Shown here: in pieces, positions 1 to 64,000 of the stretch
Numbering within the stretch: the first letter of the stretch is position 1
Layout of the letters: each line of letters begins with the position of its first letter
Sequence record: MW845758.1
DNA length: 64,000 nucleotides
Reading direction: 5' to 3' (one strand)
Made by a program: the position numbers and the translations under genes
The notes under the pieces: model-generated
What the model was told of the DNA's origin: nothing
Databases searched by the model: none
Seen by the model: only the letters and a program-made list of their open reading frames with translations

Positions 1-25
1 CTGGCAGGAGGGTTGTGGCTAAGCC

Positions 26-859
26 ATGGCCTTTGGAAACCTTAACCGAGTTAACGCGATGTCTATTACCTCCAAAGAGAATCTGCTAAAACTCATCAAC
101 GACGAATGCGAGATTCAACCCCCGCTCACGTTTACCGACGTTGATATTTCTCTGCCGGAAGTGGTGTCAGTCGATGGTCGCGATTCAAGTGTGGTGTTAA
201 CGTCCAAGTTAAAGGATGACGAAGGGTCTGAAGTCGAGGTCTTTTATCATCGCCGTCCTTTACCGGATTATATCAAAGACAACAACACCTTTGGTGACGA
301 AGATATCCTTTCTGCTCACGATATCCTACTCGCCATCAACGAACGCTTCGGCCTCAACATTCTTCCTGAAGATTTGGAAGATACGCCGCGCTCCGGCAAT
401 GCAATGACGTTGACAGCAGAACCTCTCTCCCACGAGTGGCGGGGTAATGTTGTCATTGAACTCAAACCGGCTGTTCAACTGAACACCGTTCTCACCGCAA
501 CACAACTCGACGGCTTACTCTATCCTGACCATCAGGGAGCTTTAGACGTGGGCCAAGCCTACATCTATTCCCGTGACATTGATTTCAGCCATGTGAAGAA
601 ATTCCTGAACTTACTGGCGGTTGGCGTAGATTTAGACGACACGGCTTTGGCTGAGCAGGTTAATAAGTGCGTACCGGAACTGTGGGTGTCTCAAGATGCT
701 CCAGCACCGTACAACCTGCGTGATGCGTCTGTGGTGTTTGTGGGTGAACCGAAAGACTTGGTGGGTGCGAATACCGCCTATAGCCAAGTGGTCTCGATTC
801 GCCTCTCTGACAAGTGCACCAATTTCCAAGGTGTGCTGAATCTCCACTTTAACAACTAA
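26..859 (+). CDS. Virion structural paralog, class X (copy 1)
   Basis: 277-aa ORF; paralog alignment favours the ATG at 59 (MSITSKENLL). Has the shared N-domain (IN..E, Y.R, N..FGLNI) and TQLDGLLYPD..GQAYIYS, and ends NFQG.LNLHFN like 2579..3496. Confidence 0.85.
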   Translation: MAFGNLNRVNAMSITSKENLLKLINDECEIQPPLTFTDVDISLPEVVSVDGRDSSVVLTSKLKDDEGSEVEVFYHRRPLPDYIKDNNTFGDEDILSAHDILLAINERFGLNILPEDLEDTPRSGNAMTLTAEPLSHEWRGNVVIELKPAVQLNTVLTATQLDGLLYPDHQGALDVGQAYIYSRDIDFSHVKKFLNLLAVGVDLDDTALAEQVNKCVPELWVSQDAPAPYNLRDASVVFVGEPKDLVGANTAYSQVVSIRLSDKCTNFQGVLNLHFNN

Positions 860-870
860 GGGGGGTATAG

Positions 871-1704
871 ATGTCTATTTACGATAAGCCCTCTGCAGAG
901 ATGTTGTTAGAGAGCATTAACCGTGAGAACAACACGAGCTTAACGTGGGACCAGATTGCTGCGGGCTACCCGGAGAAAATCACCACCCCGCTCGCGCCGC
1001 GTGATACCCGTGTGTTAATCTACGGATTAAACGGACAGGGTTATAAAGGCAACGTGACTATCGAATACAACCGTATCGATACGGCTGTGTTGTTCCGTAA
1101 CATTGTACCGTTTGTCACCACGAACCCGGTGGCAAAGCTTTCAGACTTGTTACCGTTCCTCAATAAGACGTACGGTCTCAGTTTGACAGCCGATGACATC
1201 GAAGACCAATCGGTTGCAGGACTCGGGGACAGCTTCACCTTAACCGTGAAAGTGAAACCGGGTTGTCTGGCATGGCAAACGGACTTTGCATTACGCTTCG
1301 CCAAGTTCTTACCGAATTTGCGTGATGTGGTAACAGATGTGGATTTGTCAGCGATTGTGGCTCCGTTCACAGTTGGGGATAAACCGCGTGTGGAGTACGT
1401 GGCTTACGGTTACGACTGGACAGAGTTGGTGGACACGTTCACCAAAGACTGGACGACCAACCGTGTGTTAACGTCTGCTGATGTTGACATGTTAAATGCT
1501 GTGGTGCCATTGAAGTTTGTGTTTGCAACGGGGGCGAATGCACAGGCGGGTCAAATCGCTTTGCAGAACGCACGTATGGGTGGGTCGGTGGCGATAACGC
1601 CGGGTGACCGTTACGACCAAGGTTACACTCGGGCTTTCCTGATTAATCTTGGCACGGACAGTAACTACACCGGTACCCTGATTCTTCACTATACGCCGAA
1701 ATAG
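871..1704 (+). CDS. Virion structural paralog, class Y (copy 1)
   Basis: RBS GGGGG; RDTRV..GLNGQGYKG..YNRID, LNKTYGLSL, AYGYDW, ends GTLILHY. Confidence 0.85.
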   Translation: MSIYDKPSAEMLLESINRENNTSLTWDQIAAGYPEKITTPLAPRDTRVLIYGLNGQGYKGNVTIEYNRIDTAVLFRNIVPFVTTNPVAKLSDLLPFLNKTYGLSLTADDIEDQSVAGLGDSFTLTVKVKPGCLAWQTDFALRFAKFLPNLRDVVTDVDLSAIVAPFTVGDKPRVEYVAYGYDWTELVDTFTKDWTTNRVLTSADVDMLNAVVPLKFVFATGANAQAGQIALQNARMGGSVAITPGDRYDQGYTRAFLINLGTDSNYTGTLILHYTPK

Positions 1705-1712
1705 GGACCCGT

Positions 1713-2558
1713 ATGCCACTCTTAGCCACCGCAGAAAACATCATCTTAGCCGAGATCAATACCGAGAACTCTCTCGCGTTGAAAGTGGCCGATATGGTGT
1801 TTGGTATCCCCGCTATCCCGACATCCGATGAGGATATCGCCAAGGCCAATGGCCACAACAGCATGGTGCGTATTCAAGCGTTGGCCACAGCGCCTGCTAT
1901 TGGGTATACCACCGTGTATTACGACCGGGTAGATTTCGCCGAGGTCTTCACCGACTTAGACGGTATTCAACCCCTGCGCGTCCCTGCGCGTTTAGACAGT
2001 GTGTTCGTGTCGCACGACATCGTGCCACTCATTAACCAGTATTACGGTCTAAGCCTTAAAACCACTGACGTGGAATCGGCTAACATTGACCGTACCGATT
2101 GGACTGTGGTGCTAAAAGCTACCGCAACGTCACTCGGCTGGATTGGTGAGCGTGTGGTTCAGCTGCTGCCGGGTGATGCCCTGTTGCCGTCGAACTTTGA
2201 CCCGACGACTGTCACGCCGTACAGTTACCCCTACTTCAACACGAAGGTAGGGCAAGGTGCGATTTACTCGTACCCGTGGCGGTTTGATAATTACGCAGCA
2301 GAGTTGAAAGCCGGTGGGACAACACTCACCACAACGCGACTCGCCGCGATACTCAAAGCGGTCACTGGGGATGCTTGGTTGGTTTACCGCAGTCCCATTG
2401 ATTACAACCTCAAAGAGGCGATTATCTCGTACAACGGTAAGAACAGTTCGGACTACCCGACCAACCCGTCGGTAGACAACGTGCTTATCATCGATTTGTC
2501 GCTGTACTGTCTTAACCTTGGCGGTAAGTTGTATCTCCACTACAACGACCCTGACTAA
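1713..2558 (+). CDS. Virion structural paralog, class Z (copy 1)
   Basis: NSLALKVADMVF, YYDRV, LGWIG, YSYPWRFDNY, ILKAVTGDAW, ends GKLYLHYNDPD. Confidence 0.85.
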   Translation: MPLLATAENIILAEINTENSLALKVADMVFGIPAIPTSDEDIAKANGHNSMVRIQALATAPAIGYTTVYYDRVDFAEVFTDLDGIQPLRVPARLDSVFVSHDIVPLINQYYGLSLKTTDVESANIDRTDWTVVLKATATSLGWIGERVVQLLPGDALLPSNFDPTTVTPYSYPYFNTKVGQGAIYSYPWRFDNYAAELKAGGTTLTTTRLAAILKAVTGDAWLVYRSPIDYNLKEAIISYNGKNSSDYPTNPSVDNVLIIDLSLYCLNLGGKLYLHYNDPD

Positions 2559-2578
2559 TCCCGATAAAGGAAGTTAGA

Positions 2579-3496
2579 ATGAAACCTTTAAACAAAACCT
2601 CCGACCTGCTGGTTCTGGATTTCATCAACGAGCTGAACCCTGATGCAGAGTTGGAACTGTCGCAAGTTACGCTGGGCGACCCGGCGGTAAACGATGGGGA
2701 TGATGCAGACGACCGCAACTCCAAGATGACCGTGAAAGCGCGTAAGAACTCCGGCTATATCGGTGAGCAGGCAGTAACGTACAACCGTCTGGAAGGTTCT
2801 GCGCTGTTCCGTAACGTGACTGCGTATCTGGATGTGAAAGAGCCGAAGTCTACCACCGATCTGCTGGCGATGCTGAACACGCAGTACGGTCTGAATATCA
2901 CAGCAGACGACATCACCCCAACGGCTATCCCGGATGGCGTGAACGTGCCACCTACCGACCCAGAAGCGGCTGACCCGGTTCCAGTTGACCACGACATTGT
3001 GTTCACCGACGAGTGCTACGCGTTCCTCGGTAAGATTGCCGTGAAGATTGGTGCTAAGCCACAGGTTGGTGAGCGTCTGTCTCTGGTCATCACCAAAACT
3101 CAGCTGGACGGTCTGCAGTATCCAGACGAGAAGTCTGATACCAAAGGTCAGGCGTACATCTACTCTTACGGCGTAGATTGCACCGCGATTGCCGCGTTCC
3201 TGAAAGTGCAGGCTGAAGGTACACTGGCAGCTGACTCTGCGTTCGCGTCTGAGCTGAACAAAGTGGTTCCTGAACTGTGGGTTGATAAAGACACCGCAGA
3301 AGACTACAACGTTCACGAAGCCGAAGTCACCTATAACGGTAACACCGTGAATCAGGTCTCTGATGGCAACGGCGGTACCAAAGATGAAGCGGTTGAAGGT
3401 GCCAACACCGAATACAACAGCATCCTGAAACTGAAGCTGAGCGATACCCTGTGCTCAAACTTCCAAGGCGAGCTGTTCCTGCACTACAACGCCTAA
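2579..3496 (+). CDS. Virion structural paralog, class X (copy 2)
   Basis: TQLDGLQYPD..GQAYIYS, LNKVVPELWV, CSNFQGELFLHYN; visibly biased codon usage (CTG/AAC/GGT) suggests high expression. Confidence 0.88.
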   Translation: MKPLNKTSDLLVLDFINELNPDAELELSQVTLGDPAVNDGDDADDRNSKMTVKARKNSGYIGEQAVTYNRLEGSALFRNVTAYLDVKEPKSTTDLLAMLNTQYGLNITADDITPTAIPDGVNVPPTDPEAADPVPVDHDIVFTDECYAFLGKIAVKIGAKPQVGERLSLVITKTQLDGLQYPDEKSDTKGQAYIYSYGVDCTAIAAFLKVQAEGTLAADSAFASELNKVVPELWVDKDTAEDYNVHEAEVTYNGNTVNQVSDGNGGTKDEAVEGANTEYNSILKLKLSDTLCSNFQGELFLHYNA

Positions 3497-3507
3497 TGGC
3501 TGCGCTG

Positions 3508-3545
3508 GGGGGAGGGCGACCTCCCTCTGGCCTTCCTTTCTTTAT
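3508..3545 (+). terminator. Probable intrinsic terminator
   Basis: Stem GGGAGG (3510-3515), GCGA loop, CCTCCC (3520-3525), then a pyrimidine/T-rich tail. Confidence 0.6.
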
Positions 3546-3564
3546 TTAAGCCGAGGAGGCTATT

Positions 3565-4401
3565 ATGGCGTTATATAGTCTGTCTCAGCGACAATTCCTG
3601 TTCGATGCGATTAACGCGGAGAGTCCCGGTGCTATTGCCCCTCTGGGGTTAGACAATGCACTGATTGGCGCACCAAAAGCAATTGCGGTGACAGCCTCAG
3701 GTGCGAACACCGAGATTATCATTCGTGGTCGTCAAGGGCGTGGGTACACGGGTGCACAAACTTTCCGTTATCAACGCTTGTCGCTGAACGACTTGTTCAA
3801 AAACATCGTCCCGCAAGTGACTGCCCCGAACGCGTATGGTTATTTGTACACTGACGCGAAGAAACTGGCATTTGCACAGAACGTTAATGGGCGTTATGGA
3901 CTGAACCTCGAAGCAGCGGATATTCCGGACCAGTACATTTACCTGAATGTGAAGAACACACTCACGGTGAAGAGTACCTGTATCCAGTACACCGGTGCTA
4001 TCACGTTTATGTCCATCAAAGGCAAAAACAACCTCGAAGAGTTGGTGGTCAACGACATCTTAGATGAACTCAACCACCCAAGCGATCCAAAGCTCGACCG
4101 TAAGTGTGCCGAGATGCTGAGCTATGGGTTGGACTTCTCAGATGAGCTCCAGTTGATGGAGTCGTTTGTGAATGGACGTTTGGACATCGGGGTGAACTTT
4201 ACCAGTGGGGCGACAGTCGCGCTGTTGCAGATGTTCGCCGGACGTGGATTGCCGCAGTTTGACTACACCAAAACCACTGTGAAACGTATTGCTTCATCGG
4301 CAGATAGCCGCACTAACGGAATCTCCGATAAAGTGCTGATTATCTCCGGGATGAATGACCCGCAGGTGGCCGGTGACTGGTTGCTGCATTACAACATTTA
4401 G
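3565..4401 (+). CDS. Virion structural paralog, class Y (copy 2)
   Basis: RBS GAGGAGG; GRQGRGYTG..YQRL, VNGRYGLNL, LSYGLDF, ends WLLHYNI. Confidence 0.85.
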   Translation: MALYSLSQRQFLFDAINAESPGAIAPLGLDNALIGAPKAIAVTASGANTEIIIRGRQGRGYTGAQTFRYQRLSLNDLFKNIVPQVTAPNAYGYLYTDAKKLAFAQNVNGRYGLNLEAADIPDQYIYLNVKNTLTVKSTCIQYTGAITFMSIKGKNNLEELVVNDILDELNHPSDPKLDRKCAEMLSYGLDFSDELQLMESFVNGRLDIGVNFTSGATVALLQMFAGRGLPQFDYTKTTVKRIASSADSRTNGISDKVLIISGMNDPQVAGDWLLHYNI

Positions 4402-4412
4402 GAATAAAGCGA

Positions 4413-5300
4413 ATGGCACTCTATCAACCATCTAAGGACGTCCTGCTGGCCGCCATTGATGCAGCAAACTCGCTGACCATCAAACAGACGGATATCGTCT
4501 ACAGTGCGCCGAAGGACATCACAGGTACCGACAAGGCTACCTCCACCAAACGTAACACCCAGATTAAAATCACCGCAGACGGTGTGACGGGTTCAACGTG
4601 GTCGGGCAAAAAGACCATCTATTACAACCGTATGCTGATTCAGGACTTGGTGGTCTTAATCGGTGACACGTTGCAGATTGGTCCGTCTAACGATACGCTT
4701 TACGAAGCGATTGTGGGCTTGAACCAACGTTACGGCTTCGTGTTCGAACAAGCCGATTTACTGGATGCGGAAATCCTCTGGGATACCGACCACCTGACGG
4801 GTACGCTGGTAGTAAAAGCGAACCCGACGTCTGTGGGTTGGTTTGGCCAGTACAACTTCAAAGTTAAACGTGGCGATGAAACACTGGTGTCCACTGTGAG
4901 CACCACGGTGCTGACTGGTCTGAAATACCCGAACGGTCAGATGGGTTCCGAAACCGTGTCTGGTATCATGGCACAGGTCTACTCGTATCCGTTCAACTTC
5001 ACGGCGTACCGCGACACCTTACTGGCGTTCGCGACCGGTGGACTGACAGGCACACCGCTAACCACGATGGTGAACTTGCTGAAAGCCATCACAGGCAACG
5101 CATGGGTCGCCACCACGGCTTCCTCGTGGGGTCTGGCTGGAGCCGAAGTTATCAGCGTAGGTCTGAACGATGCTGTCACGTATCCGACCAACAGCAAGTA
5201 CAAATACGTGCTTGTGTTGAAACTGCCAGCAACCACCACCAACGTTGTGGGTACCATGTATCTGCAGTTCAATGACCAGGACGATCCAAACGAGGTGTAA
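4413..5300 (+). CDS. Virion structural paralog, class Z (copy 2)
   Basis: NSLTIKQTDIVY, YYNRM, VGWFG, YSYPFNFTAY, LLKAITGNAW, ends GTMYLQFNDQD; matches 1713..2558. Confidence 0.85.
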   Translation: MALYQPSKDVLLAAIDAANSLTIKQTDIVYSAPKDITGTDKATSTKRNTQIKITADGVTGSTWSGKKTIYYNRMLIQDLVVLIGDTLQIGPSNDTLYEAIVGLNQRYGFVFEQADLLDAEILWDTDHLTGTLVVKANPTSVGWFGQYNFKVKRGDETLVSTVSTTVLTGLKYPNGQMGSETVSGIMAQVYSYPFNFTAYRDTLLAFATGGLTGTPLTTMVNLLKAITGNAWVATTASSWGLAGAEVISVGLNDAVTYPTNSKYKYVLVLKLPATTTNVVGTMYLQFNDQDDPNEV

Positions 5301-5303
5301 TCC

Positions 5304-6131
5304 ATGCTCAACTATGCAAAGCCCTCGAGTGAACTGGTATTCGACCTGATCAACCGAGATAACCCCGGGTTACCGATTGTGGTGAACAGCTCGAACGTCA
5401 TCGTGGAAAGTATTACCGCGGTGCCGAACAATGCTGCGAACAACTTCCGTAACACCAAAGCCCGTCTGCGCGGTCAGCAGGGTTCCGGTTTCCGTGACCA
5501 GATTTGGGTCTACTACGACCGTATCGACATCAACAAACTGTTACCGTGGGGCAACTCCACGTACTCAGCGTTTGTCACGTTTACCGCACCGAATATCCAT
5601 GGCGCGTTGGCCGTTATCTTTGATACCTACGGTGTAAACTGGGGTACCATGGATTTACTCAACAACGCACTGGGTGGTGTGGGTGTTCCAAACAACTCAG
5701 GCAACGTGTACTTCCAATGCCAGCCGACTTCACCAGCGTATATCGGTACGGTGCTGATGCGTTACAGTCGTGGTCTGCCTGTGCTTGACACGTCGGTTAC
5801 TGTGGATGTGGTGAATGCGATTAACCTGCCGGTTGACCCAACGCTGAACCAGAAGTGTATCGACATGCTGACCTACGGCATCGACTTCACTGCGTACAAA
5901 AACTTGCTTACCGTGGACAGCTCGGGCTTACCACAGTGGGCGGGTCTGCGTAAGGTAATGGATGACTTAGGGGTACCGGCTTACTCGGCTCCTCTGAACT
6001 CCAACACCGTGCAGGACGTTGCGACATCGACCGCACAGTTTGCCAACAAGGACTACGACCGAGTAGTCATCCAGACTGGCATCGACGAGGCTGGGGTGAA
6101 GGGCAACGCCTATTACCACTACAACAGCTAA
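5304..6131 (+). CDS. Virion structural paralog, class Y (copy 3)
   Basis: INRDNPGL, RNTK..GQQGSGF..YYDRID, LTYGIDF, ends AYYHYNS. Confidence 0.85.
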   Translation: MLNYAKPSSELVFDLINRDNPGLPIVVNSSNVIVESITAVPNNAANNFRNTKARLRGQQGSGFRDQIWVYYDRIDINKLLPWGNSTYSAFVTFTAPNIHGALAVIFDTYGVNWGTMDLLNNALGGVGVPNNSGNVYFQCQPTSPAYIGTVLMRYSRGLPVLDTSVTVDVVNAINLPVDPTLNQKCIDMLTYGIDFTAYKNLLTVDSSGLPQWAGLRKVMDDLGVPAYSAPLNSNTVQDVATSTAQFANKDYDRVVIQTGIDEAGVKGNAYYHYNS

Positions 6132-6134
6132 TTC

Positions 6135-6161
6135 AAGGCCCTTCGGGGCCTTTTCTTTTTT
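6135..6161 (+). terminator. Intrinsic terminator
   Basis: AAGGCCC-TTCG-GGGCCTT followed by TTCTTTTTT. Confidence 0.85.
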
Positions 6162-6183
6162 GATAGCGGTCAGGAGTTGAGTT

Positions 6184-7605
6184 ATGTCCTTCTATTCAAA
6201 GGCAGCGTTGCAGCTGATTTACGATCAGGTGAACCGGGATAACCCGGGACTCCCAGTACCGCTGTCCGCGAGTAACGCCGCCTTATCCAAAACCCCCGTG
6301 GCTGTGAATACCACAACCTACGGTCGTAACACCCGCGTGGAGTTCACCGCATTTCCCGGTTCGGGGCTGCAAGGCTCCATTACGTTGTACTACGACCGAG
6401 TAAGTTTGTCGAAACTTTACAGCCTTATACCGACCGTGTATTTGTCGGCAACCGTTACCACGCAACAAGCGGCTTTAACCGCGCTCAATGACGCACTGGG
6501 GCTGAGTTTAACCGCAGACGACCTGAGCACCCCAACGGCTGCGATTGCCGCACCGTCCACGGGATTACAGGCAGCAACGTTTGTGATAAAGACCACGTCG
6601 CCGGCGTACCTTGACCAGATAGTCTTTAACTACCAGATTAAATCCTCTGGCTTTTATCCGAGCTCGGGTCCGGGACCGAAGAACTTGCTCGTGGGTGATA
6701 AACTCATGGGGTATTTCGGTACTGTTGATACCACGGATTTGTTCTCGCATCAGGAATTCCTTACTGCGGCGTTGCTAAAAGGCACTACTGCAACACGCTA
6801 CACCGGAACAGAGGGATGGCACAAGTTCTATTACAATAGCGCCATCCTCTATTCCCCTATCACCCCGGTTGCAAGTAATATCAGCTGGGCATCGATTTAC
6901 AACGAAGGGTTGGTATTCGGCACAGATGACACGGGTAAATACCCAGTCACTGCAACACCGGTAAATCAATTACGCATCCTCGGTCGTGACTCCGCGATGG
7001 AAGGGAAGTTCTACTACAAGGTACGCTTACCGAGTTGTGGTGCTGACCCCTTCACACAGGCAACCAGTCTGGGGTCGGGTGACTACGCAGGCAGTGAAGC
7101 CCAGATGATCAGTTTCCTCAACTCCGGCAAGTGGGGTAAACTCACAGGGGCGTGGTGGACAAACTGGTGTATCTACAAAAACTCCGTTTCTAATAACCCA
7201 ACCACCCAGAACAAACTGGGAACTCCGAATATGGCGAGTTGGGCGAACAATGCCAAAACAGCGGCAGACGCGGGGTATTACTGGTGGCCGATTCTGGAAT
7301 TGGTCGACACGAGTAGCACAGTGCTTGGACTGGAGAGTGTGTTCGGTCAGATGGATCGCACGATTACGCCGGTTGTGTATAACGTAGAGCAGCAGTTGCA
7401 GGTCTCTGTGTTGCAGCTGGGTCAACCGAAAACGCTTGACTTCCAACCAATACCGTACAGCACTGAACAGTCTCTGTACGTGAAGCCACTTGTTCCGGGA
7501 CAACCGAAGACAATTGATTTCCGTCCGATTCCGTTTAAGGTCGAGATTTACACCCCGTCGAAAGTTGATTTGTCCAACACTAACGGTGATTTGGATGATT
7601 TCTAA
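6184..7605 (+). CDS. Tail-appendage cassette 1, subunit A (paralog N-domain + GPG/GYFG domain + C-terminal motif)
   Basis: VNRDNPGL/RNTRV/YYDRV N-domain; GPGPKNLLVGDKLMGYFG; WWPILELV; ends KVDLSNTNGDLDDF. Confidence 0.8.
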   Translation: MSFYSKAALQLIYDQVNRDNPGLPVPLSASNAALSKTPVAVNTTTYGRNTRVEFTAFPGSGLQGSITLYYDRVSLSKLYSLIPTVYLSATVTTQQAALTALNDALGLSLTADDLSTPTAAIAAPSTGLQAATFVIKTTSPAYLDQIVFNYQIKSSGFYPSSGPGPKNLLVGDKLMGYFGTVDTTDLFSHQEFLTAALLKGTTATRYTGTEGWHKFYYNSAILYSPITPVASNISWASIYNEGLVFGTDDTGKYPVTATPVNQLRILGRDSAMEGKFYYKVRLPSCGADPFTQATSLGSGDYAGSEAQMISFLNSGKWGKLTGAWWTNWCIYKNSVSNNPTTQNKLGTPNMASWANNAKTAADAGYYWWPILELVDTSSTVLGLESVFGQMDRTITPVVYNVEQQLQVSVLQLGQPKTLDFQPIPYSTEQSLYVKPLVPGQPKTIDFRPIPFKVEIYTPSKVDLSNTNGDLDDF

Positions 7606-7618
7606 TTGAGGTATTAAC

Positions 7619-8620
7619 ATGTCTTTTACACTACGTTGGAATAACCCCAACACCATCGCGACGGTGGTCAACATCTATCGCGACACCAAGGACATCTCAC
7701 CGAGTGCTTTACCTGCACCCCTCGCAACACTCAGTAACGGCGAAACGGAATACCGCGATACCACCGCAGTGTCAGGACAAACGTACTATTACCTGACAAC
7801 CGTCACCGCTAACGGGAAAATCGTCGCCACAGCTAGTCAGAAATACACAGTCGCTGTGCGTCGTGGTATCGGTCCGAACACCCTGATCAGCGGCGACGAC
7901 CGTTTGGGCTTCTATGGCGCAGTGGCTACTGAAGATCAGTGGTACGGCAGCCAGCTCCCGGCCGGGTTCTTGGCAATGTTCCCGACTGCCTTTGCAACGA
8001 CCGATCGTGTGCCGCTGAATAAGTTCACTCGCGGTGGGAAAATCTTCTACATGCTCACCAGTATCAGTCCGGGATGGGCCACGTGGGCTGACCTTTACCG
8101 TAATGGACTGGTGTATGGCACAGGTGACTTTGGACCAACAGGTGGTCACGGCACGTTAACAGATACGTTGCAAGATGCGAAGATTATCTCGCAAAATGAA
8201 ACGTATCGCATGCGTCTAGTACGCGGACTGTCTTCAGCATCGGCTTCCCCGGCGTTTGCGTTTAATGAGGCGTATAACGCTAAGACCCACGACGAGACAG
8301 ACTTGACTGCGTTCAACGAATATAACGATTTGTTCTACCCGATTGTTGTTGATGTACCGAACAAACAACGGGTACCGAACGTGTCTCAGTTGGCGACGAC
8401 GTATCTGGGCTTTAACGGTTCTGCGTCTGGACAGCCTTATACCAACGGTGGGGTTGTCTGCATGGAGCACGATACCGCGCAAGACCGTGTGATGCATCGT
8501 GGGTTACAAACCCCACTTACCGTGGCACAGTTACCCGCCGTACAGGCAATGCAACGTATCACTTACAGCGCACCAACCCAGCAGGGGCGTTACATCCCCA
8601 TCATTGAATTGGTAGAGTAA
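7619..8620 (+). CDS. Tail-appendage cassette 1, subunit B (FnIII/Ig-like + GPG domain)
   Basis: FTLRWNN..VNIYR..Y.D....GQTYYY (FnIII-like); GIGPNTLISGDDRLGFYG; ends YIPIIELVE. Confidence 0.8.
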   Translation: MSFTLRWNNPNTIATVVNIYRDTKDISPSALPAPLATLSNGETEYRDTTAVSGQTYYYLTTVTANGKIVATASQKYTVAVRRGIGPNTLISGDDRLGFYGAVATEDQWYGSQLPAGFLAMFPTAFATTDRVPLNKFTRGGKIFYMLTSISPGWATWADLYRNGLVYGTGDFGPTGGHGTLTDTLQDAKIISQNETYRMRLVRGLSSASASPAFAFNEAYNAKTHDETDLTAFNEYNDLFYPIVVDVPNKQRVPNVSQLATTYLGFNGSASGQPYTNGGVVCMEHDTAQDRVMHRGLQTPLTVAQLPAVQAMQRITYSAPTQQGRYIPIIELVE

Positions 8621-8629
8621 GGAGCAGTC

Positions 8630-9565
8630 ATGACCATTCGTGTAAGTTGGCCTTCACAGGCTGACAAGGCATTGACGTCCATTGAAATCTACCGAAAGGT
8701 GGGGCACAGTGCGACCATCGATGTAAACAATCCCGGTACCCCAATCGCAACGGTCGCAGGGACTGCGACACAGTACGTAGAGGATGTGGCGAATCTCACG
8801 GAGAAAACCGTCTACACGTATTGGGTAGCTGCGGTTAAAGGGACAGAACGTCTGTTCAGTGCTCCCATCGTTCAGGGGTTTTATCTGGACACCGGTCCCG
8901 GTCCTCAGAAACTGCTGATGGGCGACTGGTACGCAGGCTACTTTGGTTTTGTCTCCACCACCGACTTCGCGTCGCGTGACGACATCATCGGTGCCTCGGG
9001 CGGACTGACTGCCGCACAAATTGCGATGTTCAATGCGAGTGGCTTTACCGGCTGGTACAAGTTCGTGTTTAAAGGGCGTATCCTTTTCTTCCCGAATAAA
9101 GCCACCGGCTACAACACGATTCACCAGACATATAACGCCGGACTGGTGTACGGGGTCGATGGGAACGGTTCAATCGTTCCTACCAGTGGTGTAGCAACGG
9201 CGCAAAATGCAATGTTCACCAAAAACGGTTATCGGTATCGTGTGCGTCTGCCGTACTACACGGATTATGACAAAACAAACGGAACCGATTACGACAGTGG
9301 TGAATGGCGTAATACGATGGCGAGGATGTTCGCAACAACGTACAACTTCTCCACTACCGACCAAGGTAAGTTTGCCTCTCAACCAATATTGACTACAGGC
9401 AGTAGCGGTTCCCCGGCAGACCCGGGTTCTTCGGCGATGGCACCGCTGTACGGAACCACCACTACCATGCACAACTACGGCTACAACCCAACCGCCATCA
9501 CGTACGACAGCAATGCCAGCTACACATGGTACATGTTCTTTGTGTTTGAGTTGGTTCTGCCTTAA
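8630..9565 (+). CDS. Tail-appendage cassette 1, subunit C (FnIII/Ig-like + GPG domain)
   Basis: IRVSWPSQ..IEIYR..YTYWV; TGPGPQKLLMGDWYAGYFG; ends FELVLP. Confidence 0.8.
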   Translation: MTIRVSWPSQADKALTSIEIYRKVGHSATIDVNNPGTPIATVAGTATQYVEDVANLTEKTVYTYWVAAVKGTERLFSAPIVQGFYLDTGPGPQKLLMGDWYAGYFGFVSTTDFASRDDIIGASGGLTAAQIAMFNASGFTGWYKFVFKGRILFFPNKATGYNTIHQTYNAGLVYGVDGNGSIVPTSGVATAQNAMFTKNGYRYRVRLPYYTDYDKTNGTDYDSGEWRNTMARMFATTYNFSTTDQGKFASQPILTTGSSGSPADPGSSAMAPLYGTTTTMHNYGYNPTAITYDSNASYTWYMFFVFELVLP

Positions 9566-9576
9566 CGGAGTAAATC

Positions 9577-11013
9577 ATGGGGCCTTACAGCTACTCGTCT
9601 CTGGCACTGTTGTGTCGACAAGTAAACCGTGACAACCCCGACCTTCCCTACCCGCTCAGTCCAGATAACATTATCTTGCTGGGTGGGCCTTACACGACAT
9701 CCTTAGGTACGTCCGGGCGTAATACCCGGACGATACTCAACGGTAAAAGTGGGGCAGGTTTTGTAGGGCGTCGCGAATTCTTTTACGATCGTCTTGATAT
9801 CGGCAAGTTCTTTAATGGGATTACCGTGGTGTTTGATGCCCCGGGCAGTTCATTAGCCTACGCCGATTTATTACCCGCATTAAATGAACAATACGGGTTA
9901 GGGTTGCAAGCCACCGACATCTCCAATGGTGCAACCAAACTCACCAACGGTTATACCGCGACTGCTGTAACGCTCACGATAGCGACAACATCCCCTGCGT
10001 TTACCGGGTCGTTGTCGGTGCAGTGGACGAGACTTCCGGTGGGTCTGTTCCCGGATTCCGGTCCCGGTACCAAATCGATGTTGATTGGGGATATGCAGGC
10101 AGGGTACTTCGGCATCGTGTCGGGCAGCGAGATGGCAAGTTCACTCGATGTCTTTAATGAGATTCTCGGTGACGACTCCGCTTCTTCTCCGCTTATCAAC
10201 TCGAACCTGTTCTGGTTGAAGTTCGCTTATAAAGGCGAGTACCTGTTCTTCCCAAGCGTAAACATCGGTAACACCACGTGGAAAGCATTGTACGACCGTG
10301 GTGCGGTGTACGGTAACGACAGTACAGGTGTTTACCCGCCGGCTGGCTCAACGTTAACGCCACAAAATAAAATCATTGCGGTGGACACGTCAGAAGGGAC
10401 AGTGGGCTTTAATCCGCGAGTGCCGACGTATGCAGGTGAAGACTGGGTCACTGGCGTACGTTCCCACACGGGTGAACTGTATCTGTTACTGGGCCGTGTG
10501 TTCAGTGGTAGCTACACAGCAGGCGACTGGGATACCCTCACGGCGACTCAACCCACACTCGATACCACCACGGCGTTTATGTTCCTGACCGCGTCTGGAG
10601 TCGATGGAGGGAGTGTGTGGGGTACGTCGATGTCGGTAGGGTCTACGACCTACATCGCGAAGACCCGCAATTACGGCTGGCGGCCATTCTTACGGTTAGC
10701 AGATATCAGTAATGTCGTGTTCGCGGTTAAAGACGTCAAGGGCGTGGCTGTAAACCGCCTGAGAGCGCCTGTGTTGCGCATTGATAACACGATTGACCCG
10801 AATATGCCTGTAAGGGTGGAGAACGTCTTAGGAACGCTTCTGCGCACGATTAAGAAGCCGTACTTTACGGGCGTTACTGTGGAACCGGTGACTGCCCCTG
10901 ATGACGTACACCCAAGCCGTCCGATTAAACCGTTCGGTGTAACGGTAACCTCTGTCTTTAGAAACAAAACCGACTTAGCCACCACCAATGGCAACTTAGG
11001 CGAATTCAATTAA
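9577..11013 (+). CDS. Tail-appendage cassette 2, subunit A
   Basis: VNRDNPDL/RNTRT/FYDRL; SGPGTKSMLIGDMQAGYFG; YGWRPFLRL; ends KTDLATTNGNLGEFN. Confidence 0.8.
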   Translation: MGPYSYSSLALLCRQVNRDNPDLPYPLSPDNIILLGGPYTTSLGTSGRNTRTILNGKSGAGFVGRREFFYDRLDIGKFFNGITVVFDAPGSSLAYADLLPALNEQYGLGLQATDISNGATKLTNGYTATAVTLTIATTSPAFTGSLSVQWTRLPVGLFPDSGPGTKSMLIGDMQAGYFGIVSGSEMASSLDVFNEILGDDSASSPLINSNLFWLKFAYKGEYLFFPSVNIGNTTWKALYDRGAVYGNDSTGVYPPAGSTLTPQNKIIAVDTSEGTVGFNPRVPTYAGEDWVTGVRSHTGELYLLLGRVFSGSYTAGDWDTLTATQPTLDTTTAFMFLTASGVDGGSVWGTSMSVGSTTYIAKTRNYGWRPFLRLADISNVVFAVKDVKGVAVNRLRAPVLRIDNTIDPNMPVRVENVLGTLLRTIKKPYFTGVTVEPVTAPDDVHPSRPIKPFGVTVTSVFRNKTDLATTNGNLGEFN

Positions 11014-11023
11014 GGAATCCATT

Positions 11024-12058
11024 ATGGCCTTACGCCTCTCGTGGACTAACCGCAACGTGGTTGCCAATGCGATAAACATTTATCGTGGTAATAGCGCGTT
11101 AGACCCACTTAACCTTCCTGCTCCGACTGGTACCGTTACGAACGGTGATGCATTCTACGTTGACCAGACTGCGGAGTTTGGTAAAACGTACTATTACATT
11201 CTCGGAACAAAAACCAGTAACGATGAAATCCTGACACCCAACCAACCAATACTGGTGGCTGATAACCGGGGTGCGGGACCTGCTGCACTGAAGTACGGGG
11301 ATGATAACCTCGGGTACTTCGGAACGTTATTGTCGTCTGAGTTCTTCACCAGTTCACACATCCGAGCAGCAGCGAAAGACACCTCTGGATTACCGTCAGC
11401 GTTATATGCCCCGACGTGGCACAAGATGATTCGTAACGGCAAAGTCATCTATCTGCCGGATATCGCTTTTGGTTCAACGACGTGGATGTCACTGTATACC
11501 GCGGGTCTGGTATACGGCATCGATGCCAACTACCCAGCAGATGCGTTGACCACAGGTTTAACACCGACCAATCAATTGGTGAAACTCTCACTGAACGGTG
11601 AAGACTATAAAGTCCGGTTGTTGCGTGGCTACAGTGACGGTTCACATGCGAACATCCTCAGTGCCGATATCAATGACATCAGCATGGACGATTACGCCGC
11701 GTCACAGCCTAACGAGTGGAGTGACCTTGCGTATGGGTTATTCAACTTCGTACCGCTTAAGCAGCACACGGTGAACTTTGCGGATATCGTTCTTGACAAC
11801 ATCATCGGTCCGGCTACGAATACAAGCAGCTCTTCGTCGAATGGTCCAACGATGACTGCCTCACGTATCACGATGCAGGAACGTACCACCACGGCGTTGA
11901 ATGTCACCCGCGCTCGGCGTAATGCAGCGTTCAGTAGTGTGGCTGCAAACTCACGTCCGAACCTTGCCAATATCCACTCGCACTCAACCGGGAACACGTG
12001 TCTTTGGTATCCGGTGATTGAGTTGATTGAAACCCCCACTGCTAACGTAACAGTCTAA
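11024..12058 (+). CDS. Tail-appendage cassette 2, subunit B
   Basis: LRLSWTN..INIYR..GKTYYY; GAGPAALKYGDDNLGYFG; WYPVIELIE. Confidence 0.8.
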   Translation: MALRLSWTNRNVVANAINIYRGNSALDPLNLPAPTGTVTNGDAFYVDQTAEFGKTYYYILGTKTSNDEILTPNQPILVADNRGAGPAALKYGDDNLGYFGTLLSSEFFTSSHIRAAAKDTSGLPSALYAPTWHKMIRNGKVIYLPDIAFGSTTWMSLYTAGLVYGIDANYPADALTTGLTPTNQLVKLSLNGEDYKVRLLRGYSDGSHANILSADINDISMDDYAASQPNEWSDLAYGLFNFVPLKQHTVNFADIVLDNIIGPATNTSSSSSNGPTMTASRITMQERTTTALNVTRARRNAAFSSVAANSRPNLANIHSHSTGNTCLWYPVIELIETPTANVTV

Positions 12059-12068
12059 GGAGCGAGCC

Positions 12069-12956
12069 ATGGGCATTAAACTTCAGTGGGACTCGCAGGC
12101 TGATCAGAATCTCGACGGAATTGAGATTTACCGTAGCGCCAGTCCTATCTCCACTACCGCACCCGGTACCCCGCTGATTACCCTCGCTGGTACTGCCACC
12201 GCGTACGAAGACAATACGGTTGTGAATAAGTCTATCTACTACTACCGTATTGCAGGGAAGAAAGGAACAGAACGTGCGTGGGGCGAAAACATCAGCTCGG
12301 GTTACTTCTCAGAAACCGGACCGGGGCGTACCTATCCTATCCGTGGAGATTGGAACGGTGGGATGTTTGATTACTTAGACATCGCTGATTTCATCACGCC
12401 TGCGGATCTGCTTGCCAAAGTACCCGCGCTTGGTAACTACGGTACCCGTGGTAGTTTTACCACGTGGTACAAAATGGCGTATAAAGGAAAGGTGTTGTTC
12501 ATCCCGAACACGTACGTAGTGACAGCAACGCAGGCCGAGTTGTACAAAATGGGTGTATTATTCGGAACAGATGACTTCGGTACCATCCCAACCGGAACAC
12601 CGTCCCCGGGTGTCAACCAGCGTACGAAGGTTAACATCAACGGGCTAGATTATATCCTACGCTGTCCACGTCTGTCGAACGTTCCTCTGACGCAGTATTT
12701 AACGGCGCAGGACGATACGATTGCCAGTGAGTGGCGCAGCACCGGGTCGAGACTTTCCCGTGCTACATTGGAAAGCGACAATGGCATGTTGCCAAGGCTG
12801 TGGGATAATACCAACTCTATGGCCGTTATCGGACCTCACTTAAACACCACCTCACTGGTTGGTGCACACGCGGCAGGTGCACCGGGTACGTTAGTGGGAC
12901 TCAACACCGGTACGCGATATGCGGCGTTGTTATTACTTGAATTAGTCATGCCTTAA
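12069..12956 (+). CDS. Tail-appendage cassette 2, subunit C
   Basis: GIKLQWDSQ..IEIYR..YYYRI; TGPG..IRGDWNGGMF; ends LELVMP. Confidence 0.8.
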   Translation: MGIKLQWDSQADQNLDGIEIYRSASPISTTAPGTPLITLAGTATAYEDNTVVNKSIYYYRIAGKKGTERAWGENISSGYFSETGPGRTYPIRGDWNGGMFDYLDIADFITPADLLAKVPALGNYGTRGSFTTWYKMAYKGKVLFIPNTYVVTATQAELYKMGVLFGTDDFGTIPTGTPSPGVNQRTKVNINGLDYILRCPRLSNVPLTQYLTAQDDTIASEWRSTGSRLSRATLESDNGMLPRLWDNTNSMAVIGPHLNTTSLVGAHAAGAPGTLVGLNTGTRYAALLLLELVMP

Positions 12957-12968
12957 CGGAGTCTTGCT

Positions 12969-14390
12969 ATGGGGTTTTATAACGGAACCGCGCTGGAGTT
13001 ACTCTGCCAACAGATTGTCACTGATAACCCCGGCCTCGCGGGACGTATTACCCCAGAGACTATCGTTGTTAACGGGTCAGCAGTGGCACGCAACGCGAAT
13101 GGGCGTAATACACAAATCACCGTTGTGGGTATCCCGGGGAAAGGACTCCTCGGTGAATTGGTGCTGTCGTACGACCGTATCAATTTAACATCGTTTACGG
13201 GAAACCTTTATTTGCCGGTTGAAATATCCAAGGGTGTCAACACCTATGCGGAAGCTCTGGCAGATATCAACGCGCAGCTTGGCCTAAACCTCACTGCCTC
13301 CGACCTCGCCGCCCCGAACAATGTGTTCACTGGTGGTGTGATGTTTGCCAGCCTGATCATTTCCATCAGTAATGCTTCTGCCCTGTACACGGGCGGATTG
13401 CGTATCAGTTGGCGCAGGGCAGCGGTGGGTGTTTATCCTGACTCTGGTCCGGGAACAAAAGAGTTACGCGTTGGGGATACTGAGTTTGGTTATTTCGGAC
13501 CGGTATCCGGTACACTAATGCCATCTAGTCAACAGCTTGTTAATGCGATTCTTGACGGCAGTGGTATTACACCGCCGACGATTGCAACACCAACGAGTCC
13601 TGACTGGATGAAGTTCTATTACAAAGGTAAAGTTGTCTTCGTTCCCAAAACGAACATGGTCGGGACGACATGGGACAACTATTACAAAGCCGGTTCGGCG
13701 TACGCAGCAGATGACCCGAACGGTTCACGATATCCCGGCACCGATAAGGTTGTGGTTGCGCAGGATAAAATCTTCCCGTTCATTTCCGATGGCAAAGCCG
13801 CGTACTTCCATCATCGTTTGCCACGCGGTTCCACAACTATACAGTCGGGTGCCAGTTTAAACGGTGAAGATTATGCACTGATGGCCAAAATCCTAGGCGG
13901 GGAGTGGGGGACAGAACCGGGCACGGTGTATCTAGGTGGTGGGACGTATTACATGTCTCAACACATTTACAACATCAATCAGCCTGAGTTTTATGCGATT
14001 CACAGCATGTTGGGTGTTATCTTCGGTGCTGCTATCCAAAAGGCGCAGGGTTACAACTACGTCCCGTGGCTTGAATTGATTAATCCAAACGAAACGGTGT
14101 TGCCGGTAAACATCTCCGACTCGACGTTAACGTTTGCCACCACCGCAGTAACCGGAACCCGTATTGAAGAAAACGACAGAATCTTCCCTGTTGTGTTTGA
14201 GTACGTGGTTACGCTGCACCTGACCCCAACAGTTCCGGCCGGTCAAATCACGGATTCGCTGAGTCCTGCTGTCTTCACTACCATTTCTACCCAGAAACTC
14301 ACTCCGGTGGTTCCGATTGGGTCGGTCGTGAAGCCGCCAGTGAAAACCAATTTATCTACCACGAACGGTGACTTAACCGGGTTCAATTAA
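12969..14390 (+). CDS. Tail-appendage cassette 3, subunit A
   Basis: DNPGL/RNTQI/SYDRI; SGPGTKELRVGDTEFGYFG; YVPWLELI; ends KTNLSTTNGDLTGFN. Confidence 0.8.
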   Translation: MGFYNGTALELLCQQIVTDNPGLAGRITPETIVVNGSAVARNANGRNTQITVVGIPGKGLLGELVLSYDRINLTSFTGNLYLPVEISKGVNTYAEALADINAQLGLNLTASDLAAPNNVFTGGVMFASLIISISNASALYTGGLRISWRRAAVGVYPDSGPGTKELRVGDTEFGYFGPVSGTLMPSSQQLVNAILDGSGITPPTIATPTSPDWMKFYYKGKVVFVPKTNMVGTTWDNYYKAGSAYAADDPNGSRYPGTDKVVVAQDKIFPFISDGKAAYFHHRLPRGSTTIQSGASLNGEDYALMAKILGGEWGTEPGTVYLGGGTYYMSQHIYNINQPEFYAIHSMLGVIFGAAIQKAQGYNYVPWLELINPNETVLPVNISDSTLTFATTAVTGTRIEENDRIFPVVFEYVVTLHLTPTVPAGQITDSLSPAVFTTISTQKLTPVVPIGSVVKPPVKTNLSTTNGDLTGFN

Positions 14391-14405
14391 TAGGAGAGTA
14401 ACGCT

Positions 14406-15392
14406 ATGGCATTCACATTGCGCTGGCGTAACGATAACAAAATCCCGACTGTTGTACGTTTATATCGGGACACTAAAGCGATTGACCCGACAGCTTTGCC
14501 TGCGGTTTTGGCGACATTCACCAATGGTGAAACTGAGTACACAGACACCTCGGTAGTCTTTGGGGCAACGTATTACTACTTCACTACTGTAACGGCCAAT
14601 GGTCGAACAGTGAACGGGATTAACGCCACCTACACTATCGAACAGCGTCGTGGGGTGGGACCGAACTCTCTTCAATACGGTAACGACCAATTAGGATATT
14701 TTGGTTCATTGCTGTACGACGATCAATTCCCTCTCGGTCAATTCCAACAAAAAGTACAAGACCAATTCTTAGCGCGTGGTGCTGGGTATAACGCCGCTTA
14801 CCGATTAGCGATGGACAAGTTCATCCGCAACGGTAAAATCCTGTACATGTTGCCTCAAGCGTATGTCACATACGGCTTTACGTGGGCGAGTCTCTACGCT
14901 GCGGGAATGGTTTACGGGCAGGATGATGCAGGCCCGGCTGGCGGCCACGGAGCTTTAGCGGATGCGATTCAAGACGCTGGCTGTACGTGGAAAGGTGATA
15001 AGTATCGCTTGCGTATGCTTCGTGGTTTAAGCGACAGCAACGAACCTAAAGCTTTCCCATTTGCCGCTAAGTACAATGGTGTTTCTCACGACACCTCTGA
15101 CTTAGTTGGATTTAACGAATTCAACGATCTGTTTTACGCGAGTCAGTGGGCCTTCCCACTGAAACGTCGTGTGCCGGGTTGGCGCAACGTTGCACCGTTC
15201 ACAAGTTCCAGCGCCAGTTATGCGGACGGGTACATGTGCATGGAACACGACACTCAGGGAAATAACTCCCTGTATCGTGGAACCATCGCTGCAACAATTA
15301 CAACGGATCAGTTGACTTTAATTAATTACAAAGCTCATGACCGGGCAGTGGCGCAATACATTCCGGTGATTGAGTTAGTGGAGGATTATTGA
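14406..15392 (+). CDS. Tail-appendage cassette 3, subunit B
   Basis: FTLRWRN..VRLYR..GATYYY; GVGPNSLQYGNDQLGYFG; YIPVIELVE. Confidence 0.8.
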   Translation: MAFTLRWRNDNKIPTVVRLYRDTKAIDPTALPAVLATFTNGETEYTDTSVVFGATYYYFTTVTANGRTVNGINATYTIEQRRGVGPNSLQYGNDQLGYFGSLLYDDQFPLGQFQQKVQDQFLARGAGYNAAYRLAMDKFIRNGKILYMLPQAYVTYGFTWASLYAAGMVYGQDDAGPAGGHGALADAIQDAGCTWKGDKYRLRMLRGLSDSNEPKAFPFAAKYNGVSHDTSDLVGFNEFNDLFYASQWAFPLKRRVPGWRNVAPFTSSSASYADGYMCMEHDTQGNNSLYRGTIAATITTDQLTLINYKAHDRAVAQYIPVIELVEDY

Positions 15393-15393
15393 G

Positions 15394-16296
15394 ATGGGAA
15401 TTAAATTAACATGGCCGTCTCAAACCGCGAAAGGAATCACTGGGATTGAGATTTATCGTGCGGTGGGGGCCAGTAGTACAATCGACAGGGCAAACCTACC
15501 AGCACCACTAGTGACGCTGACCCCGGGTGCCACAACTTACGAAGACAACACCGTTGTAAACGCCACGGTTTACAACTACTGGATTGCCTCGGTTAAGAAT
15601 GGGGAACGTGTCTTTTGCTTTACGTTACAGCAAGGCTATTTCTTAGACACGGGACCGGGGCCGCAATCTTTGTTGATGGGTGATTGGGACACGGGGTACT
15701 TTGGTCGGGTGTCGAACACGGACTTGTTTGACTACTTGTCGCTTAATGCGGCGCTTGGCACGAACGTGACCACCGAGAGCCCGAACTACTGGAACAAATT
15801 CATCTTCCAGAACCGTATACTGTTTATTCCCGATAAACGTCTGGGAGCTTTGTCTTACCAACAGTTATACAGCTTCGGTGTCGCCTATGGAACAGACGAT
15901 AGCGGTAGCATTGTACCAACTGGGGCGGCAACCCGCAATCAGCGTAGAGTGGTCGCGAGGGACGGACGTAATTACGTGGTACGGTTACCTCGTGGGGCGA
16001 AGTACAGCAGTGCCGGTGGGGTTGACCAAACAACAGAATCAGTTCTGTTGCAGGGCGAGTGGCGTAACGTTATTGAACGGATGTTCCGTAATGGGTCAGG
16101 TACCTATCCACGGTTTGGTGAGATTGCGGTTGATACCACGAACGGCGTTACTGAAGCGCATTCGTGCATTTTTGGTGTTCTTTACTCGACCACCGTTGGT
16201 GTACGGGCAGTTGGATCATCCCCACACACGGTCGGAACTATCAACGTCACTACCGTGGGTTCCTACCAACTGGTTCTCGAGTTAGTTATTCCGTAA
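15394..16296 (+). CDS. Tail-appendage cassette 3, subunit C
   Basis: GIKLTWPSQ..IEIYR..YNYWI; TGPGPQSLLMGDWDTGYFG; ends LELVIP. Confidence 0.8.
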   Translation: MGIKLTWPSQTAKGITGIEIYRAVGASSTIDRANLPAPLVTLTPGATTYEDNTVVNATVYNYWIASVKNGERVFCFTLQQGYFLDTGPGPQSLLMGDWDTGYFGRVSNTDLFDYLSLNAALGTNVTTESPNYWNKFIFQNRILFIPDKRLGALSYQQLYSFGVAYGTDDSGSIVPTGAATRNQRRVVARDGRNYVVRLPRGAKYSSAGGVDQTTESVLLQGEWRNVIERMFRNGSGTYPRFGEIAVDTTNGVTEAHSCIFGVLYSTTVGVRAVGSSPHTVGTINVTTVGSYQLVLELVIP

Positions 16297-16312
16297 GCAA
16301 ATAAAAGAAAGA

Positions 16313-16336
16313 CTACACTCCCCGAAGGGAGTGTAG
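16313..16336. terminator. Bidirectional intrinsic terminator
   Basis: CTACACTCCC-CGAA-GGGAGTGTAG flanked by AAATAAAAGAAA and CTTTTACTTCTTTTTT, between convergent genes. Confidence 0.85.
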
Positions 16337-16339
16337 CTT

Positions 16340-16492
16340 TTACTTCTTTTTTCCACCGCCAAGCAGACCGCCGACTGCGCCGACGACACTGCCTATAGCC
16401 GTACCGATACCGCCTAAGCTGATACCGATATCAACGGTAACTGTTGACCCTGTGGTTGGGGTGGTTGTGCTACCCGTCCCCACAGAGACATT
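16340..16492 (-). other. Startless 50-codon reading frame (Thr-rich linker + Gly-zipper helix + KKK); frameshift extension or frameshifted small gene
   Basis: Manual translation NVSVGTGSTTTPTTGSTVTVDIGISLGGIGTAIGSVVGAVGGLLGGGKKK*, in the +1 frame relative to 16491..17000; not in the supplied ORF track. Confidence 0.5.
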
Positions 16493-17000
16493 AGTTGAAC
16501 CCGTCGAGGTCCCCGTTTGTGGTGGAGAGGTCAGCTTTGGCTTTGCTAATCGTCCACACCACAGCTTCGCCGGGCAGAAACTTGACGTGACCGGCTTTGA
16601 TCGCCACAGTCACATCCGTTTTGGTTGAGTCGTCTGCGTTGGCAGCCGAGGTGATGGTGATATCAGCTAACGCAAATTCATCTTCATCATGCGTCTGCTG
16701 GACAAGGGTGTTGAAGTGACCGAGGATCTCTGCATCGCTATCCCAGTTAGTCATCTCGTCATCTACTGGGGTATCACCCGCAGCAAACACCAGACGGTTA
16801 AAGGTCAGCTCTTTCGCACCGGAAAAGTTGGTAGAACCAGCTTTCGCAGTGATGGTCAGTTTAGAGTTCTTGGCATCGCCTTCCTGTGCTGCTGCCACTG
16901 CGCCAAAATCGACGTCAGCTTCGGACAGTGGGGTAGCGAGGCCAGAGTTGGCAGCGTTGAATAACTCAACGAGCTGCACTTGTGGGGTTTTAATTGCCAT
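16491..17000 (-). CDS. Minimal virion paralog (N-domain + DLSTTNGDLDGFN tail only)
   Basis: Likely start MAIKTPQ (RBS GGGAAGAAAG); KNSKLTITAK..FSG..TFNRL matches the shared N-domain; ends KADLSTTNGDLDGFN. Confidence 0.8.
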   Translation of the reverse strand: MAIKTPQVQLVELFNAANSGLATPLSEADVDFGAVAAAQEGDAKNSKLTITAKAGSTNFSGAKELTFNRLVFAAGDTPVDDEMTNWDSDAEILGHFNTLVQQTHDEDEFALADITITSAANADDSTKTDVTVAIKAGHVKFLPGEAVVWTISKAKADLSTTNGDLDGFN

Positions 17001-17138
17001 GTCTTTCTTCCCTTTTCGGTTGACAACGGTTGTCATAAAAAAGCGTCAGTAGCCGGAAATAACAGAAGGCCTACTATAGTATGACCCGCAATTGACGGGC
17101 AAAAATAATCAGTTTGATTACACACAGAGGATGGATTT

Positions 17139-17714
17139 ATGTTACGTTTTATCTGCGCGTTTCTCGTTACGCTGACATTAGGTGGCTGTGCGCTGACCAA
17201 TGTTAACGGTGCTTTCACTGCTGTCCCGGTACCTGCCGGTGACATCCAAACGTACACCTGTACCGGTGCGCAAGAAACCTTCGTAAACTGGCAACCTCAG
17301 TTGGCATCGACCAAACTTTATCCGGTCGCCGTTACCGTAATCGACAACGGCAGTAACTGGGTCGCCACGTTTGACGGTGGCAAGATTGAATCCCCACAAC
17401 TGTACAAAGACTTGCTCGGTAAAATCGACGGCAGTGTTGACCTTCTGCAAGGCACACGTTATTACCGTTTGAAAACTACCCCGCCAACCTATTCGTACTC
17501 GACAGTGGACGCGAGTGGTAACGGCACTGGGGCAACCTTCTTCCGCTGTCAGGTAGGTACCGGTGATGCTGCTACTGCTGCTGCAACCCCTGCTTCTGCT
17601 ATTACTCCATCTGATGCTGCGACGGCTCCCGCGACAACCCCAACGCCTGTCGTGAACCCAGCTTTGTCTGCTGATGATGCCGCTTTACTGCAATCGGCTG
17701 CACCAAGCAAATAA
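17139..17714 (+). CDS. Lipoprotein, unknown function
   Basis: Signal peptide with lipobox LGG-C (Cys17); YTC...FRC Cys pair; Ala/Thr/Pro-rich C-tail. Confidence 0.75.
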   Translation: MLRFICAFLVTLTLGGCALTNVNGAFTAVPVPAGDIQTYTCTGAQETFVNWQPQLASTKLYPVAVTVIDNGSNWVATFDGGKIESPQLYKDLLGKIDGSVDLLQGTRYYRLKTTPPTYSYSTVDASGNGTGATFFRCQVGTGDAATAAATPASAITPSDAATAPATTPTPVVNPALSADDAALLQSAAPSK

Positions 17715-17723
17715 AAAAGCAGT

Positions 17724-17760
17724 ACCCCACTCTTCGGAGTGGGGTCTCTTTATTTTTATT
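17724..17760. terminator. Intrinsic terminator
   Basis: ACCCCACTC-TTCG-GAGTGGGGT then CTCTTTATTTTTATT; A-tract on the left. Confidence 0.85.
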
Positions 17761-17896
17761 CGAACGTGAAACACGACAGATAGAAAATTGTTCAGTGATT
17801 ATATTACCGTCGATCATGACTATCCCCCAAATCCATTAAGAGTCCCCTCAGAACGCTCTGTAAGCCATTCTGAGGGGATTTAATCACTACAACACC

Positions 17897-18583
17897 TTAT
17901 GCCACCGATTCAAGGTTAATACGGTCTGTGACCTCTTGAGGGTCGGTCAAGAATGCACGTTTGATGTTGCGGTATTTCACATTAGAAACCGCTCCTGATT
18001 CTAATGCATGACGCTCGTCGATAGGCACAGCCGGTTCTAACGCTTGGCGGAAGAACAGGTAGTTGCGCACGTATTCAACGGTTGTTTCGTTGAACTCGGT
18101 GTAATGGCAGTCGGAGTTGTCGTCGATGTAAGACGACTGGCCGAAGACGTGTACCGCATCGTAGAACGACCGGGCTACCACTTCATTCACTCCCGAGGCT
18201 TCCATCGCACGCAAGAACATCAAGTCAGCGAAATGTTTGTCATGCGAAAGACTCAAACGACCCGATGCCGTATCCGGGTACGGTTGGTCAGAGGGCTTCT
18301 TCTGATACAACAGGTCATGCAGACAAGCTGCCATGGCCCACGGCCCGTTAGGCTTCATCACTGACTGGAGCATATCCGGAATGGAAGCAAGGTCAGTCAC
18401 GAAACCACGGGGCACGGTAATGTAGAACAGTTCATCAGGAAGGACACCGGCGAGAGACACCATCTTGTCCAGCTCTGGCGTGTTGCGATACAGTGTGCGT
18501 AGCGTAAATGGATAGTGGAAATCTTGCGTTAAGATAAACCACTTATCCTCCAAGACTTTATAAGTCAAATCCATCGGGCTCAT
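17897..18583 (-). CDS. DUF1353-family protein
   Basis: VPRGFVTDLASIP, AACLHDLLY and ADLMFLRAM motifs. Confidence 0.8.
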   Translation of the reverse strand: MSPMDLTYKVLEDKWFILTQDFHYPFTLRTLYRNTPELDKMVSLAGVLPDELFYITVPRGFVTDLASIPDMLQSVMKPNGPWAMAACLHDLLYQKKPSDQPYPDTASGRLSLSHDKHFADLMFLRAMEASGVNEVVARSFYDAVHVFGQSSYIDDNSDCHYTEFNETTVEYVRNYLFFRQALEPAVPIDERHALESGAVSNVKYRNIKRAFLTDPQEVTDRINLESVA

Positions 18584-18586
18584 TTC

Positions 18587-18697
18587 TTAATTCACCTTAC
18601 CGAATAAACGGCTGATAAACAACACCAAAGCCACTGCGCCCAACCCTCTTTGAATTACCGCAGGTGTTTCTTTTACAATCGCTTCGGTCTTTTCCAT
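18587..18697 (-). CDS. 36-aa single-TM peptide downstream of the lysozyme
   Basis: Manual: AAGGAG RBS, MEKTEAIVKETPAVIQRGLGAVALVLFISRLFGKVN*; fills the gap between two genes exactly. Confidence 0.65.
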   Translation of the reverse strand: MEKTEAIVKETPAVIQRGLGAVALVLFISRLFGKVN

Positions 18698-18706
18698 CGG
18701 TACTCC

Positions 18707-19297
18707 TTAGCCAAATAACGCTTTCGCGTAGACAGACATTTCACCCCAGATGCGACCCAGCCAGCCGTAGGTGAACGTTTCGTTTTTCTTGCGCTGTTCG
18801 GAGATATTGACGTAGTGGTAAGTCTGCATACCCGTCAATGCCATCATCAGATAGTTCATGCCTTCTGCACCGCGTTTGGCGTAGAATGCTTTGATGGTGC
18901 CGAGCGTGGTTGGCCCCATGCCTTTGTCTACCTTGATGTCCGGGTACAGAGTCTCTTGGTTGTTCAGCACGTTCAGTAAACGCTGAAGAGATTCCACACA
19001 GTTAGCACGACCGGCGTTGATAGAATAGTCGAACATACGGTCAGCCAGAAGCGGATTGAGGGCGAGGATATCATCCAGATAAAGCTTGTTCCACCAAAGT
19101 TTAACATAGATATCCATTGCCATTTCTTGGGTGAGGTCACGCATGTCACCTTTATACCCGTAGGTGCGTGCGGTGTCTTGTGTCACACCGTACTTGGTTG
19201 GACCACCGAGGTCATTAGGGTTATTGACGTAGCCGGCTTCAATCGCCACTTTTGCACGAATGATACCTTCACGACTTAAACGAACAACTGCTGCCAT
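18707..19297 (-). CDS. Glycoside hydrolase family 108 lysozyme with C-terminal PG-binding domain
   Basis: EAGYVNNPNDLGGPTKYGVT catalytic motif; FTYGWLGRI tail; start taken at MAAVVRL (RBS GAGG) because the longer ORF crosses a terminator. Confidence 0.88.
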   Translation of the reverse strand: MAAVVRLSREGIIRAKVAIEAGYVNNPNDLGGPTKYGVTQDTARTYGYKGDMRDLTQEMAMDIYVKLWWNKLYLDDILALNPLLADRMFDYSINAGRANCVESLQRLLNVLNNQETLYPDIKVDKGMGPTTLGTIKAFYAKRGAEGMNYLMMALTGMQTYHYVNISEQRKKNETFTYGWLGRIWGEMSVYAKALFG

Positions 19298-19370
19298 TTT
19301 ACTTTCCTCTTTCCCGTGTTTATTGCGCAATGCGCTGAAGTCATAACAAACCGCAAATAAAAGAAAGAAG

Positions 19371-19388
19371 GGTGCCCCGAAGGGCACC
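19371..19388 (-). terminator. Intrinsic terminator ending the radical-SAM operon
   Basis: GGTGCCC-CGAA-GGGCACC (UUCG loop on the minus strand) with minus-strand tail CTTCTTTCTTTTATTT. Confidence 0.8.
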
Positions 19389-19392
19389 AGTC

Positions 19393-20034
19393 TTATTCTA
19401 CGGTCGGATTAAACTCCGCCGCATCCAACTCTGCGTAGTTGCCCTGTTCCGCAAATGCACGGATACGGACTTTGTACGCAGTCAGCGCAGTATGCAGTTG
19501 GGCATTACGTGCCACGATAACCGAGTACAGGCCAATCGTGTCTTCCGCCGTCCAGTCTTCCAACGCTTGGTTATCAGACGTCAGCCAATACTCAGGCACC
19601 GTCTCCGTCTGGGTGAAACCAGACAGCGTAACCAGTGTATCACCACCGGTTTGGAAATCGTGGTCTTTGTACGTAATGTCTGCAGCGACCGCTGAAGCGT
19701 ACGTGCTGTTCGCCTGTTCCAATTTCTTGGTCAGCAGCGTATAGCAATACGTCTTGGTAGACTGCAGCTCTTTCAGGTAGTCTTTCACCTGAATGCCCAA
19801 CACATCTTTGATAAACGCTTGAGCCTGCTTCAGGGTATAGGCGGCCTCGAACTCGGTTAACCCTTGTTCTTGGAGTTGACGCTTAGCGTCTTTCTCACTT
19901 AACCCTTCCAGCAAGGCGTAATGCAAGCGTTTCGCCAGAGAGACTTCACCGTTCGGATCGAAGAACATTCCGTTGCGGTCAATCTGGCCATCACCATTTT
20001 CAAATCGTGCTTTTATCTCGTCAGCACTAAGCAT
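19393..20034 (-). CDS. DUF4376-like protein (tail-fibre-associated)
   Basis: C-terminal half ITYKDHDFQT...YWLTSDNQ...HTALTAYKVRI resembles DUF4376; overlaps the upstream gene by 22 nt. Confidence 0.6.
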   Translation of the reverse strand: MLSADEIKARFENGDGQIDRNGMFFDPNGEVSLAKRLHYALLEGLSEKDAKRQLQEQGLTEFEAAYTLKQAQAFIKDVLGIQVKDYLKELQSTKTYCYTLLTKKLEQANSTYASAVAADITYKDHDFQTGGDTLVTLSGFTQTETVPEYWLTSDNQALEDWTAEDTIGLYSVIVARNAQLHTALTAYKVRIRAFAEQGNYAELDAAEFNPTVE

Positions 20035-20561
20035 TCTTTCTCTCCTACGAATCCGACTTGAGTCAATGTGTCATAGGACACGATGTCAAAGTCAGCCCGG
20101 AGATCGAATCGATACTGCAAATTCGGCAGTGCCTGATCGTTTTCTTGGAATGCACGCATGAACATCATGTCATCGAAATACTGACACGCATTTTCCGGGT
20201 TACGAATCATCCACACCGGGACATTCGGGAAAGACAACGCTAACGCGACCAGAGACTGACCGCCCGGCTCGAGGTTTGACTCGCGCAGAAGGTTCAGTTT
20301 AGACGCCGGAGCTGCCAGCAGACGTTCTTCAAAGCCTGGGTTGCGCTTCTCGATCTCCGCCAGTGAGTTGTGGCCGTTCTCTACGCAGTTGATTGGTACC
20401 ACTACGTTAATGGCAAAACGGTTCATCAACTTCAACCACTGGTCATTGAAGGCATCACCCGGCACGATAGCATGAATGTTAAACAGCTTATAGTGCTGGA
20501 GAAAGGCTTCAATCTTGCGGTTATCGTACTTCGTAAAATTCTGCAGTAGCAGGCTTTTCAT
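20013..20561 (-). CDS. Hypothetical protein in the radical-SAM operon
   Basis: 182 aa; overlaps both neighbours, implying translational coupling. Confidence 0.7.
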   Translation of the reverse strand: MKSLLLQNFTKYDNRKIEAFLQHYKLFNIHAIVPGDAFNDQWLKLMNRFAINVVVPINCVENGHNSLAEIEKRNPGFEERLLAAPASKLNLLRESNLEPGGQSLVALALSFPNVPVWMIRNPENACQYFDDMMFMRAFQENDQALPNLQYRFDLRADFDIVSYDTLTQVGFVGEKECLVLTR

Positions 20562-21915
20562 TTTTGAATTGTTCCTTGCGGTCAGATTGTTCTACAGCCA
20601 TGGTCATCTCACGAATCGCGGTGACGTGTAAGGGCTGTTCTGCGGCTCTACCGATTTCTGCTTCGGCTTGCATCGCAGCCTTCTGGCGACACTGATAACA
20701 GTTACACACAGATTTGTCGTACTGAGATTCGTACGACCCGAAACGTTGTTTCCACCACTGCGCTACTAAGAGCTTCGCGGTAGTCCAACCACACTGACGA
20801 CGCTCGCCGTGGTATTCTTTACGGGCGTCTTCTTCGCCGTCGCCGTTCTCGTAGGCAGCCGCCACACACGATGCACACAGGTGCTTCGCAGGACAACCGA
20901 TACATTGATCCGGATACGACTTCCACTGCTCCTGCACTTCCGCCAACAGCTTACCGCCGTCGGTGTTTACGATTTGCTGGCCTTCGAGTTTACCGATGGC
21001 TTGGCGCGTCGTTACGGTTGACATGAAGCGGTTACAACCGAAGATGTTACGGTCGAAACCTAAACAGGTCATGTACACCGTAGTACCACAGTGCGGACGC
21101 AGACGTTGTGGGTCATAGCGTACGGAATCATCATGGATGAGTTTCTCACGCCAGTCTGGGTTCCACAGCTGATCCACATTCAGACCGTCTGGTAATACGT
21201 GGCCGATTTCAGAGTTCGGGTCTAAGTGCAGACCTTTCTCAATGAAATACTCCGCCACTTCAATAAACTGGTTCGCAATCGCCAGTGCGCTCTGACGCGG
21301 TAACACGTCTTCGAACACCACGTTGCCGTATAAACGACCGCCCCCGGTCACGTCAATCAGCGATTTCATACCAGCCGCGTACTGCATCAGGGTTTCTTTG
21401 GTGAACGTTGCTTTCACACCCAGTTCACGAATGCCGATATCCTGTAACAGTTTATAGCCGTCGACTGCTGCTTGGTAAGACCCTTGACGGGACGTCGTAA
21501 AGATTCGGTACTTGTCGTGGGTTTCGGGTAACCCATCGATAGATACACCGATAGAGAGCACGTCTTTCCAACGGTTCAGAATCTCCAGCGCCAACGGTTT
21601 GTTAAACAACGTACCGTTAGTTGAGATAGAGAACACGTACGGCAAGCCGTACTGCTTACACAGCATCTCTGCTGTTTCAAACGCCGCCAGTAAGAGCTTA
21701 GGTTGCATGAACGGTTCACCACCGATGATATCGATGATAATCCCTTCAATCCCCTGCGTCTTAGAGAAGAAACGGTGTTTGTCGCGATTAAAGCAGGCGT
21801 GGATAAAATCTACGACATCAGCGACTTTGTTATTACGCGGATACTTACGCTCGTAGCAATACTCACAGTCGAGGTTGCACGATAGGTTGGTGACTATTTG
21901 ATACGTGGCATCCAT
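20521..21915 (-). CDS. Radical SAM/SPASM peptide maturase
   Basis: CNLDCEYC (CxxxCxxC), IIGGEPF, ISTNGTL, VSIDG..HDKYR; SPASM-like Cys set PHCG..TC..GCNRF..CIGCPAKHLCASC..RQCG; extra CNCYQC. Confidence 0.92.
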   Translation of the reverse strand: MDATYQIVTNLSCNLDCEYCYERKYPRNNKVADVVDFIHACFNRDKHRFFSKTQGIEGIIIDIIGGEPFMQPKLLLAAFETAEMLCKQYGLPYVFSISTNGTLFNKPLALEILNRWKDVLSIGVSIDGLPETHDKYRIFTTSRQGSYQAAVDGYKLLQDIGIRELGVKATFTKETLMQYAAGMKSLIDVTGGGRLYGNVVFEDVLPRQSALAIANQFIEVAEYFIEKGLHLDPNSEIGHVLPDGLNVDQLWNPDWREKLIHDDSVRYDPQRLRPHCGTTVYMTCLGFDRNIFGCNRFMSTVTTRQAIGKLEGQQIVNTDGGKLLAEVQEQWKSYPDQCIGCPAKHLCASCVAAAYENGDGEEDARKEYHGERRQCGWTTAKLLVAQWWKQRFGSYESQYDKSVCNCYQCRQKAAMQAEAEIGRAAEQPLHVTAIREMTMAVEQSDRKEQFKNEKPATAEFYEVR

Positions 21916-21917
21916 CC

Positions 21918-22811
21918 CTATCTCCCCTTCTTCTTAATAGGATTTAACCAATTCATGATGTACGTGTACGCGTCTTCACCAATAGCATTGGCGATTTTAT
22001 TGCATCCACGGTCAACCACGATTGGTACGTTTTCGGGAACTTGAACATCCCCGTTCGGTTGGCTCACAACAATTTCACTGCAGGCATTACACACATCTTC
22101 ATCGAAGAACTTCTCGATTTTGATAATGGTGTCAGTCCCGTTCATGACATTCAGTCTGCGCATGTTATCTTGCAGACGCTCAAAGCCGTAGATGAAGTTC
22201 AGTACGTGGTCAGGTGACAGCACTTTCTTCATCTGGTTATCGAACAGGTAATTCATGCCGATAAAGCCGAGGTGGTGAATTGCGTCCTGCATTTTCAACA
22301 TGCCTTCGTGCCAGCGCATGTTCCCGACTTTCTCACGGGTTAACACCGACCACAAAATCACGTTGTCCAGCTGGGCCATCACTTCGAACGCTTCGGTATC
22401 ACCGCTACGTGCAAAGTCCATTAACCCGCGCTCTTCATCGTCGTAACCATCAATCGACACCACCACACGGTGAAATGTTTTCAAGAACTCGACTTGCTCT
22501 AAACGTAACTTTCGCCCGTTCGTGAAAAGGTAATGCGTAGCGGAAGGACGTTCAGCCCGCATCATCTCGACCGACTCGACAAGTTTCTTGTAAGCCAGTA
22601 ACGGCTCACCACCTGTCCAGATGATCTCTTCCACTTCGGGATTCTTTTTCAGTAACTCCATCATTGCCTCTTCATGGGTTTTACGCGACACATCCCCCTT
22701 GACCATGTGCATCTCACCCGCACAAAACGCGCAGTTCAGGTTACACTTCGCCGTCAAAGCCACGTTGATGGTCTTGGCGGGTGAGTAGATGTCTTTAGCT
22801 AGCGTCCGCAT
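21918..22811 (-). CDS. Second radical SAM protein (short, no full SPASM)
   Basis: CNLNCAFC, WTGGEPLL, FTNG, VSIDG; only CNAC plus one more Cys at the C-terminus. Confidence 0.88.
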   Translation of the reverse strand: MRTLAKDIYSPAKTINVALTAKCNLNCAFCAGEMHMVKGDVSRKTHEEAMMELLKKNPEVEEIIWTGGEPLLAYKKLVESVEMMRAERPSATHYLFTNGRKLRLEQVEFLKTFHRVVVSIDGYDDEERGLMDFARSGDTEAFEVMAQLDNVILWSVLTREKVGNMRWHEGMLKMQDAIHHLGFIGMNYLFDNQMKKVLSPDHVLNFIYGFERLQDNMRRLNVMNGTDTIIKIEKFFDEDVCNACSEIVVSQPNGDVQVPENVPIVVDRGCNKIANAIGEDAYTYIMNWLNPIKKKGR

Positions 22812-23721
22812 CCGTCAATCCATAAAGACGACGTTGGAACGAGAACAGAGGGTCTGTGTCACGTACATCTTCACCGGCTTTCAACAAACGCGGTGAGCGA
22901 TACGCATCGTACAATGCGTTAAGAACTTCCTGACGCTCGCCCATGCGGATAAGGTCATCGAGTTCTACCGGGGACTCTACAAACGGGGCCAGCGCATCTT
23001 GTTCATCTTTCGAGAACTCAGAAAGCTGGGATTGCAACAGGAAGCGAATCAGTTTACGATCATCCGCCGTCGAGTTCGGGACTGCACCAAACTCAGTCTG
23101 GCACAAAAACGCCATCCACGGTTTCCGGATACGCTTGGTCTGCTCGAGCGGGTCGGCGATGTACGACCACTCTTGCTTGTGCGCATCCCATGCAAACTTA
23201 TAACTGTACGCGAGTAAGTCTGCCAAGCAGTCGATATTCGCGGTTTCAAGGCCAGAGAAGGGGTGATACATTTCACGGTCTTTCTCCACGCTTCCAGTGC
23301 CAGCACCCACAAGCTTAAACAGGTGTGGCCAGCTACCACAGTAGTCGCTGCTGTAACTACGCACACACACCGGACGCATGCCGAGTTCTTTAAAGGACTC
23401 GAACATCAATTCCAGCGGGGTACTATAATTCAGTACGCTATCTGTGAAAAAATACTTGTCATTGACAAGCTTCCCGGTATAGCCTACACCGCCAGTGGCG
23501 AACTGAATGGATTTCACGTTCAACTTACCGACCGTGGCTGTATCCGTCACAGTGTACGTCTTGTTCGTGAAATCACGGCCACGGAGTTTAGGCCAGTCGA
23601 ACTGATCCATCGCAATCAGTCGGAGTTCGTCATTAACGTGCGCGTTAACAGAATCCGGTGACGAGATATGAATCGGGTAATTCAAACTCGTGCGATAGGC
23701 AAGATGATCGTTACTCTTCAT
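22795..23721 (-). CDS. Hypothetical protein between precursors and radical SAM genes
   Basis: 308 aa; 12 nt from precursor 3 and overlaps the rSAM gene by 17 nt; no motif recognised. Confidence 0.75.
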   Translation of the reverse strand: MKSNDHLAYRTSLNYPIHISSPDSVNAHVNDELRLIAMDQFDWPKLRGRDFTNKTYTVTDTATVGKLNVKSIQFATGGVGYTGKLVNDKYFFTDSVLNYSTPLELMFESFKELGMRPVCVRSYSSDYCGSWPHLFKLVGAGTGSVEKDREMYHPFSGLETANIDCLADLLAYSYKFAWDAHKQEWSYIADPLEQTKRIRKPWMAFLCQTEFGAVPNSTADDRKLIRFLLQSQLSEFSKDEQDALAPFVESPVELDDLIRMGERQEVLNALYDAYRSPRLLKAGEDVRDTDPLFSFQRRLYGLTDADAS

Positions 23722-23733
23722 TAGGTTCCCCTG

Positions 23734-23943
23734 TTAACTTGGGTAGGTGACTTGCTTCGCGCCACCTGAGCTACTCCAGCTACAGGTACCCCCGCAGTTG
23801 TACGCGCCCGCGCGAATGCCACCCAAGTTGTTGGTGTTGTTACACGTCCCGTTGTTGGCGATATAACTGTTCGCCTGAGCCGTGGTAATATATTGTTCAA
23901 TATTCGCGACACGCGTACCGATGTCTTTTAATCCGACAGCCAT
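23734..23943 (-). CDS. Precursor-like peptide 3 (short core)
   Basis: RBS AGGAGGT; leader MAVGLKDIGTRVANIEQ homologous to the other two; core CGGTCSWS. Confidence 0.8.
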   Translation of the reverse strand: MAVGLKDIGTRVANIEQYITTAQANSYIANNGTCNNTNNLGGIRAGAYNCGGTCSWSSSGGAKQVTYPS

Positions 23944-23953
23944 TCGCTACCTC

Positions 23954-24382
23954 CTACGGTCCAGAACAACCTGCCCCGCACGAGCCGGTACAGCCCGAAC
24001 TACAACCGCCAGAGCAGCCGCCAGAACATTTACCAGAACAGCTGCCTGAGCAACCACCAGTACACGTTCCTGAACAACCACCACCGCAGTTACCACCACA
24101 ACTACCCGCACATCCACCGGTACAACTTGAACTACAGTTCCCCGAACACGCAGATGAACAGCCAGATGAGCAGTTACCGGTACAACCACCGGAACAGCCG
24201 TTACCGCACGTCCAGCTACAGCTTCCGTTACAGTGGAGCGCTGCAGGCGTGAACCCGTTTAGTAAGTCGGCATTATTTGTCGTTCGACCCGAGATATAAT
24301 TCTGTACCCCGGCTTGTGTTTTAAGTGCAGTGTTTTCAATATTGACCACACGACTTTGTACTGATTTAAGTGAAATTGCCAT
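23954..24382 (-). CDS. Precursor-like peptide 2: 50-aa leader + 23 perfect Cxxx units
   Basis: RBS AGGAG; core CNGS-CSWT-...-CGAG-CSGP counted manually (92 aa). Confidence 0.9.
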   Translation of the reverse strand: MAISLKSVQSRVVNIENTALKTQAGVQNYISGRTTNNADLLNGFTPAALHCNGSCSWTCGNGCSGGCTGNCSSGCSSACSGNCSSSCTGGCAGSCGGNCGGGCSGTCTGGCSGSCSGKCSGGCSGGCSSGCTGSCGAGCSGP

Positions 24383-24390
24383 GTTCGCTC

Positions 24391-24780
24391 CTAGGGTCCA
24401 CTACAGCCAGCACCGCAGCTGCCCGAACATCCGCCTGAACAACCACCGGAGCACGCACCACCACAAGTACCAGAGCAACCGCCACCACACCCACCTGAGC
24501 AGGATGAAGAACAGCCACCGCCACAACCACCGGAACAGGAACCTGAACAATTTCCCGTACAGACACCACTACAGCTACCAGAACAACTCGAGCAACCATG
24601 ACTACAGCCCGATGAACAGGTCCAACTGCACGAACCATTACAGCGCGCCCATGTATCAGGCTGCCCTGCGAGTAGTATCGCGTTATGAACCTTCGCATTT
24701 GTCTGCGCGTCAACACTCGGGCCGGTAGCCGCTTGGACTCGGTCAATACGTCCACTTAGGTCTTTAAGTGAGATCGCCAT
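24391..24780 (-). CDS. Precursor-like peptide 1: 46-aa leader + 21-Cys Cxxx core
   Basis: RBS AAGGAAAGG; core CNGS-CSWT-...-CGAG-CSGP with one 3-residue unit (CSS). Confidence 0.9.
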   Translation of the reverse strand: MAISLKDLSGRIDRVQAATGPSVDAQTNAKVHNAILLAGQPDTWARCNGSCSWTCSSGCSHGCSSCSGSCSGVCTGNCSGSCSGGCGGGCSSSCSGGCGGGCSGTCGGACSGGCSGGCSGSCGAGCSGP

Positions 24781-24845
24781 TACCTTTCCTTTTTAATAAG
24801 AACCGGGCACTCGCCATATAGACGAGGCCCGTGTGTAATTAAACT

Positions 24846-26045
24846 TTATTTCGTACCGGCATCCGCCTGTACGTCGTCGCGAGTTGTGAGGTTCGCGTTG
24901 ACGTGGACGTTGGCTTGCACCACACCGCCGTACTGCTTGTGCAGGTATTGCGTGTGTGGGTCAGCAGCAGACAGGTGGTTAGACAGCGTCTGGTTAACCG
25001 CAGTGATGTTACCTTCGTTCGTGGTGACACGACGGGCGAGTGCAGTGAGGTCCGTACGCAGCTGGTCGATTTGCTGCTGGGTATCACCTTGTCCGGATTT
25101 CAAGTCATCAATCTGATCTTGCAGACTGTCGCAAGTTTGCTCAAGGCCACTTACCTTGTTCTGCAGAATCAATACCAATGAATTGAGGTTTGCTACAATC
25201 AGCGTCATCTTCTGGTAGTTTTGGTCTACCGTATTCAGCTGGTCATTAAACGCGGCCAGTGAACTGACGATGGCATCGATACGGCCACCCAACGCGGTGT
25301 CTGCAGCTTGCAGGTTACCGATTTGAAGAACGGTCGCATCAATCGCTGCTTGTACCCCAGCAATCAGGGCACGGATTTCAGTGGCGGTTAAACCGTCAAT
25401 CTGATGGATATCGAGATTGTGGACATTGCCCGTTGCGTTGATGTGGGCATTCAGCGCATCTAAGAAGTTATTTTTGATGCTTTCGATGATATCCTTGATT
25501 TTCTCAAGCTGTACAGAGTCGCCTGAGCCAATCGCATCGAGAATGCCCGAGAGCATGGTGATAACGTATTCAAAACCGAAGATATCACCGATGTCTTTAA
25601 ACGCTGGCGCGCCGGGTAAGGTATCCGGGAAATCAATGAGGTCTGGGAAGCTGACCTTTTTGTTATCGATATCCAGAATGGCAATGGCCTGCTCAATCGC
25701 CAAGATGTTCGCCGACATCGGGCCACCGACGACTTGGGCCGATACCGTGATATCCGTTGGAATCTTGCTATTGGTAACCACTACCGCCATCACAATCTCT
25801 TGGTTACCGGAGAGTTTCTGGTAAGCCGGATGGGCAAAGATTAACTCGTAGTCGGTACCGCGGACATACGGAGTGGTGGGCGAGTTCGTCGCACGCAGTC
25901 TAAAACTATCTGCGTAAAACGGACCTGCCGGAAAAGCAAAAGACCGGTTGACTTTACCGGAACCCAAAACCACGGGGATGGTGACCGCGTTCGAAGTCAG
26001 CGTTCCTTTTAAGTCAAGCGGGTATTGGTAAATAATGTCACTCAT
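24846..26045 (-). CDS. Short tail-fibre-like virion protein with coiled coil
   Basis: N-module PAGPFY..GTDYEL shared with the three large fibres; long heptad region; HLSAADPHTQY motif typical of fibre proteins; start taken at MSDII. Confidence 0.75.
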   Translation of the reverse strand: MSDIIYQYPLDLKGTLTSNAVTIPVVLGSGKVNRSFAFPAGPFYADSFRLRATNSPTTPYVRGTDYELIFAHPAYQKLSGNQEIVMAVVVTNSKIPTDITVSAQVVGGPMSANILAIEQAIAILDIDNKKVSFPDLIDFPDTLPGAPAFKDIGDIFGFEYVITMLSGILDAIGSGDSVQLEKIKDIIESIKNNFLDALNAHINATGNVHNLDIHQIDGLTATEIRALIAGVQAAIDATVLQIGNLQAADTALGGRIDAIVSSLAAFNDQLNTVDQNYQKMTLIVANLNSLVLILQNKVSGLEQTCDSLQDQIDDLKSGQGDTQQQIDQLRTDLTALARRVTTNEGNITAVNQTLSNHLSAADPHTQYLHKQYGGVVQANVHVNANLTTRDDVQADAGTK

Positions 26046-26089
26046 CTCCAAGCTCCCTTACGAGAGGGCTTCCTTGCCCCCACTATTGA

Positions 26090-29000
26090 TTAAGACGTTA
26101 GATTACCCGACGGGATTAACATAAGATTGACCGTTATCTCGCTGAGTGTCACTGCCGCACCATCTGGCCCAAAGAACTTGGAAGCGATAACCACCTCACT
26201 GTTCGACCCGTTTGCCCGGATAAGGAACGGGGGTGTGTACGAAATCTCCGGAGCCACAATCACGACCACCGGTGAGGTGCCCGCAACCGGGGTAAAGATG
26301 TGTGAGATGGTTTCCAACACATCGGTATTACCCAAGTCTGTGCCCATTGGCTGCACCCACGCCACAACGCTTGTGTCTGAACTGCGGGTCAACTCACGTT
26401 CCGTTGTTCCGTTCCAGTCATAAGCGATAAAGGCCACGTAGCATGGCGTCGCCCCCGGTGATTCCGATGTGCGAATCGCCACGGTGTGCTGCCCATTACT
26501 CACCGGGTAGTCGTACGTTGCGACCGTCTTATACCCGTTAGTAATCGACCCCACTTGCACGCCGTCAATGTACACAATAGCCGAGTCATCCACCGCCGCT
26601 TTAATGCGCAGTGTGCCACCCGTGGTTGTGACTTTGAACTTGGTGCCGAATGAGGACGCTGCTGGCATTATCTTGTCACCGAGGTTAATCCAAATCATGC
26701 CCAGTGCATACGCATCCGGGTTCATGGCCTGGGTAACCGGTGTCGCGATAGCAGGATGCCAAAACAACTCAGCCAATGACGAGCCAGAGTACCACGGTTG
26801 GGAAGCCGGCACATAACGACTGATGAGCGGTCGTGTCAGAAGCCGACTGGCAGTTACGGCTAACGACCCTTGCGTCAGGTACGTTTCACCGTCAACACCC
26901 GCGGGCAATGCTTTCACCAGCCCCAGCGGTGATTCTGCCAACTCACGAACCGGGTTCGAGTCGTGACGATACACAATCCCCATGTGTTCTTCTAACTGAC
27001 GCACACCGCCTAAACGCTTCACCGCTTTGATGTCGGTATCGCTGATAGTCGTGTCGTTGGTCGTTGCGTAACCGATATACAGACGGGTGTCTGAGTCCGG
27101 GTAGCGCGTCTGACTCACGAGGTAACGTGCGGAGAGCGTAGAGCCATCTGTGAACGTTTCTGCGTAGAAGTAGAACGTTTGGTTCTGCCATGTGGTAAAG
27201 GACTTGGAGAAGTCGATGCTGTATTGCGGTAACGTGTACTCAGCAGACTTAATAAAGAAACGCTCTGCTTCAGTGATGTACAGAATCGCGCCGGTCTCAA
27301 CCTGTGGCCCTGCCAAGATAACGTTGCGTCCGGCCTGTTGGTCGTAAGCAATCGTGTTCCCCGGATACGCCACCCCACCGATATACACGCCGTTGTAAAC
27401 AAATCCCCCGGCCATGATTTCGTTGGTCTCAGGCATGTGGATAAGATCCAACTCACCCGACCCGATGTAGAAGGAGTTACGGGCAACCTGCCATGCACTC
27501 CAACTGGTGTTACAGCGCAACGTAAACGACACGTTAGCCGCCGTCCCGGTCGTTAACCAACGTGCCAGTACACGCGTACGAATCACCCAACCATCCGCAC
27601 ACTTAATCAGACGCATCTGGCTGACATTGCTGTCTGCCACTTGCAGGTCTGTGGTGTTGATGGTGTACGTGTGTTTGCTCACGATGACCGTTGGTGAAGC
27701 GAAGTTCATCACCAGTGTGTTGGAGTTGAACGTGAACGGGATTTTGAAGAGATACGCGTAGTTGACGTAGACGCCCGATTCATTCTTCGCGATGTACTGC
27801 GCAGACGCAATCAGGACGTTCTGTCCACCGATGTCGAAGAAGTGTAACCAGTACAAGCGTTTCTCTGTTGCCGCAGCACTCCACTCAGGAATGTTGTTTA
27901 TCAGGAAATTCTCGTAGTCCGTCCACTGTTGTGCTGACACCGTAATCCGGTCAGCCGTCAGCGTGGTGGAACCCGCAACGTTCTTGTAGGCTTGTGAACC
28001 GGCAGCCATAAAGGACGTTCCGTTCAGGTAACACTTCGAACCATCCCACACGTACCCTAAACGACACACATTCTCGTAGTCCGTTTGAGAAATCGCCGTT
28101 CGGTCGTTACTTGGCCCCCAGCCACCGTAGTTCGGTACACCGTACGTGGTATCCGGGTTGTACGCACTGCGCAGACACACGGCAGTGCCACGTTGACGGA
28201 ACGCCAGTTGTTTCGACGTACCACCCAAGTGAACCAGACCACGCTCACGGAAACCGTACAGCGTACCGTACGGGCCGAGTACCGGGAGTTGCTGGTAGGA
28301 ATCCGGCAGCACGTTATTCCAACGCAGAGCATCGAACGGGCTACCGTAAACGGTTGACGTCTTACCACGATAAAGAACGTCTTCGGTTTCACTTCCCCCG
28401 CACCAGTAACTGATACCGTTTGCGTTAATGAACGCAGAGATGTAGGACGCCCCGTACGCAACACTTAACCCCGTGGCTTTATACTCGCCCTTTGGAAACT
28501 CAACGCCGTTTACCCCCAACTTCAACGGGAAGTAATCGTCATCCAACGTCACAGTACCTGCATCCAAGTCAATCACGAACGAAACTGTCCATGCTGGGCC
28601 AAGGATACTGGCTGTCGCACCTGTCGGGCGACCACGCGGGTGCAGACGCACACGCACTTGGTCATCTTCTGCCGCAGCCATTACCGTACGCCCCGAGTAA
28701 GAGACAACGGCCGGAGTAGACCACTTGGCCAACGCCTCAGCAGTTGCGTACCAGAGGTTGGTGGTTGCCGGGTCTGTGGAATTCAGACCTTGGGTAACGA
28801 AGCGACCAATATCCCCATCCGCGTATTTCCCGGTGAGTTTGACCACCGCCAGCACCACGTCGGTTTGGGTACCGAAGGATGCCAGTGGGGTTGACCACGC
28901 AACAACGAAGAAGTCATCGTTGTTTAATACCGCCTGTAACAGCAGCACTCTGTCTTGCGTGACCACCACGCGACACTCGTTCGGGTTCACCGCTTTAATG

Positions 29001-31051
29001 GCGACACTGGACGTTGGTGTGGCTTGTGTGATACGGGCGACGCGGGTGTGCTTCGCCATGTTGATGGTGCCATCGAACAGCACGAGATAGTTATTACCAT
29101 CTGTACCGACGAACACCATCCCATCTTCCCCAACCGCGATAATCTTGGTCGGTTGTACACCGGGAGCGATAGCTGCTAGTCCCGTAGGAACATAACGGGC
29201 CGTGGTGGGTGACGGGTTAGCAAGCGTACCGTCTGAGCCGATGCTGGCTGACCAGTACAGGATTTTCTCAGAGCCCGGGTAACCATCTGTTGCGTTACGC
29301 AGGATGAATACCTTGCCGTTCTCTTCCCTGACAACACACGCCGCATCGCTGTTCACCAACTGCGCAAAGCCTGTGTAATTCCCGGCCGTTGGAATGGGCA
29401 GGAAACTCAGGTTACCGTACGACGCACCCAGAACTGCCCACGTTGGAATCAACCCGTTGGCTTTCTCTTCCAAGTCGCTCAACGTGGCTTCAAGCGTGTA
29501 CCCCTGCTTAGACGTCACCACACGGTCTGTGGACTGGTCGATGATATCCCAGAGTAAGACTAACCCTGCCGCTGAAGAACTCGCGTACGGGACGCCTGTG
29601 ACGTCTGCGAGGGTATGCGTGTGAGTGGTCAGCGCTTTGTTCGCCAATGCTGCGGTCAACGCCTTGGTTACGGGTTTATCCGCCGCCGTGGTGTTGTTCA
29701 TCTTGTCCACACCTACATCTGATGCGGTTAAGACCAGCGCTTGGTTGCCATCAAAGCCTTTCCCGTTGACGGTGTAACTGTCATCGATGTAGTTGTCGAG
29801 CAAATCACGCATTGCAGTAATTGCTGCCTGCGAGATAGCATAACCGTCTGTCGCGTTAGTGCGAATAGACGTGACCTTCACCAACCCAATCACTCCGACC
29901 GATGCTTCCGGCAGGTTAGCTTCCAGACGAAACGCCGAGTACGACTTACCGCTACCGTAAACTTTCACGGTGTCGGTTGAGGCCATGTACGCGTTGGCTG
30001 CTTTGAGTTTCACCTCGTGCAGGTAGAGTTCCACCATGTCCGGCGTAATCAGGTACACCCCGTTGAACACCGGTGCCAACGCATCAGGCCCTGAGTGCAC
30101 CATCAGGGTGTTGAGACCCGCAGACATTTCAACAGCCACGCCATTATTGTTACTGGCGGAGTCCGCCGTAAAGGTCATGGCTTTTTTGGTGGAGACGAGG
30201 ACGTTCGACCCTTTGAAAGTGATAACGTGATCAGCATTCGCCGTGGTGTACGTCAGGACGTTGTTGTTCAGTACCCGCAAGCGACCCATCACGTTGTTAA
30301 ACGCGGTGTCGTTACGCATCAACTGGGCAATGTGTTGGGCACCAATGCCACTACTCGTCATTAACGCAACCATGGTCGATAAGGTCATGCCAAACGCCAG
30401 CGTCGAGTCCACGGCTTTATCAGTGACGCCTAACGCCCCAATATCCGCTGCTGTGTACGAGTGACCTTGCGACTTCAGCAGATGGTGTTGATACAACCCA
30501 TCGTCGAACACTTTCTTGCCGGTCTGGTAAATCAGGTCGGTCACATCGCTGTACGCTTCATCCATATCGGCGGCGCGAGCAATGATACCGTTTTTGATGT
30601 CGTTTAAAGCCGCGACGATGTCATCGCGGGCAATCGCCTCATCCATGTCCTGTGGCGGGTCAATCGCCGGAATGGTAGGCGCGTAACGCATCAGTTCAGA
30701 CCAGTCGACGTTGCGCGGATCTTTGATGTCTTCAGATACCAGCCACTTACCGATTTCCGTTTGTGGCACACGGTAATCTCGCCCAACAGCGTAGATGCTG
30801 TATTTACAGGCGTCGTGGTTAAGCAGCATTATCCCGCCGAAGATGGCAGCCTGAAACGCCTCAGCGGCTTCTTTGTAATAGTAGCCGAGGTAATAGTCCA
30901 GACCTTCGATAAGCGGGACGTCATTTAAATCGGTGATAACCAACCCGGTACGGTAGAAAGGGCCTTCTGGCGGAATGACCGTACTGTAACGGTTCGGGTA
31001 CGTGGCTAATTTTAGCGTACCGTCAAACTGGGCCGGGGTTTCCGTCGCCAT
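26090..31051 (-). CDS. Large tail-fibre-like protein (1653 aa)
   Basis: PEGPFY..GLDYYL N-module; NNTTAADKPV..THTH shaft motif; beta-rich body; C-terminal VDDSAIVYIDG beta-sandwich. Confidence 0.8.
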   Translation of the reverse strand: MATETPAQFDGTLKLATYPNRYSTVIPPEGPFYRTGLVITDLNDVPLIEGLDYYLGYYYKEAAEAFQAAIFGGIMLLNHDACKYSIYAVGRDYRVPQTEIGKWLVSEDIKDPRNVDWSELMRYAPTIPAIDPPQDMDEAIARDDIVAALNDIKNGIIARAADMDEAYSDVTDLIYQTGKKVFDDGLYQHHLLKSQGHSYTAADIGALGVTDKAVDSTLAFGMTLSTMVALMTSSGIGAQHIAQLMRNDTAFNNVMGRLRVLNNNVLTYTTANADHVITFKGSNVLVSTKKAMTFTADSASNNNGVAVEMSAGLNTLMVHSGPDALAPVFNGVYLITPDMVELYLHEVKLKAANAYMASTDTVKVYGSGKSYSAFRLEANLPEASVGVIGLVKVTSIRTNATDGYAISQAAITAMRDLLDNYIDDSYTVNGKGFDGNQALVLTASDVGVDKMNNTTAADKPVTKALTAALANKALTTHTHTLADVTGVPYASSSAAGLVLLWDIIDQSTDRVVTSKQGYTLEATLSDLEEKANGLIPTWAVLGASYGNLSFLPIPTAGNYTGFAQLVNSDAACVVREENGKVFILRNATDGYPGSEKILYWSASIGSDGTLANPSPTTARYVPTGLAAIAPGVQPTKIIAVGEDGMVFVGTDGNNYLVLFDGTINMAKHTRVARITQATPTSSVAIKAVNPNECRVVVTQDRVLLLQAVLNNDDFFVVAWSTPLASFGTQTDVVLAVVKLTGKYADGDIGRFVTQGLNSTDPATTNLWYATAEALAKWSTPAVVSYSGRTVMAAAEDDQVRVRLHPRGRPTGATASILGPAWTVSFVIDLDAGTVTLDDDYFPLKLGVNGVEFPKGEYKATGLSVAYGASYISAFINANGISYWCGGSETEDVLYRGKTSTVYGSPFDALRWNNVLPDSYQQLPVLGPYGTLYGFRERGLVHLGGTSKQLAFRQRGTAVCLRSAYNPDTTYGVPNYGGWGPSNDRTAISQTDYENVCRLGYVWDGSKCYLNGTSFMAAGSQAYKNVAGSTTLTADRITVSAQQWTDYENFLINNIPEWSAAATEKRLYWLHFFDIGGQNVLIASAQYIAKNESGVYVNYAYLFKIPFTFNSNTLVMNFASPTVIVSKHTYTINTTDLQVADSNVSQMRLIKCADGWVIRTRVLARWLTTGTAANVSFTLRCNTSWSAWQVARNSFYIGSGELDLIHMPETNEIMAGGFVYNGVYIGGVAYPGNTIAYDQQAGRNVILAGPQVETGAILYITEAERFFIKSAEYTLPQYSIDFSKSFTTWQNQTFYFYAETFTDGSTLSARYLVSQTRYPDSDTRLYIGYATTNDTTISDTDIKAVKRLGGVRQLEEHMGIVYRHDSNPVRELAESPLGLVKALPAGVDGETYLTQGSLAVTASRLLTRPLISRYVPASQPWYSGSSLAELFWHPAIATPVTQAMNPDAYALGMIWINLGDKIMPAASSFGTKFKVTTTGGTLRIKAAVDDSAIVYIDGVQVGSITNGYKTVATYDYPVSNGQHTVAIRTSESPGATPCYVAFIAYDWNGTTERELTRSSDTSVVAWVQPMGTDLGNTDVLETISHIFTPVAGTSPVVVIVAPEISYTPPFLIRANGSNSEVVIASKFFGPDGAAVTLSEITVNLMLIPSGNLTS

Positions 31052-31083
31052 GTGTAAACTCCCACTTCTTAAAGAAAACGGAA

Positions 31084-31129
31084 GCCGTCCCCCGAAAGGG
31101 ACGGCGCTTACGGACGGGTTGTCCGTAAG
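31084..31129 (-). terminator. Tandem hairpins / probable terminator between fibre genes
   Basis: GCCGTCCC/GGGACGGC (31084-31105) and CTTACGGAC/GTCCGTAAG (31107-31129); minus-strand tail TTCCGTTTTCTTT. Confidence 0.6.
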
Positions 31130-31138
31130 GACTTCCCG

Positions 31139-34100
31139 TTAGTTCCAAACTCCCAACGTGCTGCTCACACCGGTTTCTGCTTGCATCGCCGCACTCACCC
31201 AATCCCACATGGTCGTGGTCAGGTTAAACGGGTTAAACTTGCAGAGGTACAACGCGCCACTGGTATCAGACATCACCGTGGTAACGGCTGCTTCCCCAAA
31301 CTCCACCGTCGCCACCTTTGTCCCGTTTTTGTAGAACGAGATAGTTGACTCGAAGAAGAATGGAGCGGGCACTGCACCGTTTGGCATAAAGTCGAAATAC
31401 ACCACGTCGTCTTTATAGCCGACCACCGGGATGGATGTCTGGTTTGAACTGGCAGCGTTATTCGCCAGCACACCAGATAACACCCGCACACCCGACGCGT
31501 AAGCGGTAAACGCGTAGTTCGCGTAGCCTGACCAGTCCACCTTGTCGTAATCAACCGGTGCACTGATGGCAATACCGAACTCTGAAGACTGCTTCGCGCC
31601 CCGGTTAGGGTTTGCTGTGTCTGACCAGAGTTTGGCCCGGGTGAGTTCACTGCCGGCTGTCAGTCCATGTGGCAAGCAATGCGTACGGAAATACAACGGG
31701 CTGTACTTACTCGGGGGCACCAACACCGCGTTGCCGCTTTGTGGAACACCAATGTACTCCGTTGCCCCACGCAAGGCTCCCCAGTTACCGGGTACCCCAC
31801 CGTAAAGGAACTTCTGCTGCAATCCACGTCCAGCACCTTGAGCAGCAAAATCCGCTCCACGAACATAACACTCGAACAGGCTACGGAAATAGCTGTAGTT
31901 GTGATAATCCGCAGAAGGGAAAATTGCCCCCGCGAGGGCGTGGTTAGCCGCGGTGGTTTGTTCCATACGGTTAAAGCCCACGAACCCACCCATGCAGTCA
32001 CGAACATCAAACGGCATTTCGTAGGTGACATTACGAACGGTTGGTGTTAACGCACTGCCTTCGTAACGCACAAACTGCACACGCAACGTCAGGGTCTTTG
32101 GCACGAACCGATAACGAACGATGTATCGCGTCTCCAACAGTCCTGTGTCGTCAGCGCCCCACGTCGATGGGTCGGTGGCTTCAGCACTGCTGATGTCGTA
32201 CGGATGCACCAGAAGCGATGGGAACATGCCTTGCTCAAGCGGGGTAAACGCAGTTGGGTTACTTGCCATGGCTGGCATATACCCGTACTCCGCCACATCC
32301 GTGAAGACGTTAAGGTGGAAGAACTTGTGATGGCCATTCTTTGCTTTTTGTGCAAAGGTCAGCCACAAGTCCGTCCCACCACTGCCTGCGGTTGCGTTCG
32401 GTGGTAAGATTAAGACCAGTGAACCTTCATACGTGAGCAGGTTGTTCTCGTACGGGTTAGCCGGCGTCTTCCACTGTTGCGGAGCATTGTACTGCGTGTC
32501 CAACCAAAGCGAGAGTTGCCCGTTCGGATTTGCGGCAGGAGAAGCGGAGATCATTCCTGATACTCGCCCGATAGCACCACTCGGCGCGCCTGCTGCGATA
32601 TAGTCCGGGGTATCAGACGCGATATTCACACGTTTGAAGTCCTGATTATCCGTGAGGTACCAATCGCTGCTTTCCGGTACGTGAGCAGGTACCAAGTCCT
32701 GATGCGCTGTCAGCTCACCAAACTGACCGAAGTCTGCCATGGTATCAAACGCAACCGTCGTGGTCGCCACACCCGTTGCACCACAATCCACAAAGCCGAT
32801 AAAGCACTGTGTGGTGTTGATGTCATCGGAAGCGATAGGCTCAGCACGCCCAAACATTGAACCGGTGTTCATGTTGAGATACAGGAAGTGACGGTTATTC
32901 AGCGGACTGACAAACTCAGCCAGTTGCACCAACTTCGTATCTGCAGACGAGGCCACGATGGGATAGTTGGTGTCCCAAATCTCAAAGGCCAGTGCAGCCG
33001 GTTTGCTGCTGTCGTTACAGTCCGCACGGAACGCGACACAGTGAGTTGCGAGTGATGGGTCAACATCAAACGTGGCATCCACTGTTGCCGCACCCGATGC
33101 GACTAACGCCCCATCAATGTACAGGCTGATATTCCCGCCTGCCACTGCCATCACCCTGAGACGGCCTGTGGAGCACGAGACGCGCTCTTTAGCCAAAACA
33201 GAGATGACGGATAGGTCACCGACTTGCGAGGCTGTGAGACCGACTGTACGTGCGTATAAAGGCAGTGTGGTTACGCTTGAGGTTAAGGTCAGTTGCGTGT
33301 TGTGCACTACCCCTTTCGCCCAGTTACGCTCTAACACGTTGGTCGGTTGGAACCAGTTGAACATTGGGGTCGTTTCCAAGTTCACGGAACCAGTAACCTT
33401 GCCTTCTTTACGACTCCCGTCTGCCATGAAGAAATACTTCAGGTCTTGTACGGAGACCGACAGTTTCGAACTGGCCACTGTCCACGTCGACGCGCCAATT
33501 ACCGCGTAGTCAGTAACGGCTTTTGGATCGGCGTCTTTGAGTTTATCCGCAATCGCCGCCAGTTGCAGCTGGAGTTGATACAACACGTTAGGTGCTGTAC
33601 CGCGTCCGGTTGCTAATGCCGCTTCTGTTGTGGCAATACGGATAATCCCTTCGTCGTCCGTGGTGGCATTCGGTACATTCAACGACGCCCACGCGTGGGT
33701 GTGCGTTTTAGCCGACTTGCCATCCAACCCGGTCTGTAGCGCTTCTGACAACGGCTTATCGACATCGGCGGTGTTATCCGCCGCGTCCAGCCCCAAATCA
33801 GCCTTGGTCAAAGTACGAGAGCCGTCGTCCATCGCCACCGAGTTCAATCGGGTTGCTTTAGGAACAAAGGCACCGAGCTTCGAGTCGTACGCGGCTACCG
33901 CTGAAGGTTTCACCGCTTGACCCGAGGCAACACCTGACTTCTCTGTCACAAGCGACACCGCACCGTCTGAACTGACGGTTGCGTTCGGCAGGGCTACGTC
34001 AAAAGAGACCGGGTCGGCTTTCGACCCTTTTCCTTTATACGTCAGTTCTACCGACTGTGACTGCACGTAGAGCTTTGAATCGTCAGGGTCAGTACCGCCA

Positions 34101-35182
34101 CTGTCATCACCGGACTCCTGATAATCCATCAGGGTCGTTGTGGTGAGTAACTGTGTCCCGTTCAGCGTAAGCTTATCCATCCCCAGCGCAGAGCCTGAAG
34201 ATTCGATACGCATCACGTTACCACCGGCCACCCATTCAAAGAACGACGTTCCACCTTTATACCCTGCACGCAGGGCAATACCACCCGTGGTCTTTAAATC
34301 AAACCCGGTGTCGGTAAAGAGGATAGAGGACGCCCCGCTTTGGGATTTGAACAGCGGACGGTTGGCCTGTACCAACTGCACAAAGGTACCTTGGATGTCT
34401 TTAAAGGCATAGGTCTCAATGTACTTGTCGATATCGGATTGTTGCAAACCAAGGGCACGCACTTCCGTGGTAAGCTGACGGAACTTCTTACCGTACGCCA
34501 GAAACGTGTCTGCGGCTTTAAGCGAGATCGGATGGGCATCGATTTGGGTCGCTGTTGTGCCGTGGGGGTTTTTGGCGTTGATGTGACTTGGGTAATCAAA
34601 CGCAGTAATCTCGGCCTGCAGACTTTCCACGGTCACCCGCAGTTGTTCAAGCTTGGCTTTGATTTCGTCATTCGCTGAACCCGCATCCAGTTCCACATCG
34701 TGAATGGCGGAAGCGACATACTTTTTATTCAGCAAATCATGCCACGAGGTTGCAGCCGGCATCACCGGGAACAGCGACGGACGGTTATCAACGTTATACC
34801 AGCTCGCACTGGTTGGGTTGTTCAGGTATTTCACCAACTCATCGAAGGTCTCGAGTAAGCCGTCGTAGAACGTCCCGCCTAAGTGGTACCCTGTGATTAT
34901 CAGCGTGCCTTTAATCGCCGGGTTGATAACATTCACCCCGCAGAACACAGGGCTCGCCACAGAGTCGTCCAGCTCTGTCAGCTGATAAGCCAACTCGTAA
35001 TCGACGCCCGGTGTCAGAGGGTTCGTAGCCGACGCTTGTCGAATACTAAACCCCGACTGGAAGAACGGACGGTGCTGGAGTACCAGCACACGATCCGAGG
35101 CGATGTCCGATTCGAGAATACGCTCCTCAGTAAACTGATTGGTTGTGGCTGTGCCTTTCCAATCGTAAGGAATCGCACTCAT
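31139..35182 (-). CDS. Large tail-fibre-like protein (1347 aa)
   Basis: RPFF..GVDYEL N-module; HINAKNPHGTTA; LTKADLGL..DNTADVDKPLS..THTH. Confidence 0.8.
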   Translation of the reverse strand: MSAIPYDWKGTATTNQFTEERILESDIASDRVLVLQHRPFFQSGFSIRQASATNPLTPGVDYELAYQLTELDDSVASPVFCGVNVINPAIKGTLIITGYHLGGTFYDGLLETFDELVKYLNNPTSASWYNVDNRPSLFPVMPAATSWHDLLNKKYVASAIHDVELDAGSANDEIKAKLEQLRVTVESLQAEITAFDYPSHINAKNPHGTTATQIDAHPISLKAADTFLAYGKKFRQLTTEVRALGLQQSDIDKYIETYAFKDIQGTFVQLVQANRPLFKSQSGASSILFTDTGFDLKTTGGIALRAGYKGGTSFFEWVAGGNVMRIESSGSALGMDKLTLNGTQLLTTTTLMDYQESGDDSGGTDPDDSKLYVQSQSVELTYKGKGSKADPVSFDVALPNATVSSDGAVSLVTEKSGVASGQAVKPSAVAAYDSKLGAFVPKATRLNSVAMDDGSRTLTKADLGLDAADNTADVDKPLSEALQTGLDGKSAKTHTHAWASLNVPNATTDDEGIIRIATTEAALATGRGTAPNVLYQLQLQLAAIADKLKDADPKAVTDYAVIGASTWTVASSKLSVSVQDLKYFFMADGSRKEGKVTGSVNLETTPMFNWFQPTNVLERNWAKGVVHNTQLTLTSSVTTLPLYARTVGLTASQVGDLSVISVLAKERVSCSTGRLRVMAVAGGNISLYIDGALVASGAATVDATFDVDPSLATHCVAFRADCNDSSKPAALAFEIWDTNYPIVASSADTKLVQLAEFVSPLNNRHFLYLNMNTGSMFGRAEPIASDDINTTQCFIGFVDCGATGVATTTVAFDTMADFGQFGELTAHQDLVPAHVPESSDWYLTDNQDFKRVNIASDTPDYIAAGAPSGAIGRVSGMISASPAANPNGQLSLWLDTQYNAPQQWKTPANPYENNLLTYEGSLVLILPPNATAGSGGTDLWLTFAQKAKNGHHKFFHLNVFTDVAEYGYMPAMASNPTAFTPLEQGMFPSLLVHPYDISSAEATDPSTWGADDTGLLETRYIVRYRFVPKTLTLRVQFVRYEGSALTPTVRNVTYEMPFDVRDCMGGFVGFNRMEQTTAANHALAGAIFPSADYHNYSYFRSLFECYVRGADFAAQGAGRGLQQKFLYGGVPGNWGALRGATEYIGVPQSGNAVLVPPSKYSPLYFRTHCLPHGLTAGSELTRAKLWSDTANPNRGAKQSSEFGIAISAPVDYDKVDWSGYANYAFTAYASGVRVLSGVLANNAASSNQTSIPVVGYKDDVVYFDFMPNGAVPAPFFFESTISFYKNGTKVATVEFGEAAVTTVMSDTSGALYLCKFNPFNLTTTMWDWVSAAMQAETGVSSTLGVWN

Positions 35183-35192
35183 TTAGTTCTCC

Positions 35193-38100
35193 TTAATCAC
35201 GAAGCACCACACCGGTGTATCGTTTATTCACTTTGTCGGTGTAAAGGATAAGGTCAGCAGTCGAGATAAACCGCGGGATACCGCCGTACTGCATCTTCGT
35301 GGATTCCGCCTGTACAATGGCAGCACGCAGCGCAGTGTCGGTCATGGCAAGCATCGCCGTTGTCAGCGTTCCTTCGATATACCGCGCACGGTTCAGTCCG
35401 GAGTAGTTCTCCACAAAGGATGGGAGGGTACTGTAAACGTCTGCATCGCCCATCGTTGCCGCAGCATTGACTTGGACACGGAACGTATCGCTAAAGCTTC
35501 CCCCCACGCCGTAGTAGCGTTTGAGTTTGGCTGGTTGGGCATCGGCTAACACAATCCCCGCAGCACTTAAACGTGCGTTCAGGTCAGTGGTAAACGAACC
35601 CACTGTCAGGATACCGGTTTTCAGGTTAAAGGTCATAACCGTTGAGGCCGGCATCTGTACTGTCCAGCGGATTGTGGATGGACCTGCAAACAACGCGGTG
35701 GTACCACCGATACTCGCCCACGTGTTCCCTGCGTTAACCGGGAAGTCTGGGATGCCGATGATTATCTGCTTAGGAGAGCCGTAGTTAATAGCAAACCCAA
35801 GATGACACAGATTACCGCCCGAGTCGGAGATATAGTTAGAGAGACTCAGCAGTAAAGAGAACCGGTTAAAGTTGCCTTTGCTGTCTGTGTATCCCAGTCC
35901 CATGATTTCCAACAAGGAATCCGCATTGCCTGTGATATCCGTCGGATAGAATGTCACCGACATACTGGCCATCTGGTAGTACGCGGAGATACACTGCATC
36001 AGCAGATGGTCGTTCGCGCTCACCCCGTTTGGAGAGAACACAAAGCCATTGTAGCTGCTGTTAAGTGCACCCCACTTCACCGACTCGCGAGATTTCCATC
36101 CAGACACACCACGTCCACGCCAGTCCGCATCCAAACGTTGCTGGCCTTTCAGTCCCCCGAACCAATCTTCTCCCATCGCATTAAAGCTGTAGCCGAACGC
36201 AGCCTGTGACATTGCACGCAAGCTGTGGTCGTTCTTAGAGGCGATATGGTCAACCATTTCACGGAAGTCACCCAAGCGGGTTACGTTACGTAAGGTTGAG
36301 TCAGACACGGTGCTGTCGTTGGTGGTAAAGCTACCAATCTCAGTCAGGGTATCTGATTCTGGGAGTTTGGTTAAACTCACACGGTACTGTCCGGCATTGT
36401 TCGCCACATCGGCATAAACGTAGTACGTTTTATTGCTCGGTGATGAAGTGATTTGCGTCAGGTTAAAGCTGCCCAGTGGAATGTCAAAGCGGGTACGCAC
36501 GAAATACGTGTTGGCTTTGATACTCACCATCCAGCCTGATGCGGTAATCGCGTTAGCAATCACAGCACTGCCCGGTTCCCCGAAACGGATGATGTCAATA
36601 ACCGCACCCGAGTCAACGTTGTTAGCCGAGGCCGACAGCGTACTGGTACGTGTCACAAGCGGTGTCACCAGACCAGAGTCCAGTGCCAGCGAGGCATCAT
36701 CCACCACGCCACCTAATCGCACCAACCCTTTGACTTTGTCGGTTGCCGTAACAATCCCGAGTTCTTCCAAAGTGTGAGTGTGGCCGGTGTCTGCGTACTT
36801 ATCCAGCTCGGCTTGCTGCGCCGTCGAGATGTCCAGTTTTAAGTCCGCAATGTTAGGCACGTTGCCTAAATTAAACGTTACTTTATCAATGGTCACTGAC
36901 GAGGCCAACGACATTCCGTTGATGGTCGCTTTGGACAGCAGCAGTTTACCGGTGAACAACGCATCAAGTTTACTCAGCAGAGCCGGTGTGGCCATCAGGT
37001 CATCACTGGTACCGAAGTCCACTGTTAGCGTACGAAGGGCCGGCGTGTCGCGGTTGGTTTTGGTTGGCGGCACCCACGTCACTTTAAACGGTACTGTTGA
37101 AATACCGTTACCGTTCAGAGTGAATGTCGCAGTAGACTCTCCGTAGAACAAGCCATCCCCTGACCCGGAAACACCCGGCAGATACGGAATTACCGTCGTC
37201 GGGTCGAGTAACGGTTTCCCGTTCCACTGCAAACCACGTGTGTCGTTGTACAACACCAGACTGTTTGCCCCGGCTTTCGCAGTGGCCGTTTGAGTGGTGG
37301 AGTAACGGCTTTCCGCTTTGGATAACAGACGAATCATCTTGTCATCGACAGTACCCAGCGTCTCAACCCCTGCACTCTCTTGTGCTTGTGACGTTGAGGA
37401 GATTTGACCGAGACCCGGTTGCATGGTAAAGGCACCCGGTACTGGGGTGTTGTTACCGATACGCAGGATACGGTTATTTAAATCTGTGGCTTTTGGCAGC
37501 AAGCCATTAATGTACGTGGCGAGCGCTGCTTGGGTACGACCGAAGATAAGTGTTGCATCTGCAGCAATGTCGTTTAACGGTAACGCCAGAATCGAACCCG
37601 GGGTGTCTTCATGGGGGTCGTTCTTATCAAGCACGTGGTCGTGGGCAGGAGAGCCACGATACAGTTCGTTGACGATTTCTGCGTAGTCTTTCAGTAAAGC
37701 TAAGACCGGTGCATTGTCATCCGCGCTGTAACTGTAACCGGGATAGTCGTTAAACGAGAAGGTGTCGTTTTTACCGGCATCGAAATACAAACGGATATCC
37801 GTTACTCGGTTTGTCAGTTTGGTTTCAACGTTGTACAACGTCCACTCTGCCGCGACCGAAGCCGGCGGGTTGTGAATGTCCACAGTGTAGTTAAAGAGCG
37901 TCACACCGTCTTGTACGATGACCACGGACAACGTGTCGTGCGTCTTACTGTTAATCACCGTGACGGTAAACGGTTTCTGGAAAAGGTTTAACCCTTTGCC
38001 GAGCGTTGTAATCGGATACGTAGTGGAATTGGCATACAGCACCAACGCCAAATCGCCGCTGAGGTATTCGAGACCCAGCGCCACAAAACCAGAACCCCAG

Positions 38101-38846
38101 AAGCTGCGTAAACGCAGAGCGAAGTTCACCGCAGTGGTTTGTTTAAACAACGACGGGAGGTTGAAGTTCATTATCAGACGGTAGTCGTTGATAACAGGCT
38201 GTGGGCCAATCGTGAAGTAGAGCGGTGAGTTTGGCTTTTGTTTAACCAGCCAAGACAAATCGTTCTGATAGACGAGTTCCTGACGAGAGTAGTTGCCGTC
38301 GTAACCTATTGCCGGATACGAAGACTCAACAAACGGATCAGGTAAAGGTGGCTTCTCAGAGATTTTGGTACCGATAGCAGCAATCGCCTGCATCAGTTTC
38401 CATTCACCCTGCCAGTTCTCTTTATCAAACTGGATATCCACCGGTGGGAAATACACTTCACCAATAATCTCTTCCCACTGGCAGTCAACCGGGTACTTGG
38501 CAGCATTTGCTGCGCGTTCCGCTGCGATTTGTGCACTGGTGGCAGCACCGTTACCTACCGCGTGGTAAGTAACTGCAAAGTTATTGACGTAATCTTCGTT
38601 GGTTATCCAGATGCTACCATGGATGTTACGGCCAGTACGTTGGATACCGGTCATGTAACGGTGAGCAAACACGTAGTCGCGACCGAACTTCAGTTCCTTA
38701 CCATTAGAGGTAACTACAATAGAACCGGTGTAAAAAGGGGCGTTAGCGGGAATGAGCACTCGGTACTTCGAACCGATAGGCGTAACCACCTCTTGGGGAA
38801 TTAAATTCCCCTCTTCTTTCTGATGTGGGTCAAAGACGACTGCCAT
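35193..38846 (-). CDS. Large tail-fibre-like protein (1217 aa)
   Basis: NAPFY..GRDYVF N-module; HVLDKNDPH; LGNVPN..GHTH; GLVRL. Confidence 0.8.
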   Translation of the reverse strand: MAVVFDPHQKEEGNLIPQEVVTPIGSKYRVLIPANAPFYTGSIVVTSNGKELKFGRDYVFAHRYMTGIQRTGRNIHGSIWITNEDYVNNFAVTYHAVGNGAATSAQIAAERAANAAKYPVDCQWEEIIGEVYFPPVDIQFDKENWQGEWKLMQAIAAIGTKISEKPPLPDPFVESSYPAIGYDGNYSRQELVYQNDLSWLVKQKPNSPLYFTIGPQPVINDYRLIMNFNLPSLFKQTTAVNFALRLRSFWGSGFVALGLEYLSGDLALVLYANSTTYPITTLGKGLNLFQKPFTVTVINSKTHDTLSVVIVQDGVTLFNYTVDIHNPPASVAAEWTLYNVETKLTNRVTDIRLYFDAGKNDTFSFNDYPGYSYSADDNAPVLALLKDYAEIVNELYRGSPAHDHVLDKNDPHEDTPGSILALPLNDIAADATLIFGRTQAALATYINGLLPKATDLNNRILRIGNNTPVPGAFTMQPGLGQISSTSQAQESAGVETLGTVDDKMIRLLSKAESRYSTTQTATAKAGANSLVLYNDTRGLQWNGKPLLDPTTVIPYLPGVSGSGDGLFYGESTATFTLNGNGISTVPFKVTWVPPTKTNRDTPALRTLTVDFGTSDDLMATPALLSKLDALFTGKLLLSKATINGMSLASSVTIDKVTFNLGNVPNIADLKLDISTAQQAELDKYADTGHTHTLEELGIVTATDKVKGLVRLGGVVDDASLALDSGLVTPLVTRTSTLSASANNVDSGAVIDIIRFGEPGSAVIANAITASGWMVSIKANTYFVRTRFDIPLGSFNLTQITSSPSNKTYYVYADVANNAGQYRVSLTKLPESDTLTEIGSFTTNDSTVSDSTLRNVTRLGDFREMVDHIASKNDHSLRAMSQAAFGYSFNAMGEDWFGGLKGQQRLDADWRGRGVSGWKSRESVKWGALNSSYNGFVFSPNGVSANDHLLMQCISAYYQMASMSVTFYPTDITGNADSLLEIMGLGYTDSKGNFNRFSLLLSLSNYISDSGGNLCHLGFAINYGSPKQIIIGIPDFPVNAGNTWASIGGTTALFAGPSTIRWTVQMPASTVMTFNLKTGILTVGSFTTDLNARLSAAGIVLADAQPAKLKRYYGVGGSFSDTFRVQVNAAATMGDADVYSTLPSFVENYSGLNRARYIEGTLTTAMLAMTDTALRAAIVQAESTKMQYGGIPRFISTADLILYTDKVNKRYTGVVLRD

Positions 38847-38879
38847 TATATACTCCTCTTTCTACAAGGTCGTCGAGTT

Positions 38880-38890
38880 CATACTATGAC
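38880..38890. promoter_or_regulatory. Candidate back-to-back late promoters (CATA-C-TATG)
   Basis: Inverted TATG cores in the 68-nt gap between divergent structural genes; TATG is the late-promoter core reported for phiKZ. Confidence 0.4.
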
Positions 38891-38914
38891 CTTCACCCTT
38901 AGAGGATTTCGCCT

Positions 38915-40171
38915 GTGGCCGCTGTTTATCAAGTGCAGGCTGACCGTGCGTTCGGCTTTAATCGCAGTACCCGCAGATGGGAAGCCGTCGACGTTTCACG
39001 CCCCTTAAATCAACTGGTGAGCGACTACCAAACCTTCGAAGTGGGGTTGGAGTCTTTAGAACACCAGTACACGTTTTTCAGCCAGTACCACACGGCTGAT
39101 TTGCAAAATAGAACCGACACCTTACAGGATTGGTTAGCCACTTTGGCCGGGGTTGCTATCCCGACACTCAAAGACGGTTACCCGACACTGGAGTTTGCTT
39201 ACGCGCATTACCAGTCCCTGTTTAATGACTTCGAACCGGAACCCCACCTGTGCCCGCCGGGTTATCACTACACGCAAGACTTTGCAGTAGAGGATGCAAC
39301 CGATGTGGTGTTGGTTTTACCGGATGCGAACAAAGAAGCGTATCGTGAGAACGTGCTGTACAACATTGACGGTCAGTGGGTCTCCCACCAGTCTGACAGT
39401 GTGGGTGTGCGTTTAAACGGGGCTGGGAAGATTGTCCAAAAAGGACACGAGCCGGGTATTGGCTGCATGGTGTTTAAGAACATCGGTGGCGTACGTACCT
39501 ATCCGCTCTCCAGTCTCACCATAACGCGTTTAGATGAAACTCGCGACTATTACAGTCGTTTGATGGTAAGTCTCCCAGAAGACCTCACAGGCAAGACTGT
39601 GGCGTATGTCATTGGGGGTATCCTGCATTGGCTACCGGCCGGTTTTTACTTCAGTCAACGTGCCGTGATGTTATCGTTACCGAACCTGAACGTAATGAAG
39701 CTTGTGCATGAGACTCGTGACTATTACGATTGGGACAGTATCGGTGTGGATGATTTGTCTGTACCGACCTCGACTTACCGTATCTTGAGTTCTGCGACAC
39801 TGCTCGCGTTACTTAAACACGAGTCGTCGTTTATGGTGGTGATTGACACGCCGTGGTTAGAAGTGGATGAGGTGCCATTAAACCTTGCGGGTTCTTACGG
39901 TCGTTTCCATCTGCGAGACAGTGCAGACGTTGACAGTGCCTTACCGCTTGGGATGCTGGTCAACGACTACGGCAAGTGTGTTAACTTCTGGCCGACGTGG
40001 GAAGAAGGGGAGTGGACATTCCACACCCAAGAACTCGACCGTCCTCAGTTGTTGGCAACACACGCGCGTTGGCGTAACCAGTCTATCGTTAACGATGCTC
40101 GTCCTATCGTCACCCATCGTCCGTTCAGAGATGCACAGGTGTGGATGCGTAGACTCAAGGCACGCAAATAA
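38915..40171 (+). CDS. Putative virion structural protein
   Basis: 418-aa ORF divergent from the fibre operon; no catalytic motif; function inferred from context. Confidence 0.6.
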   Translation: MAAVYQVQADRAFGFNRSTRRWEAVDVSRPLNQLVSDYQTFEVGLESLEHQYTFFSQYHTADLQNRTDTLQDWLATLAGVAIPTLKDGYPTLEFAYAHYQSLFNDFEPEPHLCPPGYHYTQDFAVEDATDVVLVLPDANKEAYRENVLYNIDGQWVSHQSDSVGVRLNGAGKIVQKGHEPGIGCMVFKNIGGVRTYPLSSLTITRLDETRDYYSRLMVSLPEDLTGKTVAYVIGGILHWLPAGFYFSQRAVMLSLPNLNVMKLVHETRDYYDWDSIGVDDLSVPTSTYRILSSATLLALLKHESSFMVVIDTPWLEVDEVPLNLAGSYGRFHLRDSADVDSALPLGMLVNDYGKCVNFWPTWEEGEWTFHTQELDRPQLLATHARWRNQSIVNDARPIVTHRPFRDAQVWMRRLKARK

Positions 40172-40182
40172 AAAGAAAAGGC

Positions 40183-40202
40183 CCCCACTCCGAAGAGTGG
40201 GG
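40183..40202 (-). terminator. Intrinsic terminator (minus-strand polarity)
   Basis: CCCCACTC-CGAA-GAGTGGGG with an A-tract only on the left. Confidence 0.7.
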
Positions 40203-40345
40203 CGTCCGAACTGGGACAAAATCGAATCTCGTAATACTTACGCGTGTTGTCAGGGGTAGTGCTAATTGGCGTCATCCAATCGATGCATATTCCCTTCATA
40301 TTTACTCAACTGTACGTAATTTTTAAGAGTAAATAAAAGAGAGTT

Positions 40346-40369
40346 ACCCCACTCCCGAAGGAGTGGGGT
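40346..40369. terminator. Bidirectional intrinsic terminator
   Basis: ACCCCACTCC-CGAA-GGAGTGGGGT with A-tract left and T-tract right. Confidence 0.8.
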
Positions 40370-40374
40370 CGCTT

Positions 40375-40941
40375 TTACTCTTTTTTAGCCTGCTCAGATT
40401 CCAGTGTGGTTTCTGGAGCAGCGCCTGTTTTGGCAGGTTGTGCTGGGGCTTTATTAACATCAGCATTCTGCGCAGCCGGGTCAGGCTTGTTTGCGGTACC
40501 GCTGGTGTTACCTGCGGTAGGATCAGCACCGGTGCTAGCAGGGCTGTTCACTTTCGCGACATCAGATTTCGCAGCAGGGTCTAAGTTCTGACCTTCTGGG
40601 TGGATAGTCTGCGCGGTGTCTTTATCGACCAGCGCTTCGCCACGGTTAATGTCGCTCATACCCGCTATCTCTTCGCGGCGCAGCGCGATAGCTGACGCTG
40701 CATCGTCCTTTGTCGCATGTTCGTATTTCTTAGAACGATCTTTGCGATACAGGATAGCTTCGCCCGCGATGCGGTCTTTACCGGTGTAGCCAACGATTGC
40801 ATAAGCTTCAGCACCGTTGTCTTCCGCCTGCTTAGCCAACAGATTCTCAACGCCATCTGGGCTATCAGCTGCAGCACGGACACGATGATACTCTTTCCAT
40901 TCGTCAAGATTAACGTCATCAGGTGATTTGAATACTTCCAT
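40375..40941 (-). CDS. DUF1471 (YdgH/BhsA/McbA)-like protein with low-complexity C-tail, no signal peptide
   Basis: SPDGVENLLAKQAEDNGAEAYAIV..GEAILYR; start MEVFKS with RBS GAGG. Confidence 0.65.
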   Translation of the reverse strand: MEVFKSPDDVNLDEWKEYHRVRAAADSPDGVENLLAKQAEDNGAEAYAIVGYTGKDRIAGEAILYRKDRSKKYEHATKDDAASAIALRREEIAGMSDINRGEALVDKDTAQTIHPEGQNLDPAAKSDVAKVNSPASTGADPTAGNTSGTANKPDPAAQNADVNKAPAQPAKTGAAPETTLESEQAKKE

Positions 40942-41005
40942 TTCGTCCTCCAGAACGTTTAGATTAATTACTAAAATCCCCACCCTCACGAGTGGGGAGA
41001 CTGAA

Positions 41006-41242
41006 TTACTCTGCGTATTCTTGCGAATCAGCAGTATCGTTCAGTTTGTAGATAACAGCAGAACCATGCTGCTTGTTATTACCGCCGGCAGAGATAACTT
41101 TGAAGGCATCAGCGCCTTGCTCTTCGGCTTTCTGAGACAGCGCCTCGGTAACTTCGTCGAGGGTAGTCAGACCAGAAACAGATACGTGACCGATTTCTTC
41201 GTACTCGGCCGGGATACTTTCTGAAGATTGAAACTCTTTCAT
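41006..41242 (-). CDS. DUF1471 (YdgH/BhsA/McbA)-like protein, no signal peptide
   Basis: IGHVSVSG..LDEVTEALSQKAEEQGADAFKVISAGGNNKQHGSAVIYK; RBS GGAG 8 nt before the ATG. Confidence 0.8.
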   Translation of the reverse strand: MKEFQSSESIPAEYEEIGHVSVSGLTTLDEVTEALSQKAEEQGADAFKVISAGGNNKQHGSAVIYKLNDTADSQEYAE

Positions 41243-41323
41243 TGCAAACACTCCATGGTAGGGATTAGACTATGTGACTAGCATATCCTGCATAACAAAG
41301 AAAGAACCCTGTAAAAAAAGAGA

Positions 41324-41349
41324 GTCCCTACCCCGTGAGAGGTAGGGAC
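41324..41349 (-). terminator. Intrinsic terminator
   Basis: GTCCCTACC-(8 nt)-GGTAGGGAC with an A-tract on the left. Confidence 0.7.
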
Positions 41350-41464
41350 GGCTTGTATTCTTTTTTTGCTGAAAAAAGTGGCTTACAAGCGACGAGTGTG
41401 TAGTGCTACGAAATGTAGCGACGGGTATCGTCACATTACAGAGACTATCTGTAATTAATAAAGC

Positions 41465-41623
41465 CTAAGTGACCATCGGTATTTCGCACGCACGAATTTG
41501 TCGCATGAGTTGCCAATAACGGTCGGGGTTACGTAGTGCACACTCAATACCCTTGCGGGTACGGTGTGGTAGTTGTTTACACAACTTATCGACACGGGCT
41601 TTGTGTTGCGCCTTAGCGTCCAT
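41465..41623 (-). CDS. 52-aa basic hypothetical protein
   Basis: Manual: GGAG RBS, MDAKAQHKARVDKLCKQLPHRTRKGIECALRNPDRYWQLMRQIRACEIPMVT*. Confidence 0.55.
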   Translation of the reverse strand: MDAKAQHKARVDKLCKQLPHRTRKGIECALRNPDRYWQLMRQIRACEIPMVT

Positions 41624-41638
41624 AGCGTTGCTCCAGAG

Positions 41639-42565
41639 TTAATGTGGTTTAGAGACGTCTTTACCGTCGCCTTGCTCGGTGTGCGTGTGCGTGCTGTGCG
41701 CCAGTCCTGCAATAACACATTCGCTGACCGTGAATGTTCCGACACCTTCACCGACACCACCGTATTTAAAGTCAGTGGTAACTTCGAGTGGGCCTTTGAA
41801 CATAGACACTGGCGATGTGGTAAGCCAGTCTTGAGTCGTCCATTTCATCGATGTCTTTGCATTGCTGACACGTTGTTCGCACTTCTCACTGATGAGCTTC
41901 GTTTCAAGATTGATTGAACGCTTGGAAAACATAAAGATGTCTTCTTTGTTTGCGTTCACCTTGGAGAGCATGGCGTTCTCAAAACCAACGTCATCCTCTA
42001 CCGAGTTTATCCAATACTTGTTGCCTTTGTGGTCTTGACATAACCAAGTACCGTCTCGTGTATTAAATTGATGCAGGAAGGCTGCCTTCTCACCGTTGAC
42101 CATAGAGGTACGCAGAGTGATGTGGCCTTCTTTGGATGAGACGTTTAGAACGTACGCATTCGAGAAGTCATCCGCCATTTGGTTGTTCGGGTCTGCTGCC
42201 CATGCGTAGATGACGTTTTCCAGCTTCTTCACGTTGGAGATATCGAAATCCATCCAGAAGAACATGTCCGTCTCACCTAAGCGAAATAACATGACCGAAT
42301 CTTCTTTACACACATCCGGTGAGGTTTTGCGGTTTGTGTTCCACTTCCACCACCGAGCCCTGATGGAGTTCCCCTGTTTGATTTTCAGGTTGTCCTGTGA
42401 GCCGTTACTGATATGAGTAAATTCGTCTTCGGAGGACTCCGCATCAACGTTGGTTGGGTTGACGAAGTTCACCTCAATGGCGATAGCGTCGATGTAATCT
42501 GTGCCGGGTGTCTTGTCTTTTGTGACAATGCCAATCGAGTAGAACTGTACTTGTGAGTTAACCAT
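41639..42565 (-). CDS. Baseplate central spike (gpV/gp138-like)
   Basis: N-terminal OB-like region (IGIV..DK, RWW..N.KTSPDV), beta-repeat shaft, metal-binding tip HSTHTHTE..DVSKP. Confidence 0.75.
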   Translation of the reverse strand: MVNSQVQFYSIGIVTKDKTPGTDYIDAIAIEVNFVNPTNVDAESSEDEFTHISNGSQDNLKIKQGNSIRARWWKWNTNRKTSPDVCKEDSVMLFRLGETDMFFWMDFDISNVKKLENVIYAWAADPNNQMADDFSNAYVLNVSSKEGHITLRTSMVNGEKAAFLHQFNTRDGTWLCQDHKGNKYWINSVEDDVGFENAMLSKVNANKEDIFMFSKRSINLETKLISEKCEQRVSNAKTSMKWTTQDWLTTSPVSMFKGPLEVTTDFKYGGVGEGVGTFTVSECVIAGLAHSTHTHTEQGDGKDVSKPH

Positions 42566-42719
42566 GGGAGTCTCCTTATCATAGTATCTTCTTTTTTACG
42601 TGTTAGGGATCTATTGTGCAGAAGAATCAAGACACGGGGGTAGGGGGATATGTGTATCCCCTATAACAGGGAGTCGAGGGACGAGACGACATCCTTTAGA
42701 TCTAAGCGAGAGGTAGAAC

Positions 42720-43130
42720 GTGGAATCGGTAATCAGTGCAGTAACCCATAAAGACCCCACCGAGCTCTTGGAGGTGTTTGTCAGGGACGTATTGCCCACG
42801 GTGATGAGCGAGTGGGTCGTGGGTCCGATAGAGACGTACATCTTGGGGAAGCTGGCCTATCCTTATACCCACATGATGCTGTGGGAAAGTCAACGACCGC
42901 CGGTGGCAGTACACCACCCGTTACTCGATAACCTCGAAGAGGCGATGGGGGTTGCTGGGGTGGCGGCGTTTGGCATGCCGGCCAGAGGGATGGTGCGGGT
43001 ACGGCTCGCTGACCACCCTGCATTAGTACAGGCGGTGCGTATTGAGCTTGCGGTGTTAACCAAACCGGTTGACCACCCAGAGAAGACCCCGCTTCGCGTG
43101 ACGGCGGTGGTAAAGGTCAGCCCTAAATAA
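42720..43130 (+). CDS. Hypothetical protein
   Basis: 136 aa, GTG start after GAGG. Confidence 0.55.
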   Translation: MESVISAVTHKDPTELLEVFVRDVLPTVMSEWVVGPIETYILGKLAYPYTHMMLWESQRPPVAVHHPLLDNLEEAMGVAGVAAFGMPARGMVRVRLADHPALVQAVRIELAVLTKPVDHPEKTPLRVTAVVKVSPK

Positions 43131-43135
43131 TTACG

Positions 43136-43147
43136 GATAGATATCAT
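43136..43147 (+). promoter_or_regulatory. Candidate early promoter motif GATAGATATCAT
   Basis: Recurs at 45155 and 48966, each time at the start of a + strand unit. Confidence 0.5.
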
Positions 43148-43221
43148 CATTGTGCACTACCGTTTCCTAAATCCCTCGTATTGAGTTGGTGCGGTCGGTA
43201 GGTTGCAATGAGGATAATGTA

Positions 43222-43890
43222 ATGTCAAAATACCCAAGTGATGTAGAACCGAAAACAACAGCCCGTGGTCCTTTTGGTGGCACTTACGATGTCGCGGAGT
43301 TCTTTCCGTGTATGGGTAAGAACTGGCAAAAGGCGGAAGCGTGCCTTCGTCCTCTGTTACCGTCGTGGATGCGCCGTATGGGCGGACCCGTTGAGGGGAA
43401 CCATGCTTTCACTGTTGAGAAACAGTACGACGATGTGGCGACATTTAAGCGTTACGTGGCTGAACCGTTGGAACAGGAACTCAATGCGCGACTGACCGAC
43501 GGTTCGTTTGTTATCGTTGGGGGTCACTACGCCAAAGGGAAACCGCGTCGGGGTGACAGCAGTTGCTTCGGTCTGGTATTGCAAATCACGCATCACGACA
43601 AAGACGGTCTTCAGATTCAGGGGAGCGTGTTTAGCGGAGTGGTGGTGTTCCAGAACCGTGCGCATTGGGAAATTGATTTCGTGCCGGACGTCAACGACCG
43701 TACACGTAATGACCCGGTTTGGCTACTGCAGTCCAAAGATACCAAAGTCCACGGACCATCTGTGGTGCCAACTGGCATGCGCTTAGACATGTACGGCCAG
43801 GTCTGCGTAGAAAACGGTTGGACGGATTATCGCGTGATGGGCCAGCAGATATTATTAACAGTTGAGCTGGTTATTAAGAAAGCAGAGTAA
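43222..43890 (+). CDS. Hypothetical protein
   Basis: Start MSKYPSD after GAGG; 222 aa. Confidence 0.7.
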   Translation: MSKYPSDVEPKTTARGPFGGTYDVAEFFPCMGKNWQKAEACLRPLLPSWMRRMGGPVEGNHAFTVEKQYDDVATFKRYVAEPLEQELNARLTDGSFVIVGGHYAKGKPRRGDSSCFGLVLQITHHDKDGLQIQGSVFSGVVVFQNRAHWEIDFVPDVNDRTRNDPVWLLQSKDTKVHGPSVVPTGMRLDMYGQVCVENGWTDYRVMGQQILLTVELVIKKAE

Positions 43891-43900
43891 GCAGTAACTG

Positions 43901-43925
43901 AGGGAGCCTAGGCTCCCTTTTTTTG
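43901..43925 (+). terminator. Intrinsic terminator
   Basis: Palindrome AGGGAGCCTAGGCTCCCT followed by a T-run. Confidence 0.8.
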
Positions 43926-43950
43926 TTCGAATTATAAGGAGAATATACAC

Positions 43951-44502
43951 ATGCAGTTAAATCGCTTTAAGAAAGTAGAAGAATTCAAAGCCGCGTTTCC
44001 TAAACAACTTGAGCAATTAGATTTCTCAAACCTCGAACAACAGATACTCAGCTCGGGCGGTCGCTTGGCCGTGGCGGTGGTTGATGGGAACATTGTGTCC
44101 ATCTTCGCTGAAATCCATCCGAACCCGATGGTCACCGTGTTGAGCTGTGTGGCGAACTTTGCTCCCGTGATTGAGCATGACGTGTTCGTGCAATACAACC
44201 AAGAACACAAACTTGGGTTTGTTTTGGTGGACGTCCCGACGTGGTTAAAAGTCGAAGGGGTTACGCCACTGTCTGTTATCTGCCGTTCACCGAAAGCCAC
44301 ATTGGGTTATCCTCTGAACCAGTTTGATATCACCGACAAACAGAACCTGCGTAAGCGTCTGCGTGAAGTGCGTAACAGCACCCAACCGTACGATTACCAA
44401 ATCCAGATGATTGGCTGTACACCGGAACAAATCGAGAACGGTCGTGCCCATCTTGCTGCTCTGTCTTATGAGCCCGTACGGCATCAGTACGCGATTAACT
44501 AA
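43951..44502 (+). CDS. Hypothetical protein
   Basis: 183 aa; RBS AAGGAG. Confidence 0.75.
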   Translation: MQLNRFKKVEEFKAAFPKQLEQLDFSNLEQQILSSGGRLAVAVVDGNIVSIFAEIHPNPMVTVLSCVANFAPVIEHDVFVQYNQEHKLGFVLVDVPTWLKVEGVTPLSVICRSPKATLGYPLNQFDITDKQNLRKRLREVRNSTQPYDYQIQMIGCTPEQIENGRAHLAALSYEPVRHQYAIN

Positions 44503-44513
44503 GAGGCACGATC

Positions 44514-45059
44514 ATGAAGGTCACCGCATTTCTGGCAGCAGCCGGTAAGTTAGAGACACTGCCGGAACAATCCCCCAGTTTTAAACTGGTGAAAGACGCC
44601 CCTGTATTGAAGGCGTTTATTGACTCCGAACGTGGTGAGTCAAGTGACCCGGTTACCATCTTCGAAACCGAAGTGGAAATTAAAAACCTGTGGGTGAACC
44701 TGCGTAAGGGCAACTACATCAAACTCCAGCAGGTTGAGGATTTGATGGGGCGTGATTTCGCCATTCGTTTTGCCGTGCGCAACGAACACCAGATTCAGAA
44801 AACCGAGCAGTACAAAAAGGTGCGTGAACTGAACCCGGGCATCACCATGCGTGGTTACCTGCGTCACACCGTACCGGTACTGCCGGATGTGTATCTGCAA
44901 CCGGAAACCGTGTTCGCCAATAAAGAGATTGTGGCGAAGCTCGTGAAAGAAGGTTACGACGGTGCCAGCACGTTAGGACTGGGTGCGTTTGAAGCCACCC
45001 CGCAGTATTTCGCCTTCTCAGCCGAGCAGCTGAAAGTGCGTCGTACGCAGACCGTATAA
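44514..45059 (+). CDS. Hypothetical protein, possible degenerate ADP-ribosyltransferase fold
   Basis: C-terminal EGYDG..QYFAFSAEQLK resembles the end of ART-PolyVal-type domains; N-terminal HGT motif absent. Confidence 0.6.
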   Translation: MKVTAFLAAAGKLETLPEQSPSFKLVKDAPVLKAFIDSERGESSDPVTIFETEVEIKNLWVNLRKGNYIKLQQVEDLMGRDFAIRFAVRNEHQIQKTEQYKKVRELNPGITMRGYLRHTVPVLPDVYLQPETVFANKEIVAKLVKEGYDGASTLGLGAFEATPQYFAFSAEQLKVRRTQTV

Positions 45060-45068
45060 AGTAAGAGT

Positions 45069-45106
45069 GGATTACACCTTCGGGTGTAATCCCTTTTCTT
45101 TTTTTT
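45069..45106 (+). terminator. Intrinsic terminator
   Basis: GGATTACACC-TTCG-GGTGTAATCC followed by a long T-run. Confidence 0.9.
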
Positions 45107-45154
45107 ACGTCTACATTTTTTCTTTTGGGGTATGTCTGAACGGATTTTATTTCA

Positions 45155-45166
45155 GATATATATCAT
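45155..45166 (+). promoter_or_regulatory. Candidate early promoter motif GATATATATCAT
   Basis: Same motif family as 43136 and 48966. Confidence 0.5.
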
Positions 45167-45291
45167 TGAGGTGGAGTTGTGTTGTACTCCTTTTGATCCC
45201 AACATTAATCGTCGCTATCGGCGGGTCATTCCACACGACCAATGGTTTCGTGTGCCCGTTTCCGAATCCGACACAAACAGGTAATACAAAA

Positions 45292-46833
45292 ATGGTATAT
45301 CAAGATTTCGCAGCGAAGAAAAATCAAGACGCAGTTAATAACATTGTCCACAACGCCCTAACCGACCTTAAGGGTAAGTACCACAGCATCCGCACTTTAA
45401 CTTGCGGCCTGCGGGATGTCATCGTAACGGAATGTAATAAACATTTCGAGGTATCTAGCACCACGGTATACATGACCCCGCCGGAGAGTTCTGTTAACTC
45501 GCAGTGGTATTTTACAATTGACACCGGAATGATGGGCTTTAACCCGTTTGAAGTTTCCGTGTCTGCTGAACGTATGCTTTGCGCTGTCTCCGTGGACAGG
45601 TATTTCTCCAACAGTTTAAAGCACGTTACTGACCGTATCACTGCCATCCTCGGTGAATGTAAAACTTCCTTGGGACCGACGGCAGGGGTGGGCAATTACG
45701 TTGCCGACGCGAACAATCGCTTGAAAATTGAACTTCAATGTACCGTGTACAGCTTCATTACCGAAAAGCTCGACTGGGTCGTGTATGCGGTCTCCGATGA
45801 CACTCGCGTAGAGCTGATCGGATCATGGGCGCTGCCGGATTTCGTACCGGAACTCTTTGAGCAGGTTAACTTAACGTTGGCTGAGCCTGAGTCGGTTCCG
45901 GAGAACTTGCCGCATCGGGTGAGTGCCCTGCTGAACCGCGTTGGTAGCATTATCGAGCAACCAACCCGCAGCGTGTCCGTGACAGCGCTTACGCGGGAAA
46001 ACCTGTTCCGTGCTATCAAAGCGTACATGCGATTGCTGCACAACAAAGAGAAAGTGACGTTCAACTACAATGTAACGTGGGAAACCGATTCAGAACTGAT
46101 GAATCCTAGCCTGCGTGCGTTGTTGCCGGCGGATGCACCGCGTCTTATCGAAACGATGGGACTGTTCGAAATGATTCGTGGTCGGGCATCACTGGAAACC
46201 TACACCACCCTTCTCAACGAACACAGCTCCTCTTCATTAGCCAGCCACATCTCGGTTACGGTATCCGGCGTGAGTGATAAAGTTGTTCAGTGGAGTTTCC
46301 CTATTGACAAACTTATCACGTATTCTGGTGCGGCGATACCGAACACTTCAGATGCGGCTCGTAACTTCTGGACAGTGCCCGAAGTTGGAAATGTGCGTGA
46401 GGAGCAAGTTGAAAAGCCTGATGTGGTTTACTCCCTGATCAATCAGGGTGTGCAGGCATTGTCGCATTTCAAAAAGCAACCTGAAACAGGCAACGATTTA
46501 AAGAAAGCGTTGCACACCATGTGGACAGAAGTGGGTCGCCATTACGGAACCCCGGGACAGCGTGTACCGTTACCTCGTCGTGCGATTACTGCGTTACTTG
46601 CAGACTTTGCAGAATGGATTGACACGTATGGTCGCGGGTATGTCACTAACGGTGATGACTACTCCGCTTCAACGTTCCGTTCGGAGTTCACGGTGGAATA
46701 CGTACTGCGTGAGTGGACGACTGGTCGCAGTGAGGCCCTGCTCTTTACTTGGTCTGACTTCGAACCTTACATCTCAGCGTGTCTGGATTGGCATCCAGCG
46801 GCTGATACCTTCTTTATCCCACGTCAGGGATAA
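45292..46833 (+). CDS. Hypothetical protein (513 aa)
   Basis: Start taken at MVYQDF (AGGT RBS); the longer ORF crosses a terminator and the promoter motif. Confidence 0.7.
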   Translation: MVYQDFAAKKNQDAVNNIVHNALTDLKGKYHSIRTLTCGLRDVIVTECNKHFEVSSTTVYMTPPESSVNSQWYFTIDTGMMGFNPFEVSVSAERMLCAVSVDRYFSNSLKHVTDRITAILGECKTSLGPTAGVGNYVADANNRLKIELQCTVYSFITEKLDWVVYAVSDDTRVELIGSWALPDFVPELFEQVNLTLAEPESVPENLPHRVSALLNRVGSIIEQPTRSVSVTALTRENLFRAIKAYMRLLHNKEKVTFNYNVTWETDSELMNPSLRALLPADAPRLIETMGLFEMIRGRASLETYTTLLNEHSSSSLASHISVTVSGVSDKVVQWSFPIDKLITYSGAAIPNTSDAARNFWTVPEVGNVREEQVEKPDVVYSLINQGVQALSHFKKQPETGNDLKKALHTMWTEVGRHYGTPGQRVPLPRRAITALLADFAEWIDTYGRGYVTNGDDYSASTFRSEFTVEYVLREWTTGRSEALLFTWSDFEPYISACLDWHPAADTFFIPRQG

Positions 46834-46841
46834 AAGTAACG

Positions 46842-46863
46842 GGGCACCTTCGGGTGCCCTTTA
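46842..46863 (+). terminator. Intrinsic terminator
   Basis: GGGCACC-TTCG-GGTGCCC then TTTAT. Confidence 0.75.
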
Positions 46864-46903
46864 TCGTTTAGGGGGCTAGCCCCCATTTTGGGAATAACAA
46901 GAA

Positions 46904-47266
46904 ATGCGTAAAGGTATACTTTTAGCTTTGCTTTTTGTTACTACAGCAGCGTTCTCCACCCCGGTTCTTCTACCGGCTAAATTCGACCCGTCGGAAGAGT
47001 CAATGCCTATTGACCCGGATGAAGCAGCGGTTGAACTCGCCAGCAAAGGTGAATGGGCAGTCTATCGATTAGCGTCGATGGTTGACCAATGCACTGGACT
47101 GGTGATTGCAAATCTCCGTACCAAAACCTTCCAGCGACTTCGTGACATCTCCTGTGACGACGGCGTAACCAATGCGAACATCTTGCCCACTAAACGGGCT
47201 GGGGTGTACGCGATTGACTTTTATAACGAGTCTGAACTTATCGGTCGCCTGACTGTTAAGCGTTAA
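46904..47266 (+). CDS. Secreted Cys-paired paralog 1
   Basis: Sec signal MRKGILLALLFVTTAAFS; one Cys pair (C-x20-C). Confidence 0.75.
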   Translation: MRKGILLALLFVTTAAFSTPVLLPAKFDPSEESMPIDPDEAAVELASKGEWAVYRLASMVDQCTGLVIANLRTKTFQRLRDISCDDGVTNANILPTKRAGVYAIDFYNESELIGRLTVKR

Positions 47267-47281
47267 AAAATAACGTGTACA

Positions 47282-47320
47282 CCTCATCCTTTATAGGGTG
47301 AGGACTCTTTTATTTATTTT
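47282..47320 (+). terminator. Intrinsic terminator
   Basis: CCTCATCCT-TTAT-AGGGTGAGG then CTCTTTTATTTATTTT. Confidence 0.7.
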
Positions 47321-47337
47321 CCTATAAGGAATACCAA

Positions 47338-47733
47338 ATGAAACGTTTCTTCTTCGCCCTAGCGCTTATGTTAAGCGCATTCGCCTCACAAGCACTGACA
47401 TTGGATTTACCTGATGTTGTAAAGGATGGGGATACACCGATTTCAACCGAACAGTTCTGGTGTAATAACGAGACTGTGAAAGAAGGCCTGTGTCAAGTCA
47501 TTCAGGTGGATGACGGCTTCAATTATATTCTCGTGCACCAAAACGGTACGGCCCAGTGTGCCGGTGGGTGGTGGAGTTATATCAATATCAACACTTCCAC
47601 CGGTTACACTATCGAAAGTCACACCAACACCTGCCAAGAAAATATCCACGCCAATCTCTTTCGCGTGAATGGTCAAATGGCGGTTGTTTTAATTGAAGGC
47701 ACAACGCCTGTCGAATCTGTTTATCTGAAGTAG
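47338..47733 (+). CDS. Secreted Cys-paired paralog 2
   Basis: Signal ending ASQA; C-x9-C plus a second Cys pair. Confidence 0.8.
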   Translation: MKRFFFALALMLSAFASQALTLDLPDVVKDGDTPISTEQFWCNNETVKEGLCQVIQVDDGFNYILVHQNGTAQCAGGWWSYININTSTGYTIESHTNTCQENIHANLFRVNGQMAVVLIEGTTPVESVYLK

Positions 47734-47752
47734 TTCCCTTAAGGAGAAATCA

Positions 47753-48154
47753 ATGAGTCGTTTAATGTTTGTAATTGTGATGTTAGTGGTTGCTGCTTAC
47801 AATGCAGCAGTGGTACGTGCTGAACAAACTACCATCGCGAACGTGTTACCTTTACCGTATAAGTTCCAGCCGAAAGGGTTTAATACCTGCGATTATAACC
47901 CGATGGCGAAAGACGCGTGTCATGAAACCGAGACTATGGAGCAGTTCACTATCCTGCATCAGCCGGGTGGTGAAACCTGCCCTGCTGGCTACTATTATCT
48001 GCTTGACGATAAAGCGAAAGTGGCGTCAGACCTGCCTACTGAAGAGTGCGACCCCTCAGTTGTACTCAATTTTGTGAAGAACCCCACGAATAATGAGGTC
48101 TTCATCGTCATGTCACTGCATGGAGAGCCGGTGTCGAAGTTCAATATACAATAA
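47753..48154 (+). CDS. Secreted Cys-paired paralog 3
   Basis: Signal ending VRA; C-x9-C plus a second Cys pair. Confidence 0.8.
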   Translation: MSRLMFVIVMLVVAAYNAAVVRAEQTTIANVLPLPYKFQPKGFNTCDYNPMAKDACHETETMEQFTILHQPGGETCPAGYYYLLDDKAKVASDLPTEECDPSVVLNFVKNPTNNEVFIVMSLHGEPVSKFNIQ

Positions 48155-48166
48155 AAGGTATCACGC

Positions 48167-48574
48167 ATGTTTAGATTGTTTGCTTTGCTAGGGATGTTCG
48201 TGGTGAGTTCAGTGTCCGCCGAATTTAATTGGGAAGATATTCCCCATTATCGTGTGAACAATGGATCGCCAATGAAACGCTGCACCGTCGAAGCTTACAA
48301 GGCTGGGAAATGTTTTGAGGTTGCCGAACAAGGCAACCTTATCATCCTTGCTTTTGAACTCGGCGATTGCAAACTAAAACGACCAGAGGATTACGGGTAT
48401 GTCTTGTTGAATACCCGTTCCCGTTTGGTCACTCCGCTGAACATCACAGGAGAGCACTGTGGTAAAATGCCTGTCCCCCGGTTCGGTGAGTCTACCGACG
48501 GGGAAGGCGAGACCCAGCCTGTGATTTCATTTTTTGCTAATAACCAACAGATTCAGACTTTCTTCTTGAACTGA
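48167..48574 (+). CDS. Secreted Cys-paired paralog 4
   Basis: Signal ending VSA; C-x9-C plus a second Cys pair. Confidence 0.8.
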   Translation: MFRLFALLGMFVVSSVSAEFNWEDIPHYRVNNGSPMKRCTVEAYKAGKCFEVAEQGNLIILAFELGDCKLKRPEDYGYVLLNTRSRLVTPLNITGEHCGKMPVPRFGESTDGEGETQPVISFFANNQQIQTFFLN

Positions 48575-48584
48575 GGGTAATGTC

Positions 48585-48965
48585 ATGACCCAGAGTGAAC
48601 TGGTTGCGTACGCTGAGCAGTTTCGTACCGATAACGACGATAACAGTCGATTCTTCTTTCCCGCCCATGAGGGCTATTGGGAAGAGCGCACACTACACCC
48701 GTCGGATTTTTCTGACCTGTGGCAAACTTCGGCAGAGGCGAAAGAGTATCTGGAAGCCGAAATCCGCATGCGAGTGAAAGACGAACTGCCCCACGCTGAC
48801 TTCGTGGATATGTTACGGCACGGCGTCAAAGAGCGCGTAGTCGTAACTTGCATCAACGGACAATACCGACTCTGGGACGGGCACCATCGAGTGGCTACGG
48901 CCATTATCCGTAACGAACCTATTCCGGCTGTTGTTGGCTGGCGTCATCTATCCGAAGCCATTTGA
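48585..48965 (+). CDS. ParB/sulfiredoxin-like N-terminal domain protein
   Basis: YRLWDGHHRVATA..IPAVV. Confidence 0.75.
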   Translation: MTQSELVAYAEQFRTDNDDNSRFFFPAHEGYWEERTLHPSDFSDLWQTSAEAKEYLEAEIRMRVKDELPHADFVDMLRHGVKERVVVTCINGQYRLWDGHHRVATAIIRNEPIPAVVGWRHLSEAI

Positions 48966-48977
48966 GATAGATATTAC
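48966..48977 (+). promoter_or_regulatory. Candidate early promoter motif GATAGATATTAC
   Basis: Contains TATTAC, the early-promoter core reported for phiKZ. Confidence 0.55.
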
Positions 48978-49107
48978 CTTAGTGAGAGAACACATTACTC
49001 TCTCACATTGGTAGTCTGTTGGCCCTGTAGTTTAACCCCCAGAGTATTATTAGGCTACAGGGCCCTTTTTAACTCATCGACCATTGCACCACCCTAAGGA
49101 GTACATT

Positions 49108-49617
49108 ATGTTACAAGTTAAAAGCATTCATGACCACGCCAAATATTTCCTGTCTCTGATGACGGCGTACAACGTCGACGGAGACGCCCTGCGCAGTATG
49201 GTATCGACGACCACCAAAGTCATCGAACTGGAGCAGGCGATTCAGCACGGAGCTGACAACGGGATGATTGGCCACCTCGCAAGCCAGATTAGCCAGACTT
49301 GGTTTAATCATGCGTTTCGTCATCCGTTGTTCAACAAACACACGGCGAGCTTCTTCTACGTGAAACGCCAGCTCAATGCACTCGATATCGAGATGCAAGA
49401 CACGCCGCGTAACTTCCCACACGACACCACCACGCAGTACATGGTCATCGCTGACCCAACAGCCAGTGCTGTTGAGATTCTGGATTTAGAATCCGGTGAG
49501 CGCTTGCCTGCGGTTGCGTCGTTTACTACGAACGGTGCGCTGTCTGCCGGTAAGGCCACCATTAACCACAGAGAGGAGCGCGTCTGGAATAGTTCTCCAG
49601 ATGCTCGCTTCCTCTAA
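49108..49617 (+). CDS. Hypothetical protein
   Basis: Start MLQVKS after AAGGAG. Confidence 0.75.
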   Translation: MLQVKSIHDHAKYFLSLMTAYNVDGDALRSMVSTTTKVIELEQAIQHGADNGMIGHLASQISQTWFNHAFRHPLFNKHTASFFYVKRQLNALDIEMQDTPRNFPHDTTTQYMVIADPTASAVEILDLESGERLPAVASFTTNGALSAGKATINHREERVWNSSPDARFL

Positions 49618-49621
49618 CAGC

Positions 49622-49647
49622 GGCCCCAGTCGGGGCCCTTTCTTTTT
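49622..49647 (+). terminator. Intrinsic terminator
   Basis: GGCCCC-AGTC-GGGGCC then CTTTCTTTTT. Confidence 0.75.
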
Positions 49648-49665
49648 GTCTTGATAGGAAAAATC

Positions 49666-50208
49666 ATGACTGATACTAAACTGATTGCCGCACTGGAAAC
49701 CCTGACCACCCTCAAAGCCAACAGCTACATGAAAGTGCGCGTTGAATTATCAGAAGACGAGTACAAAGCTATCGTGGCTAACGAGTTCATCAAAGCATAT
49801 TTGGTGAAAAACTTCCCCGAACAGGTGAAAGCACTGGACACGTGGGTAGCTACGGCAGCAGAAGACCGTGACAACACCCAGAAGCCATTCTGGCCGCGTG
49901 AAATGCAAGGGCGTATGCCACAGCGGGTTGTGTGGTTCTACAAAGACGGTGAGCGTCTGAAGGCTCAAATCTTCGATGCGGGTGTTGACCCTATCGACAT
50001 CGCCGACATCAGCGAATGTCAGGCAGTGACCTTTGAAGGTGCACTGTTCCCGTACAACAATCCATCAACCGGGTATTTGAAGCCGGTGTTCGTGGATGGC
50101 TATGTGCCACCGTATCGTCACGAGCTGGCGGTCTGGCAAACTGAACAGGGTCTGAACGTGATGCGTTCAACCGAAGGCGAAGCATGGGGTAAACTCCTGC
50201 AAAGCTAA
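49666..50208 (+). CDS. Hypothetical protein
   Basis: Start MTDTKL after AGGA; biased codon usage. Confidence 0.75.
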   Translation: MTDTKLIAALETLTTLKANSYMKVRVELSEDEYKAIVANEFIKAYLVKNFPEQVKALDTWVATAAEDRDNTQKPFWPREMQGRMPQRVVWFYKDGERLKAQIFDAGVDPIDIADISECQAVTFEGALFPYNNPSTGYLKPVFVDGYVPPYRHELAVWQTEQGLNVMRSTEGEAWGKLLQS

Positions 50209-50213
50209 CAAAA

Positions 50214-50252
50214 CACGGGAGTCCTTCGGGATTCCCGTGGTACTAATTTTTT
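50214..50252 (+). terminator. Intrinsic terminator
   Basis: CACGGGAGTCC-TTCG-GGATTCCCGTG, then a T-run. Confidence 0.75.
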
Positions 50253-50308
50253 TACAGTTGGGTCTCTGGATATGGAAGAGATTTGTTTCATTTTTGGAAA
50301 CCTAACGA

Positions 50309-52822
50309 ATGTTAAAAGTCGAGCGTATTATTCTCAAAGGCGTTACCGGGATGGGCTTACATGAAATCGCCAAGTTCGACTTCACCATCACAACGCCGGT
50401 CACAATCATTCTAGGAGGGAACGGTTGTGGCAAAACCACGTTACTGTCCTTATACCTCCCCTTGTGTCCCGCCAAAACAGATTTGTCCGATGGTGGAGAG
50501 TACACCAACTACTCCACGGTCGGTATCCAGCGCTTTAAATTCCATGTCCGCCGTAAAGGCAGCTCCCTTATCTGCTGTATCGATAACCTGACCACCGGTG
50601 AAAACGTGGTGCAGGACGTCAACTCGAAAGTGTATAACACACACGTCGAATCGTTGACCGGTCTCACGAAAGAGATCAAAGAGCTTCTCAACGGGGAAAC
50701 CCGACTGAGTCGTGCGAATACGCCGTTGCGTAAAGCGTGGTTCAGTAAGATGTCCACGTCAGACCTGTCGTACGCTCTGGGCTTCTACACACGGTTGCGT
50801 AAGCACTACAACGCACTGGGTAACCAAATCGATTACGTGGTCGGGAAGATTGCCGACTCGAAGAATCGCGTGGTAGAAGACACCGAAGCACGTGGACGTT
50901 TAGAAGTTCGCATGGAAGACATGCAAACGGAAATCTCCCAGCTTAATCGGGTACTGGAGAAGCGTCCCCCGACTGACCGTTCATTAACGGTTGCGAACAT
51001 CAACGAGCAGATGACCAAGATGAGTAAAATCATGGACATCATTCTCGCAGGTGATGCGGTGATTCCAACGCAGGAAATGATTGACGAAGAGAACCGTTTA
51101 CTGTTGCAAGGTCGTGAATGGGTCGCATCATCGGAAGCCACCCTTAAAACCTACAACCGTGAACTCTCTTTATTGTTAGACGAGCAGAACCGTCAGTCGT
51201 ATTTGATGCGTAACCACGGTGGGCTAGAAGAAACCATCAAACGTCTCGGCGATGAGGTGGTGGAACTTGACAAACGTTCGCACCTTTATGCTGACCTGTT
51301 CGACTCTAGCCGATTCGTGGCCGGCACGTTGGCAGAGTCTGAACGTCATGCCCGTGAGTTCACCAACACGTTAACCAGTCTTGTTGACCGCCTGCAAACC
51401 AGTCGTCGGTTAAAAGACATGGAAACGGAGCTGGAGTCTTACGATGTGAAGTGCTCGTACCAGAATGAAAAGATTCTGCGTTGTGAGAATGTCATTCGTA
51501 ACTTGCGGCACGACCTCAAGCATTACCACGACACCAGTGAAGTGGATTGCCCGCAGTGTCAGTTCCATTTCCGTCCGGGCGTTACTCGAAGCCTCGAAGC
51601 GTTAACGGGTGAGCACAACGAAAACGAACGTTACTTGCGTGAGCTGAAAGCCGATCAGGAGACGTTGTTACGTGAACGCAGTGAAGTGGAAGAGGAAGTG
51701 AAGTGTCTGCGAGAAATCCGCAGTATCGTCATGGCCTACTCCCGTGACCCGGTGTTGTCTATCCTCTTTAAGAAACTCCAAGAGGAAGAAGCGTTCATTA
51801 CTCACCGTTCAAAGTTTGGCAGTCTCGTTATGGTGTTCTTTGACGAAGTAAGCGAAGCCCAGCAGTATCAGCGCCTCGCCGAACAGTTGGAGAAGGCCCG
51901 TCGCGAGTGGCAAGAAGCGGCAATGACGGTTGGGAATGTGGATGCGGTTCTGCCTGAGAAAATCCGTCGTTTAGAGGAACGAATTCAGGAGACCACACAG
52001 ACGCTCTCAGAACACCGTACGTACGCGCAAGAGAAAAACCAGAGTGTGACTCGTCTGAGTGTGCTTAATACCTCTGTAGGGGCGTTCAAAGCGTTCTACG
52101 AGGACTTACAGCGCAGTTTGGTTATTTCTTCGAACACGGTGGCGATTGAACATCTTAATCAAATCCGTGAAGACAAACTGGATGCGTATGCAACTGCCCG
52201 TGACCGCTATCGTCAAATGACCAACGAGTTAGACCAGTTGGCTGTGATGGAAAAGGAACTGGCGGAGCTGCAAGAAGAGCGTCATCATGCGAAGATGATG
52301 ATAAACGCATGGTCGCCGGAATCGGGTGTGCTGCGTAAGTATTACTACAAAGCGATTGTCCGTATTACCGAGATGATGAACCACTACGTCGACTTGGTGT
52401 GGACTTACCCGATGCGTGTGCAACCTTGCGACATGACCGATGGCGAACTCGATTACTTGTTCCCGTTTACCTTAAAGGACAAGGTCGAACCGGCACCGGA
52501 TGTCAGTAAAGGTTCAAAAGCGCAATCCGCAATGTTTGATTTGGCGTATCGCCTGACCAGTTACAAAGGACTCAACTTACAGAAGTACCCTTTGTTATTG
52601 GATGAACCCTCTGAGGGGATGGATGAATCACACCGACACAGATTGGTGGAGTTCATTAAACACATCTCTTCGAGTGGCGAATTCTCTCAGGTGATTATCG
52701 TCTCGCACGATTCGGATGTACACTCCAAACTGAACGAAGCCGCGTACTGCGTCGTCGAACCAGAGGGGATTACGCTACCGGACGTGTACAATCAACATGT
52801 TCGAATTGAATACGCGGAATAA
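50309..52822 (+). CDS. sbcC: SbcC/Rad50-like SMC ATPase
   Basis: Walker A GGNGCGKTT, coiled coils, zinc hook CPQC, signature SKGSKAQ, Walker B LLLDEP, H-loop VSHD. Confidence 0.92.
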   Translation: MLKVERIILKGVTGMGLHEIAKFDFTITTPVTIILGGNGCGKTTLLSLYLPLCPAKTDLSDGGEYTNYSTVGIQRFKFHVRRKGSSLICCIDNLTTGENVVQDVNSKVYNTHVESLTGLTKEIKELLNGETRLSRANTPLRKAWFSKMSTSDLSYALGFYTRLRKHYNALGNQIDYVVGKIADSKNRVVEDTEARGRLEVRMEDMQTEISQLNRVLEKRPPTDRSLTVANINEQMTKMSKIMDIILAGDAVIPTQEMIDEENRLLLQGREWVASSEATLKTYNRELSLLLDEQNRQSYLMRNHGGLEETIKRLGDEVVELDKRSHLYADLFDSSRFVAGTLAESERHAREFTNTLTSLVDRLQTSRRLKDMETELESYDVKCSYQNEKILRCENVIRNLRHDLKHYHDTSEVDCPQCQFHFRPGVTRSLEALTGEHNENERYLRELKADQETLLRERSEVEEEVKCLREIRSIVMAYSRDPVLSILFKKLQEEEAFITHRSKFGSLVMVFFDEVSEAQQYQRLAEQLEKARREWQEAAMTVGNVDAVLPEKIRRLEERIQETTQTLSEHRTYAQEKNQSVTRLSVLNTSVGAFKAFYEDLQRSLVISSNTVAIEHLNQIREDKLDAYATARDRYRQMTNELDQLAVMEKELAELQEERHHAKMMINAWSPESGVLRKYYYKAIVRITEMMNHYVDLVWTYPMRVQPCDMTDGELDYLFPFTLKDKVEPAPDVSKGSKAQSAMFDLAYRLTSYKGLNLQKYPLLLDEPSEGMDESHRHRLVEFIKHISSSGEFSQVIIVSHDSDVHSKLNEAAYCVVEPEGITLPDVYNQHVRIEYAE

Positions 52823-52825
52823 GAC

Positions 52826-53005
52826 ATGCGCAAACTGCTCACAGCTTTTGGTTGGACTTTGGTAATGGTGTTTGCAATCGTGGCCATTTTGGTCTGTGCG
52901 CTCGCCTCGTTAATGTGGTATTTGGTACCCGTGGTTTGGGTCTTTCCCGGTCGCGTCATCGGCTGGACAGGTGCGGAGTCAAAACCATGCCTAAGAAAGC
53001 CCTAG
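52826..53005 (+). CDS. 59-aa membrane peptide
   Basis: Manual: MRKLLTAFGWTLVMVFAIVAILVCALASLMWYLVPVVWVFPGRVIGW...; ATG 3 nt after the sbcC stop. Confidence 0.55.
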   Translation: MRKLLTAFGWTLVMVFAIVAILVCALASLMWYLVPVVWVFPGRVIGWTGAESKPCLRKP

Positions 53006-53376
53006 CACTGGTACTGGATTCCACTATCCCGTTGTACCACATCGGACTGGCGGTCTCGGTGTGTCCGGAAGCCGCCCGGGCCTTCGATGCCCAGATGGAC
53101 ATCAGTGCGTCGTGTTCTGGGCAGGTGTTCGTGTTTGAGAAAGCAGGAACAGGCAGTGCGTACATCGGGGTTGTGTTTGAATCCATCGAAGCGATCGATG
53201 CGGAGCTAATCGCCCACGAAGCAGTCCATGCCGCTTGGCGTTGTCTGCAGTGGGTTGGCATTACCGTGGACGTCGATAACCAAGAGGCACTTGCGTACTT
53301 GGTCGGGTGGATAGCAAAAGAGATAACGACGTTTGTTAAACCTCATCAGAAGGCTGCAAGGAGAAATAAAAAGTGA
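52987..53376 (+). CDS. HExxH-motif protein (zincin-like)
   Basis: IAHEAVHAAW...QEALAYLVGW; start MPKKAL. Confidence 0.7.
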   Translation: MPKKALALVLDSTIPLYHIGLAVSVCPEAARAFDAQMDISASCSGQVFVFEKAGTGSAYIGVVFESIEAIDAELIAHEAVHAAWRCLQWVGITVDVDNQEALAYLVGWIAKEITTFVKPHQKAARRNKK

Positions 53377-53480
53377 TTACAGGTATTGTGTTGTCAGCGG
53401 TAGCACTAATTGTCATTAAAGGTGCGTGGAGTTATATTCTAAAAGAAGCAGACCGTAAAGGGGCTATCCGTGAAGGATGA
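53373..53480 (+). CDS. 35-aa single-TM peptide
   Basis: Manual: GTG start overlapping the upstream TGA, AAGGAG RBS; ITGIVLSAVALIVIKGAWSYILKEADRKGAIREG*. Confidence 0.5.
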   Translation: MITGIVLSAVALIVIKGAWSYILKEADRKGAIREG

Positions 53481-53610
53481 TCCGTGGTTTGCTGCGCTGA
53501 GCGCCGGTGAAATGATAGTCGGTGCGATTATGACGGTAGGGTTCTTAGTCGCCGTCTCTTTTGACCAGTGGAAACGGAGAAAGCGTCATGGAAGAGCTGA
53601 CCACTTTTAG
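53470..53610 (+). CDS. 46-aa single-TM peptide with basic tail
   Basis: Manual: (M)KDDPWFAALSAGEMIVGAIMTVGFLVAVSFDQWKRRKRHGRADHF*; start uncertain. Confidence 0.45.
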   Translation: MKDDPWFAALSAGEMIVGAIMTVGFLVAVSFDQWKRRKRHGRADHF

Positions 53611-53887
53611 AGCAATCGTTAATGGCGTGGTGTTTCTCGCCTTATTCGGTGAGGTGGCACTGTTAACGCTGGTACGGGATCGTTGTAACTGGGTTAACCC
53701 TTGTACAGCGGAACTGCGCCCGATTGTTTGGCTGGTTGTGATTAACGCAGTTGGTATCACACTCGGCATGGTCTACGCTTGTTTGAGCGTCATGGCACCC
53801 CTGACCCTTTTTGTCAGTACGTTGTTCATGGGCCGCACAATCTGGCGTTGGGAAAAGAATGTTGATGTAAGACGCGGGTCTTTCTAA
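53588..53887 (+). CDS. Small multi-TM membrane protein
   Basis: Start MEELTT after GGAG; three hydrophobic segments. Confidence 0.65.
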   Translation: MEELTTFRAIVNGVVFLALFGEVALLTLVRDRCNWVNPCTAELRPIVWLVVINAVGITLGMVYACLSVMAPLTLFVSTLFMGRTIWRWEKNVDVRRGSF

Positions 53888-53995
53888 ATGCTAAAAATAT
53901 TGGTGCGTTGTGTTAAGATGTTGGTCTACCTCGGTTGTGCTGGGGTGGCGACAGTGTGTGGTGCCGTCTTAGCGCTAACACAAGGCTGGTTTTAA
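53888..53995 (+). CDS. 35-aa hydrophobic Cys-containing peptide
   Basis: Manual: ATG directly after TAA; MLKILVRCVKMLVYLGCAGVATVCGAVLALTQGWF*. Confidence 0.45.
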   Translation: MLKILVRCVKMLVYLGCAGVATVCGAVLALTQGWF

Positions 53996-54011
53996 CTCAA
54001 GAGGATTTCGA

Positions 54012-54224
54012 ATGCAGACGACGTCGCTTGATGTCCCCATACGGGGCGAGATGATGATGGACGAAGCGATACCAGCAGGTATGTCAGTCCGGATAACGTA
54101 TACGGTAGAACAGAACCCTAAACAACCACGAGAGTGTAGTGAGCGGATGCGCGGCAATGGACGAAGGCAACTCAAAACGACGCGTTCTGGGTTCACCTAC
54201 CCGGAGGTTCGCCGACGTGGCTGA
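54012..54224 (+). CDS. Hypothetical protein
   Basis: 70 aa; RBS GAGG. Confidence 0.6.
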   Translation: MQTTSLDVPIRGEMMMDEAIPAGMSVRITYTVEQNPKQPRECSERMRGNGRRQLKTTRSGFTYPEVRRRG

Positions 54225-54426
54225 TGATTCCGATAGCGAACGTCGCGTACTGGTTGTGGGGGTTGTGGGGTCTCTCGGTATGCACCGTGACCCGGCCTCC
54301 ACCTTTCCTTTTGCGAAAGAGGAAAAGTTGCTGGGTACTAAACAGCTTGCCAGACAAGAATTCGGTGAAGACTGGAAAGGGACACAGCGACGCCATCAGG
54401 CGAACCGCAAGTATCGGGGTCGATAG
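54217..54426 (+). CDS. Hypothetical protein
   Basis: GTG start after GGAGG (ADDSDSERR...). Confidence 0.55.
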   Translation: MADDSDSERRVLVVGVVGSLGMHRDPASTFPFAKEEKLLGTKQLARQEFGEDWKGTQRRHQANRKYRGR

Positions 54427-54879
54427 ATGCTTACGGATGTGGAGATAGAGTGGGTGGCGGACGAGCAGACATTAGCTCAGGCAGACCATTCAGTGCTCTT
54501 AGGTATGTACCACCAATTCCTGGAAGAACACGGGAAACTGGTACTCGGTACAGACGTAGTGAATCCCAGTAAGTTATCGTTGTTGTGTGACGGTATCTGT
54601 CTGGTTGCTGCCCGATGGAAGGGCGGCTTAATCGGTTTTGTGACGTTCAGTCTAACGGAAACACGCAATATAGCGTTGCACGTTGTCTATACGTTACGCG
54701 AGCACCGTAGGTCGGGGGTTGCATCTGCACTGTTTGGGGAAATCATCAGAATGCATCCGGGAAGACGCATGGTGGCGGAAGTCTACCAGCGGAATCAACC
54801 CGCGTTACAGTTGTTCGCGAAACACTACTTCACTTTCGATTACTGCAAAGGCTGGGCTGATGCAGTTCGGGAACTTTAG
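54427..54879 (+). CDS. GNAT-family acetyltransferase 1
   Basis: VYTLREHRRSGVASALF (motif A) and VYQRNQPALQLF..YF (motif B). Confidence 0.8.
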   Translation: MLTDVEIEWVADEQTLAQADHSVLLGMYHQFLEEHGKLVLGTDVVNPSKLSLLCDGICLVAARWKGGLIGFVTFSLTETRNIALHVVYTLREHRRSGVASALFGEIIRMHPGRRMVAEVYQRNQPALQLFAKHYFTFDYCKGWADAVREL

Positions 54880-54890
54880 GAAATCCATAA

Positions 54891-55370
54891 ATGATTACCG
54901 TTAAGATTTTGGCAGACGTTCTATCCTTGACCGATTCACAGCAAAAGCAGTTGTTGGCATTACACTATAAATATTTGAACTACCAGCGCATGGTGCTGAA
55001 AGTCGATCACGCGGTGCCGGAAGTATCGGTGGCTGCGGTGTTCGCCGGTAACCAGTGTGCTGTTGCCTTTGATGAAGATAAAGTCGTTGGCTATTGCTTC
55101 TTCCGTGGCGCAGGTACGCAGATTGGTTTGCGATGCCTGTTCGTCTCAGAAGCGTATCGCCGTAAGTACGTGATGACCAATCTTCTGTCCGCCATCTCTG
55201 AAAGTCGTCAACACGAGTCTATCTCTGCTTCTGTGTTCCAAGAAAACTACCTCGGTGTGCAGCTGTTTAAAGCACTGGGCTTCGTGGACCAAGAAAGCAA
55301 CGGTTGGCTCGACTTTAAATTGAAAGTCAAAGCAGGCCTGCGTATTCCCGACGCACTGCAGTCTGCTTAA
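54891..55370 (+). CDS. GNAT-family acetyltransferase 2
   Basis: LFVSEAYRRKYVMTNLL and VFQENYLGVQLFKALGF. Confidence 0.8.
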   Translation: MITVKILADVLSLTDSQQKQLLALHYKYLNYQRMVLKVDHAVPEVSVAAVFAGNQCAVAFDEDKVVGYCFFRGAGTQIGLRCLFVSEAYRRKYVMTNLLSAISESRQHESISASVFQENYLGVQLFKALGFVDQESNGWLDFKLKVKAGLRIPDALQSA

Positions 55371-55448
55371 ATAGCACTTAGCTTCCCTTACGTATTGAGC
55401 CTATTACTCTGAGAGTGATTCGCTCTTTTTACGTAGGGGAAGCTTTTT

Positions 55449-55625
55449 ATGTTAAAACGCCAAATTGCTGTCAACACAAAATCCTCTGGTATCTGTACGG
55501 ATGTGTGTTGGTCGGAATACCAACGAGCAGCCCCGCTGCTACAGGAGTTTCTCAATGAGAAACAGCCATGCACCAAAAATGTCCCACCTCAGGATATTGC
55601 ATACGAACCGCCCCGAGCAGCGTGA
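55449..55625 (+). CDS. 58-aa hypothetical protein
   Basis: Manual: GGGGA RBS; MLKRQIAVNTKSSGICTDVCWSEYQRAAPLLQEFLNEKQ... Confidence 0.45.
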   Translation: MLKRQIAVNTKSSGICTDVCWSEYQRAAPLLQEFLNEKQPCTKNVPPQDIAYEPPRAA

Positions 55626-55884
55626 ACCGGACGAAGAACAGAAGGGACCACTTTATCTAACGTGGACACCGCCCTGCTCGTCACGGAACCGTTTTCTCAC
55701 CTTTCACGAAACCGAACTCAAACGTTTTTTTGGTTGGGAACACCGACGCTTTGTTAACGTTGGCACCATTGGCCACGTTGAATGGGGGATGAAGCCGCTT
55801 ACCGCTGCCATCATTTACAATCTCCCTGCTGTACGACACAAACTAAAACGAAGTTCGTGGTACACACACAACGTATTTGGATAA
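55579..55884 (+). CDS. Hypothetical protein (start uncertain)
   Basis: 3-prime part of ORF 55465..55884; overlaps the next gene by 8 nt. Confidence 0.45.
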   Translation: MSHLRILHTNRPEQREPDEEQKGPLYLTWTPPCSSRNRFLTFHETELKRFFGWEHRRFVNVGTIGHVEWGMKPLTAAIIYNLPAVRHKLKRSSWYTHNVFG

Positions 55885-56290
55885 GTTTATGGATAAAAAG
55901 AATATCCCATATCTGCGAGTCGACGATAACGGCGGGGATGATGTATTACCTGTCGATGCCACGAGTCGCATGTTACGCCATTGGATGCGCTATCTGCGTT
56001 ACGAGAACATCAACGGTGTTGGTGTTTCGGAAGTGGGTGTGCTCGTTGGCTTAAACCTTGAACACTTCGAGGTGAAGTATTTAAGGACCGACTTGTTGGT
56101 ACCGGCTATCTGGCGTGTTGCGTACATGTTCCAGTGGGCCAAGGTAGACATCGAGCGGACATGGGACAGTTTGGCGCATGACCAATCCCGCCTTCAGGTT
56201 ATGCATGTTATCGAGTTAATGCATCGCAAGGCGGTACCACATGAGGGCCTGGATGCCGTCTTTGCGAGTTGGCAGAAAAGGAACAAATAG
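55877..56290 (+). CDS. Hypothetical protein
   Basis: 137 aa; coupled to its neighbours. Confidence 0.65.
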   Translation: MDKFMDKKNIPYLRVDDNGGDDVLPVDATSRMLRHWMRYLRYENINGVGVSEVGVLVGLNLEHFEVKYLRTDLLVPAIWRVAYMFQWAKVDIERTWDSLAHDQSRLQVMHVIELMHRKAVPHEGLDAVFASWQKRNK

Positions 56291-56547
56291 TGGTTGACGA
56301 AGAAGGGGGATGGCTGGACAAGCTGGTCTTGCCGTTCCTTTCTAAAAAGCCGAAGGTGAAGAAAGAACCCGATTTAGCTTTTGCTGCAATGAGTGCGCTG
56401 GAAGTCGATATTGAGCGCACCTTAGCAGACCATGGCTACACGCAGGCGTTTGTCAGGGTAGATACCCACAAAACGATATTGCGGTTTGCAGGAACGAATC
56501 GTCGTTCCCCCATCACGGTTACAATACAAGTGGAGGAGGATTCGTGA
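56290..56547 (+). CDS. Hypothetical protein
   Basis: GTG overlapping the upstream TAG; AAAGGA RBS. Confidence 0.6.
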   Translation: MVDEEGGWLDKLVLPFLSKKPKVKKEPDLAFAAMSALEVDIERTLADHGYTQAFVRVDTHKTILRFAGTNRRSPITVTIQVEEDS

Positions 56548-56633
56548 GTGAAGAGCAACGAAAGCAGTTAAGTGTTATTGTCGCACGTTATGCCAATCGT
56601 TTGTTGAAAGAGATGAAAGAAAAGGATAAGTAA
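56544..56633 (+). CDS. 29-aa charged peptide
   Basis: Manual: GGAGGAGG RBS, GTGA overlap; SEEQRKQLSVIVARYANRLLKEMKEKDK*. Confidence 0.5.
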   Translation: MSEEQRKQLSVIVARYANRLLKEMKEKDK

Positions 56634-56634
56634 C

Positions 56635-57126
56635 ATGTTAACATTGCACGATGAGCTGACCATACGTCAGAATCTGTTTAATGCGCCTGAGCGCTATAAG
56701 GTTGTGACGGTCAACTGCGTTGGAGCAATGGGCAAGGGCATCGCTTTAGAATGCCGAGAACGACACACACAGCTCTATAACGACTACCGCGAACTTTGTA
56801 AAGCGGGGGATATCTCGATAGGTACGCTGACGACTTATCGTGACGAAGAAGTGATTTTGTTTCCTACCAAAGTCCATTTTAAAGACCCTACACAGGTGTC
56901 TTATGTAATCGCCGGTTTGTACCCCTTGGTCGAATTGGCTGAAACGCTGGAAGGCGGTATCGCACTACCACCACTCGGCATGGCAAATGGCTGGTTAAAG
57001 AAATGGCAACGCGTGGAGGTTTGGCAGGCGTTAAAAGAAATCATTCATCCTTTACAAGCAGAAGTCGTGATGTACCTTCCGACTGCACTGCTGACTGAAG
57101 CACAGCAAGTATTCAATCAAAAATAA
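56635..57126 (+). CDS. DarG-like macrodomain (ADP-ribosyl hydrolase)
   Basis: NLFNAP..VTVNCVGAMGKGIALE..LY..Y...C; FPTKVHFK; IALPPLGMANG. Confidence 0.85.
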   Translation: MLTLHDELTIRQNLFNAPERYKVVTVNCVGAMGKGIALECRERHTQLYNDYRELCKAGDISIGTLTTYRDEEVILFPTKVHFKDPTQVSYVIAGLYPLVELAETLEGGIALPPLGMANGWLKKWQRVEVWQALKEIIHPLQAEVVMYLPTALLTEAQQVFNQK

Positions 57127-57240
57127 CTCAGACAGATTTTATCAGCTTGAACTATCACACAGGAGTGAATTAGCTGGCCGCGCCGTTTAACAATAGTGAG
57201 AAACGGAAAAGAAATATATCCTTTTTGGAGAATGATGAGC

Positions 57241-57954
57241 ATGTATAAGTTTGCGTTAGCTATTCTGATGAGCGTGTTGAGCATGACTGCGTCCGCCTCG
57301 TATCAGACCGAGTTTGATGATCATTTACAACCGCGTTTTGAAAAGATGCAACCACTGATTTTAGAAGTGGCACGCCGTCAAAACGTTGACCCGGTCTTAC
57401 TGACCACCACTGTTTATACCGAATCCCGCTTTAATCCAGAAGCCAAGAACCGAAGGTCTTCTGCGCGTGGTGCCACACAGATGCTGAAAAGCACAAGGCT
57501 CGCGATGATTAAAAGGCACGGGAAAGAACTGGGCATTCCTCGCAATGCAGACATTCATGACCCTGAAGTGGCATTAAAGCTCGGGGCAGCGTACTTAAAG
57601 GACATTGAGAAGGATATGCGAACCGCGATGCGCCGTTCTCCTTCCAGTGGTGAAATTTACTTAGGATTCAAATACGGACCCGGCACAGCAGCTTCGCTTA
57701 TTAAAGCCGGTAAGCACCGCAAAAGCAACGGCACCATAGCCAAGTACCGGAAGGCCGCTGCCTTCTATGCCGACTTGACTCCAGCAACCCCTAAGAAGGT
57801 TGTCAAGAAGCACGTGCAGTTGGCTTTTGCGACGCCCGAGGATAACCTCAGCGATTTACAGGGTGTATGGAAATCCCTCTACGGGAACGCCGTACCGAAG
57901 CCTAACCCCGATGCGGTCATTGCATCAAACAGTTTATCCAGTCGATACTTTTAA
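57241..57954 (+). CDS. Secreted lytic transglycosylase (SLT/GH23-like)
   Basis: Signal MYKFALAILMSVLSMTASA; TESRFNP..ARGATQML; ALKLGAAYL; YGPG. Confidence 0.85.
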   Translation: MYKFALAILMSVLSMTASASYQTEFDDHLQPRFEKMQPLILEVARRQNVDPVLLTTTVYTESRFNPEAKNRRSSARGATQMLKSTRLAMIKRHGKELGIPRNADIHDPEVALKLGAAYLKDIEKDMRTAMRRSPSSGEIYLGFKYGPGTAASLIKAGKHRKSNGTIAKYRKAAAFYADLTPATPKKVVKKHVQLAFATPEDNLSDLQGVWKSLYGNAVPKPNPDAVIASNSLSSRYF

Positions 57955-57962
57955 GGAGTAAC

Positions 57963-58472
57963 ATGAATATTGTAGAACAGCCGTGGTATCCAAAGCTGGT
58001 CATCGCTGCCCAAGAGACAGCGAAGGACGTTTACCAGTTAGTGAAGTCTGGCGCGGACGAGGGCTTTGATGAAGTCTTCGCAGAACGTCATGACTTCTTT
58101 GATGCGTTCCCAAGTGCCTTTGGGGATGATGAAGAGGAGATGATTGAGTTCGACTGGAATGCGAACTTGGCGCTCCTGTGGATCTGCGGTCTGCGTCCTG
58201 TGCTGGAAGACACCGAAGTCGGTAAGGTTCTCCTGTGGTTGCCGAAAGCCGGCTACAACGAAGAGCTTATCTTCCGTCAGGCGTATATGGATGCGACGGT
58301 GGAACTGCAACGCATGTTCTTCGAGCACAACGAATACGCCCAGCGTAGCTTCCTGACCATTCTGGAAAAGCTGGCCCGTTGCCACGAAATCTGGCGTTCT
58401 GAAGAAGCCCCAGCGCATCAGTTCGTGTTCGAATACAAAGTGATTCCGAACGAACCGTTCTTCCAAGAGTAA
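57963..58472 (+). CDS. Hypothetical acidic protein
   Basis: 169 aa; RBS AAGGAG. Confidence 0.75.
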   Translation: MNIVEQPWYPKLVIAAQETAKDVYQLVKSGADEGFDEVFAERHDFFDAFPSAFGDDEEEMIEFDWNANLALLWICGLRPVLEDTEVGKVLLWLPKAGYNEELIFRQAYMDATVELQRMFFEHNEYAQRSFLTILEKLARCHEIWRSEEAPAHQFVFEYKVIPNEPFFQE

Positions 58473-58479
58473 TCGTTAA

Positions 58480-58512
58480 CCCGGTGGACTTCGGTCTGCC
58501 GGGCTTTTATTT
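58480..58512 (+). terminator. Intrinsic terminator
   Basis: CCCGGTGGAC-TTCG-GTCTGCCGGG then CTTTTATTTT. Confidence 0.8.
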
Positions 58513-58524
58513 TAAGGACTGACC

Positions 58525-58833
58525 GTGCCTGATATGCCCAAGTTATCTGCTGCTGCCACAAGTTGGCTTAGCCGTAATGAAGATTGGTTGATTCCTCTTC
58601 TACGTAAAGTGGAGCGCCTCGCACCTGCAAACAAATCGTACCTGCTCTACACCGTTATTTGGATGGTACTGATTACTGCCCCGTTTTTAATAGCGGGATT
58701 CTTTCTCCCTAAAACACCCATCGCCGTTATACTGCGCACGGCAGTGTATCTGATTTGGTTGGTATTAATGATGCCAGTGACCAAAGCCCTGATACAGCCC
58801 TTTGTGTATTGGCGATACACCAGGATGATGTAA
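58525..58833 (+). CDS. Two-TM membrane protein
   Basis: GTG start after AAGGA; two hydrophobic helices. Confidence 0.65.
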   Translation: MPDMPKLSAAATSWLSRNEDWLIPLLRKVERLAPANKSYLLYTVIWMVLITAPFLIAGFFLPKTPIAVILRTAVYLIWLVLMMPVTKALIQPFVYWRYTRMM

Positions 58834-59109
58834 ATGAAAACCCCCACCACGTTAGAACGCGCAGTCGGTCGAGATCTCCTTATCGTCCTTGCGTGTGCAA
58901 TAGGCCAGTTAGCGTACTCTGGCTTTGCTGTGTTCATTCTGTATCATTTCACGAAGGTTGATGCTGATGCACTACTGACGTGGTGGTTCGGCTATTTAGC
59001 GATTGGCGTACCAATCCTATCAGCCTATGTGGTGGATTACACCATCACACTCGAAGATCGCATCACTTACGGTCGCCGTAAAGATGATGTACCGTTGCAA
59101 AAACTCTAA
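58834..59109 (+). CDS. Two-TM membrane protein
   Basis: ATG directly after TAA; two hydrophobic helices. Confidence 0.65.
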   Translation: MKTPTTLERAVGRDLLIVLACAIGQLAYSGFAVFILYHFTKVDADALLTWWFGYLAIGVPILSAYVVDYTITLEDRITYGRRKDDVPLQKL

Positions 59110-59131
59110 ATAAACCGAAAGGATAATTGAC

Positions 59132-60055
59132 ATGTCATTACCATTAAACGTTATCGAACAACTCGCGCGTAAACTCCGTAACCGTGAAACCACCATCGCG
59201 CTGCAAGCGCTGAACGCCTATACCCGTGTGGCCCGTCGTGCATTGCTGCAAACGGGTGCCGGTTGCAGTGAAATCGATTTGATGGAAATTCGTACCAGTC
59301 AAATCGAACGCGTTCTGCCGCTGCCGTTTGCTGAACATGCGTTTGCTGACGACAGCAGCTACGTTGAGTTCGACGAACACCGTGTCGTTCCGGATGCAAT
59401 CAACGCAACCCCACACGGTCTGGAGTGGGTTATCGTTGCGCGTGGTGACGAAGGCAAAGACTACATCGTTGCAGCGCAAGACCCGCATGTCTTCGGTCTG
59501 GGTGAAGTGGTTACCGCGACTTCAATCAAACATTACGAAGACAGCTGCCCGGTTAAATACAATAACCTGATTCTGGCTTCGAACGTGGGTATCTACGTGA
59601 TTGAGAGCTGGCCGGATGCAGCACTCGTGTTGCGTGGTCTGTTCAGCCCGGTGGAGAACGAAGAGTTCACCATCGATGTCAACGTAACCCTCAGTGCCGA
59701 TACCGCCAGTCAGGTAGATGACCTGTCTCTGTCTAAAGAGCAGATGGTGCGTGCGGGCGGTGCAGTGATTCTGGGTGCTGGTCCTCTAAAGACTTCACGC
59801 CGTGCTATCGAAATTCCACAGGATGCCAGTGATGAGCAGGTCAGTCGCATCGTTGCTTTCATTGACACCGTCTTTGCCACTCCGATGCCTGAAGCTGAAG
59901 TGGAAGCAGAGCGTGATGCGCTGGTCGATCGTCTGTTCAGTCTTTACGAAGCAGACATCCGCCGTGCTGTCGGTACTGTGGAAGGGAGTGTCTCTGACAT
60001 CAAACTGCGTAAGGCGTTCAAAGACCACTTCATCAAGAAGTGGAAACTGAACTAA
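59132..60055 (+). CDS. Hypothetical protein
   Basis: 307 aa; strongly biased codon usage. Confidence 0.8.
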   Translation: MSLPLNVIEQLARKLRNRETTIALQALNAYTRVARRALLQTGAGCSEIDLMEIRTSQIERVLPLPFAEHAFADDSSYVEFDEHRVVPDAINATPHGLEWVIVARGDEGKDYIVAAQDPHVFGLGEVVTATSIKHYEDSCPVKYNNLILASNVGIYVIESWPDAALVLRGLFSPVENEEFTIDVNVTLSADTASQVDDLSLSKEQMVRAGGAVILGAGPLKTSRRAIEIPQDASDEQVSRIVAFIDTVFATPMPEAEVEAERDALVDRLFSLYEADIRRAVGTVEGSVSDIKLRKAFKDHFIKKWKLN

Positions 60056-60069
60056 TAAAATAAAGGTGA

Positions 60070-60108
60070 CCCACTCCTTCGGGAGTGGGCACTGCCTTAT
60101 TTTTTTTT
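60070..60108. terminator. Bidirectional intrinsic terminator
   Basis: CCCACTCC-TTCG-GGAGTGGG with A-tract left and T-tract right, between convergent genes. Confidence 0.85.
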
Positions 60109-60724
60109 AGTTGCTGGCGTTAGCCGCAACTATCGCTGTGAGTCTGTCCACGAGCGTTTGCAATTCCGTATTGCGAGCCGTCAAATCCGCGACCTGTTCA
60201 GAGAGAGGTGTCGTCTCACGAATCTTTGCTTTACGTTCTGCTTCCATCCGAACGTGGTCTTCATCGGATATCACACCTTCGTAAGCAAGGGTCGTCACCT
60301 GACCGTTAATCGTCACCCCCAGACCTTTCTCCAACACCGCTTGGGCATCAGCATTCAGGGCAGCGATGTCGACATAGTCCGGCACTGGGCCACAATCCCA
60401 CACCAACACATTACGCACGTAACTGACCCCGGCTGCACCGGGGTAGGTTTCAATGTAGGTGTCTGGAATATACACCACTTGTCCATCGTTGGACTTGAAG
60501 GTGATAATCGAGGCACCGGCATTTGCGTCGTCGAGGTAGTCAGAATTCGACACCCCGGCCGGTTGGTAGTAGGTTGCGTACGGGTCGATATTACGGCGTT
60601 GCAAATCCGTGAAGTTGCTGATAGCGTCCACACGGAACATCACATCCTGCGATAAGACAAACGGGTTGTTTATCTTAAAGACGCCTTCCGTGTTAATCGG
60701 GGGCGTTAAGGGAATACGTGCCAT
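60107..60724 (-). CDS. Putative virion protein
   Basis: 205 aa, C-terminal coiled coil; context inference only. Confidence 0.65.
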   Translation of the reverse strand: MARIPLTPPINTEGVFKINNPFVLSQDVMFRVDAISNFTDLQRRNIDPYATYYQPAGVSNSDYLDDANAGASIITFKSNDGQVVYIPDTYIETYPGAAGVSYVRNVLVWDCGPVPDYVDIAALNADAQAVLEKGLGVTINGQVTTLAYEGVISDEDHVRMEAERKAKIRETTPLSEQVADLTARNTELQTLVDRLTAIVAANASN

Positions 60725-60734
60725 TTACCCTCCC

Positions 60735-62114
60735 TTAAGCAGTGGCTGTGGTGTCTGTACCCCAGACCGCTTTACGTGCAATCACGCGATACTCAACGTT
60801 ATCGAATTCAAACACGTAGTAATAGATTTCCGGATTGGTGTCGTCCACCCCTTTGACCACATCAAGCGATGTGTCGTACGGATGGTACTCTTCCGCGGCC
60901 ACTAACGCTTCGAAGAACATCTTCAGCCAGTCGGTGGTGTTTTTGGAGACACGGGCAATGTCCGCATTCTGGGTTGAGATAAGCGCATAGTCCGGAATCA
61001 CCTTGTTCAGGGTATCCTTATCAATGGCATTCTCTGGACCCGCAATAACGACGCTTGCTAACGACTTGTAGATGCTTGGGAAGAACTGCACATCAGTCGT
61101 CGGAGCAGGCACTTCATTATTATTTTTTTGTGCAACAGTTTGGGACTCCCACTCACCAAATTGGGTAACTGCCTTCACAAGAAAATCATATGGGACCATG
61201 GGCGAATACAATGCCGCAATGTCTTCCTCGTTGGGGATACCACGGATGCTCCAACCCGGCACGAACGTGAACTTGGTCGTGGTGAAAATCTCAGGAAACA
61301 CTTTCACCCACTCCGACACTGGGTAGTCAGAGTTCTCGAGGATGTACTCTCGCAGCGCCTCTTTCTGCTTAGTCGGATTTAGCCCCGCACGACCATAGAT
61401 GAGTAAGGAGATGGGGACCAATAACGTTGCATCGTAGTCCTCACGATCGTGCCATGTATAATTATGGGTCGCCAGTGCGGTGTAGGGATATCCCGCTGCA
61501 CGGGCATTGATAGCTTGGTGGTGGTCAGGAAGGTTAAACGCTTCCATGGCCTTAGCCACCGCAGATTTAACACCCATGAACACATCCACCGGCGAGATTG
61601 GCATCTGCGGATAGATTTCGCAGCCGGTGTAGTTTTGATCGAAGTCAGCGTCATCGAACCACACAATCATTGTGTTATCGACATCAGCCGGGTCTTCAAC
61701 CCCGGACGCGGCAACGATCAGTTTCCAGCTGACCCAACGTGGGAACCAGTTCGAACCCGATGCTATCATCGAACCCGATTGTACATCGCCAATCGTGGTA
61801 TTGAACTGACCTAACAGGAGACGCTGGAACTCCACTTCATCATTTTTAAAGTTACCATTGATGGACTGGGTGTAAATCCATTGACTCAGAGTTAAGATGT
61901 GGTCTGAGAAGACCGAAGGAACAGTGATCGTTGTTTTGTCACGCTTCGACGTAAAGGCGACAAACTCCACCTGTAAGTTTGATTTGGTGAAGTATTGTTT
62001 GCTGCGCGCGAAGGAATGTGACTGTTCTGACAGCTCGCCCACGGCCGCTGTCTGACCGGGCTCGTTGTTAATCAGCGCCCCGATTTGGATAAAGCCTTGT
62101 ATATCTAAACTCAT
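60735..62114 (-). CDS. Putative virion protein
   Basis: 459 aa; no catalytic motif; context inference only. Confidence 0.65.
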   Translation of the reverse strand: MSLDIQGFIQIGALINNEPGQTAAVGELSEQSHSFARSKQYFTKSNLQVEFVAFTSKRDKTTITVPSVFSDHILTLSQWIYTQSINGNFKNDEVEFQRLLLGQFNTTIGDVQSGSMIASGSNWFPRWVSWKLIVAASGVEDPADVDNTMIVWFDDADFDQNYTGCEIYPQMPISPVDVFMGVKSAVAKAMEAFNLPDHHQAINARAAGYPYTALATHNYTWHDREDYDATLLVPISLLIYGRAGLNPTKQKEALREYILENSDYPVSEWVKVFPEIFTTTKFTFVPGWSIRGIPNEEDIAALYSPMVPYDFLVKAVTQFGEWESQTVAQKNNNEVPAPTTDVQFFPSIYKSLASVVIAGPENAIDKDTLNKVIPDYALISTQNADIARVSKNTTDWLKMFFEALVAAEEYHPYDTSLDVVKGVDDTNPEIYYYVFEFDNVEYRVIARKAVWGTDTTATA

Positions 62115-62138
62115 TATAAAAATACCTCGAGGTGAGCA

Positions 62139-62633
62139 ATGATCGCATCACTGATTAAAATTCTTCCGATCCTAAAATTGTTGATGGAAGTCTTTAAACC
62201 GGGTGACGGTGAAAATGTTACCCGCACAGCAAAAATTACTTCACTTGCAATAACCTTGTTACTCGTTTACGGCGGTTTCGTCTCTTACCTGTACTTCCAG
62301 CAATTTCATTTACTGGTGCAGGTGCGTGAACATGATCGCTATATGGAAACCGGCTACACCGAGAAGAAAGGACAGGTGGACAAGCAAGCGGACGACATAC
62401 GCGACCTGTATAAGCAGCTGTTTGTGTGTCTGGGCAAGGAGCCATATGATAGTTCGAAAAGTCCAGCAGTCTCGGCGGCTCTGATGCCGCCCCCACCTGT
62501 TGTTGCGCCCGAAGTGCCGGTTCATGCGAATCCGGCTCCCGTAAAGAAGCGTGACGCGGCCAAACGGCCAGTGGGGGTGTTAGAGACCAACGATTTCCGT
62601 CAGTCTATTATTGACCATTTAAATGGGGAATGA
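62139..62633 (+). CDS. Inner-membrane spanin-like (Rz-like) protein
   Basis: One TM (ITSLAITLLLVYGGFVSYLYF), then a helical segment and Pro-rich linker; ATGA overlap with a lipoprotein gene. Confidence 0.6.
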   Translation: MIASLIKILPILKLLMEVFKPGDGENVTRTAKITSLAITLLLVYGGFVSYLYFQQFHLLVQVREHDRYMETGYTEKKGQVDKQADDIRDLYKQLFVCLGKEPYDSSKSPAVSAALMPPPPVVAPEVPVHANPAPVKKRDAAKRPVGVLETNDFRQSIIDHLNGE

Positions 62634-63109
62634 CCATGAAGCCTTATTGTCTCGCCCTCGCTCTGTTCTTCCTGACAGGGTGCGGTCTCGATGGCACTAA
62701 GGGTACTATGCCGGCTCCGCAGCGCGGGTGGCCGGCTAGGCAAATGGACAGTCCGCCTTTCGCTGCGAAGTATCCTTTGGGGAACGACGATCAGAAAGCG
62801 TTTGAGACATATGTTATCGATGTGAATGTATACGCGTATTACGTCTATACCTACGCTCGTAGTCTTAACGAGTATGTCAAAGCGCGAGGCTGGCATCCGC
62901 CGAAAGTAGCACCTTTGTGCGAAGAGTTCGAAACACCTGATTTGCATCCCATCCCTGAACGCATCACGCTCGATCGTAACTCCCGAACCCCGGAACAAAT
63001 CAGCCAAGACTTGGCCAACCAGTTCCGTCAGATTCTGGACAACTACCGAACCGACCGTAAAGCGTTCCGGCACAACTTCGCAGAACATGAGAAGACGTGT
63101 CTGAACTGA
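62630..63109 (+). CDS. Outer-membrane spanin-like (Rz1-like) lipoprotein
   Basis: Lipobox FLTG-C; Pro-rich N-terminus. Confidence 0.6.
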   Translation: MTMKPYCLALALFFLTGCGLDGTKGTMPAPQRGWPARQMDSPPFAAKYPLGNDDQKAFETYVIDVNVYAYYVYTYARSLNEYVKARGWHPPKVAPLCEEFETPDLHPIPERITLDRNSRTPEQISQDLANQFRQILDNYRTDRKAFRHNFAEHEKTCLN

Positions 63110-63113
63110 GTGT

Positions 63114-63156
63114 ACCCCTTACTGCCTTCGGGTGGTAAGGGGTCTCTTTTATTTTA
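63114..63156 (+). terminator. Intrinsic terminator
   Basis: ACCCCTTACTGCC-TTCG-GGTGGTAAGGGGT then CTCTTTTATTTT. Confidence 0.85.
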
Positions 63157-63200
63157 CATCATCAACATTTCTAATGTATATCAACAGGAGCGCGTTAATA

Positions 63201-63902
63201 ATGAGAAACGTCAAGATTCCCTCTATCGTAGTTGGAGTGGATGCCGAAACTAAATCCTTACGCCCGGATGCGTACATTCTCTCAATCGGTCAGGCAGCTT
63301 TTGATGTTGCCACGCTGCGTCTGATTGGGGCCGCTTACACCGCAATCGATCCTAACGACCCGGAGGCTTCCAAAGTCTTCCACACTGACCCGTCAACTAT
63401 CGGGTGGTGGGAAGGTAAAGACCGTCCCGAGTATGCCCCGTCTGAAGCTGCCCGTCTGGAAGCGTTCTCTGGTACCACGAACATTCGTGATGCACTGTGG
63501 AATGCCAAGAAGTTCTTGGACAGCCTCGGCGACAAAGATATCGTGCTGACCATGCGTGGCCCAGACTTTGATGCGCCTATCCTGATGAATGCGTTTGCAC
63601 AGTGCGACGTACCGCCGGGTAAATTCCGTAAGTTCTCCATGCTCGATTCAGACCGTACTGCTGAGCGTTTTGCTGCAGCGTTTGGTTTGGACCCGGATAT
63701 GGATGCGGAAGCGCACAACTGGACACGCGGTAAAGACTATATTGAACACCATGCCGGGTTCGATGCCGCCAAAGAAGGGTATATGACTGCGCGTCTGTAC
63801 CACTTGGCGCTTATCGCCCGTACTCACGGTTTCCCACGCATGCTCGAGGCACATGAGCAACTGCGTACCGGCGAGTACATCCCGACCATGTTCTTGGAGT
63901 AA
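63201..63902 (+). CDS. DEDDh 3-prime-5-prime exonuclease/exoribonuclease
   Basis: VDAET..ILSIG, STIGWW, RGPDFD.PIL, DSDRT, HHAGFDA; start MRNVK after AGGAG. Confidence 0.85.
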   Translation: MRNVKIPSIVVGVDAETKSLRPDAYILSIGQAAFDVATLRLIGAAYTAIDPNDPEASKVFHTDPSTIGWWEGKDRPEYAPSEAARLEAFSGTTNIRDALWNAKKFLDSLGDKDIVLTMRGPDFDAPILMNAFAQCDVPPGKFRKFSMLDSDRTAERFAAAFGLDPDMDAEAHNWTRGKDYIEHHAGFDAAKEGYMTARLYHLALIARTHGFPRMLEAHEQLRTGEYIPTMFLE

Positions 63903-63912
63903 GTGAGGATTA

Positions 63913-64000
63913 ATGAAAGAGTACGACGTCGCCGTGTTATACACGGACGGAAGTCATACCACCGCCCCAATGGGTTCTGGGGCGGGGATTCATGGCTATC
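63913..64000 (+). CDS. RNase H-like protein (partial, runs off the window)
   Basis: MKEYDVAVLYTDGSH..GSGAGIHGY; YTDGS is the RNase HI first-strand motif. Confidence 0.7.
   Translation, partial: MKEYDVAVLYTDGSHTTAPMGSGAGIHGY

Follow-up and report, generated by a model that had tools for sequence, protein, structure and literature searches.

What would a jumbo phage do with two radical SAM enzymes and a set of cysteine-rich proteins encoded next to its tail fibres? The question arises at positions 19393-24780 of the window analyzed here, a stretch of 64,000 nucleotides from sequence record MW845758.1 of the Erwinia jumbo phage pEa_SNUABM_11. The original prediction for this locus was that enzymes of the kind that mature ribosomal peptides (RiPPs) cross-link a structural polypeptide rather than make a secreted antibiotic.

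Results

An eight-gene cluster follows the tail-fibre genes

All eight predicted minus-strand open reading frames were confirmed, as were their tight junctions: the gaps, none above the predicted 12 nt, measure 8, 10, 12 and 2 nt, and the remaining junctions are overlaps of 17, 41 and 22 nt. The features of the locus are as follows.

24846..38846, minus strand: four upstream tail/fibre genes (401, 1653, 1347 and 1217 aa), counterparts of SPN3US gp167-gp170
24804..24831, minus strand: stable hairpin, then GUUCUUAUU, in the 65-nt gap between the gene for the 401-aa tail protein and pre1
24391..24780, minus strand: pre1, Cys-ladder protein 1 (129 aa)
23954..24382, minus strand: pre2, Cys-ladder protein 2 (142 aa)
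23734..23943, minus strand: pre3, short paralogue (69 aa)
22795..23721, minus strand: 308-aa conserved partner protein (PHROG 8030)
21918..22811, minus strand: radical SAM enzyme, 297 aa (Pfam Radical_SAM, 56.2 bits)
20521..21915, minus strand: radical SAM/SPASM-type enzyme, 464 aa (TIGR04115, 112.8 bits)
20013..20561, minus strand: 182-aa conserved protein (PHROG 7988, E 1.7e-75)
19393..20034, minus strand: DUF4376 protein, 213 aa, predicted Tfa-type chaperone
19371..19388, minus strand: terminator-like hairpin of 7 pairs (6 G-C), then a T-rich tail

The gene set ends at the last of these hairpins, directly past the final stop codon, where a closing terminator had been expected. The hairpin 5' of pre1 is stable (-22.9 kcal/mol, z -3.0; equally good folding in 1 of 200 shuffles) and is possibly a partial terminator or an RNA-stability element. 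The four upstream genes were matched to SPN3US gp167-gp170 by position and gene order, and the 1653-aa protein is 33% identical over its full length to gp168, which has been called a baseplate/fibre protein. Mass spectrometry detects SPN3US gp167-171 in virions, and particles without tails have lost them (PMC5105663 Table S4), bearing out the assignment of tail-fibre genes directly upstream. The eight-gene cluster is kept in all SPN3US-like jumbo phages. Among its eight proteins, Pfam, NCBIfam and PHROG profile searches found no peptidase, exporter or immunity family, in agreement with the initial reading that a peptidase, an ABC exporter and an immunity gene are lacking.

Two Cys ladders and a short paralogue

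In pre1, a roughly 46-aa N-terminal part precedes an array of 21 Cys (19 spacings of 4 and one of 3) and a C-terminal end GCSGP, while pre2 has a predicted N-terminal helix (residues 5-32), a junction motif, 'NNADLLNG...HC-NGSCSWTC', and then 23 Cys with 22 of 22 spacings equal to 4. Both counts and the perfect period of pre2 had been read correctly; the general rule of a Cys at every fourth residue is true of Wellingtonvirus only, whereas spacing across the wider family is 4 (~84%) or 3 (~15%). Conserved throughout the family are the number and order of Cys: the 21 Cys columns of pre1 are all invariant (16 sequences), and indels delete single inter-Cys residues, never a Cys. The cores of both proteins are ~85% Gly, Ser and Cys, with neither Asp nor Glu and with 0-1 Lys/Arg. 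The underlying DNA repeat is degenerate (66-75% matches by TRF) and thus does not originate from recent slippage.

The third protein, pre3, had been taken for a short precursor, and we reject it as a repeat substrate because it has 3 Cys only and no repeat array; it is paralogous to the N-terminal region and has the junction motif (CGGTCSW), matches PHROG 6085 at profile positions 1-66 (E 6.7e-24), and is present in all SPN3US-like loci as well as in two further contexts (L023 and L024). PHROG 6085 also matches pre1 (E 1.6e-28) and pre2 (E 1.3e-33), and these two proteins score 25.7 and 28.3 bits, respectively, against TIGR04114, above its cut-off of 20 bits. No fibre attachment domain is recognizable in pre1-pre3, the N-terminal parts of which comprise ~45 residues with one predicted helix, and AF2 gave no fold for the Cys region (pLDDT <50).

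Codon statistics identify the Cys frame as coding

In public annotations of SPN3US-like phages, the Cys-rich genes are either missing or assigned to wrong frames; the GenBank record of pEa_SNUABM_11 has a different frame at pre1 (window coordinates 24366-24755) and leaves pre2 without annotation. In comparison with phage Kwan, differences at the three codon positions number 17/11/72 in pre1 and 16/12/75 in pre2, and synonymous outnumber non-synonymous codon changes by 58:20 and 68:13, demonstrating that the Cys frame is coding and under purifying selection. That the Cys-rich ORFs are not genes but frames left open by chance in repetitive, GC-rich DNA is therefore vanishingly improbable, even though the annotation in GenBank entries for pEa_SNUABM_11, Kwan and SPN3US is in other frames or strands or missing here and the repeat is open in several frames: codon-position bias and synonymous excess refute it, RBS-like GGAG/GGAGG motifs lie 5' of each ATG, the Cys are invariant across clades with merely 45-67% enzyme identity, and the proteins match TIGR04114 and PHROG 6085.

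The radical SAM enzymes

The 297-aa enzyme has the cofactor motif CX3CX2C at C23/C27/C30 and a C-terminal site of three Cys (C241, C244 and C270) that resembles a twitch-type auxiliary cluster site; these Cys are kept in 19-20 of 20 homologues. Its NCBIfam matches are generic only, at 50 bits or less. The 464-aa enzyme combines CX3CX2C at C13/C17/C20 with eight auxiliary Cys (276, 284, 294, 338, 341, 347, 350 and 375), all invariant in 17 of 17 homologues, and has an extra CxCxxC at 404-409. It gave no match to the Pfam SPASM model; its best families are TIGR04115 (112.8 bits, cut-off 350) and then PapB (NF047865; 101.3 bits, cut-off 340), both of which align through the SPASM regions and are also the top two families of the SPASM partner in seven other contexts. 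Among solved structures, its best match is to the thioether synthase CteB (5WGG/5WHY, E 6e-8). The anticipated kinship with the TIGR04114/TIGR04115 target/maturase pair thus holds in that pre1 and pre2 pass TIGR04114 and TIGR04115 is the best enzyme family, while the score is too far below the cut-off for the enzyme to be a TIGR04115 equivalog. Both enzymes lack an N-terminal recognition domain, and every context examined has two radical SAM genes together with the Cys domain.

Partner proteins and a predicted chaperone

The 308-aa protein has no Pfam or NCBIfam match, and its 34 homologues are all on phage contigs. Its AF2 model (pLDDT 85.7, pTM 0.82) has no match in the PDB (best E 0.5) and in BFVD finds its own orthologue only. 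Its C-terminal half is homologous to ~250-aa genes that lie between the radical SAM genes of SU10-like and P2-like modules (hhalign, 94% and 85%, respectively), and the protein is a candidate substrate-presenting or assembly factor. The 182-aa protein, likewise without a Pfam or NCBIfam match, is encoded 3' of the SPASM gene in every SPN3US-like locus, with weak counterparts in L023 and L024.

As had been suspected for the last gene, the 213-aa protein contains a DUF4376 domain (residues 103-205; Pfam 28.6 bits, cut-off 25). The domain is at its C-terminus, as is the conserved DUF4376 of fibre chaperones from Alteromonas phages and of the Mu U/TfaMu type (PMC7882524, PMC10579305), and we predict that the protein is a Tfa-type tail-fibre assembly chaperone. 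Only SPN3US-like clusters have this gene.

In SPN3US, gp161-165 are orthologous to the two enzymes, to the 308-aa and 182-aa proteins and to the chaperone, and all are absent from virions (PMC5105663 Table S4), as would fit assembly factors. The same proteomics was blind to the Cys proteins because their cores lack Lys/Arg and their frames were missing from the database: two of the three Cys-rich genes of SPN3US are unannotated and the third (gp166) is in the wrong frame.

The Cys domain occupies the fibre position in relatives

In relatives, the PHROG 6085 domain is fused to tail-fibre N-terminal domains, the Cys domains forming the C-terminal parts of 200-475-aa proteins with tail-fibre N-termini. 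All 23 scanned 'CSW-motif' relatives match PHROG 6085, and their N-terminal parts yielded 15 tail-fibre/tail PHROG matches, counted per family so that one protein may be counted twice. Synteny with fibre genes, for which jumbo phages had been singled out, reaches well beyond them, and a Cys-rich gene with two radical SAM genes stands in the fibre position of P2-like, SU10-like, T7-like and lambda-like tail modules. In a P2-like context (L022), the baseplate genes W-J-I are followed by a 236-aa protein, in which residues 1-70 match tail-fibre PHROGs (E ~1e-6) and residues 66-176 match PHROG 6085 (E 6e-12), and then by radical SAM, 308-aa-like and radical SAM/SPASM genes. Elsewhere the module lies within SU10-like podovirus structural modules (L026 and L027), past a Phage_T7_tail fibre gene in a T7-like set (L030), past a gpJ-like tip protein in a lambda-like prophage (L029), or adjoining Peptidase_S74 fibres (L023). 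Counting against a fibre role, one relative context (L024/L025) has no fibre genes visibly adjacent to the cluster.

Discussion

Our results support a model whereby this cluster is probably a tail-fibre maturation module, in which a fibre component is matured by thioether-type cross-linking. In our model, the three PHROG 6085 proteins would be small fibre-type structural proteins, each with a short N-terminal helix and a junction motif N-x-x-x-L-x-G ... C-x-G-x-C-S-W-T/S-C, and two of them with a C-terminal ladder of 21-23 Cys separated by the spacer [S/T]-G-x. In the infected cell, both phage radical SAM enzymes would work on the Cys ladder, and because neither has an N-terminal recognition domain, the 308-aa partner probably aids substrate presentation. 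Most likely, the thiols would end up in successive small rings closed by thioethers of the sactionine or ranthionine type, for which Ser, Thr, Gly or Asn would supply the acceptors. The product would be a stiff rod or tip that is redox-insensitive and protease-resistant. The DUF4376 protein would then act as a Tfa-type chaperone in oligomerization or attachment, the 182-aa protein may likewise assist assembly, and the enzymes would remain outside the virion. That at least four other tail designs have the module in their fibre slot points to an enzymatically cross-linked fibre part and not to an antibiotic, and together with the fusions to fibre N-termini this position supports the structural reading originally put forward.

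Known systems provide precedents for individual elements of this model. In the TIGR04114/TIGR04115 system (PF27846, tSAM_targ_Cxxx_rpt), a gene for a Cys-Xaa3 repeat protein likewise lies beside a radical SAM/SPASM gene; a literature search found no published chemistry for TIGR04115 itself. The phage enzymes, at 113-186 bits, form a sister group, and the phage sets have in addition a second radical SAM enzyme and the PHROG 8030 partner. The bacterial CXXX targets found start with a twin-arginine-like 'RREFFKK' leader, whereas the phage Cys proteins have a short helix or fibre domains at this end, together with the CSWTC junction motif. PapB, the freyrasin ranthipeptide enzyme, is the second-best family (101 bits here and up to 207 in fused phage enzymes), with an alignment spanning the radical SAM core and SPASM region and a substrate with Cys also at period 4. 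PapB reportedly joins Cys to Asp/Glu, at the beta or gamma carbon, in CX3D/E motifs, and this model does not apply as such because the phage cores lack Asp and Glu; the scores are moreover below cut-off, and there is no small secreted product. QhpD (TIGR03906, 64 bits and among the top matches of the phage enzyme) is a SPASM enzyme that installs several intramolecular thioethers in QhpC, a protein that stays in a larger assembly and is not exported, but QhpC is an enzyme subunit with three links to Asp/Glu, without a repeat ladder and without a virus. A precedent for thioethers on a large repetitive protein, not a short peptide, is CrpC/CrpA of Methanococcus voltae (TIGR04463), in which a SPASM enzyme puts ranthionine thioethers on a large Cys-rich protein and the paralogous substrates share an N-terminal part of ~47 residues (PMC13692751). 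CrpC belongs to a different family (53 bits for the phage enzyme), and CrpA is cellular, with a 17-residue repeat containing C-x-x-Q/D and no viral or fibre context. Tfa chaperones such as Mu U/TfaMu and Alteromonas phage V22 gp27 share DUF4376 and are also encoded downstream of fibre-type genes, while the N-terminal half of the 213-aa protein is unrelated to them and its gene occurs in SPN3US-like versions only. Covalent cross-links also stabilize the HK97 virion, where autocatalytic isopeptide bonds form the capsid chainmail; in our model, the cross-links would instead be made by dedicated radical SAM enzymes in a part of the tail fibre.

Metal ions lie between the chains in the fibre tips of some phages, and it is conceivable, though unlikely, that the Cys thiolates hold metal or iron-sulfur in a fibre while the enzymes modify a few sites or another protein. 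The extreme Cys density and the exact retention of Cys number with spacings of 3 or 4 would suit such a fibre, and the authors of the CrpA study suspect metal binding in that Cys-rich radical SAM target (PMC13692751). However, the Cys domain comes with two radical SAM genes in every context examined, the nearest families of the enzymes make thioethers from Cys, and free thiolates on an extracellular fibre would oxidize. A mixed outcome, part of the Cys being cross-linked and part binding metal, may be compatible with both the presence of the enzymes and thiolate oxidation. Decidedly unlikely is a fibre part modified by a different chemistry, be it epimerization, formylglycine formation from Cys or C-C links, with disulfides forming after release: the generic matches of the 297-aa enzyme do include the epimerase YydG (34 bits) and MoaA, the 464-aa enzyme also matches an anaerobic sulfatase maturase (51 bits), and a distant homologue is called AslB in one source, but TIGR04115 and PapB score about twice as high as the sulfatase maturase, consistently in eight contexts, and the sole invariant feature of the substrates is Cys. 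Very unlikely, finally, is a classical RiPP system, with the Cys-rich proteins as precursors of a diffusible antibiotic, toxin or signal freed at lysis. The precursor-plus-maturase layout and the RiPP maturases nearest to the enzymes recall such systems, and the Cys proteins are unreported in SPN3US virions, an absence that weighs little given the search database; against it stand the missing leader protease, exporter and immunity gene, the homologous Cys domains at the C-termini of proteins with tail-fibre N-termini, the fibre-slot position of the module in several tail architectures, and a Tfa-type chaperone as the last gene of the operon.

Our literature search turned up neither a paper on such a system nor a case of radical SAM maturation of a virion protein, and to our knowledge none has been described. 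If our model of a fibre maturation module is correct, these phages would carry an undescribed kind of fibre part, one that is cross-linked by dedicated enzymes.

Gene string in an SPN3US-like jumbo phage

The window matches Erwinia phage pEa_SNUABM_11 (MW845758.1, 251 kb, Wellingtonvirus, host Erwinia amylovora) at 100% identity and shares ~82% DNA identity with the close relatives Kwan and Wellington; the source phage belongs to the SPN3US-like (phiKZ-related) jumbo group. All eight minus-strand open reading frames of the original prediction are present at 19393-24780, lying 2-12 nt apart or overlapping, and its closing terminator corresponds to a terminator-like hairpin 3' of the last stop codon. 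They encode two Cys-ladder proteins (pre1 and pre2), their short paralogue (pre3), a 308-aa partner, a 297-aa radical SAM enzyme, a 464-aa radical SAM/SPASM enzyme, a 182-aa protein and a 213-aa DUF4376 protein, with the pre1-pre3 genes 1.8-2.9 kb upstream of the 464-aa enzyme gene in one gene string. The upstream neighbours of the cluster are the counterparts of gp167-170 of the model giant phage SPN3US.

Features around the cluster
About 5300-16900 (and 1-10904 in the compared locus L001), plus strand: ten tandem genes of 295-478 aa, beside the cluster
17897-19387, minus strand: GH108 + PG_binding_3 lysin (226-aa ORF), 36-aa ORF and DUF1353 protein, directly past the terminator
19371-19388, minus strand: terminator-like hairpin after the last cluster stop codon
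24804-24831, minus strand: stable hairpin with a U-rich tail between the gene for a 401-aa tail protein and pre1 (z -3.0)

The hairpin at 24804-24831 may allow the Cys-ladder genes to be expressed under separate control from the upstream fibre genes. Beyond the terminator, the GenBank start of the 226-aa lysin ORF is placed later, and the DUF1353 protein is labelled tail assembly-like in the Kwan record; a GH108/PG_binding_3 lysin likewise lies just past the module of a lambda-like prophage (L029, see below). The ten-gene plus-strand run looks like a paralogue array. Its counterparts in Kwan, gp163-171, are labelled putative virion structural proteins, and SPN3US gp138-155, which are similar in size to members of the run, are virion proteins in the published table.

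The cysteine frame is the coding frame

Pre1 (129 aa) contains 21 Cys starting at residue 47, with 19 of 20 spacings equal to four and one equal to three, while pre2 (142 aa) contains 23 Cys starting at residue 51, and all 22 spacings are four; the perfect Cxxx periodicity foreseen for pre2 and the 21 Cys counted in pre1 were thus both correct. Pre3 (69 aa) has 3 Cys only. The cores are built from G, S and C plus a few T, N and A; they include at most one Lys and are devoid of Asp and Glu. Pre1 (25.7 bits) and pre2 (28.3 bits) pass the curated TIGR04114 cut-off of 20 bits, pre3 gave no match to this profile, and all three are members of PHROG 6085; this family and Pfam PF27846 already exist as unnamed or target-repeat families. 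An AF2 model of pre2 (53-sequence alignment) is confident for the N-terminal helix only, the Cys region having pLDDT <50, and Pfam and PHROGs searches of the pre1-pre3 N-termini (~45 residues, one predicted helix) found no baseplate or tail attachment domain.

Because several frames are open across the repeat and public records take other frames, we tested which frame is used. The MW845758 annotation places a gene at 24366-24755 in the wrong frame for pre1 and leaves the pre2 stretch empty; the Kwan record puts gp183 on the opposite strand and gp184 in the wrong frame; and in SPN3US, gp166 is in the wrong frame and two of the three Cys-rich genes are missing. Metagenome gene callers made the same mis-framing in a P2-like contig (L022).

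Misannotated Cys-rich regions
23954-24780 of the window
16533-17294 of relative L002
6094-7123 of relative L003

Differences relative to Kwan fall at codon positions 1/2/3 as 17/11/72 in pre1 and 16/12/75 in pre2, and synonymous outnumber non-synonymous codon changes by 58:20 and 68:13, respectively. All 21 Cys columns of pre1 are invariant among 16 sequences from all clades, and where its alignment changes in length, single inter-Cys residues are lost but never a Cys. In addition, GGAG-type ribosome-binding sites lie upstream of each ATG, and the DNA itself shows only weak periodicity across the repeat. We conclude that the Cys frame is the gene and that purifying selection on it is strong. 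The codon-position and substitution test rules out the alternative GenBank frames, and, given the weak DNA periodicity, we also rejected an origin of the repeat by recent slippage.

Two radical SAM enzymes, a partner of no known family and a predicted Tfa-type chaperone

Both enzymes belong to the radical SAM superfamily by cluster motif and profile score: CX3CX2C is found at C13/C17/C20 of the 464-aa enzyme (45.1 bits to Pfam PF04055, cut-off 29.5) and at C23/C27/C30 of the 297-aa enzyme (56.2 bits). Since the cluster motif is all that they have in common, we rejected the idea that they are recent paralogues. The 297-aa enzyme has three conserved C-terminal Cys in a twitch-like site and matches generic families only. 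In the 464-aa enzyme, the auxiliary Cys C276, C284, C294, C338-X2-C341-X5-C347-X2-C350 and C375 do not vary among the 17 homologues and correspond to a SPASM set (seven or eight Cys for two auxiliary [4Fe-4S] clusters, with a CX2CX5CX3C-like core), except that the last spacing is X2 where X3 is canonical; an extra CxCxxC is also present. The predicted SPASM character thus stands at the level of the Cys set but not of the Pfam SPASM model, which gave no match (Radical_SAM and Fer4_12 only, E up to 0.1).

The best family for the 464-aa enzyme is TIGR04115 (112.8 bits, E 2.5e-32, profile positions 7-341 of 359), and the alignments to TIGR04115 and to PapB both extend through the SPASM regions. 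As expected for TIGR04115, a CXXX-repeat target is encoded nearby, and this arrangement is kept in all relatives. The score nevertheless lies below the curated equivalog_domain cut-off of 350 bits, and membership was rejected, as was membership of the PapB family (NF047865; 101.3 bits versus a cut-off of 340). Of the TIGR04114/TIGR04115 pairing suggested by the original prediction, the target side accordingly holds for pre1 and pre2 and fails for pre3, while the phage system is a relative of this bioinformatically defined pair with an enzyme outside TIGR04115 at the curated cut-off. The closest solved relative of the 464-aa enzyme is the thioether synthase CteB.

Both enzymes start directly at the radical SAM core, and an N-terminal recognition domain was found in neither. 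The 308-aa partner (PHROG 8030) belongs to no known family; a confident AF2 model of it (pLDDT 85.7) has no meaningful structural match in the PDB and matches solely its own orthologue in BFVD, and no PqqD-like match was detectable by sequence or fold. The 182-aa protein (PHROG 7988) has no family match. The 213-aa protein, encoded downstream of the fibre genes, has a C-terminal DUF4376 (residues 103-205 of 213, 28.6 bits versus a Pfam cut-off of 25), the domain conserved in Tfa-type chaperones of tail-fibre assembly, for example Mu U/TfaMu and those of Alteromonas phages (PMC7882524, PMC10579305), and by domain score and gene position it is predicted to be a chaperone of this type.

Conservation of the cluster among SPN3US-like phages

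The 464-aa SPASM enzyme occurs in 66 phage records, nearly all from jumbo phages of Erwinia, Salmonella, Cronobacter, Escherichia and Proteus, and among 50,697 deposited phage genomes this enzyme type is restricted to the SPN3US-like group and 14 uncultured faecal phage contigs. Every SPN3US-like locus examined contains the same set of genes. Pre1 always has 21 Cys and pre2 has 20-23; the pre1 orthologues (L002-L017 and L023) have exactly 21 in each clade with variable spacing, and the 21-Cys pre1 is kept even on a contig whose enzyme is only 45% identical. Outside Wellingtonvirus, many units are Cxx rather than Cxxx (~15% of spacings equal three), and the conserved trait is therefore the number and order of Cys at a spacing of three or four. 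That this number is fixed in pre1 suggests that rings, layers or ligands occur in a set stoichiometry. Cys is directly followed by Ser or Thr in 62-91% of units, and the position after that is Gly in about half. Two uncultured SPN3US-like contigs have a third radical SAM gene.

Third radical SAM gene, between pre1 and pre2, ~40% identical to the 297-aa enzyme
L012, 4530-5450
L017, 4531-5451

The cysteine ladder in other tail architectures

Phages of quite different kinds encode more distant homologues of the SPASM enzyme. In the P2-like contig L022, a 236-aa ORF, mis-framed by the gene caller, comes after the baseplate genes W, J and I; its residues 1-70 match tail-fibre N-terminal families and its residues 66-176 match PHROG 6085. 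Beyond it lie a radical SAM gene, a 258-aa gene, a SPASM gene and collagen-like fibre proteins. In an exhaustive HMMER search, pre2 as query recovered 506 cluster representatives, one group of which shares the junction motif N-[A/S]-x-x-L-x-G-x5-[Y/F]-x-C-x(1,2)-G-C-S-W-T-C behind varied N-terminal domains. All 23 scanned members of this group match PHROG 6085, and their N-terminal parts gave 15 matches, counted per family, to tail-fibre, collar-fibre or minor-tail families. The Cys-repeat proteins of relatives reach 475 aa. Bacterial CXXX targets from the same search start with a twin-arginine-like leader rather than fibre domains.

The Cys-ladder gene lies within the structural modules of two SU10-like podoviruses (L026, L027), immediately 3' of the Phage_T7_tail fibre gene in a T7-like phage (L030) and immediately 3' of the gene for a gpJ-like tip protein in a lambda-like prophage of a Synergistaceae MAG (L029); further modules are found in a larger phage (L028) and on a contig with Peptidase_S74 fibres (L023). 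Two radical SAM genes, or one fused double gene, come after the Cys-ladder gene in each of these contexts, and the SPASM partner again has TIGR04115 and PapB as its top two families. A ~250-aa gene usually sits between the two radical SAM genes; in the SU10-like and P2-like modules its product shows homology to the C-terminal half of the 308-aa protein (hhalign 94% and 85%), a homology not found for the middle gene of L028. One context (L024/L025) stands apart, with no obvious fibre gene in its neighbourhood. In L027, a RelB/YafQ toxin-antitoxin pair lies immediately past the module.

Fused radical SAM pair, ~668 aa, two Radical_SAM domains
L027 (SU10-like), 10490-12499
L030 (T7-like), 10330-12336

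With a Cys-ladder fibre protein as query, tblastn matches in cultured phages were confined to its carbohydrate-binding-like N-terminal stretch, presumably because the repeat is masked by the low-complexity filter. Species-representative bacterial genomes contained 53 matches to a degenerate DNA pattern for C-x-x-G-C-S-W-T-C-S-x-x-C, all of which proved on translation to be chance matches in other frames or GC-rich DNA. Two unrelated viral contigs have a different pairing of Cys repeats with a radical SAM gene.

Two small CxxC-repeat peptides (17-18 Cys, period 3), directly followed by a radical SAM gene, 27% identical
L018, 7471-7942
L019, 4069-4543

A third large CXXX-repeat group (P0124-P0130, P0177, P0192, P0204 and others) shares an N-terminal 'RR..Y.GS...Y..Y.Y...P' region and an array beginning 'DC...C.GLC', and includes giants of 1500-1800 aa with many arrays each.

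Discussion

We tentatively propose a model, one that we consider slightly more apt to fail than to hold, whereby the tail fibres of many unrelated phages (jumbo phiKZ-like, P2-, SU10-, T7- and lambda-like) end in a "cysteine ladder", from which dedicated radical SAM enzymes of the phage generate a chain of thioether rings. No earlier example would then exist of a radical cross-link that an enzyme installs in a virion protein, and the ladder would be a new fibre-tip or receptor-binding class, which annotation pipelines would have missed systematically because the repeat is open in several frames. Our main interpretation, which we consider more likely than not, is that the ladder forms the C-terminal domain of fibre-type proteins and moves together with radical SAM enzymes of its own; three small paralogues carry it in the jumbo phages, with a short helical N-terminus in place of a long fibre shaft. 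Given that both enzymes start directly at the radical SAM core, the 308-aa partner may present the substrate to them, and the invariant junction motif may serve as the recognised element.

Several facts speak for a structural product matured in the cell and against a diffusible RiPP: a gene for a Tfa-type chaperone is present, genes for a protease or an exporter are lacking, and the enzyme orthologues are absent from virions. As predicted, no peptidase or exporter was found among the cluster proteins by Pfam, NCBIfam and PHROGs, and the precursors are 129-142 aa; the system thus differs from the usual RiPP natural product, a cleaved and exported leader-core peptide. In SPN3US virion proteomics, gp167-171 are present in virions and absent from tailless particles while gp161-166 were not detected (PMC5105663 Table S4), and gp168 is described as a baseplate/fibre protein (PMC5105663). 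The Cys-rich proteins themselves are invisible to proteomic searches based on such annotations, as in the published SPN3US work, because their reading frames are left out.

Thioether formation from Cys is, by analogy, the likeliest chemistry on account of the nearest enzyme families and of CrpC/CrpA, a precedent for a protein-sized substrate (PMC13692751). The PapB ranthipeptide system uses Asp or Glu three residues after each Cys, an acceptor that is impossible in cores without these residues; the Ser or Thr beside each Cys is a candidate acceptor instead. It is possible that remaining thiolates bind metal, and possible, too, that the enzymes install a radical modification other than a thioether.

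In the literature, we found no paper that connects phage fibres with thioethers, CXXX repeats or radical SAM genes of the SPN3US type, and none on a phage version of the TIGR04114/TIGR04115 system; gp163/164 appear in the SPN3US papers solely in a homologue table. A practical correction concerns the Cys-rich genes: the annotations of the reference genomes examined (pEa_SNUABM_11, Kwan and SPN3US) omit them or get them wrong. If the model is true, RiPP-type radical chemistry builds a structural component of a virus particle, a post-translational step in virion assembly of a kind undescribed so far. A mobile cassette of three or four genes, comprising a Cys-ladder fibre domain, two radical SAM enzymes and a PHROG 8030 partner, would then pass between tails of very different architecture and represent a new type of fibre end. 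Finally, the model would provide a biological role for the uncharacterised TIGR04114/TIGR04115 type of system and for five "hypothetical" genes that are conserved in all SPN3US-like phages examined, a giant-phage model in wide use.

Follow-up and report, generated by a model that had tools for sequence, protein, structure and literature searches.

Three small paralogues beside radical SAM genes in a jumbo-phage fibre module: putative cross-linked parts of the tail fibre

The locus and its genes

The DNA analysed here (the window) is a stretch of 64,000 nt of record MW845758.1, from Erwinia phage pEa_SNUABM_11, a giant (jumbo) phage. We confirmed the three ORFs of the initial annotation on the minus strand, at the positions given, and the N-termini of their products. 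We refer to them as P1, P2 and P3 (Table 1). An AGGAG-type ribosome-binding site precedes each ORF. When the window was compared with Kwan, most differences fell at codon position 3 (72/100 and 75/103), and the ratios of synonymous to non-synonymous codon changes in the three ORFs were 58:20, 68:13 and 16:11. The same trio, in the same order and with exactly three modules, was seen in 24/24 related jumbo-phage loci. P1, P2 and P3 are real genes under purifying selection.

These genes have fared poorly in annotation. P2 is missing from the annotation of the source record, and the trio carries wrong-strand or wrong-frame calls in relatives, SPN3US included. With residues 1-60 of P2 as query, a word-index search returned no homologue; P2 is unannotated in public records. 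No relative turned up in a scan of 185,579 bacterial and archaeal genomes.

Table 1. Features of the trio, the radical SAM cassette and the adjoining fibre gene, in window coordinates
Feature	Coordinates	Strand	Evidence
DUF4376 protein, 213 aa, closes cassette	19393..20034	-	PF14301 E 2e-6; synteny
Conserved protein, 182 aa, start overlaps end of radical SAM gene	20013..20561	-	phrog_7988; synteny
Radical SAM/SPASM enzyme, 464 aa, putative CXXX-tail maturase	20521..21915	-	Best NCBIfam match TIGR04115; 35% identical to enzyme of T7-like cassette
Radical SAM enzyme, 297 aa, smaller of two	21918..22811	-	PF04055 E 6e-15; CxxxCxxC in translation
Accessory protein, 308 aa, conserved	22795..23721	-	phrog_8030; AlphaFold2 pLDDT 87; homologues in every cassette
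P3, 69-aa paralogue, N-terminal module only, 3 Cys	23734..23943	-	ORF; phrog_6085 E 6.7e-24; orthologues in 24 phage records
P3 helix, residues 5-18, exact R-h-x-x-h-E at 11-16	23890..23931	-	Sequence, alignment, motif scan
P2, 142-aa CXXX-repeat protein, 23 Cys	23954..24382	-	ORF; TIGR04114 28.3 bits; phrog_6085 E 1.3e-33; Cys spacing
P2 helix, residues 5-18, exact R-h-x-x-h-E at 11-16	24329..24370	-	AlphaFold2 monomer, pLDDT ~80; motif scan
P1, 129-aa CXXX-repeat protein	24391..24780	-	ORF; TIGR04114 25.7 bits; phrog_6085 E 1.6e-28; purifying selection; Cys spacing
P1 amphipathic helix, residues 5-18 (L5, L8, I12, V15; R11; Q16)	24727..24768	-	Sequence; alignment with predicted P2 helix
RNA hairpin then U-rich run, between fibre stop codon and P1 ribosome-binding site	24804..24831	-	Fold -22.8 kcal/mol, z -3.55, 0/200 shuffles as stable
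Coiled-coil fibre protein, 399 aa, SPN3US gp167 homologue, candidate docking partner	24846..26045	-	phrog_2163 virion structural protein E 3e-102; coiled-coil-type matches ~180-385

The hairpin in front of P1 looks like a terminator or attenuator, judging from its predicted fold, and may uncouple expression of P1 from that of the fibre gene. In the 399-aa fibre protein encoded there, the C-terminal 40 aa are the most conserved part. The radical SAM (rSAM) cassette sits between giant fibre genes and the DUF4376, endolysin and tail-chaperone genes, and the three giant fibre genes beside the trio form one paralogue family in SPN3US (gp168-170). Purified SPN3US virions have been studied by LC-MS/MS (PMC5694885). 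Virion proteins of that phage include gp167, the fibre homologue, and gp168-173, but not its rSAMs and accessory proteins (gp161-165). The trio is absent from the SPN3US proteomics search databases because of its mis-annotation.

Module, junction and Cys-rich tail

All three proteins share a module of ~55 residues, which consists of the helix at 5-18, a second helix, an N-x-x-x-L-x-G segment and an invariant C-x-G-x-C-S-W, here termed the junction. In P1 the module spans residues 1-55, and the Cys-x-x-x tail spans residues 47-129 and holds 21 Cys. Each Cys of P2 is exactly 4 residues from the next. The C-x3-C spacing occurs 19 times in succession in P1 and 22 times in P2, and both proteins have ~20 uninterrupted Cys-x-x-x units after the junction. 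Their TIGR04114 scores exceed the cutoff of 20 bits; P3 lacks the repeat and has no match. These profile scores place P1 and P2 in the CXXX-repeat radical-SAM-target family (TIGR04114 / PF27846). The tails are very high in Cys, Gly and Ser. Lys and Arg are present in the first 50 residues of P1, P2 and P3; in P1 all of them lie within residues 6-46, so that its tail has neither. The AlphaFold2 monomer of P2 has pLDDT below 50 over the Cys-rich tail and is uninformative for that part.

The initial annotation had envisaged three cross-linked Cys-rich strands. This does not hold for P3, which has 3 Cys and no CXXX tail, and a 1:1:1 heterotrimer would for that reason show two such strands. It had also seen neither a double-Gly cleavage site nor a protease. 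We likewise found no protease family in the cassette, whereas a Gly-Gly pair is present in P3 and several of the orthologues. Its second Gly alone is conserved, as part of N-x-x-x-L-x-G, and hence this is not a conserved double-Gly site. Cleavage after the helix by a prohead protease (A-x-E) was considered and set aside: alignments show no conservation of the motif there, and the enzyme acts on head proteins. Pfam gave nothing significant for P1, P2, P3 or ten relatives, and a match to PF23779 (E 0.02) was dismissed as weak. A bacterial match of 2179 aa (P0012) proved spurious, with GEVED repeats, 2 Cys and ~5 bits for each stretch.

The N-terminal helix

Residues 5, 8, 12 and 15 are hydrophobic in each paralogue (L/L/I/V in P1, L/V/V/I in P2 and L/I/V/I in P3), as the initial annotation had noted. 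Its reading of residues 11-16 was borne out too: R-h-x-x-h-E is exact in P2 (RVVNIE) and P3 (RVANIE) and nearly matched in P1 (RIDRVQ, with Q for E). The trimerisation motif Arg(g)-h(a)-x-x-h(d)-Glu(e) is found in short, parallel coiled coils of three strands, though its presence does not fully diagnose a trimer (PMC3653964). In the heptad register of the phage helix, R11 falls at g and E16 at e, as the published motif demands.

How much weight can the motif bear? The bare 6-mer occurs 4 times in ~20,000 residues of ORFs in the window. Two of these occurrences are P2 and P3, which count as one event because the two are paralogues by descent. The bare 6-mer alone is weak evidence. Conservation among 41 non-redundant modules (<80% identical) was more telling. 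Position 11 is R in 33/41, position 16 is acidic in 35/41 (E in 28, D in 7), and positions 12 and 15 are hydrophobic in every one. The d positions are Ile/Val in 31/41 and 30/41 modules, and strict R-h-x-x-h-E is found in 17/41. Such conservation across relatives does show selection. The N-terminus (MA-I/V-S-L-K) is also strongly conserved; within it, Ile/Val3 is conserved, yet lies off the heptad. In sequence terms, R11, an acidic residue at 16 and mostly Ile/Val at d fit a trimer rather than a dimer. One caveat here is length: the AlphaFold2 monomer of P2 places a helix at 5-18 (14 residues, ~two heptads), then a break, then a helix at 23-34, and the predicted two-heptad helix is short for an autonomous coiled coil.

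Two further claims about this helix were not borne out here. A similar heptad had been seen in the adjacent fibre (GGRIDAIV), and the motif had been called common in phage fibres. Against the helix profile the fibre segment scored 0.1 bit (E 35), no better than random ORFs, and homology was rejected on this chance-level score. Strict R-h-x-x-h-E is absent from the fibre genes of the window. Searching the helix-module profile against PDB sequences gave chance matches only (E above 1).

The motif residues are distributed unevenly among the paralogues. Arg11 is kept in P1 in 19/19 cases, and the acidic residue at 16 is always kept in P2 and P3. In the Derbicusvirus group no single chain holds both. 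Such a split of Arg11 and acidic 16, read from aligned sequences, fits pairing between paralogues, an argument for a heterotrimer that stands on about two independent substitution events.

The radical SAM cassette

The 464-aa enzyme matches TIGR04115 best, at 112.8 bits against a cutoff of 350; its counterparts in other phage cassettes reach 127-173 bits, and TIGR04115 is the best match of the large rSAM in each of the three phage lineages. Scores of the 464-aa enzyme were 101 bits against PapB (cutoff 340) and 52 bits against the SCIFF maturase, also below cutoff. Alignments of the rSAMs start at residues 7-12, which leaves neither enzyme an N-terminal leader-recognition extension. The model of the 308-aa protein had no fold match in the PDB (best E 0.55), and a BFVD search gave no function; neither a protease nor a leader-recognition fold was found in this protein. 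Searches of nine cassette proteins against Pfam, NCBIfam and PHROGs revealed no protease, exporter or leader-recognition domain.

The initial annotation held that the N-termini are not ordinary RiPP leaders. Our results agree with it, given a conserved module of ~55 residues, relatives of that module fused to fibres, and searches that found no protease, exporter or leader-recognition domain. Literature searches returned no paper linking phage rSAM genes to Cys-repeat or fibre proteins.

Relatives fused to fibre proteins

From about profile position 3-7 onwards, the phrog_6085 profile aligns to internal segments of longer proteins, and fibre-like proteins with the core at the C-terminus range from 185 to 568 aa. 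On the contig of a 213-kb phage (L023), the junction and ~25 CXXX units end a 568-aa virion-structural protein that lacks the N-terminal helix; rSAM genes, the same rSAM/SPASM enzyme included, follow it. In a T7-like phage (L025), one protein combines a fibre N-domain with a coiled coil and then the junction and tail; two rSAMs and an accessory protein come after it. The L025 rSAM/SPASM enzyme aligns with the 464-aa enzyme at E 1e-65, and the fibre N-domain shares 36% identity with the N-domain of a collagen-like protein from the same phage. Collagen-like proteins are trimers. The N-domains of two fused proteins match the tail-fibre family phrog_5073.

P0142 has the junction and tail and no helix, and in the fused proteins Arg11 is not conserved and longer helices stand at the same place. 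The P3 module of L031 bears an extra C-terminal domain of 140 aa. Fibre homologues in L028 and L030 end in helices with R-h-x-x-h-E. No solved fibre or adhesin was matched in sequence or in fold. Judged by synteny and these alignments, P1, P2 and P3 are encoded in a fibre module and are homologous to parts of fibre proteins.

A model for the trio and its alternatives

We propose that the trio are conserved tail-fibre parts of the CXXX-repeat radical-SAM-target family, and not precursors of released peptides: cross-linked, with the module kept, trimerised through the helix and anchored at the fibre tip. We give this reading as a whole about an even chance (roughly 0.5). Late in infection, the phage rSAM/SPASM enzyme, with the help of the second rSAM and the 308-aa protein, would introduce cross-links into the Cys-rich tails. 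This would take place in the reducing cytoplasm, which does not allow disulfides to form, so that thioethers are the likely product, though rSAM scores far below the TIGR04115 cutoff make this assignment tentative. The N-terminal module would remain on the protein, and its short helix looks like a retained piece for fibre attachment or oligomerisation rather than a cleaved leader. Three helices would bundle in parallel as a short coiled coil, with a P1:P2:P3 composition more likely than three homotrimers. The bundle would serve as the anchor that keeps the cross-linked tails at a fibre's distal end in the virion; the prime candidate for this fibre is the 399-aa coiled-coil protein encoded just upstream.

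Several other accounts share part of this evidence. The helices might not trimerise at all, and each might instead bind a partner singly as a retained adaptor, whether the C-terminus of the 399-aa fibre or, one for each paralogue, a giant fibre of the gp168-170 type. The shortness of the helix and the conserved off-heptad Ile/Val3 speak for such an arrangement, as do the conserved fibre C-terminus and the presence of three small paralogues beside three giant fibre genes of one SPN3US paralogue family; R-h-x-x-h-E in the end helices of the L028 and L030 fibre homologues suggests a mixed helical bundle. However, in the T7-like phage and in L023 the one CXXX protein is joined to a fibre part of its own, so that self-association there follows the fibre, and conserved Arg(g)/Glu(e) with β-branched d positions is what one would expect of a three-stranded coiled coil. 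We regard single-partner binding as somewhat unlikely. Also unlikely, and a little more so, is that the helix serves mainly to let the maturation enzymes or their helper (the rSAMs or the 308-aa protein) recognise the substrate, whether it is kept afterwards or not. Strong conservation of MA-I/V-S-L-K and of R11/E16 would suit this role, and so would the lack of a leader-recognition extension in both rSAMs, with a separate conserved accessory protein in every cassette. Yet neither the L023 fibre protein nor P0142 has the helix, although both keep the junction and tail, and L023 keeps the rSAM cassette as well; Arg11 is lost in fused forms, and the 308-aa protein has no fold resembling leader recognition.

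An ordinary RiPP pathway seems quite improbable. Here the module would be a leader cut by a host protease or an unrecognised phage one, and the cross-linked peptide would be freed at lysis as a bacteriocin, signal or metal binder. P1 and P2 do score above the TIGR04114 cutoff with rSAM/SPASM enzymes adjoining, the module lies directly upstream of the core as a leader does, and bacterial family members are small and probably exported. Against this, a cassette conserved across three phage lineages has no protease, exporter or leader-recognition domain and lies inside the fibre module. The same core ends fibre-like proteins of 185-568 aa, P3 is a module without a core, and the module in L031 bears a folded extra domain. 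Finally, the tails might bind metal or iron-sulfur clusters like metallothionein, serving the nearby rSAMs, and be neither substrates nor virion parts. Their very high Cys, Gly and Ser content and their position near Fe-S enzymes are what one would expect of such proteins. But TIGR04114 by definition comprises rSAM targets, and the tail also occurs as part of fibre proteins. A templated structure is suggested by the strict period of 4 residues and by the conservation of the junction, and three paralogues are conserved; we consider metal binding highly improbable.

A broader reading, which we put forward tentatively and hold to be less likely than not, is also possible. Lytic phages of at least three unrelated kinds (SPN3US-like jumbo myoviruses, a T7-like podovirus and the 213-kb phage) may use RiPP-type rSAM/SPASM enzymes to cross-link covalently a fibre-tip domain with Cys at every fourth residue, delivered in the jumbo phages by a conserved, heterotrimeric P1:P2:P3 mini coiled coil. 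So far as our searches go, this would be the first case in which enzymes of peptide natural products mature a structural protein of the virion, and the jumbo-phage heterotrimer would have been overlooked through mis-annotation, even in the model phage SPN3US. Such a role would join radical-SAM peptide cross-linking, or RiPP enzymology, to phage tail-fibre assembly, hitherto separate fields, and would give the CXXX-repeat family its first biological role. It would account for the two or more radical SAM genes in the structural modules of many jumbo phages, and would represent a viral route to a covalently stabilised extracellular structure built inside a reducing cytoplasm. The annotations of SPN3US and of over 20 relatives would gain three missing genes.

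Comparison with known systems

The helix can be set beside the R-h-x-x-h-E coiled coils of coronin-1, cc-beta and GCN4 variants (PMC3653964). Register and residues match in P2 and P3, relatives also conserve the Arg and an acidic residue, and the core residues are β-branched. The phage helix differs in having only ~two heptads and in that the motif is incomplete in P1 and many orthologues.

The tails also resemble those of the CXXX-repeat rSAM target system (TIGR04114 / TIGR04117 / TIGR04115; PF27846), which was defined in silico and for which we know of no biochemical characterisation. Long uninterrupted Cys-x-x-x arrays, P1 and P2 scores above the TIGR04114 cutoff and TIGR04115 as best match of the rSAM/SPASM enzyme are common to both. 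The bacterial members (Bacteroidales, ~100 aa) have a twin-arginine-like start and match TIGR04117 at 43-55 bits, whereas a signal is absent from the phage proteins, of which P2 reaches 15 bits against a cutoff of 50 and P1 does not match. Instead, phage CXXX proteins carry the helix and C-x-G-x-C-S-W junction, or whole fibre domains. Phage maturases reach 113-173 bits against the TIGR04115 cutoff of 350, and the phage cassette, located in a fibre module, adds a second rSAM and the 308-aa protein.

Ranthipeptide and sactipeptide rSAM/SPASM enzymes install thioether cross-links in Cys-rich peptides. Likeness to these systems (PapB/freyrasin, SCIFF) lies in the Cys-rich, repetitive substrate and in PapB as the second-best match of the large rSAM (101-149 bits, cutoff 340). 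Unlike PapB-type ranthipeptides, the phage tails have no acidic acceptor at i+4, where the next Cys sits. The phage substrate is probably a retained structural protein, and no leader protease or exporter was found in its cassette.

T4-type distal-tip adhesins offer an analogy for modular fibres, in which a conserved N-terminal adaptor is combined with a variable distal tip. What would set the phage trio apart is a tip made by enzymatic cross-linking, a process that to our knowledge is not known for fibres. The resemblance itself lies in the position within a fibre module, in a conserved N-terminal module with variable C-terminal payloads, and in homologous tails at the C-termini of fibres.

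The three genes and their annotation

P1, P2 and P3, three small paralogous ORFs, are real genes, and their N-termini are as quoted in the initial annotation. Phages Kwan and Wellington share ~81% identity with the window. Relative to Kwan, third codon positions hold 72 of 100 nucleotide differences in P1 and 75 of 103 in P2, and synonymous versus non-synonymous codon changes number 58:20, 68:13 and 16:11 for P1, P2 and P3, respectively. An AGGAG-type ribosome-binding site precedes each ORF. The source record lacks P2; in Kwan, Phobos, Huxley and CR5, ORFs are annotated on the strand opposite the Cys-rich genes, and SPN3US has one in the wrong frame over this region. Because of these omissions and miscalls, the true proteins are missing from reference proteomes.

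Coordinates of features in the window and in loci of related phages or contigs (L0xx)
Feature	Coordinates	Strand	Remarks
P1	24391-24780	-	129 aa
P2	23954-24382	-	142 aa
P3	23734-23943	-	69 aa
Coiled-coil fibre	24846-26045	-	399 aa; upstream of trio
Three giant genes			Upstream of trio
Fibre, last 40 residues	24846-24965	-	
Hairpin	24804-24831	-	-22.8 kcal/mol, z -3.55; then U-rich run
308-aa protein and second radical SAM (297 aa)			Between trio and 464-aa enzyme
Overlap, 308-aa and 297-aa genes	22795-22811	-	17 nt
rSAM/SPASM enzyme	20521-21915	-	464 aa; downstream of trio
Overlap, 464-aa and 182-aa genes	20521-20561	-	41 nt
182-aa and DUF4376 proteins			After 464-aa enzyme
Gene array	26-16296	+	~16 successive genes, 275-478 aa
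Misannotated region, L002	8000-8880		
Misannotated region, L024	7410-7745		
Misannotated region, L003, L004, L005	4180-5025		
Extra radical SAM gene, L014	6418-7329		303 aa; between P1 and P2; same place in L016
Radical SAM genes around trio and fibre gene, L028	1-11810		Six
Radical SAM genes around trio and fibre gene, L030	4078-11825		Four
Fibre homologue, L028	2715-4355		
Fibre homologue, L030	2671-3990		
P3 module with extra domain, L031	7001-7633		Protein P0044; domain of 140 aa

Module, tail and gene neighbourhood

Alignment of 15 modules from five phages defines a common N-terminal unit of ~55 residues, in which Met1, one Thr and the junction C-x-G-x-C-S-W are invariant, and Leu5 and the Gly of N-x-x-x-L-x-G nearly so. 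Past the junction, P2 has 23 Cys, every spacing being exactly four residues, and P1 has 21 Cys with 19 spacings of four and neither Lys nor Arg; P3, with 3 Cys, ends shortly beyond it. An AlphaFold2 monomer model of P2 places helices at residues 5-18 (pLDDT ~80) and 23-34; the Cys-rich tail is not confidently modelled.

In NCBIfam, both P1 and P2 pass the curated threshold of TIGR04114, the model for CXXX repeats in radical-SAM targets. For the 464-aa rSAM/SPASM enzyme, the top match is the cognate maturase family, TIGR04115, at 112.8 bits versus a cutoff of 350; the ranthipeptide maturase PapB is the next-best family. Homologues of the window's fibre proteins in SPN3US (gp167-gp170) are virion proteins, while virions yielded none of its radical SAM and accessory proteins (gp161-165; PMC5694885). 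This split fits assembly factors working on a structural substrate. The SPN3US Cys-rich proteins could not have been detected there, since they lay outside the search database.

The gene overlaps within the cassette suggest translational coupling. A stable hairpin separates the fibre stop codon from the ribosome-binding site of P1 and may act as a terminator or attenuator setting the fibre-to-trio expression ratio. Elsewhere in the window, an array of same-strand genes resembling paralogues may be the counterpart of the SPN3US 'paralog family B' head proteins (PMC5694885).

Searching 1.84 billion representative proteins with a profile returned 26 matches, and 17 loci were found in IMG/VR, all on contigs of 107-250 kb; a scan of 185,579 bacterial and archaeal genomes yielded no relatives. 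In all 24 jumbo-phage loci examined, including the two distant relatives L028 and L030, the modules number exactly three, their order is the same and their sizes are similar. In these two, CXXX tails are longer, P1 and P2 reaching 170-185 aa. The extra radical SAM of L014 and L016, both metagenomic relatives, resembles the window's 297-aa enzyme.

The N-terminal helix as a possible coiled coil

The initial annotation proposed that the three N-termini are retained, trimeric coiled-coil leaders that dock onto the adjacent fibre. Hydrophobic residues do occupy positions 5, 8, 12 and 15 in all three proteins, and R-h-x-x-h-E is exact in P2 and P3; P1 departs from it, with Gln at 16. In heptad terms R11 is a g and E16 an e residue, as in the published motif, Arg(g)-h(a)-x-x-h(d)-Glu(e) (PMC3653964). 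Of the 41 non-redundant modules, 33 have Arg at position 11 and 35 have Glu or Asp at 16. Hydrophobic residues fill the a and d positions in every module, with Ile or Val at the two d positions in 31/41 and 30/41. Beta-branched d residues are tied to trimers rather than dimers (PMC3653964). Against a coiled coil, the modelled P2 helix spans only two heptads, the conserved Ile/Val3 sits off the heptad, the strict motif is present in just 17/41 modules, and the motif is not fully diagnostic (PMC3653964).

Arg11 is kept in P1 of every phage, with Glu16 missing from P1 in 7/19; the acidic residue is always kept in P2 and P3, some of which lack the Arg. No single chain in the Derbicusvirus group has both. 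Pairing between paralogues, as in a heterotrimer, would account for this pattern more readily than three homotrimers; the pattern stems from only about two independent events. A 1:1:1 assembly would not present three Cys-rich strands, as had been proposed, because P3 lacks a tail.

The similar heptad claimed for the adjacent fibre scores 0.1 bit, which is chance level, and the strict motif is absent from fibre genes in the window. Conservation in the 399-aa fibre is highest over its last 40 residues, and the fibre homologues of L028 and L030 instead end in a helix carrying R-h-x-x-h-E. These observations are compatible with docking without proving it. Judged from sequence, it is plausible that the helices would form a trimeric coiled coil and dock onto the fibre.

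Junction and tail on fibre-like proteins of other phages

In other phages, the junction and CXXX tail are preceded by fibre parts, not by the short helix. A 215-aa protein of L025, a T7-like contig, comprises an N-domain, a coiled coil, the junction and the tail; genes for a small radical SAM, an unknown protein and an rSAM/SPASM enzyme (35% identity to that of the window, E 1e-65) follow. Its N-domain shares 36% identity with the N-domain of a collagen-like protein from the same phage, and collagen-like proteins are trimers. The 213-kb contig L023 encodes a 568-aa protein of virion-structural type that ends in the junction and ~25 CXXX units, with radical SAM genes following; its alignment to the family profile starts no earlier than profile position 35, which shows that the helix is missing. 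From about its position 3-7, the phrog_6085 profile matches internal segments of 185-258-aa proteins, two of whose N-domains match a tail-fibre family. It follows from these fusions that junction and tail are a unit travelling with the radical SAM cassette, and that the helix is an exchangeable N-terminal piece for attachment or oligomerisation rather than a dedicated recognition leader. In some phages (P0044, P0006, P0015), an extra C-terminal domain of 80-140 aa is fused to the P3 module, which suggests that this module could be an adaptor for variable payloads.

Comparative evidence thus gives good support to the earlier view that the N-termini differ from ordinary RiPP leaders. As it also noted, neither a protease nor a double-Gly site is evident: the cassette proteins show no recognisable protease, exporter or leader-recognition domain, and Gly-Gly occurs in only some modules, just the second Gly being conserved. 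A host protease may still cut the N-terminal part. The 308-aa protein (model pLDDT 87) matched no solved fold, and in a viral structure library only its own orthologue.

Relation to known CXXX-repeat systems

A twin-arginine-like motif stands at the N-terminus of Bacteroidales CXXX-repeat proteins of ~100 aa (P0130, P0134, P0154 and many others); these cellular members are therefore probably exported folded. Proteins of 175-225 aa make up a second large group, which has a conserved N-domain of its own (~105 residues). We found no literature linking the family to phage fibres in the journals covered, which were only part of the field, and to our knowledge the family is known only from its in silico definition. 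The system described here is best regarded as a version of the CXXX-repeat radical-SAM-target system that is carried by phages and associated with fibres.
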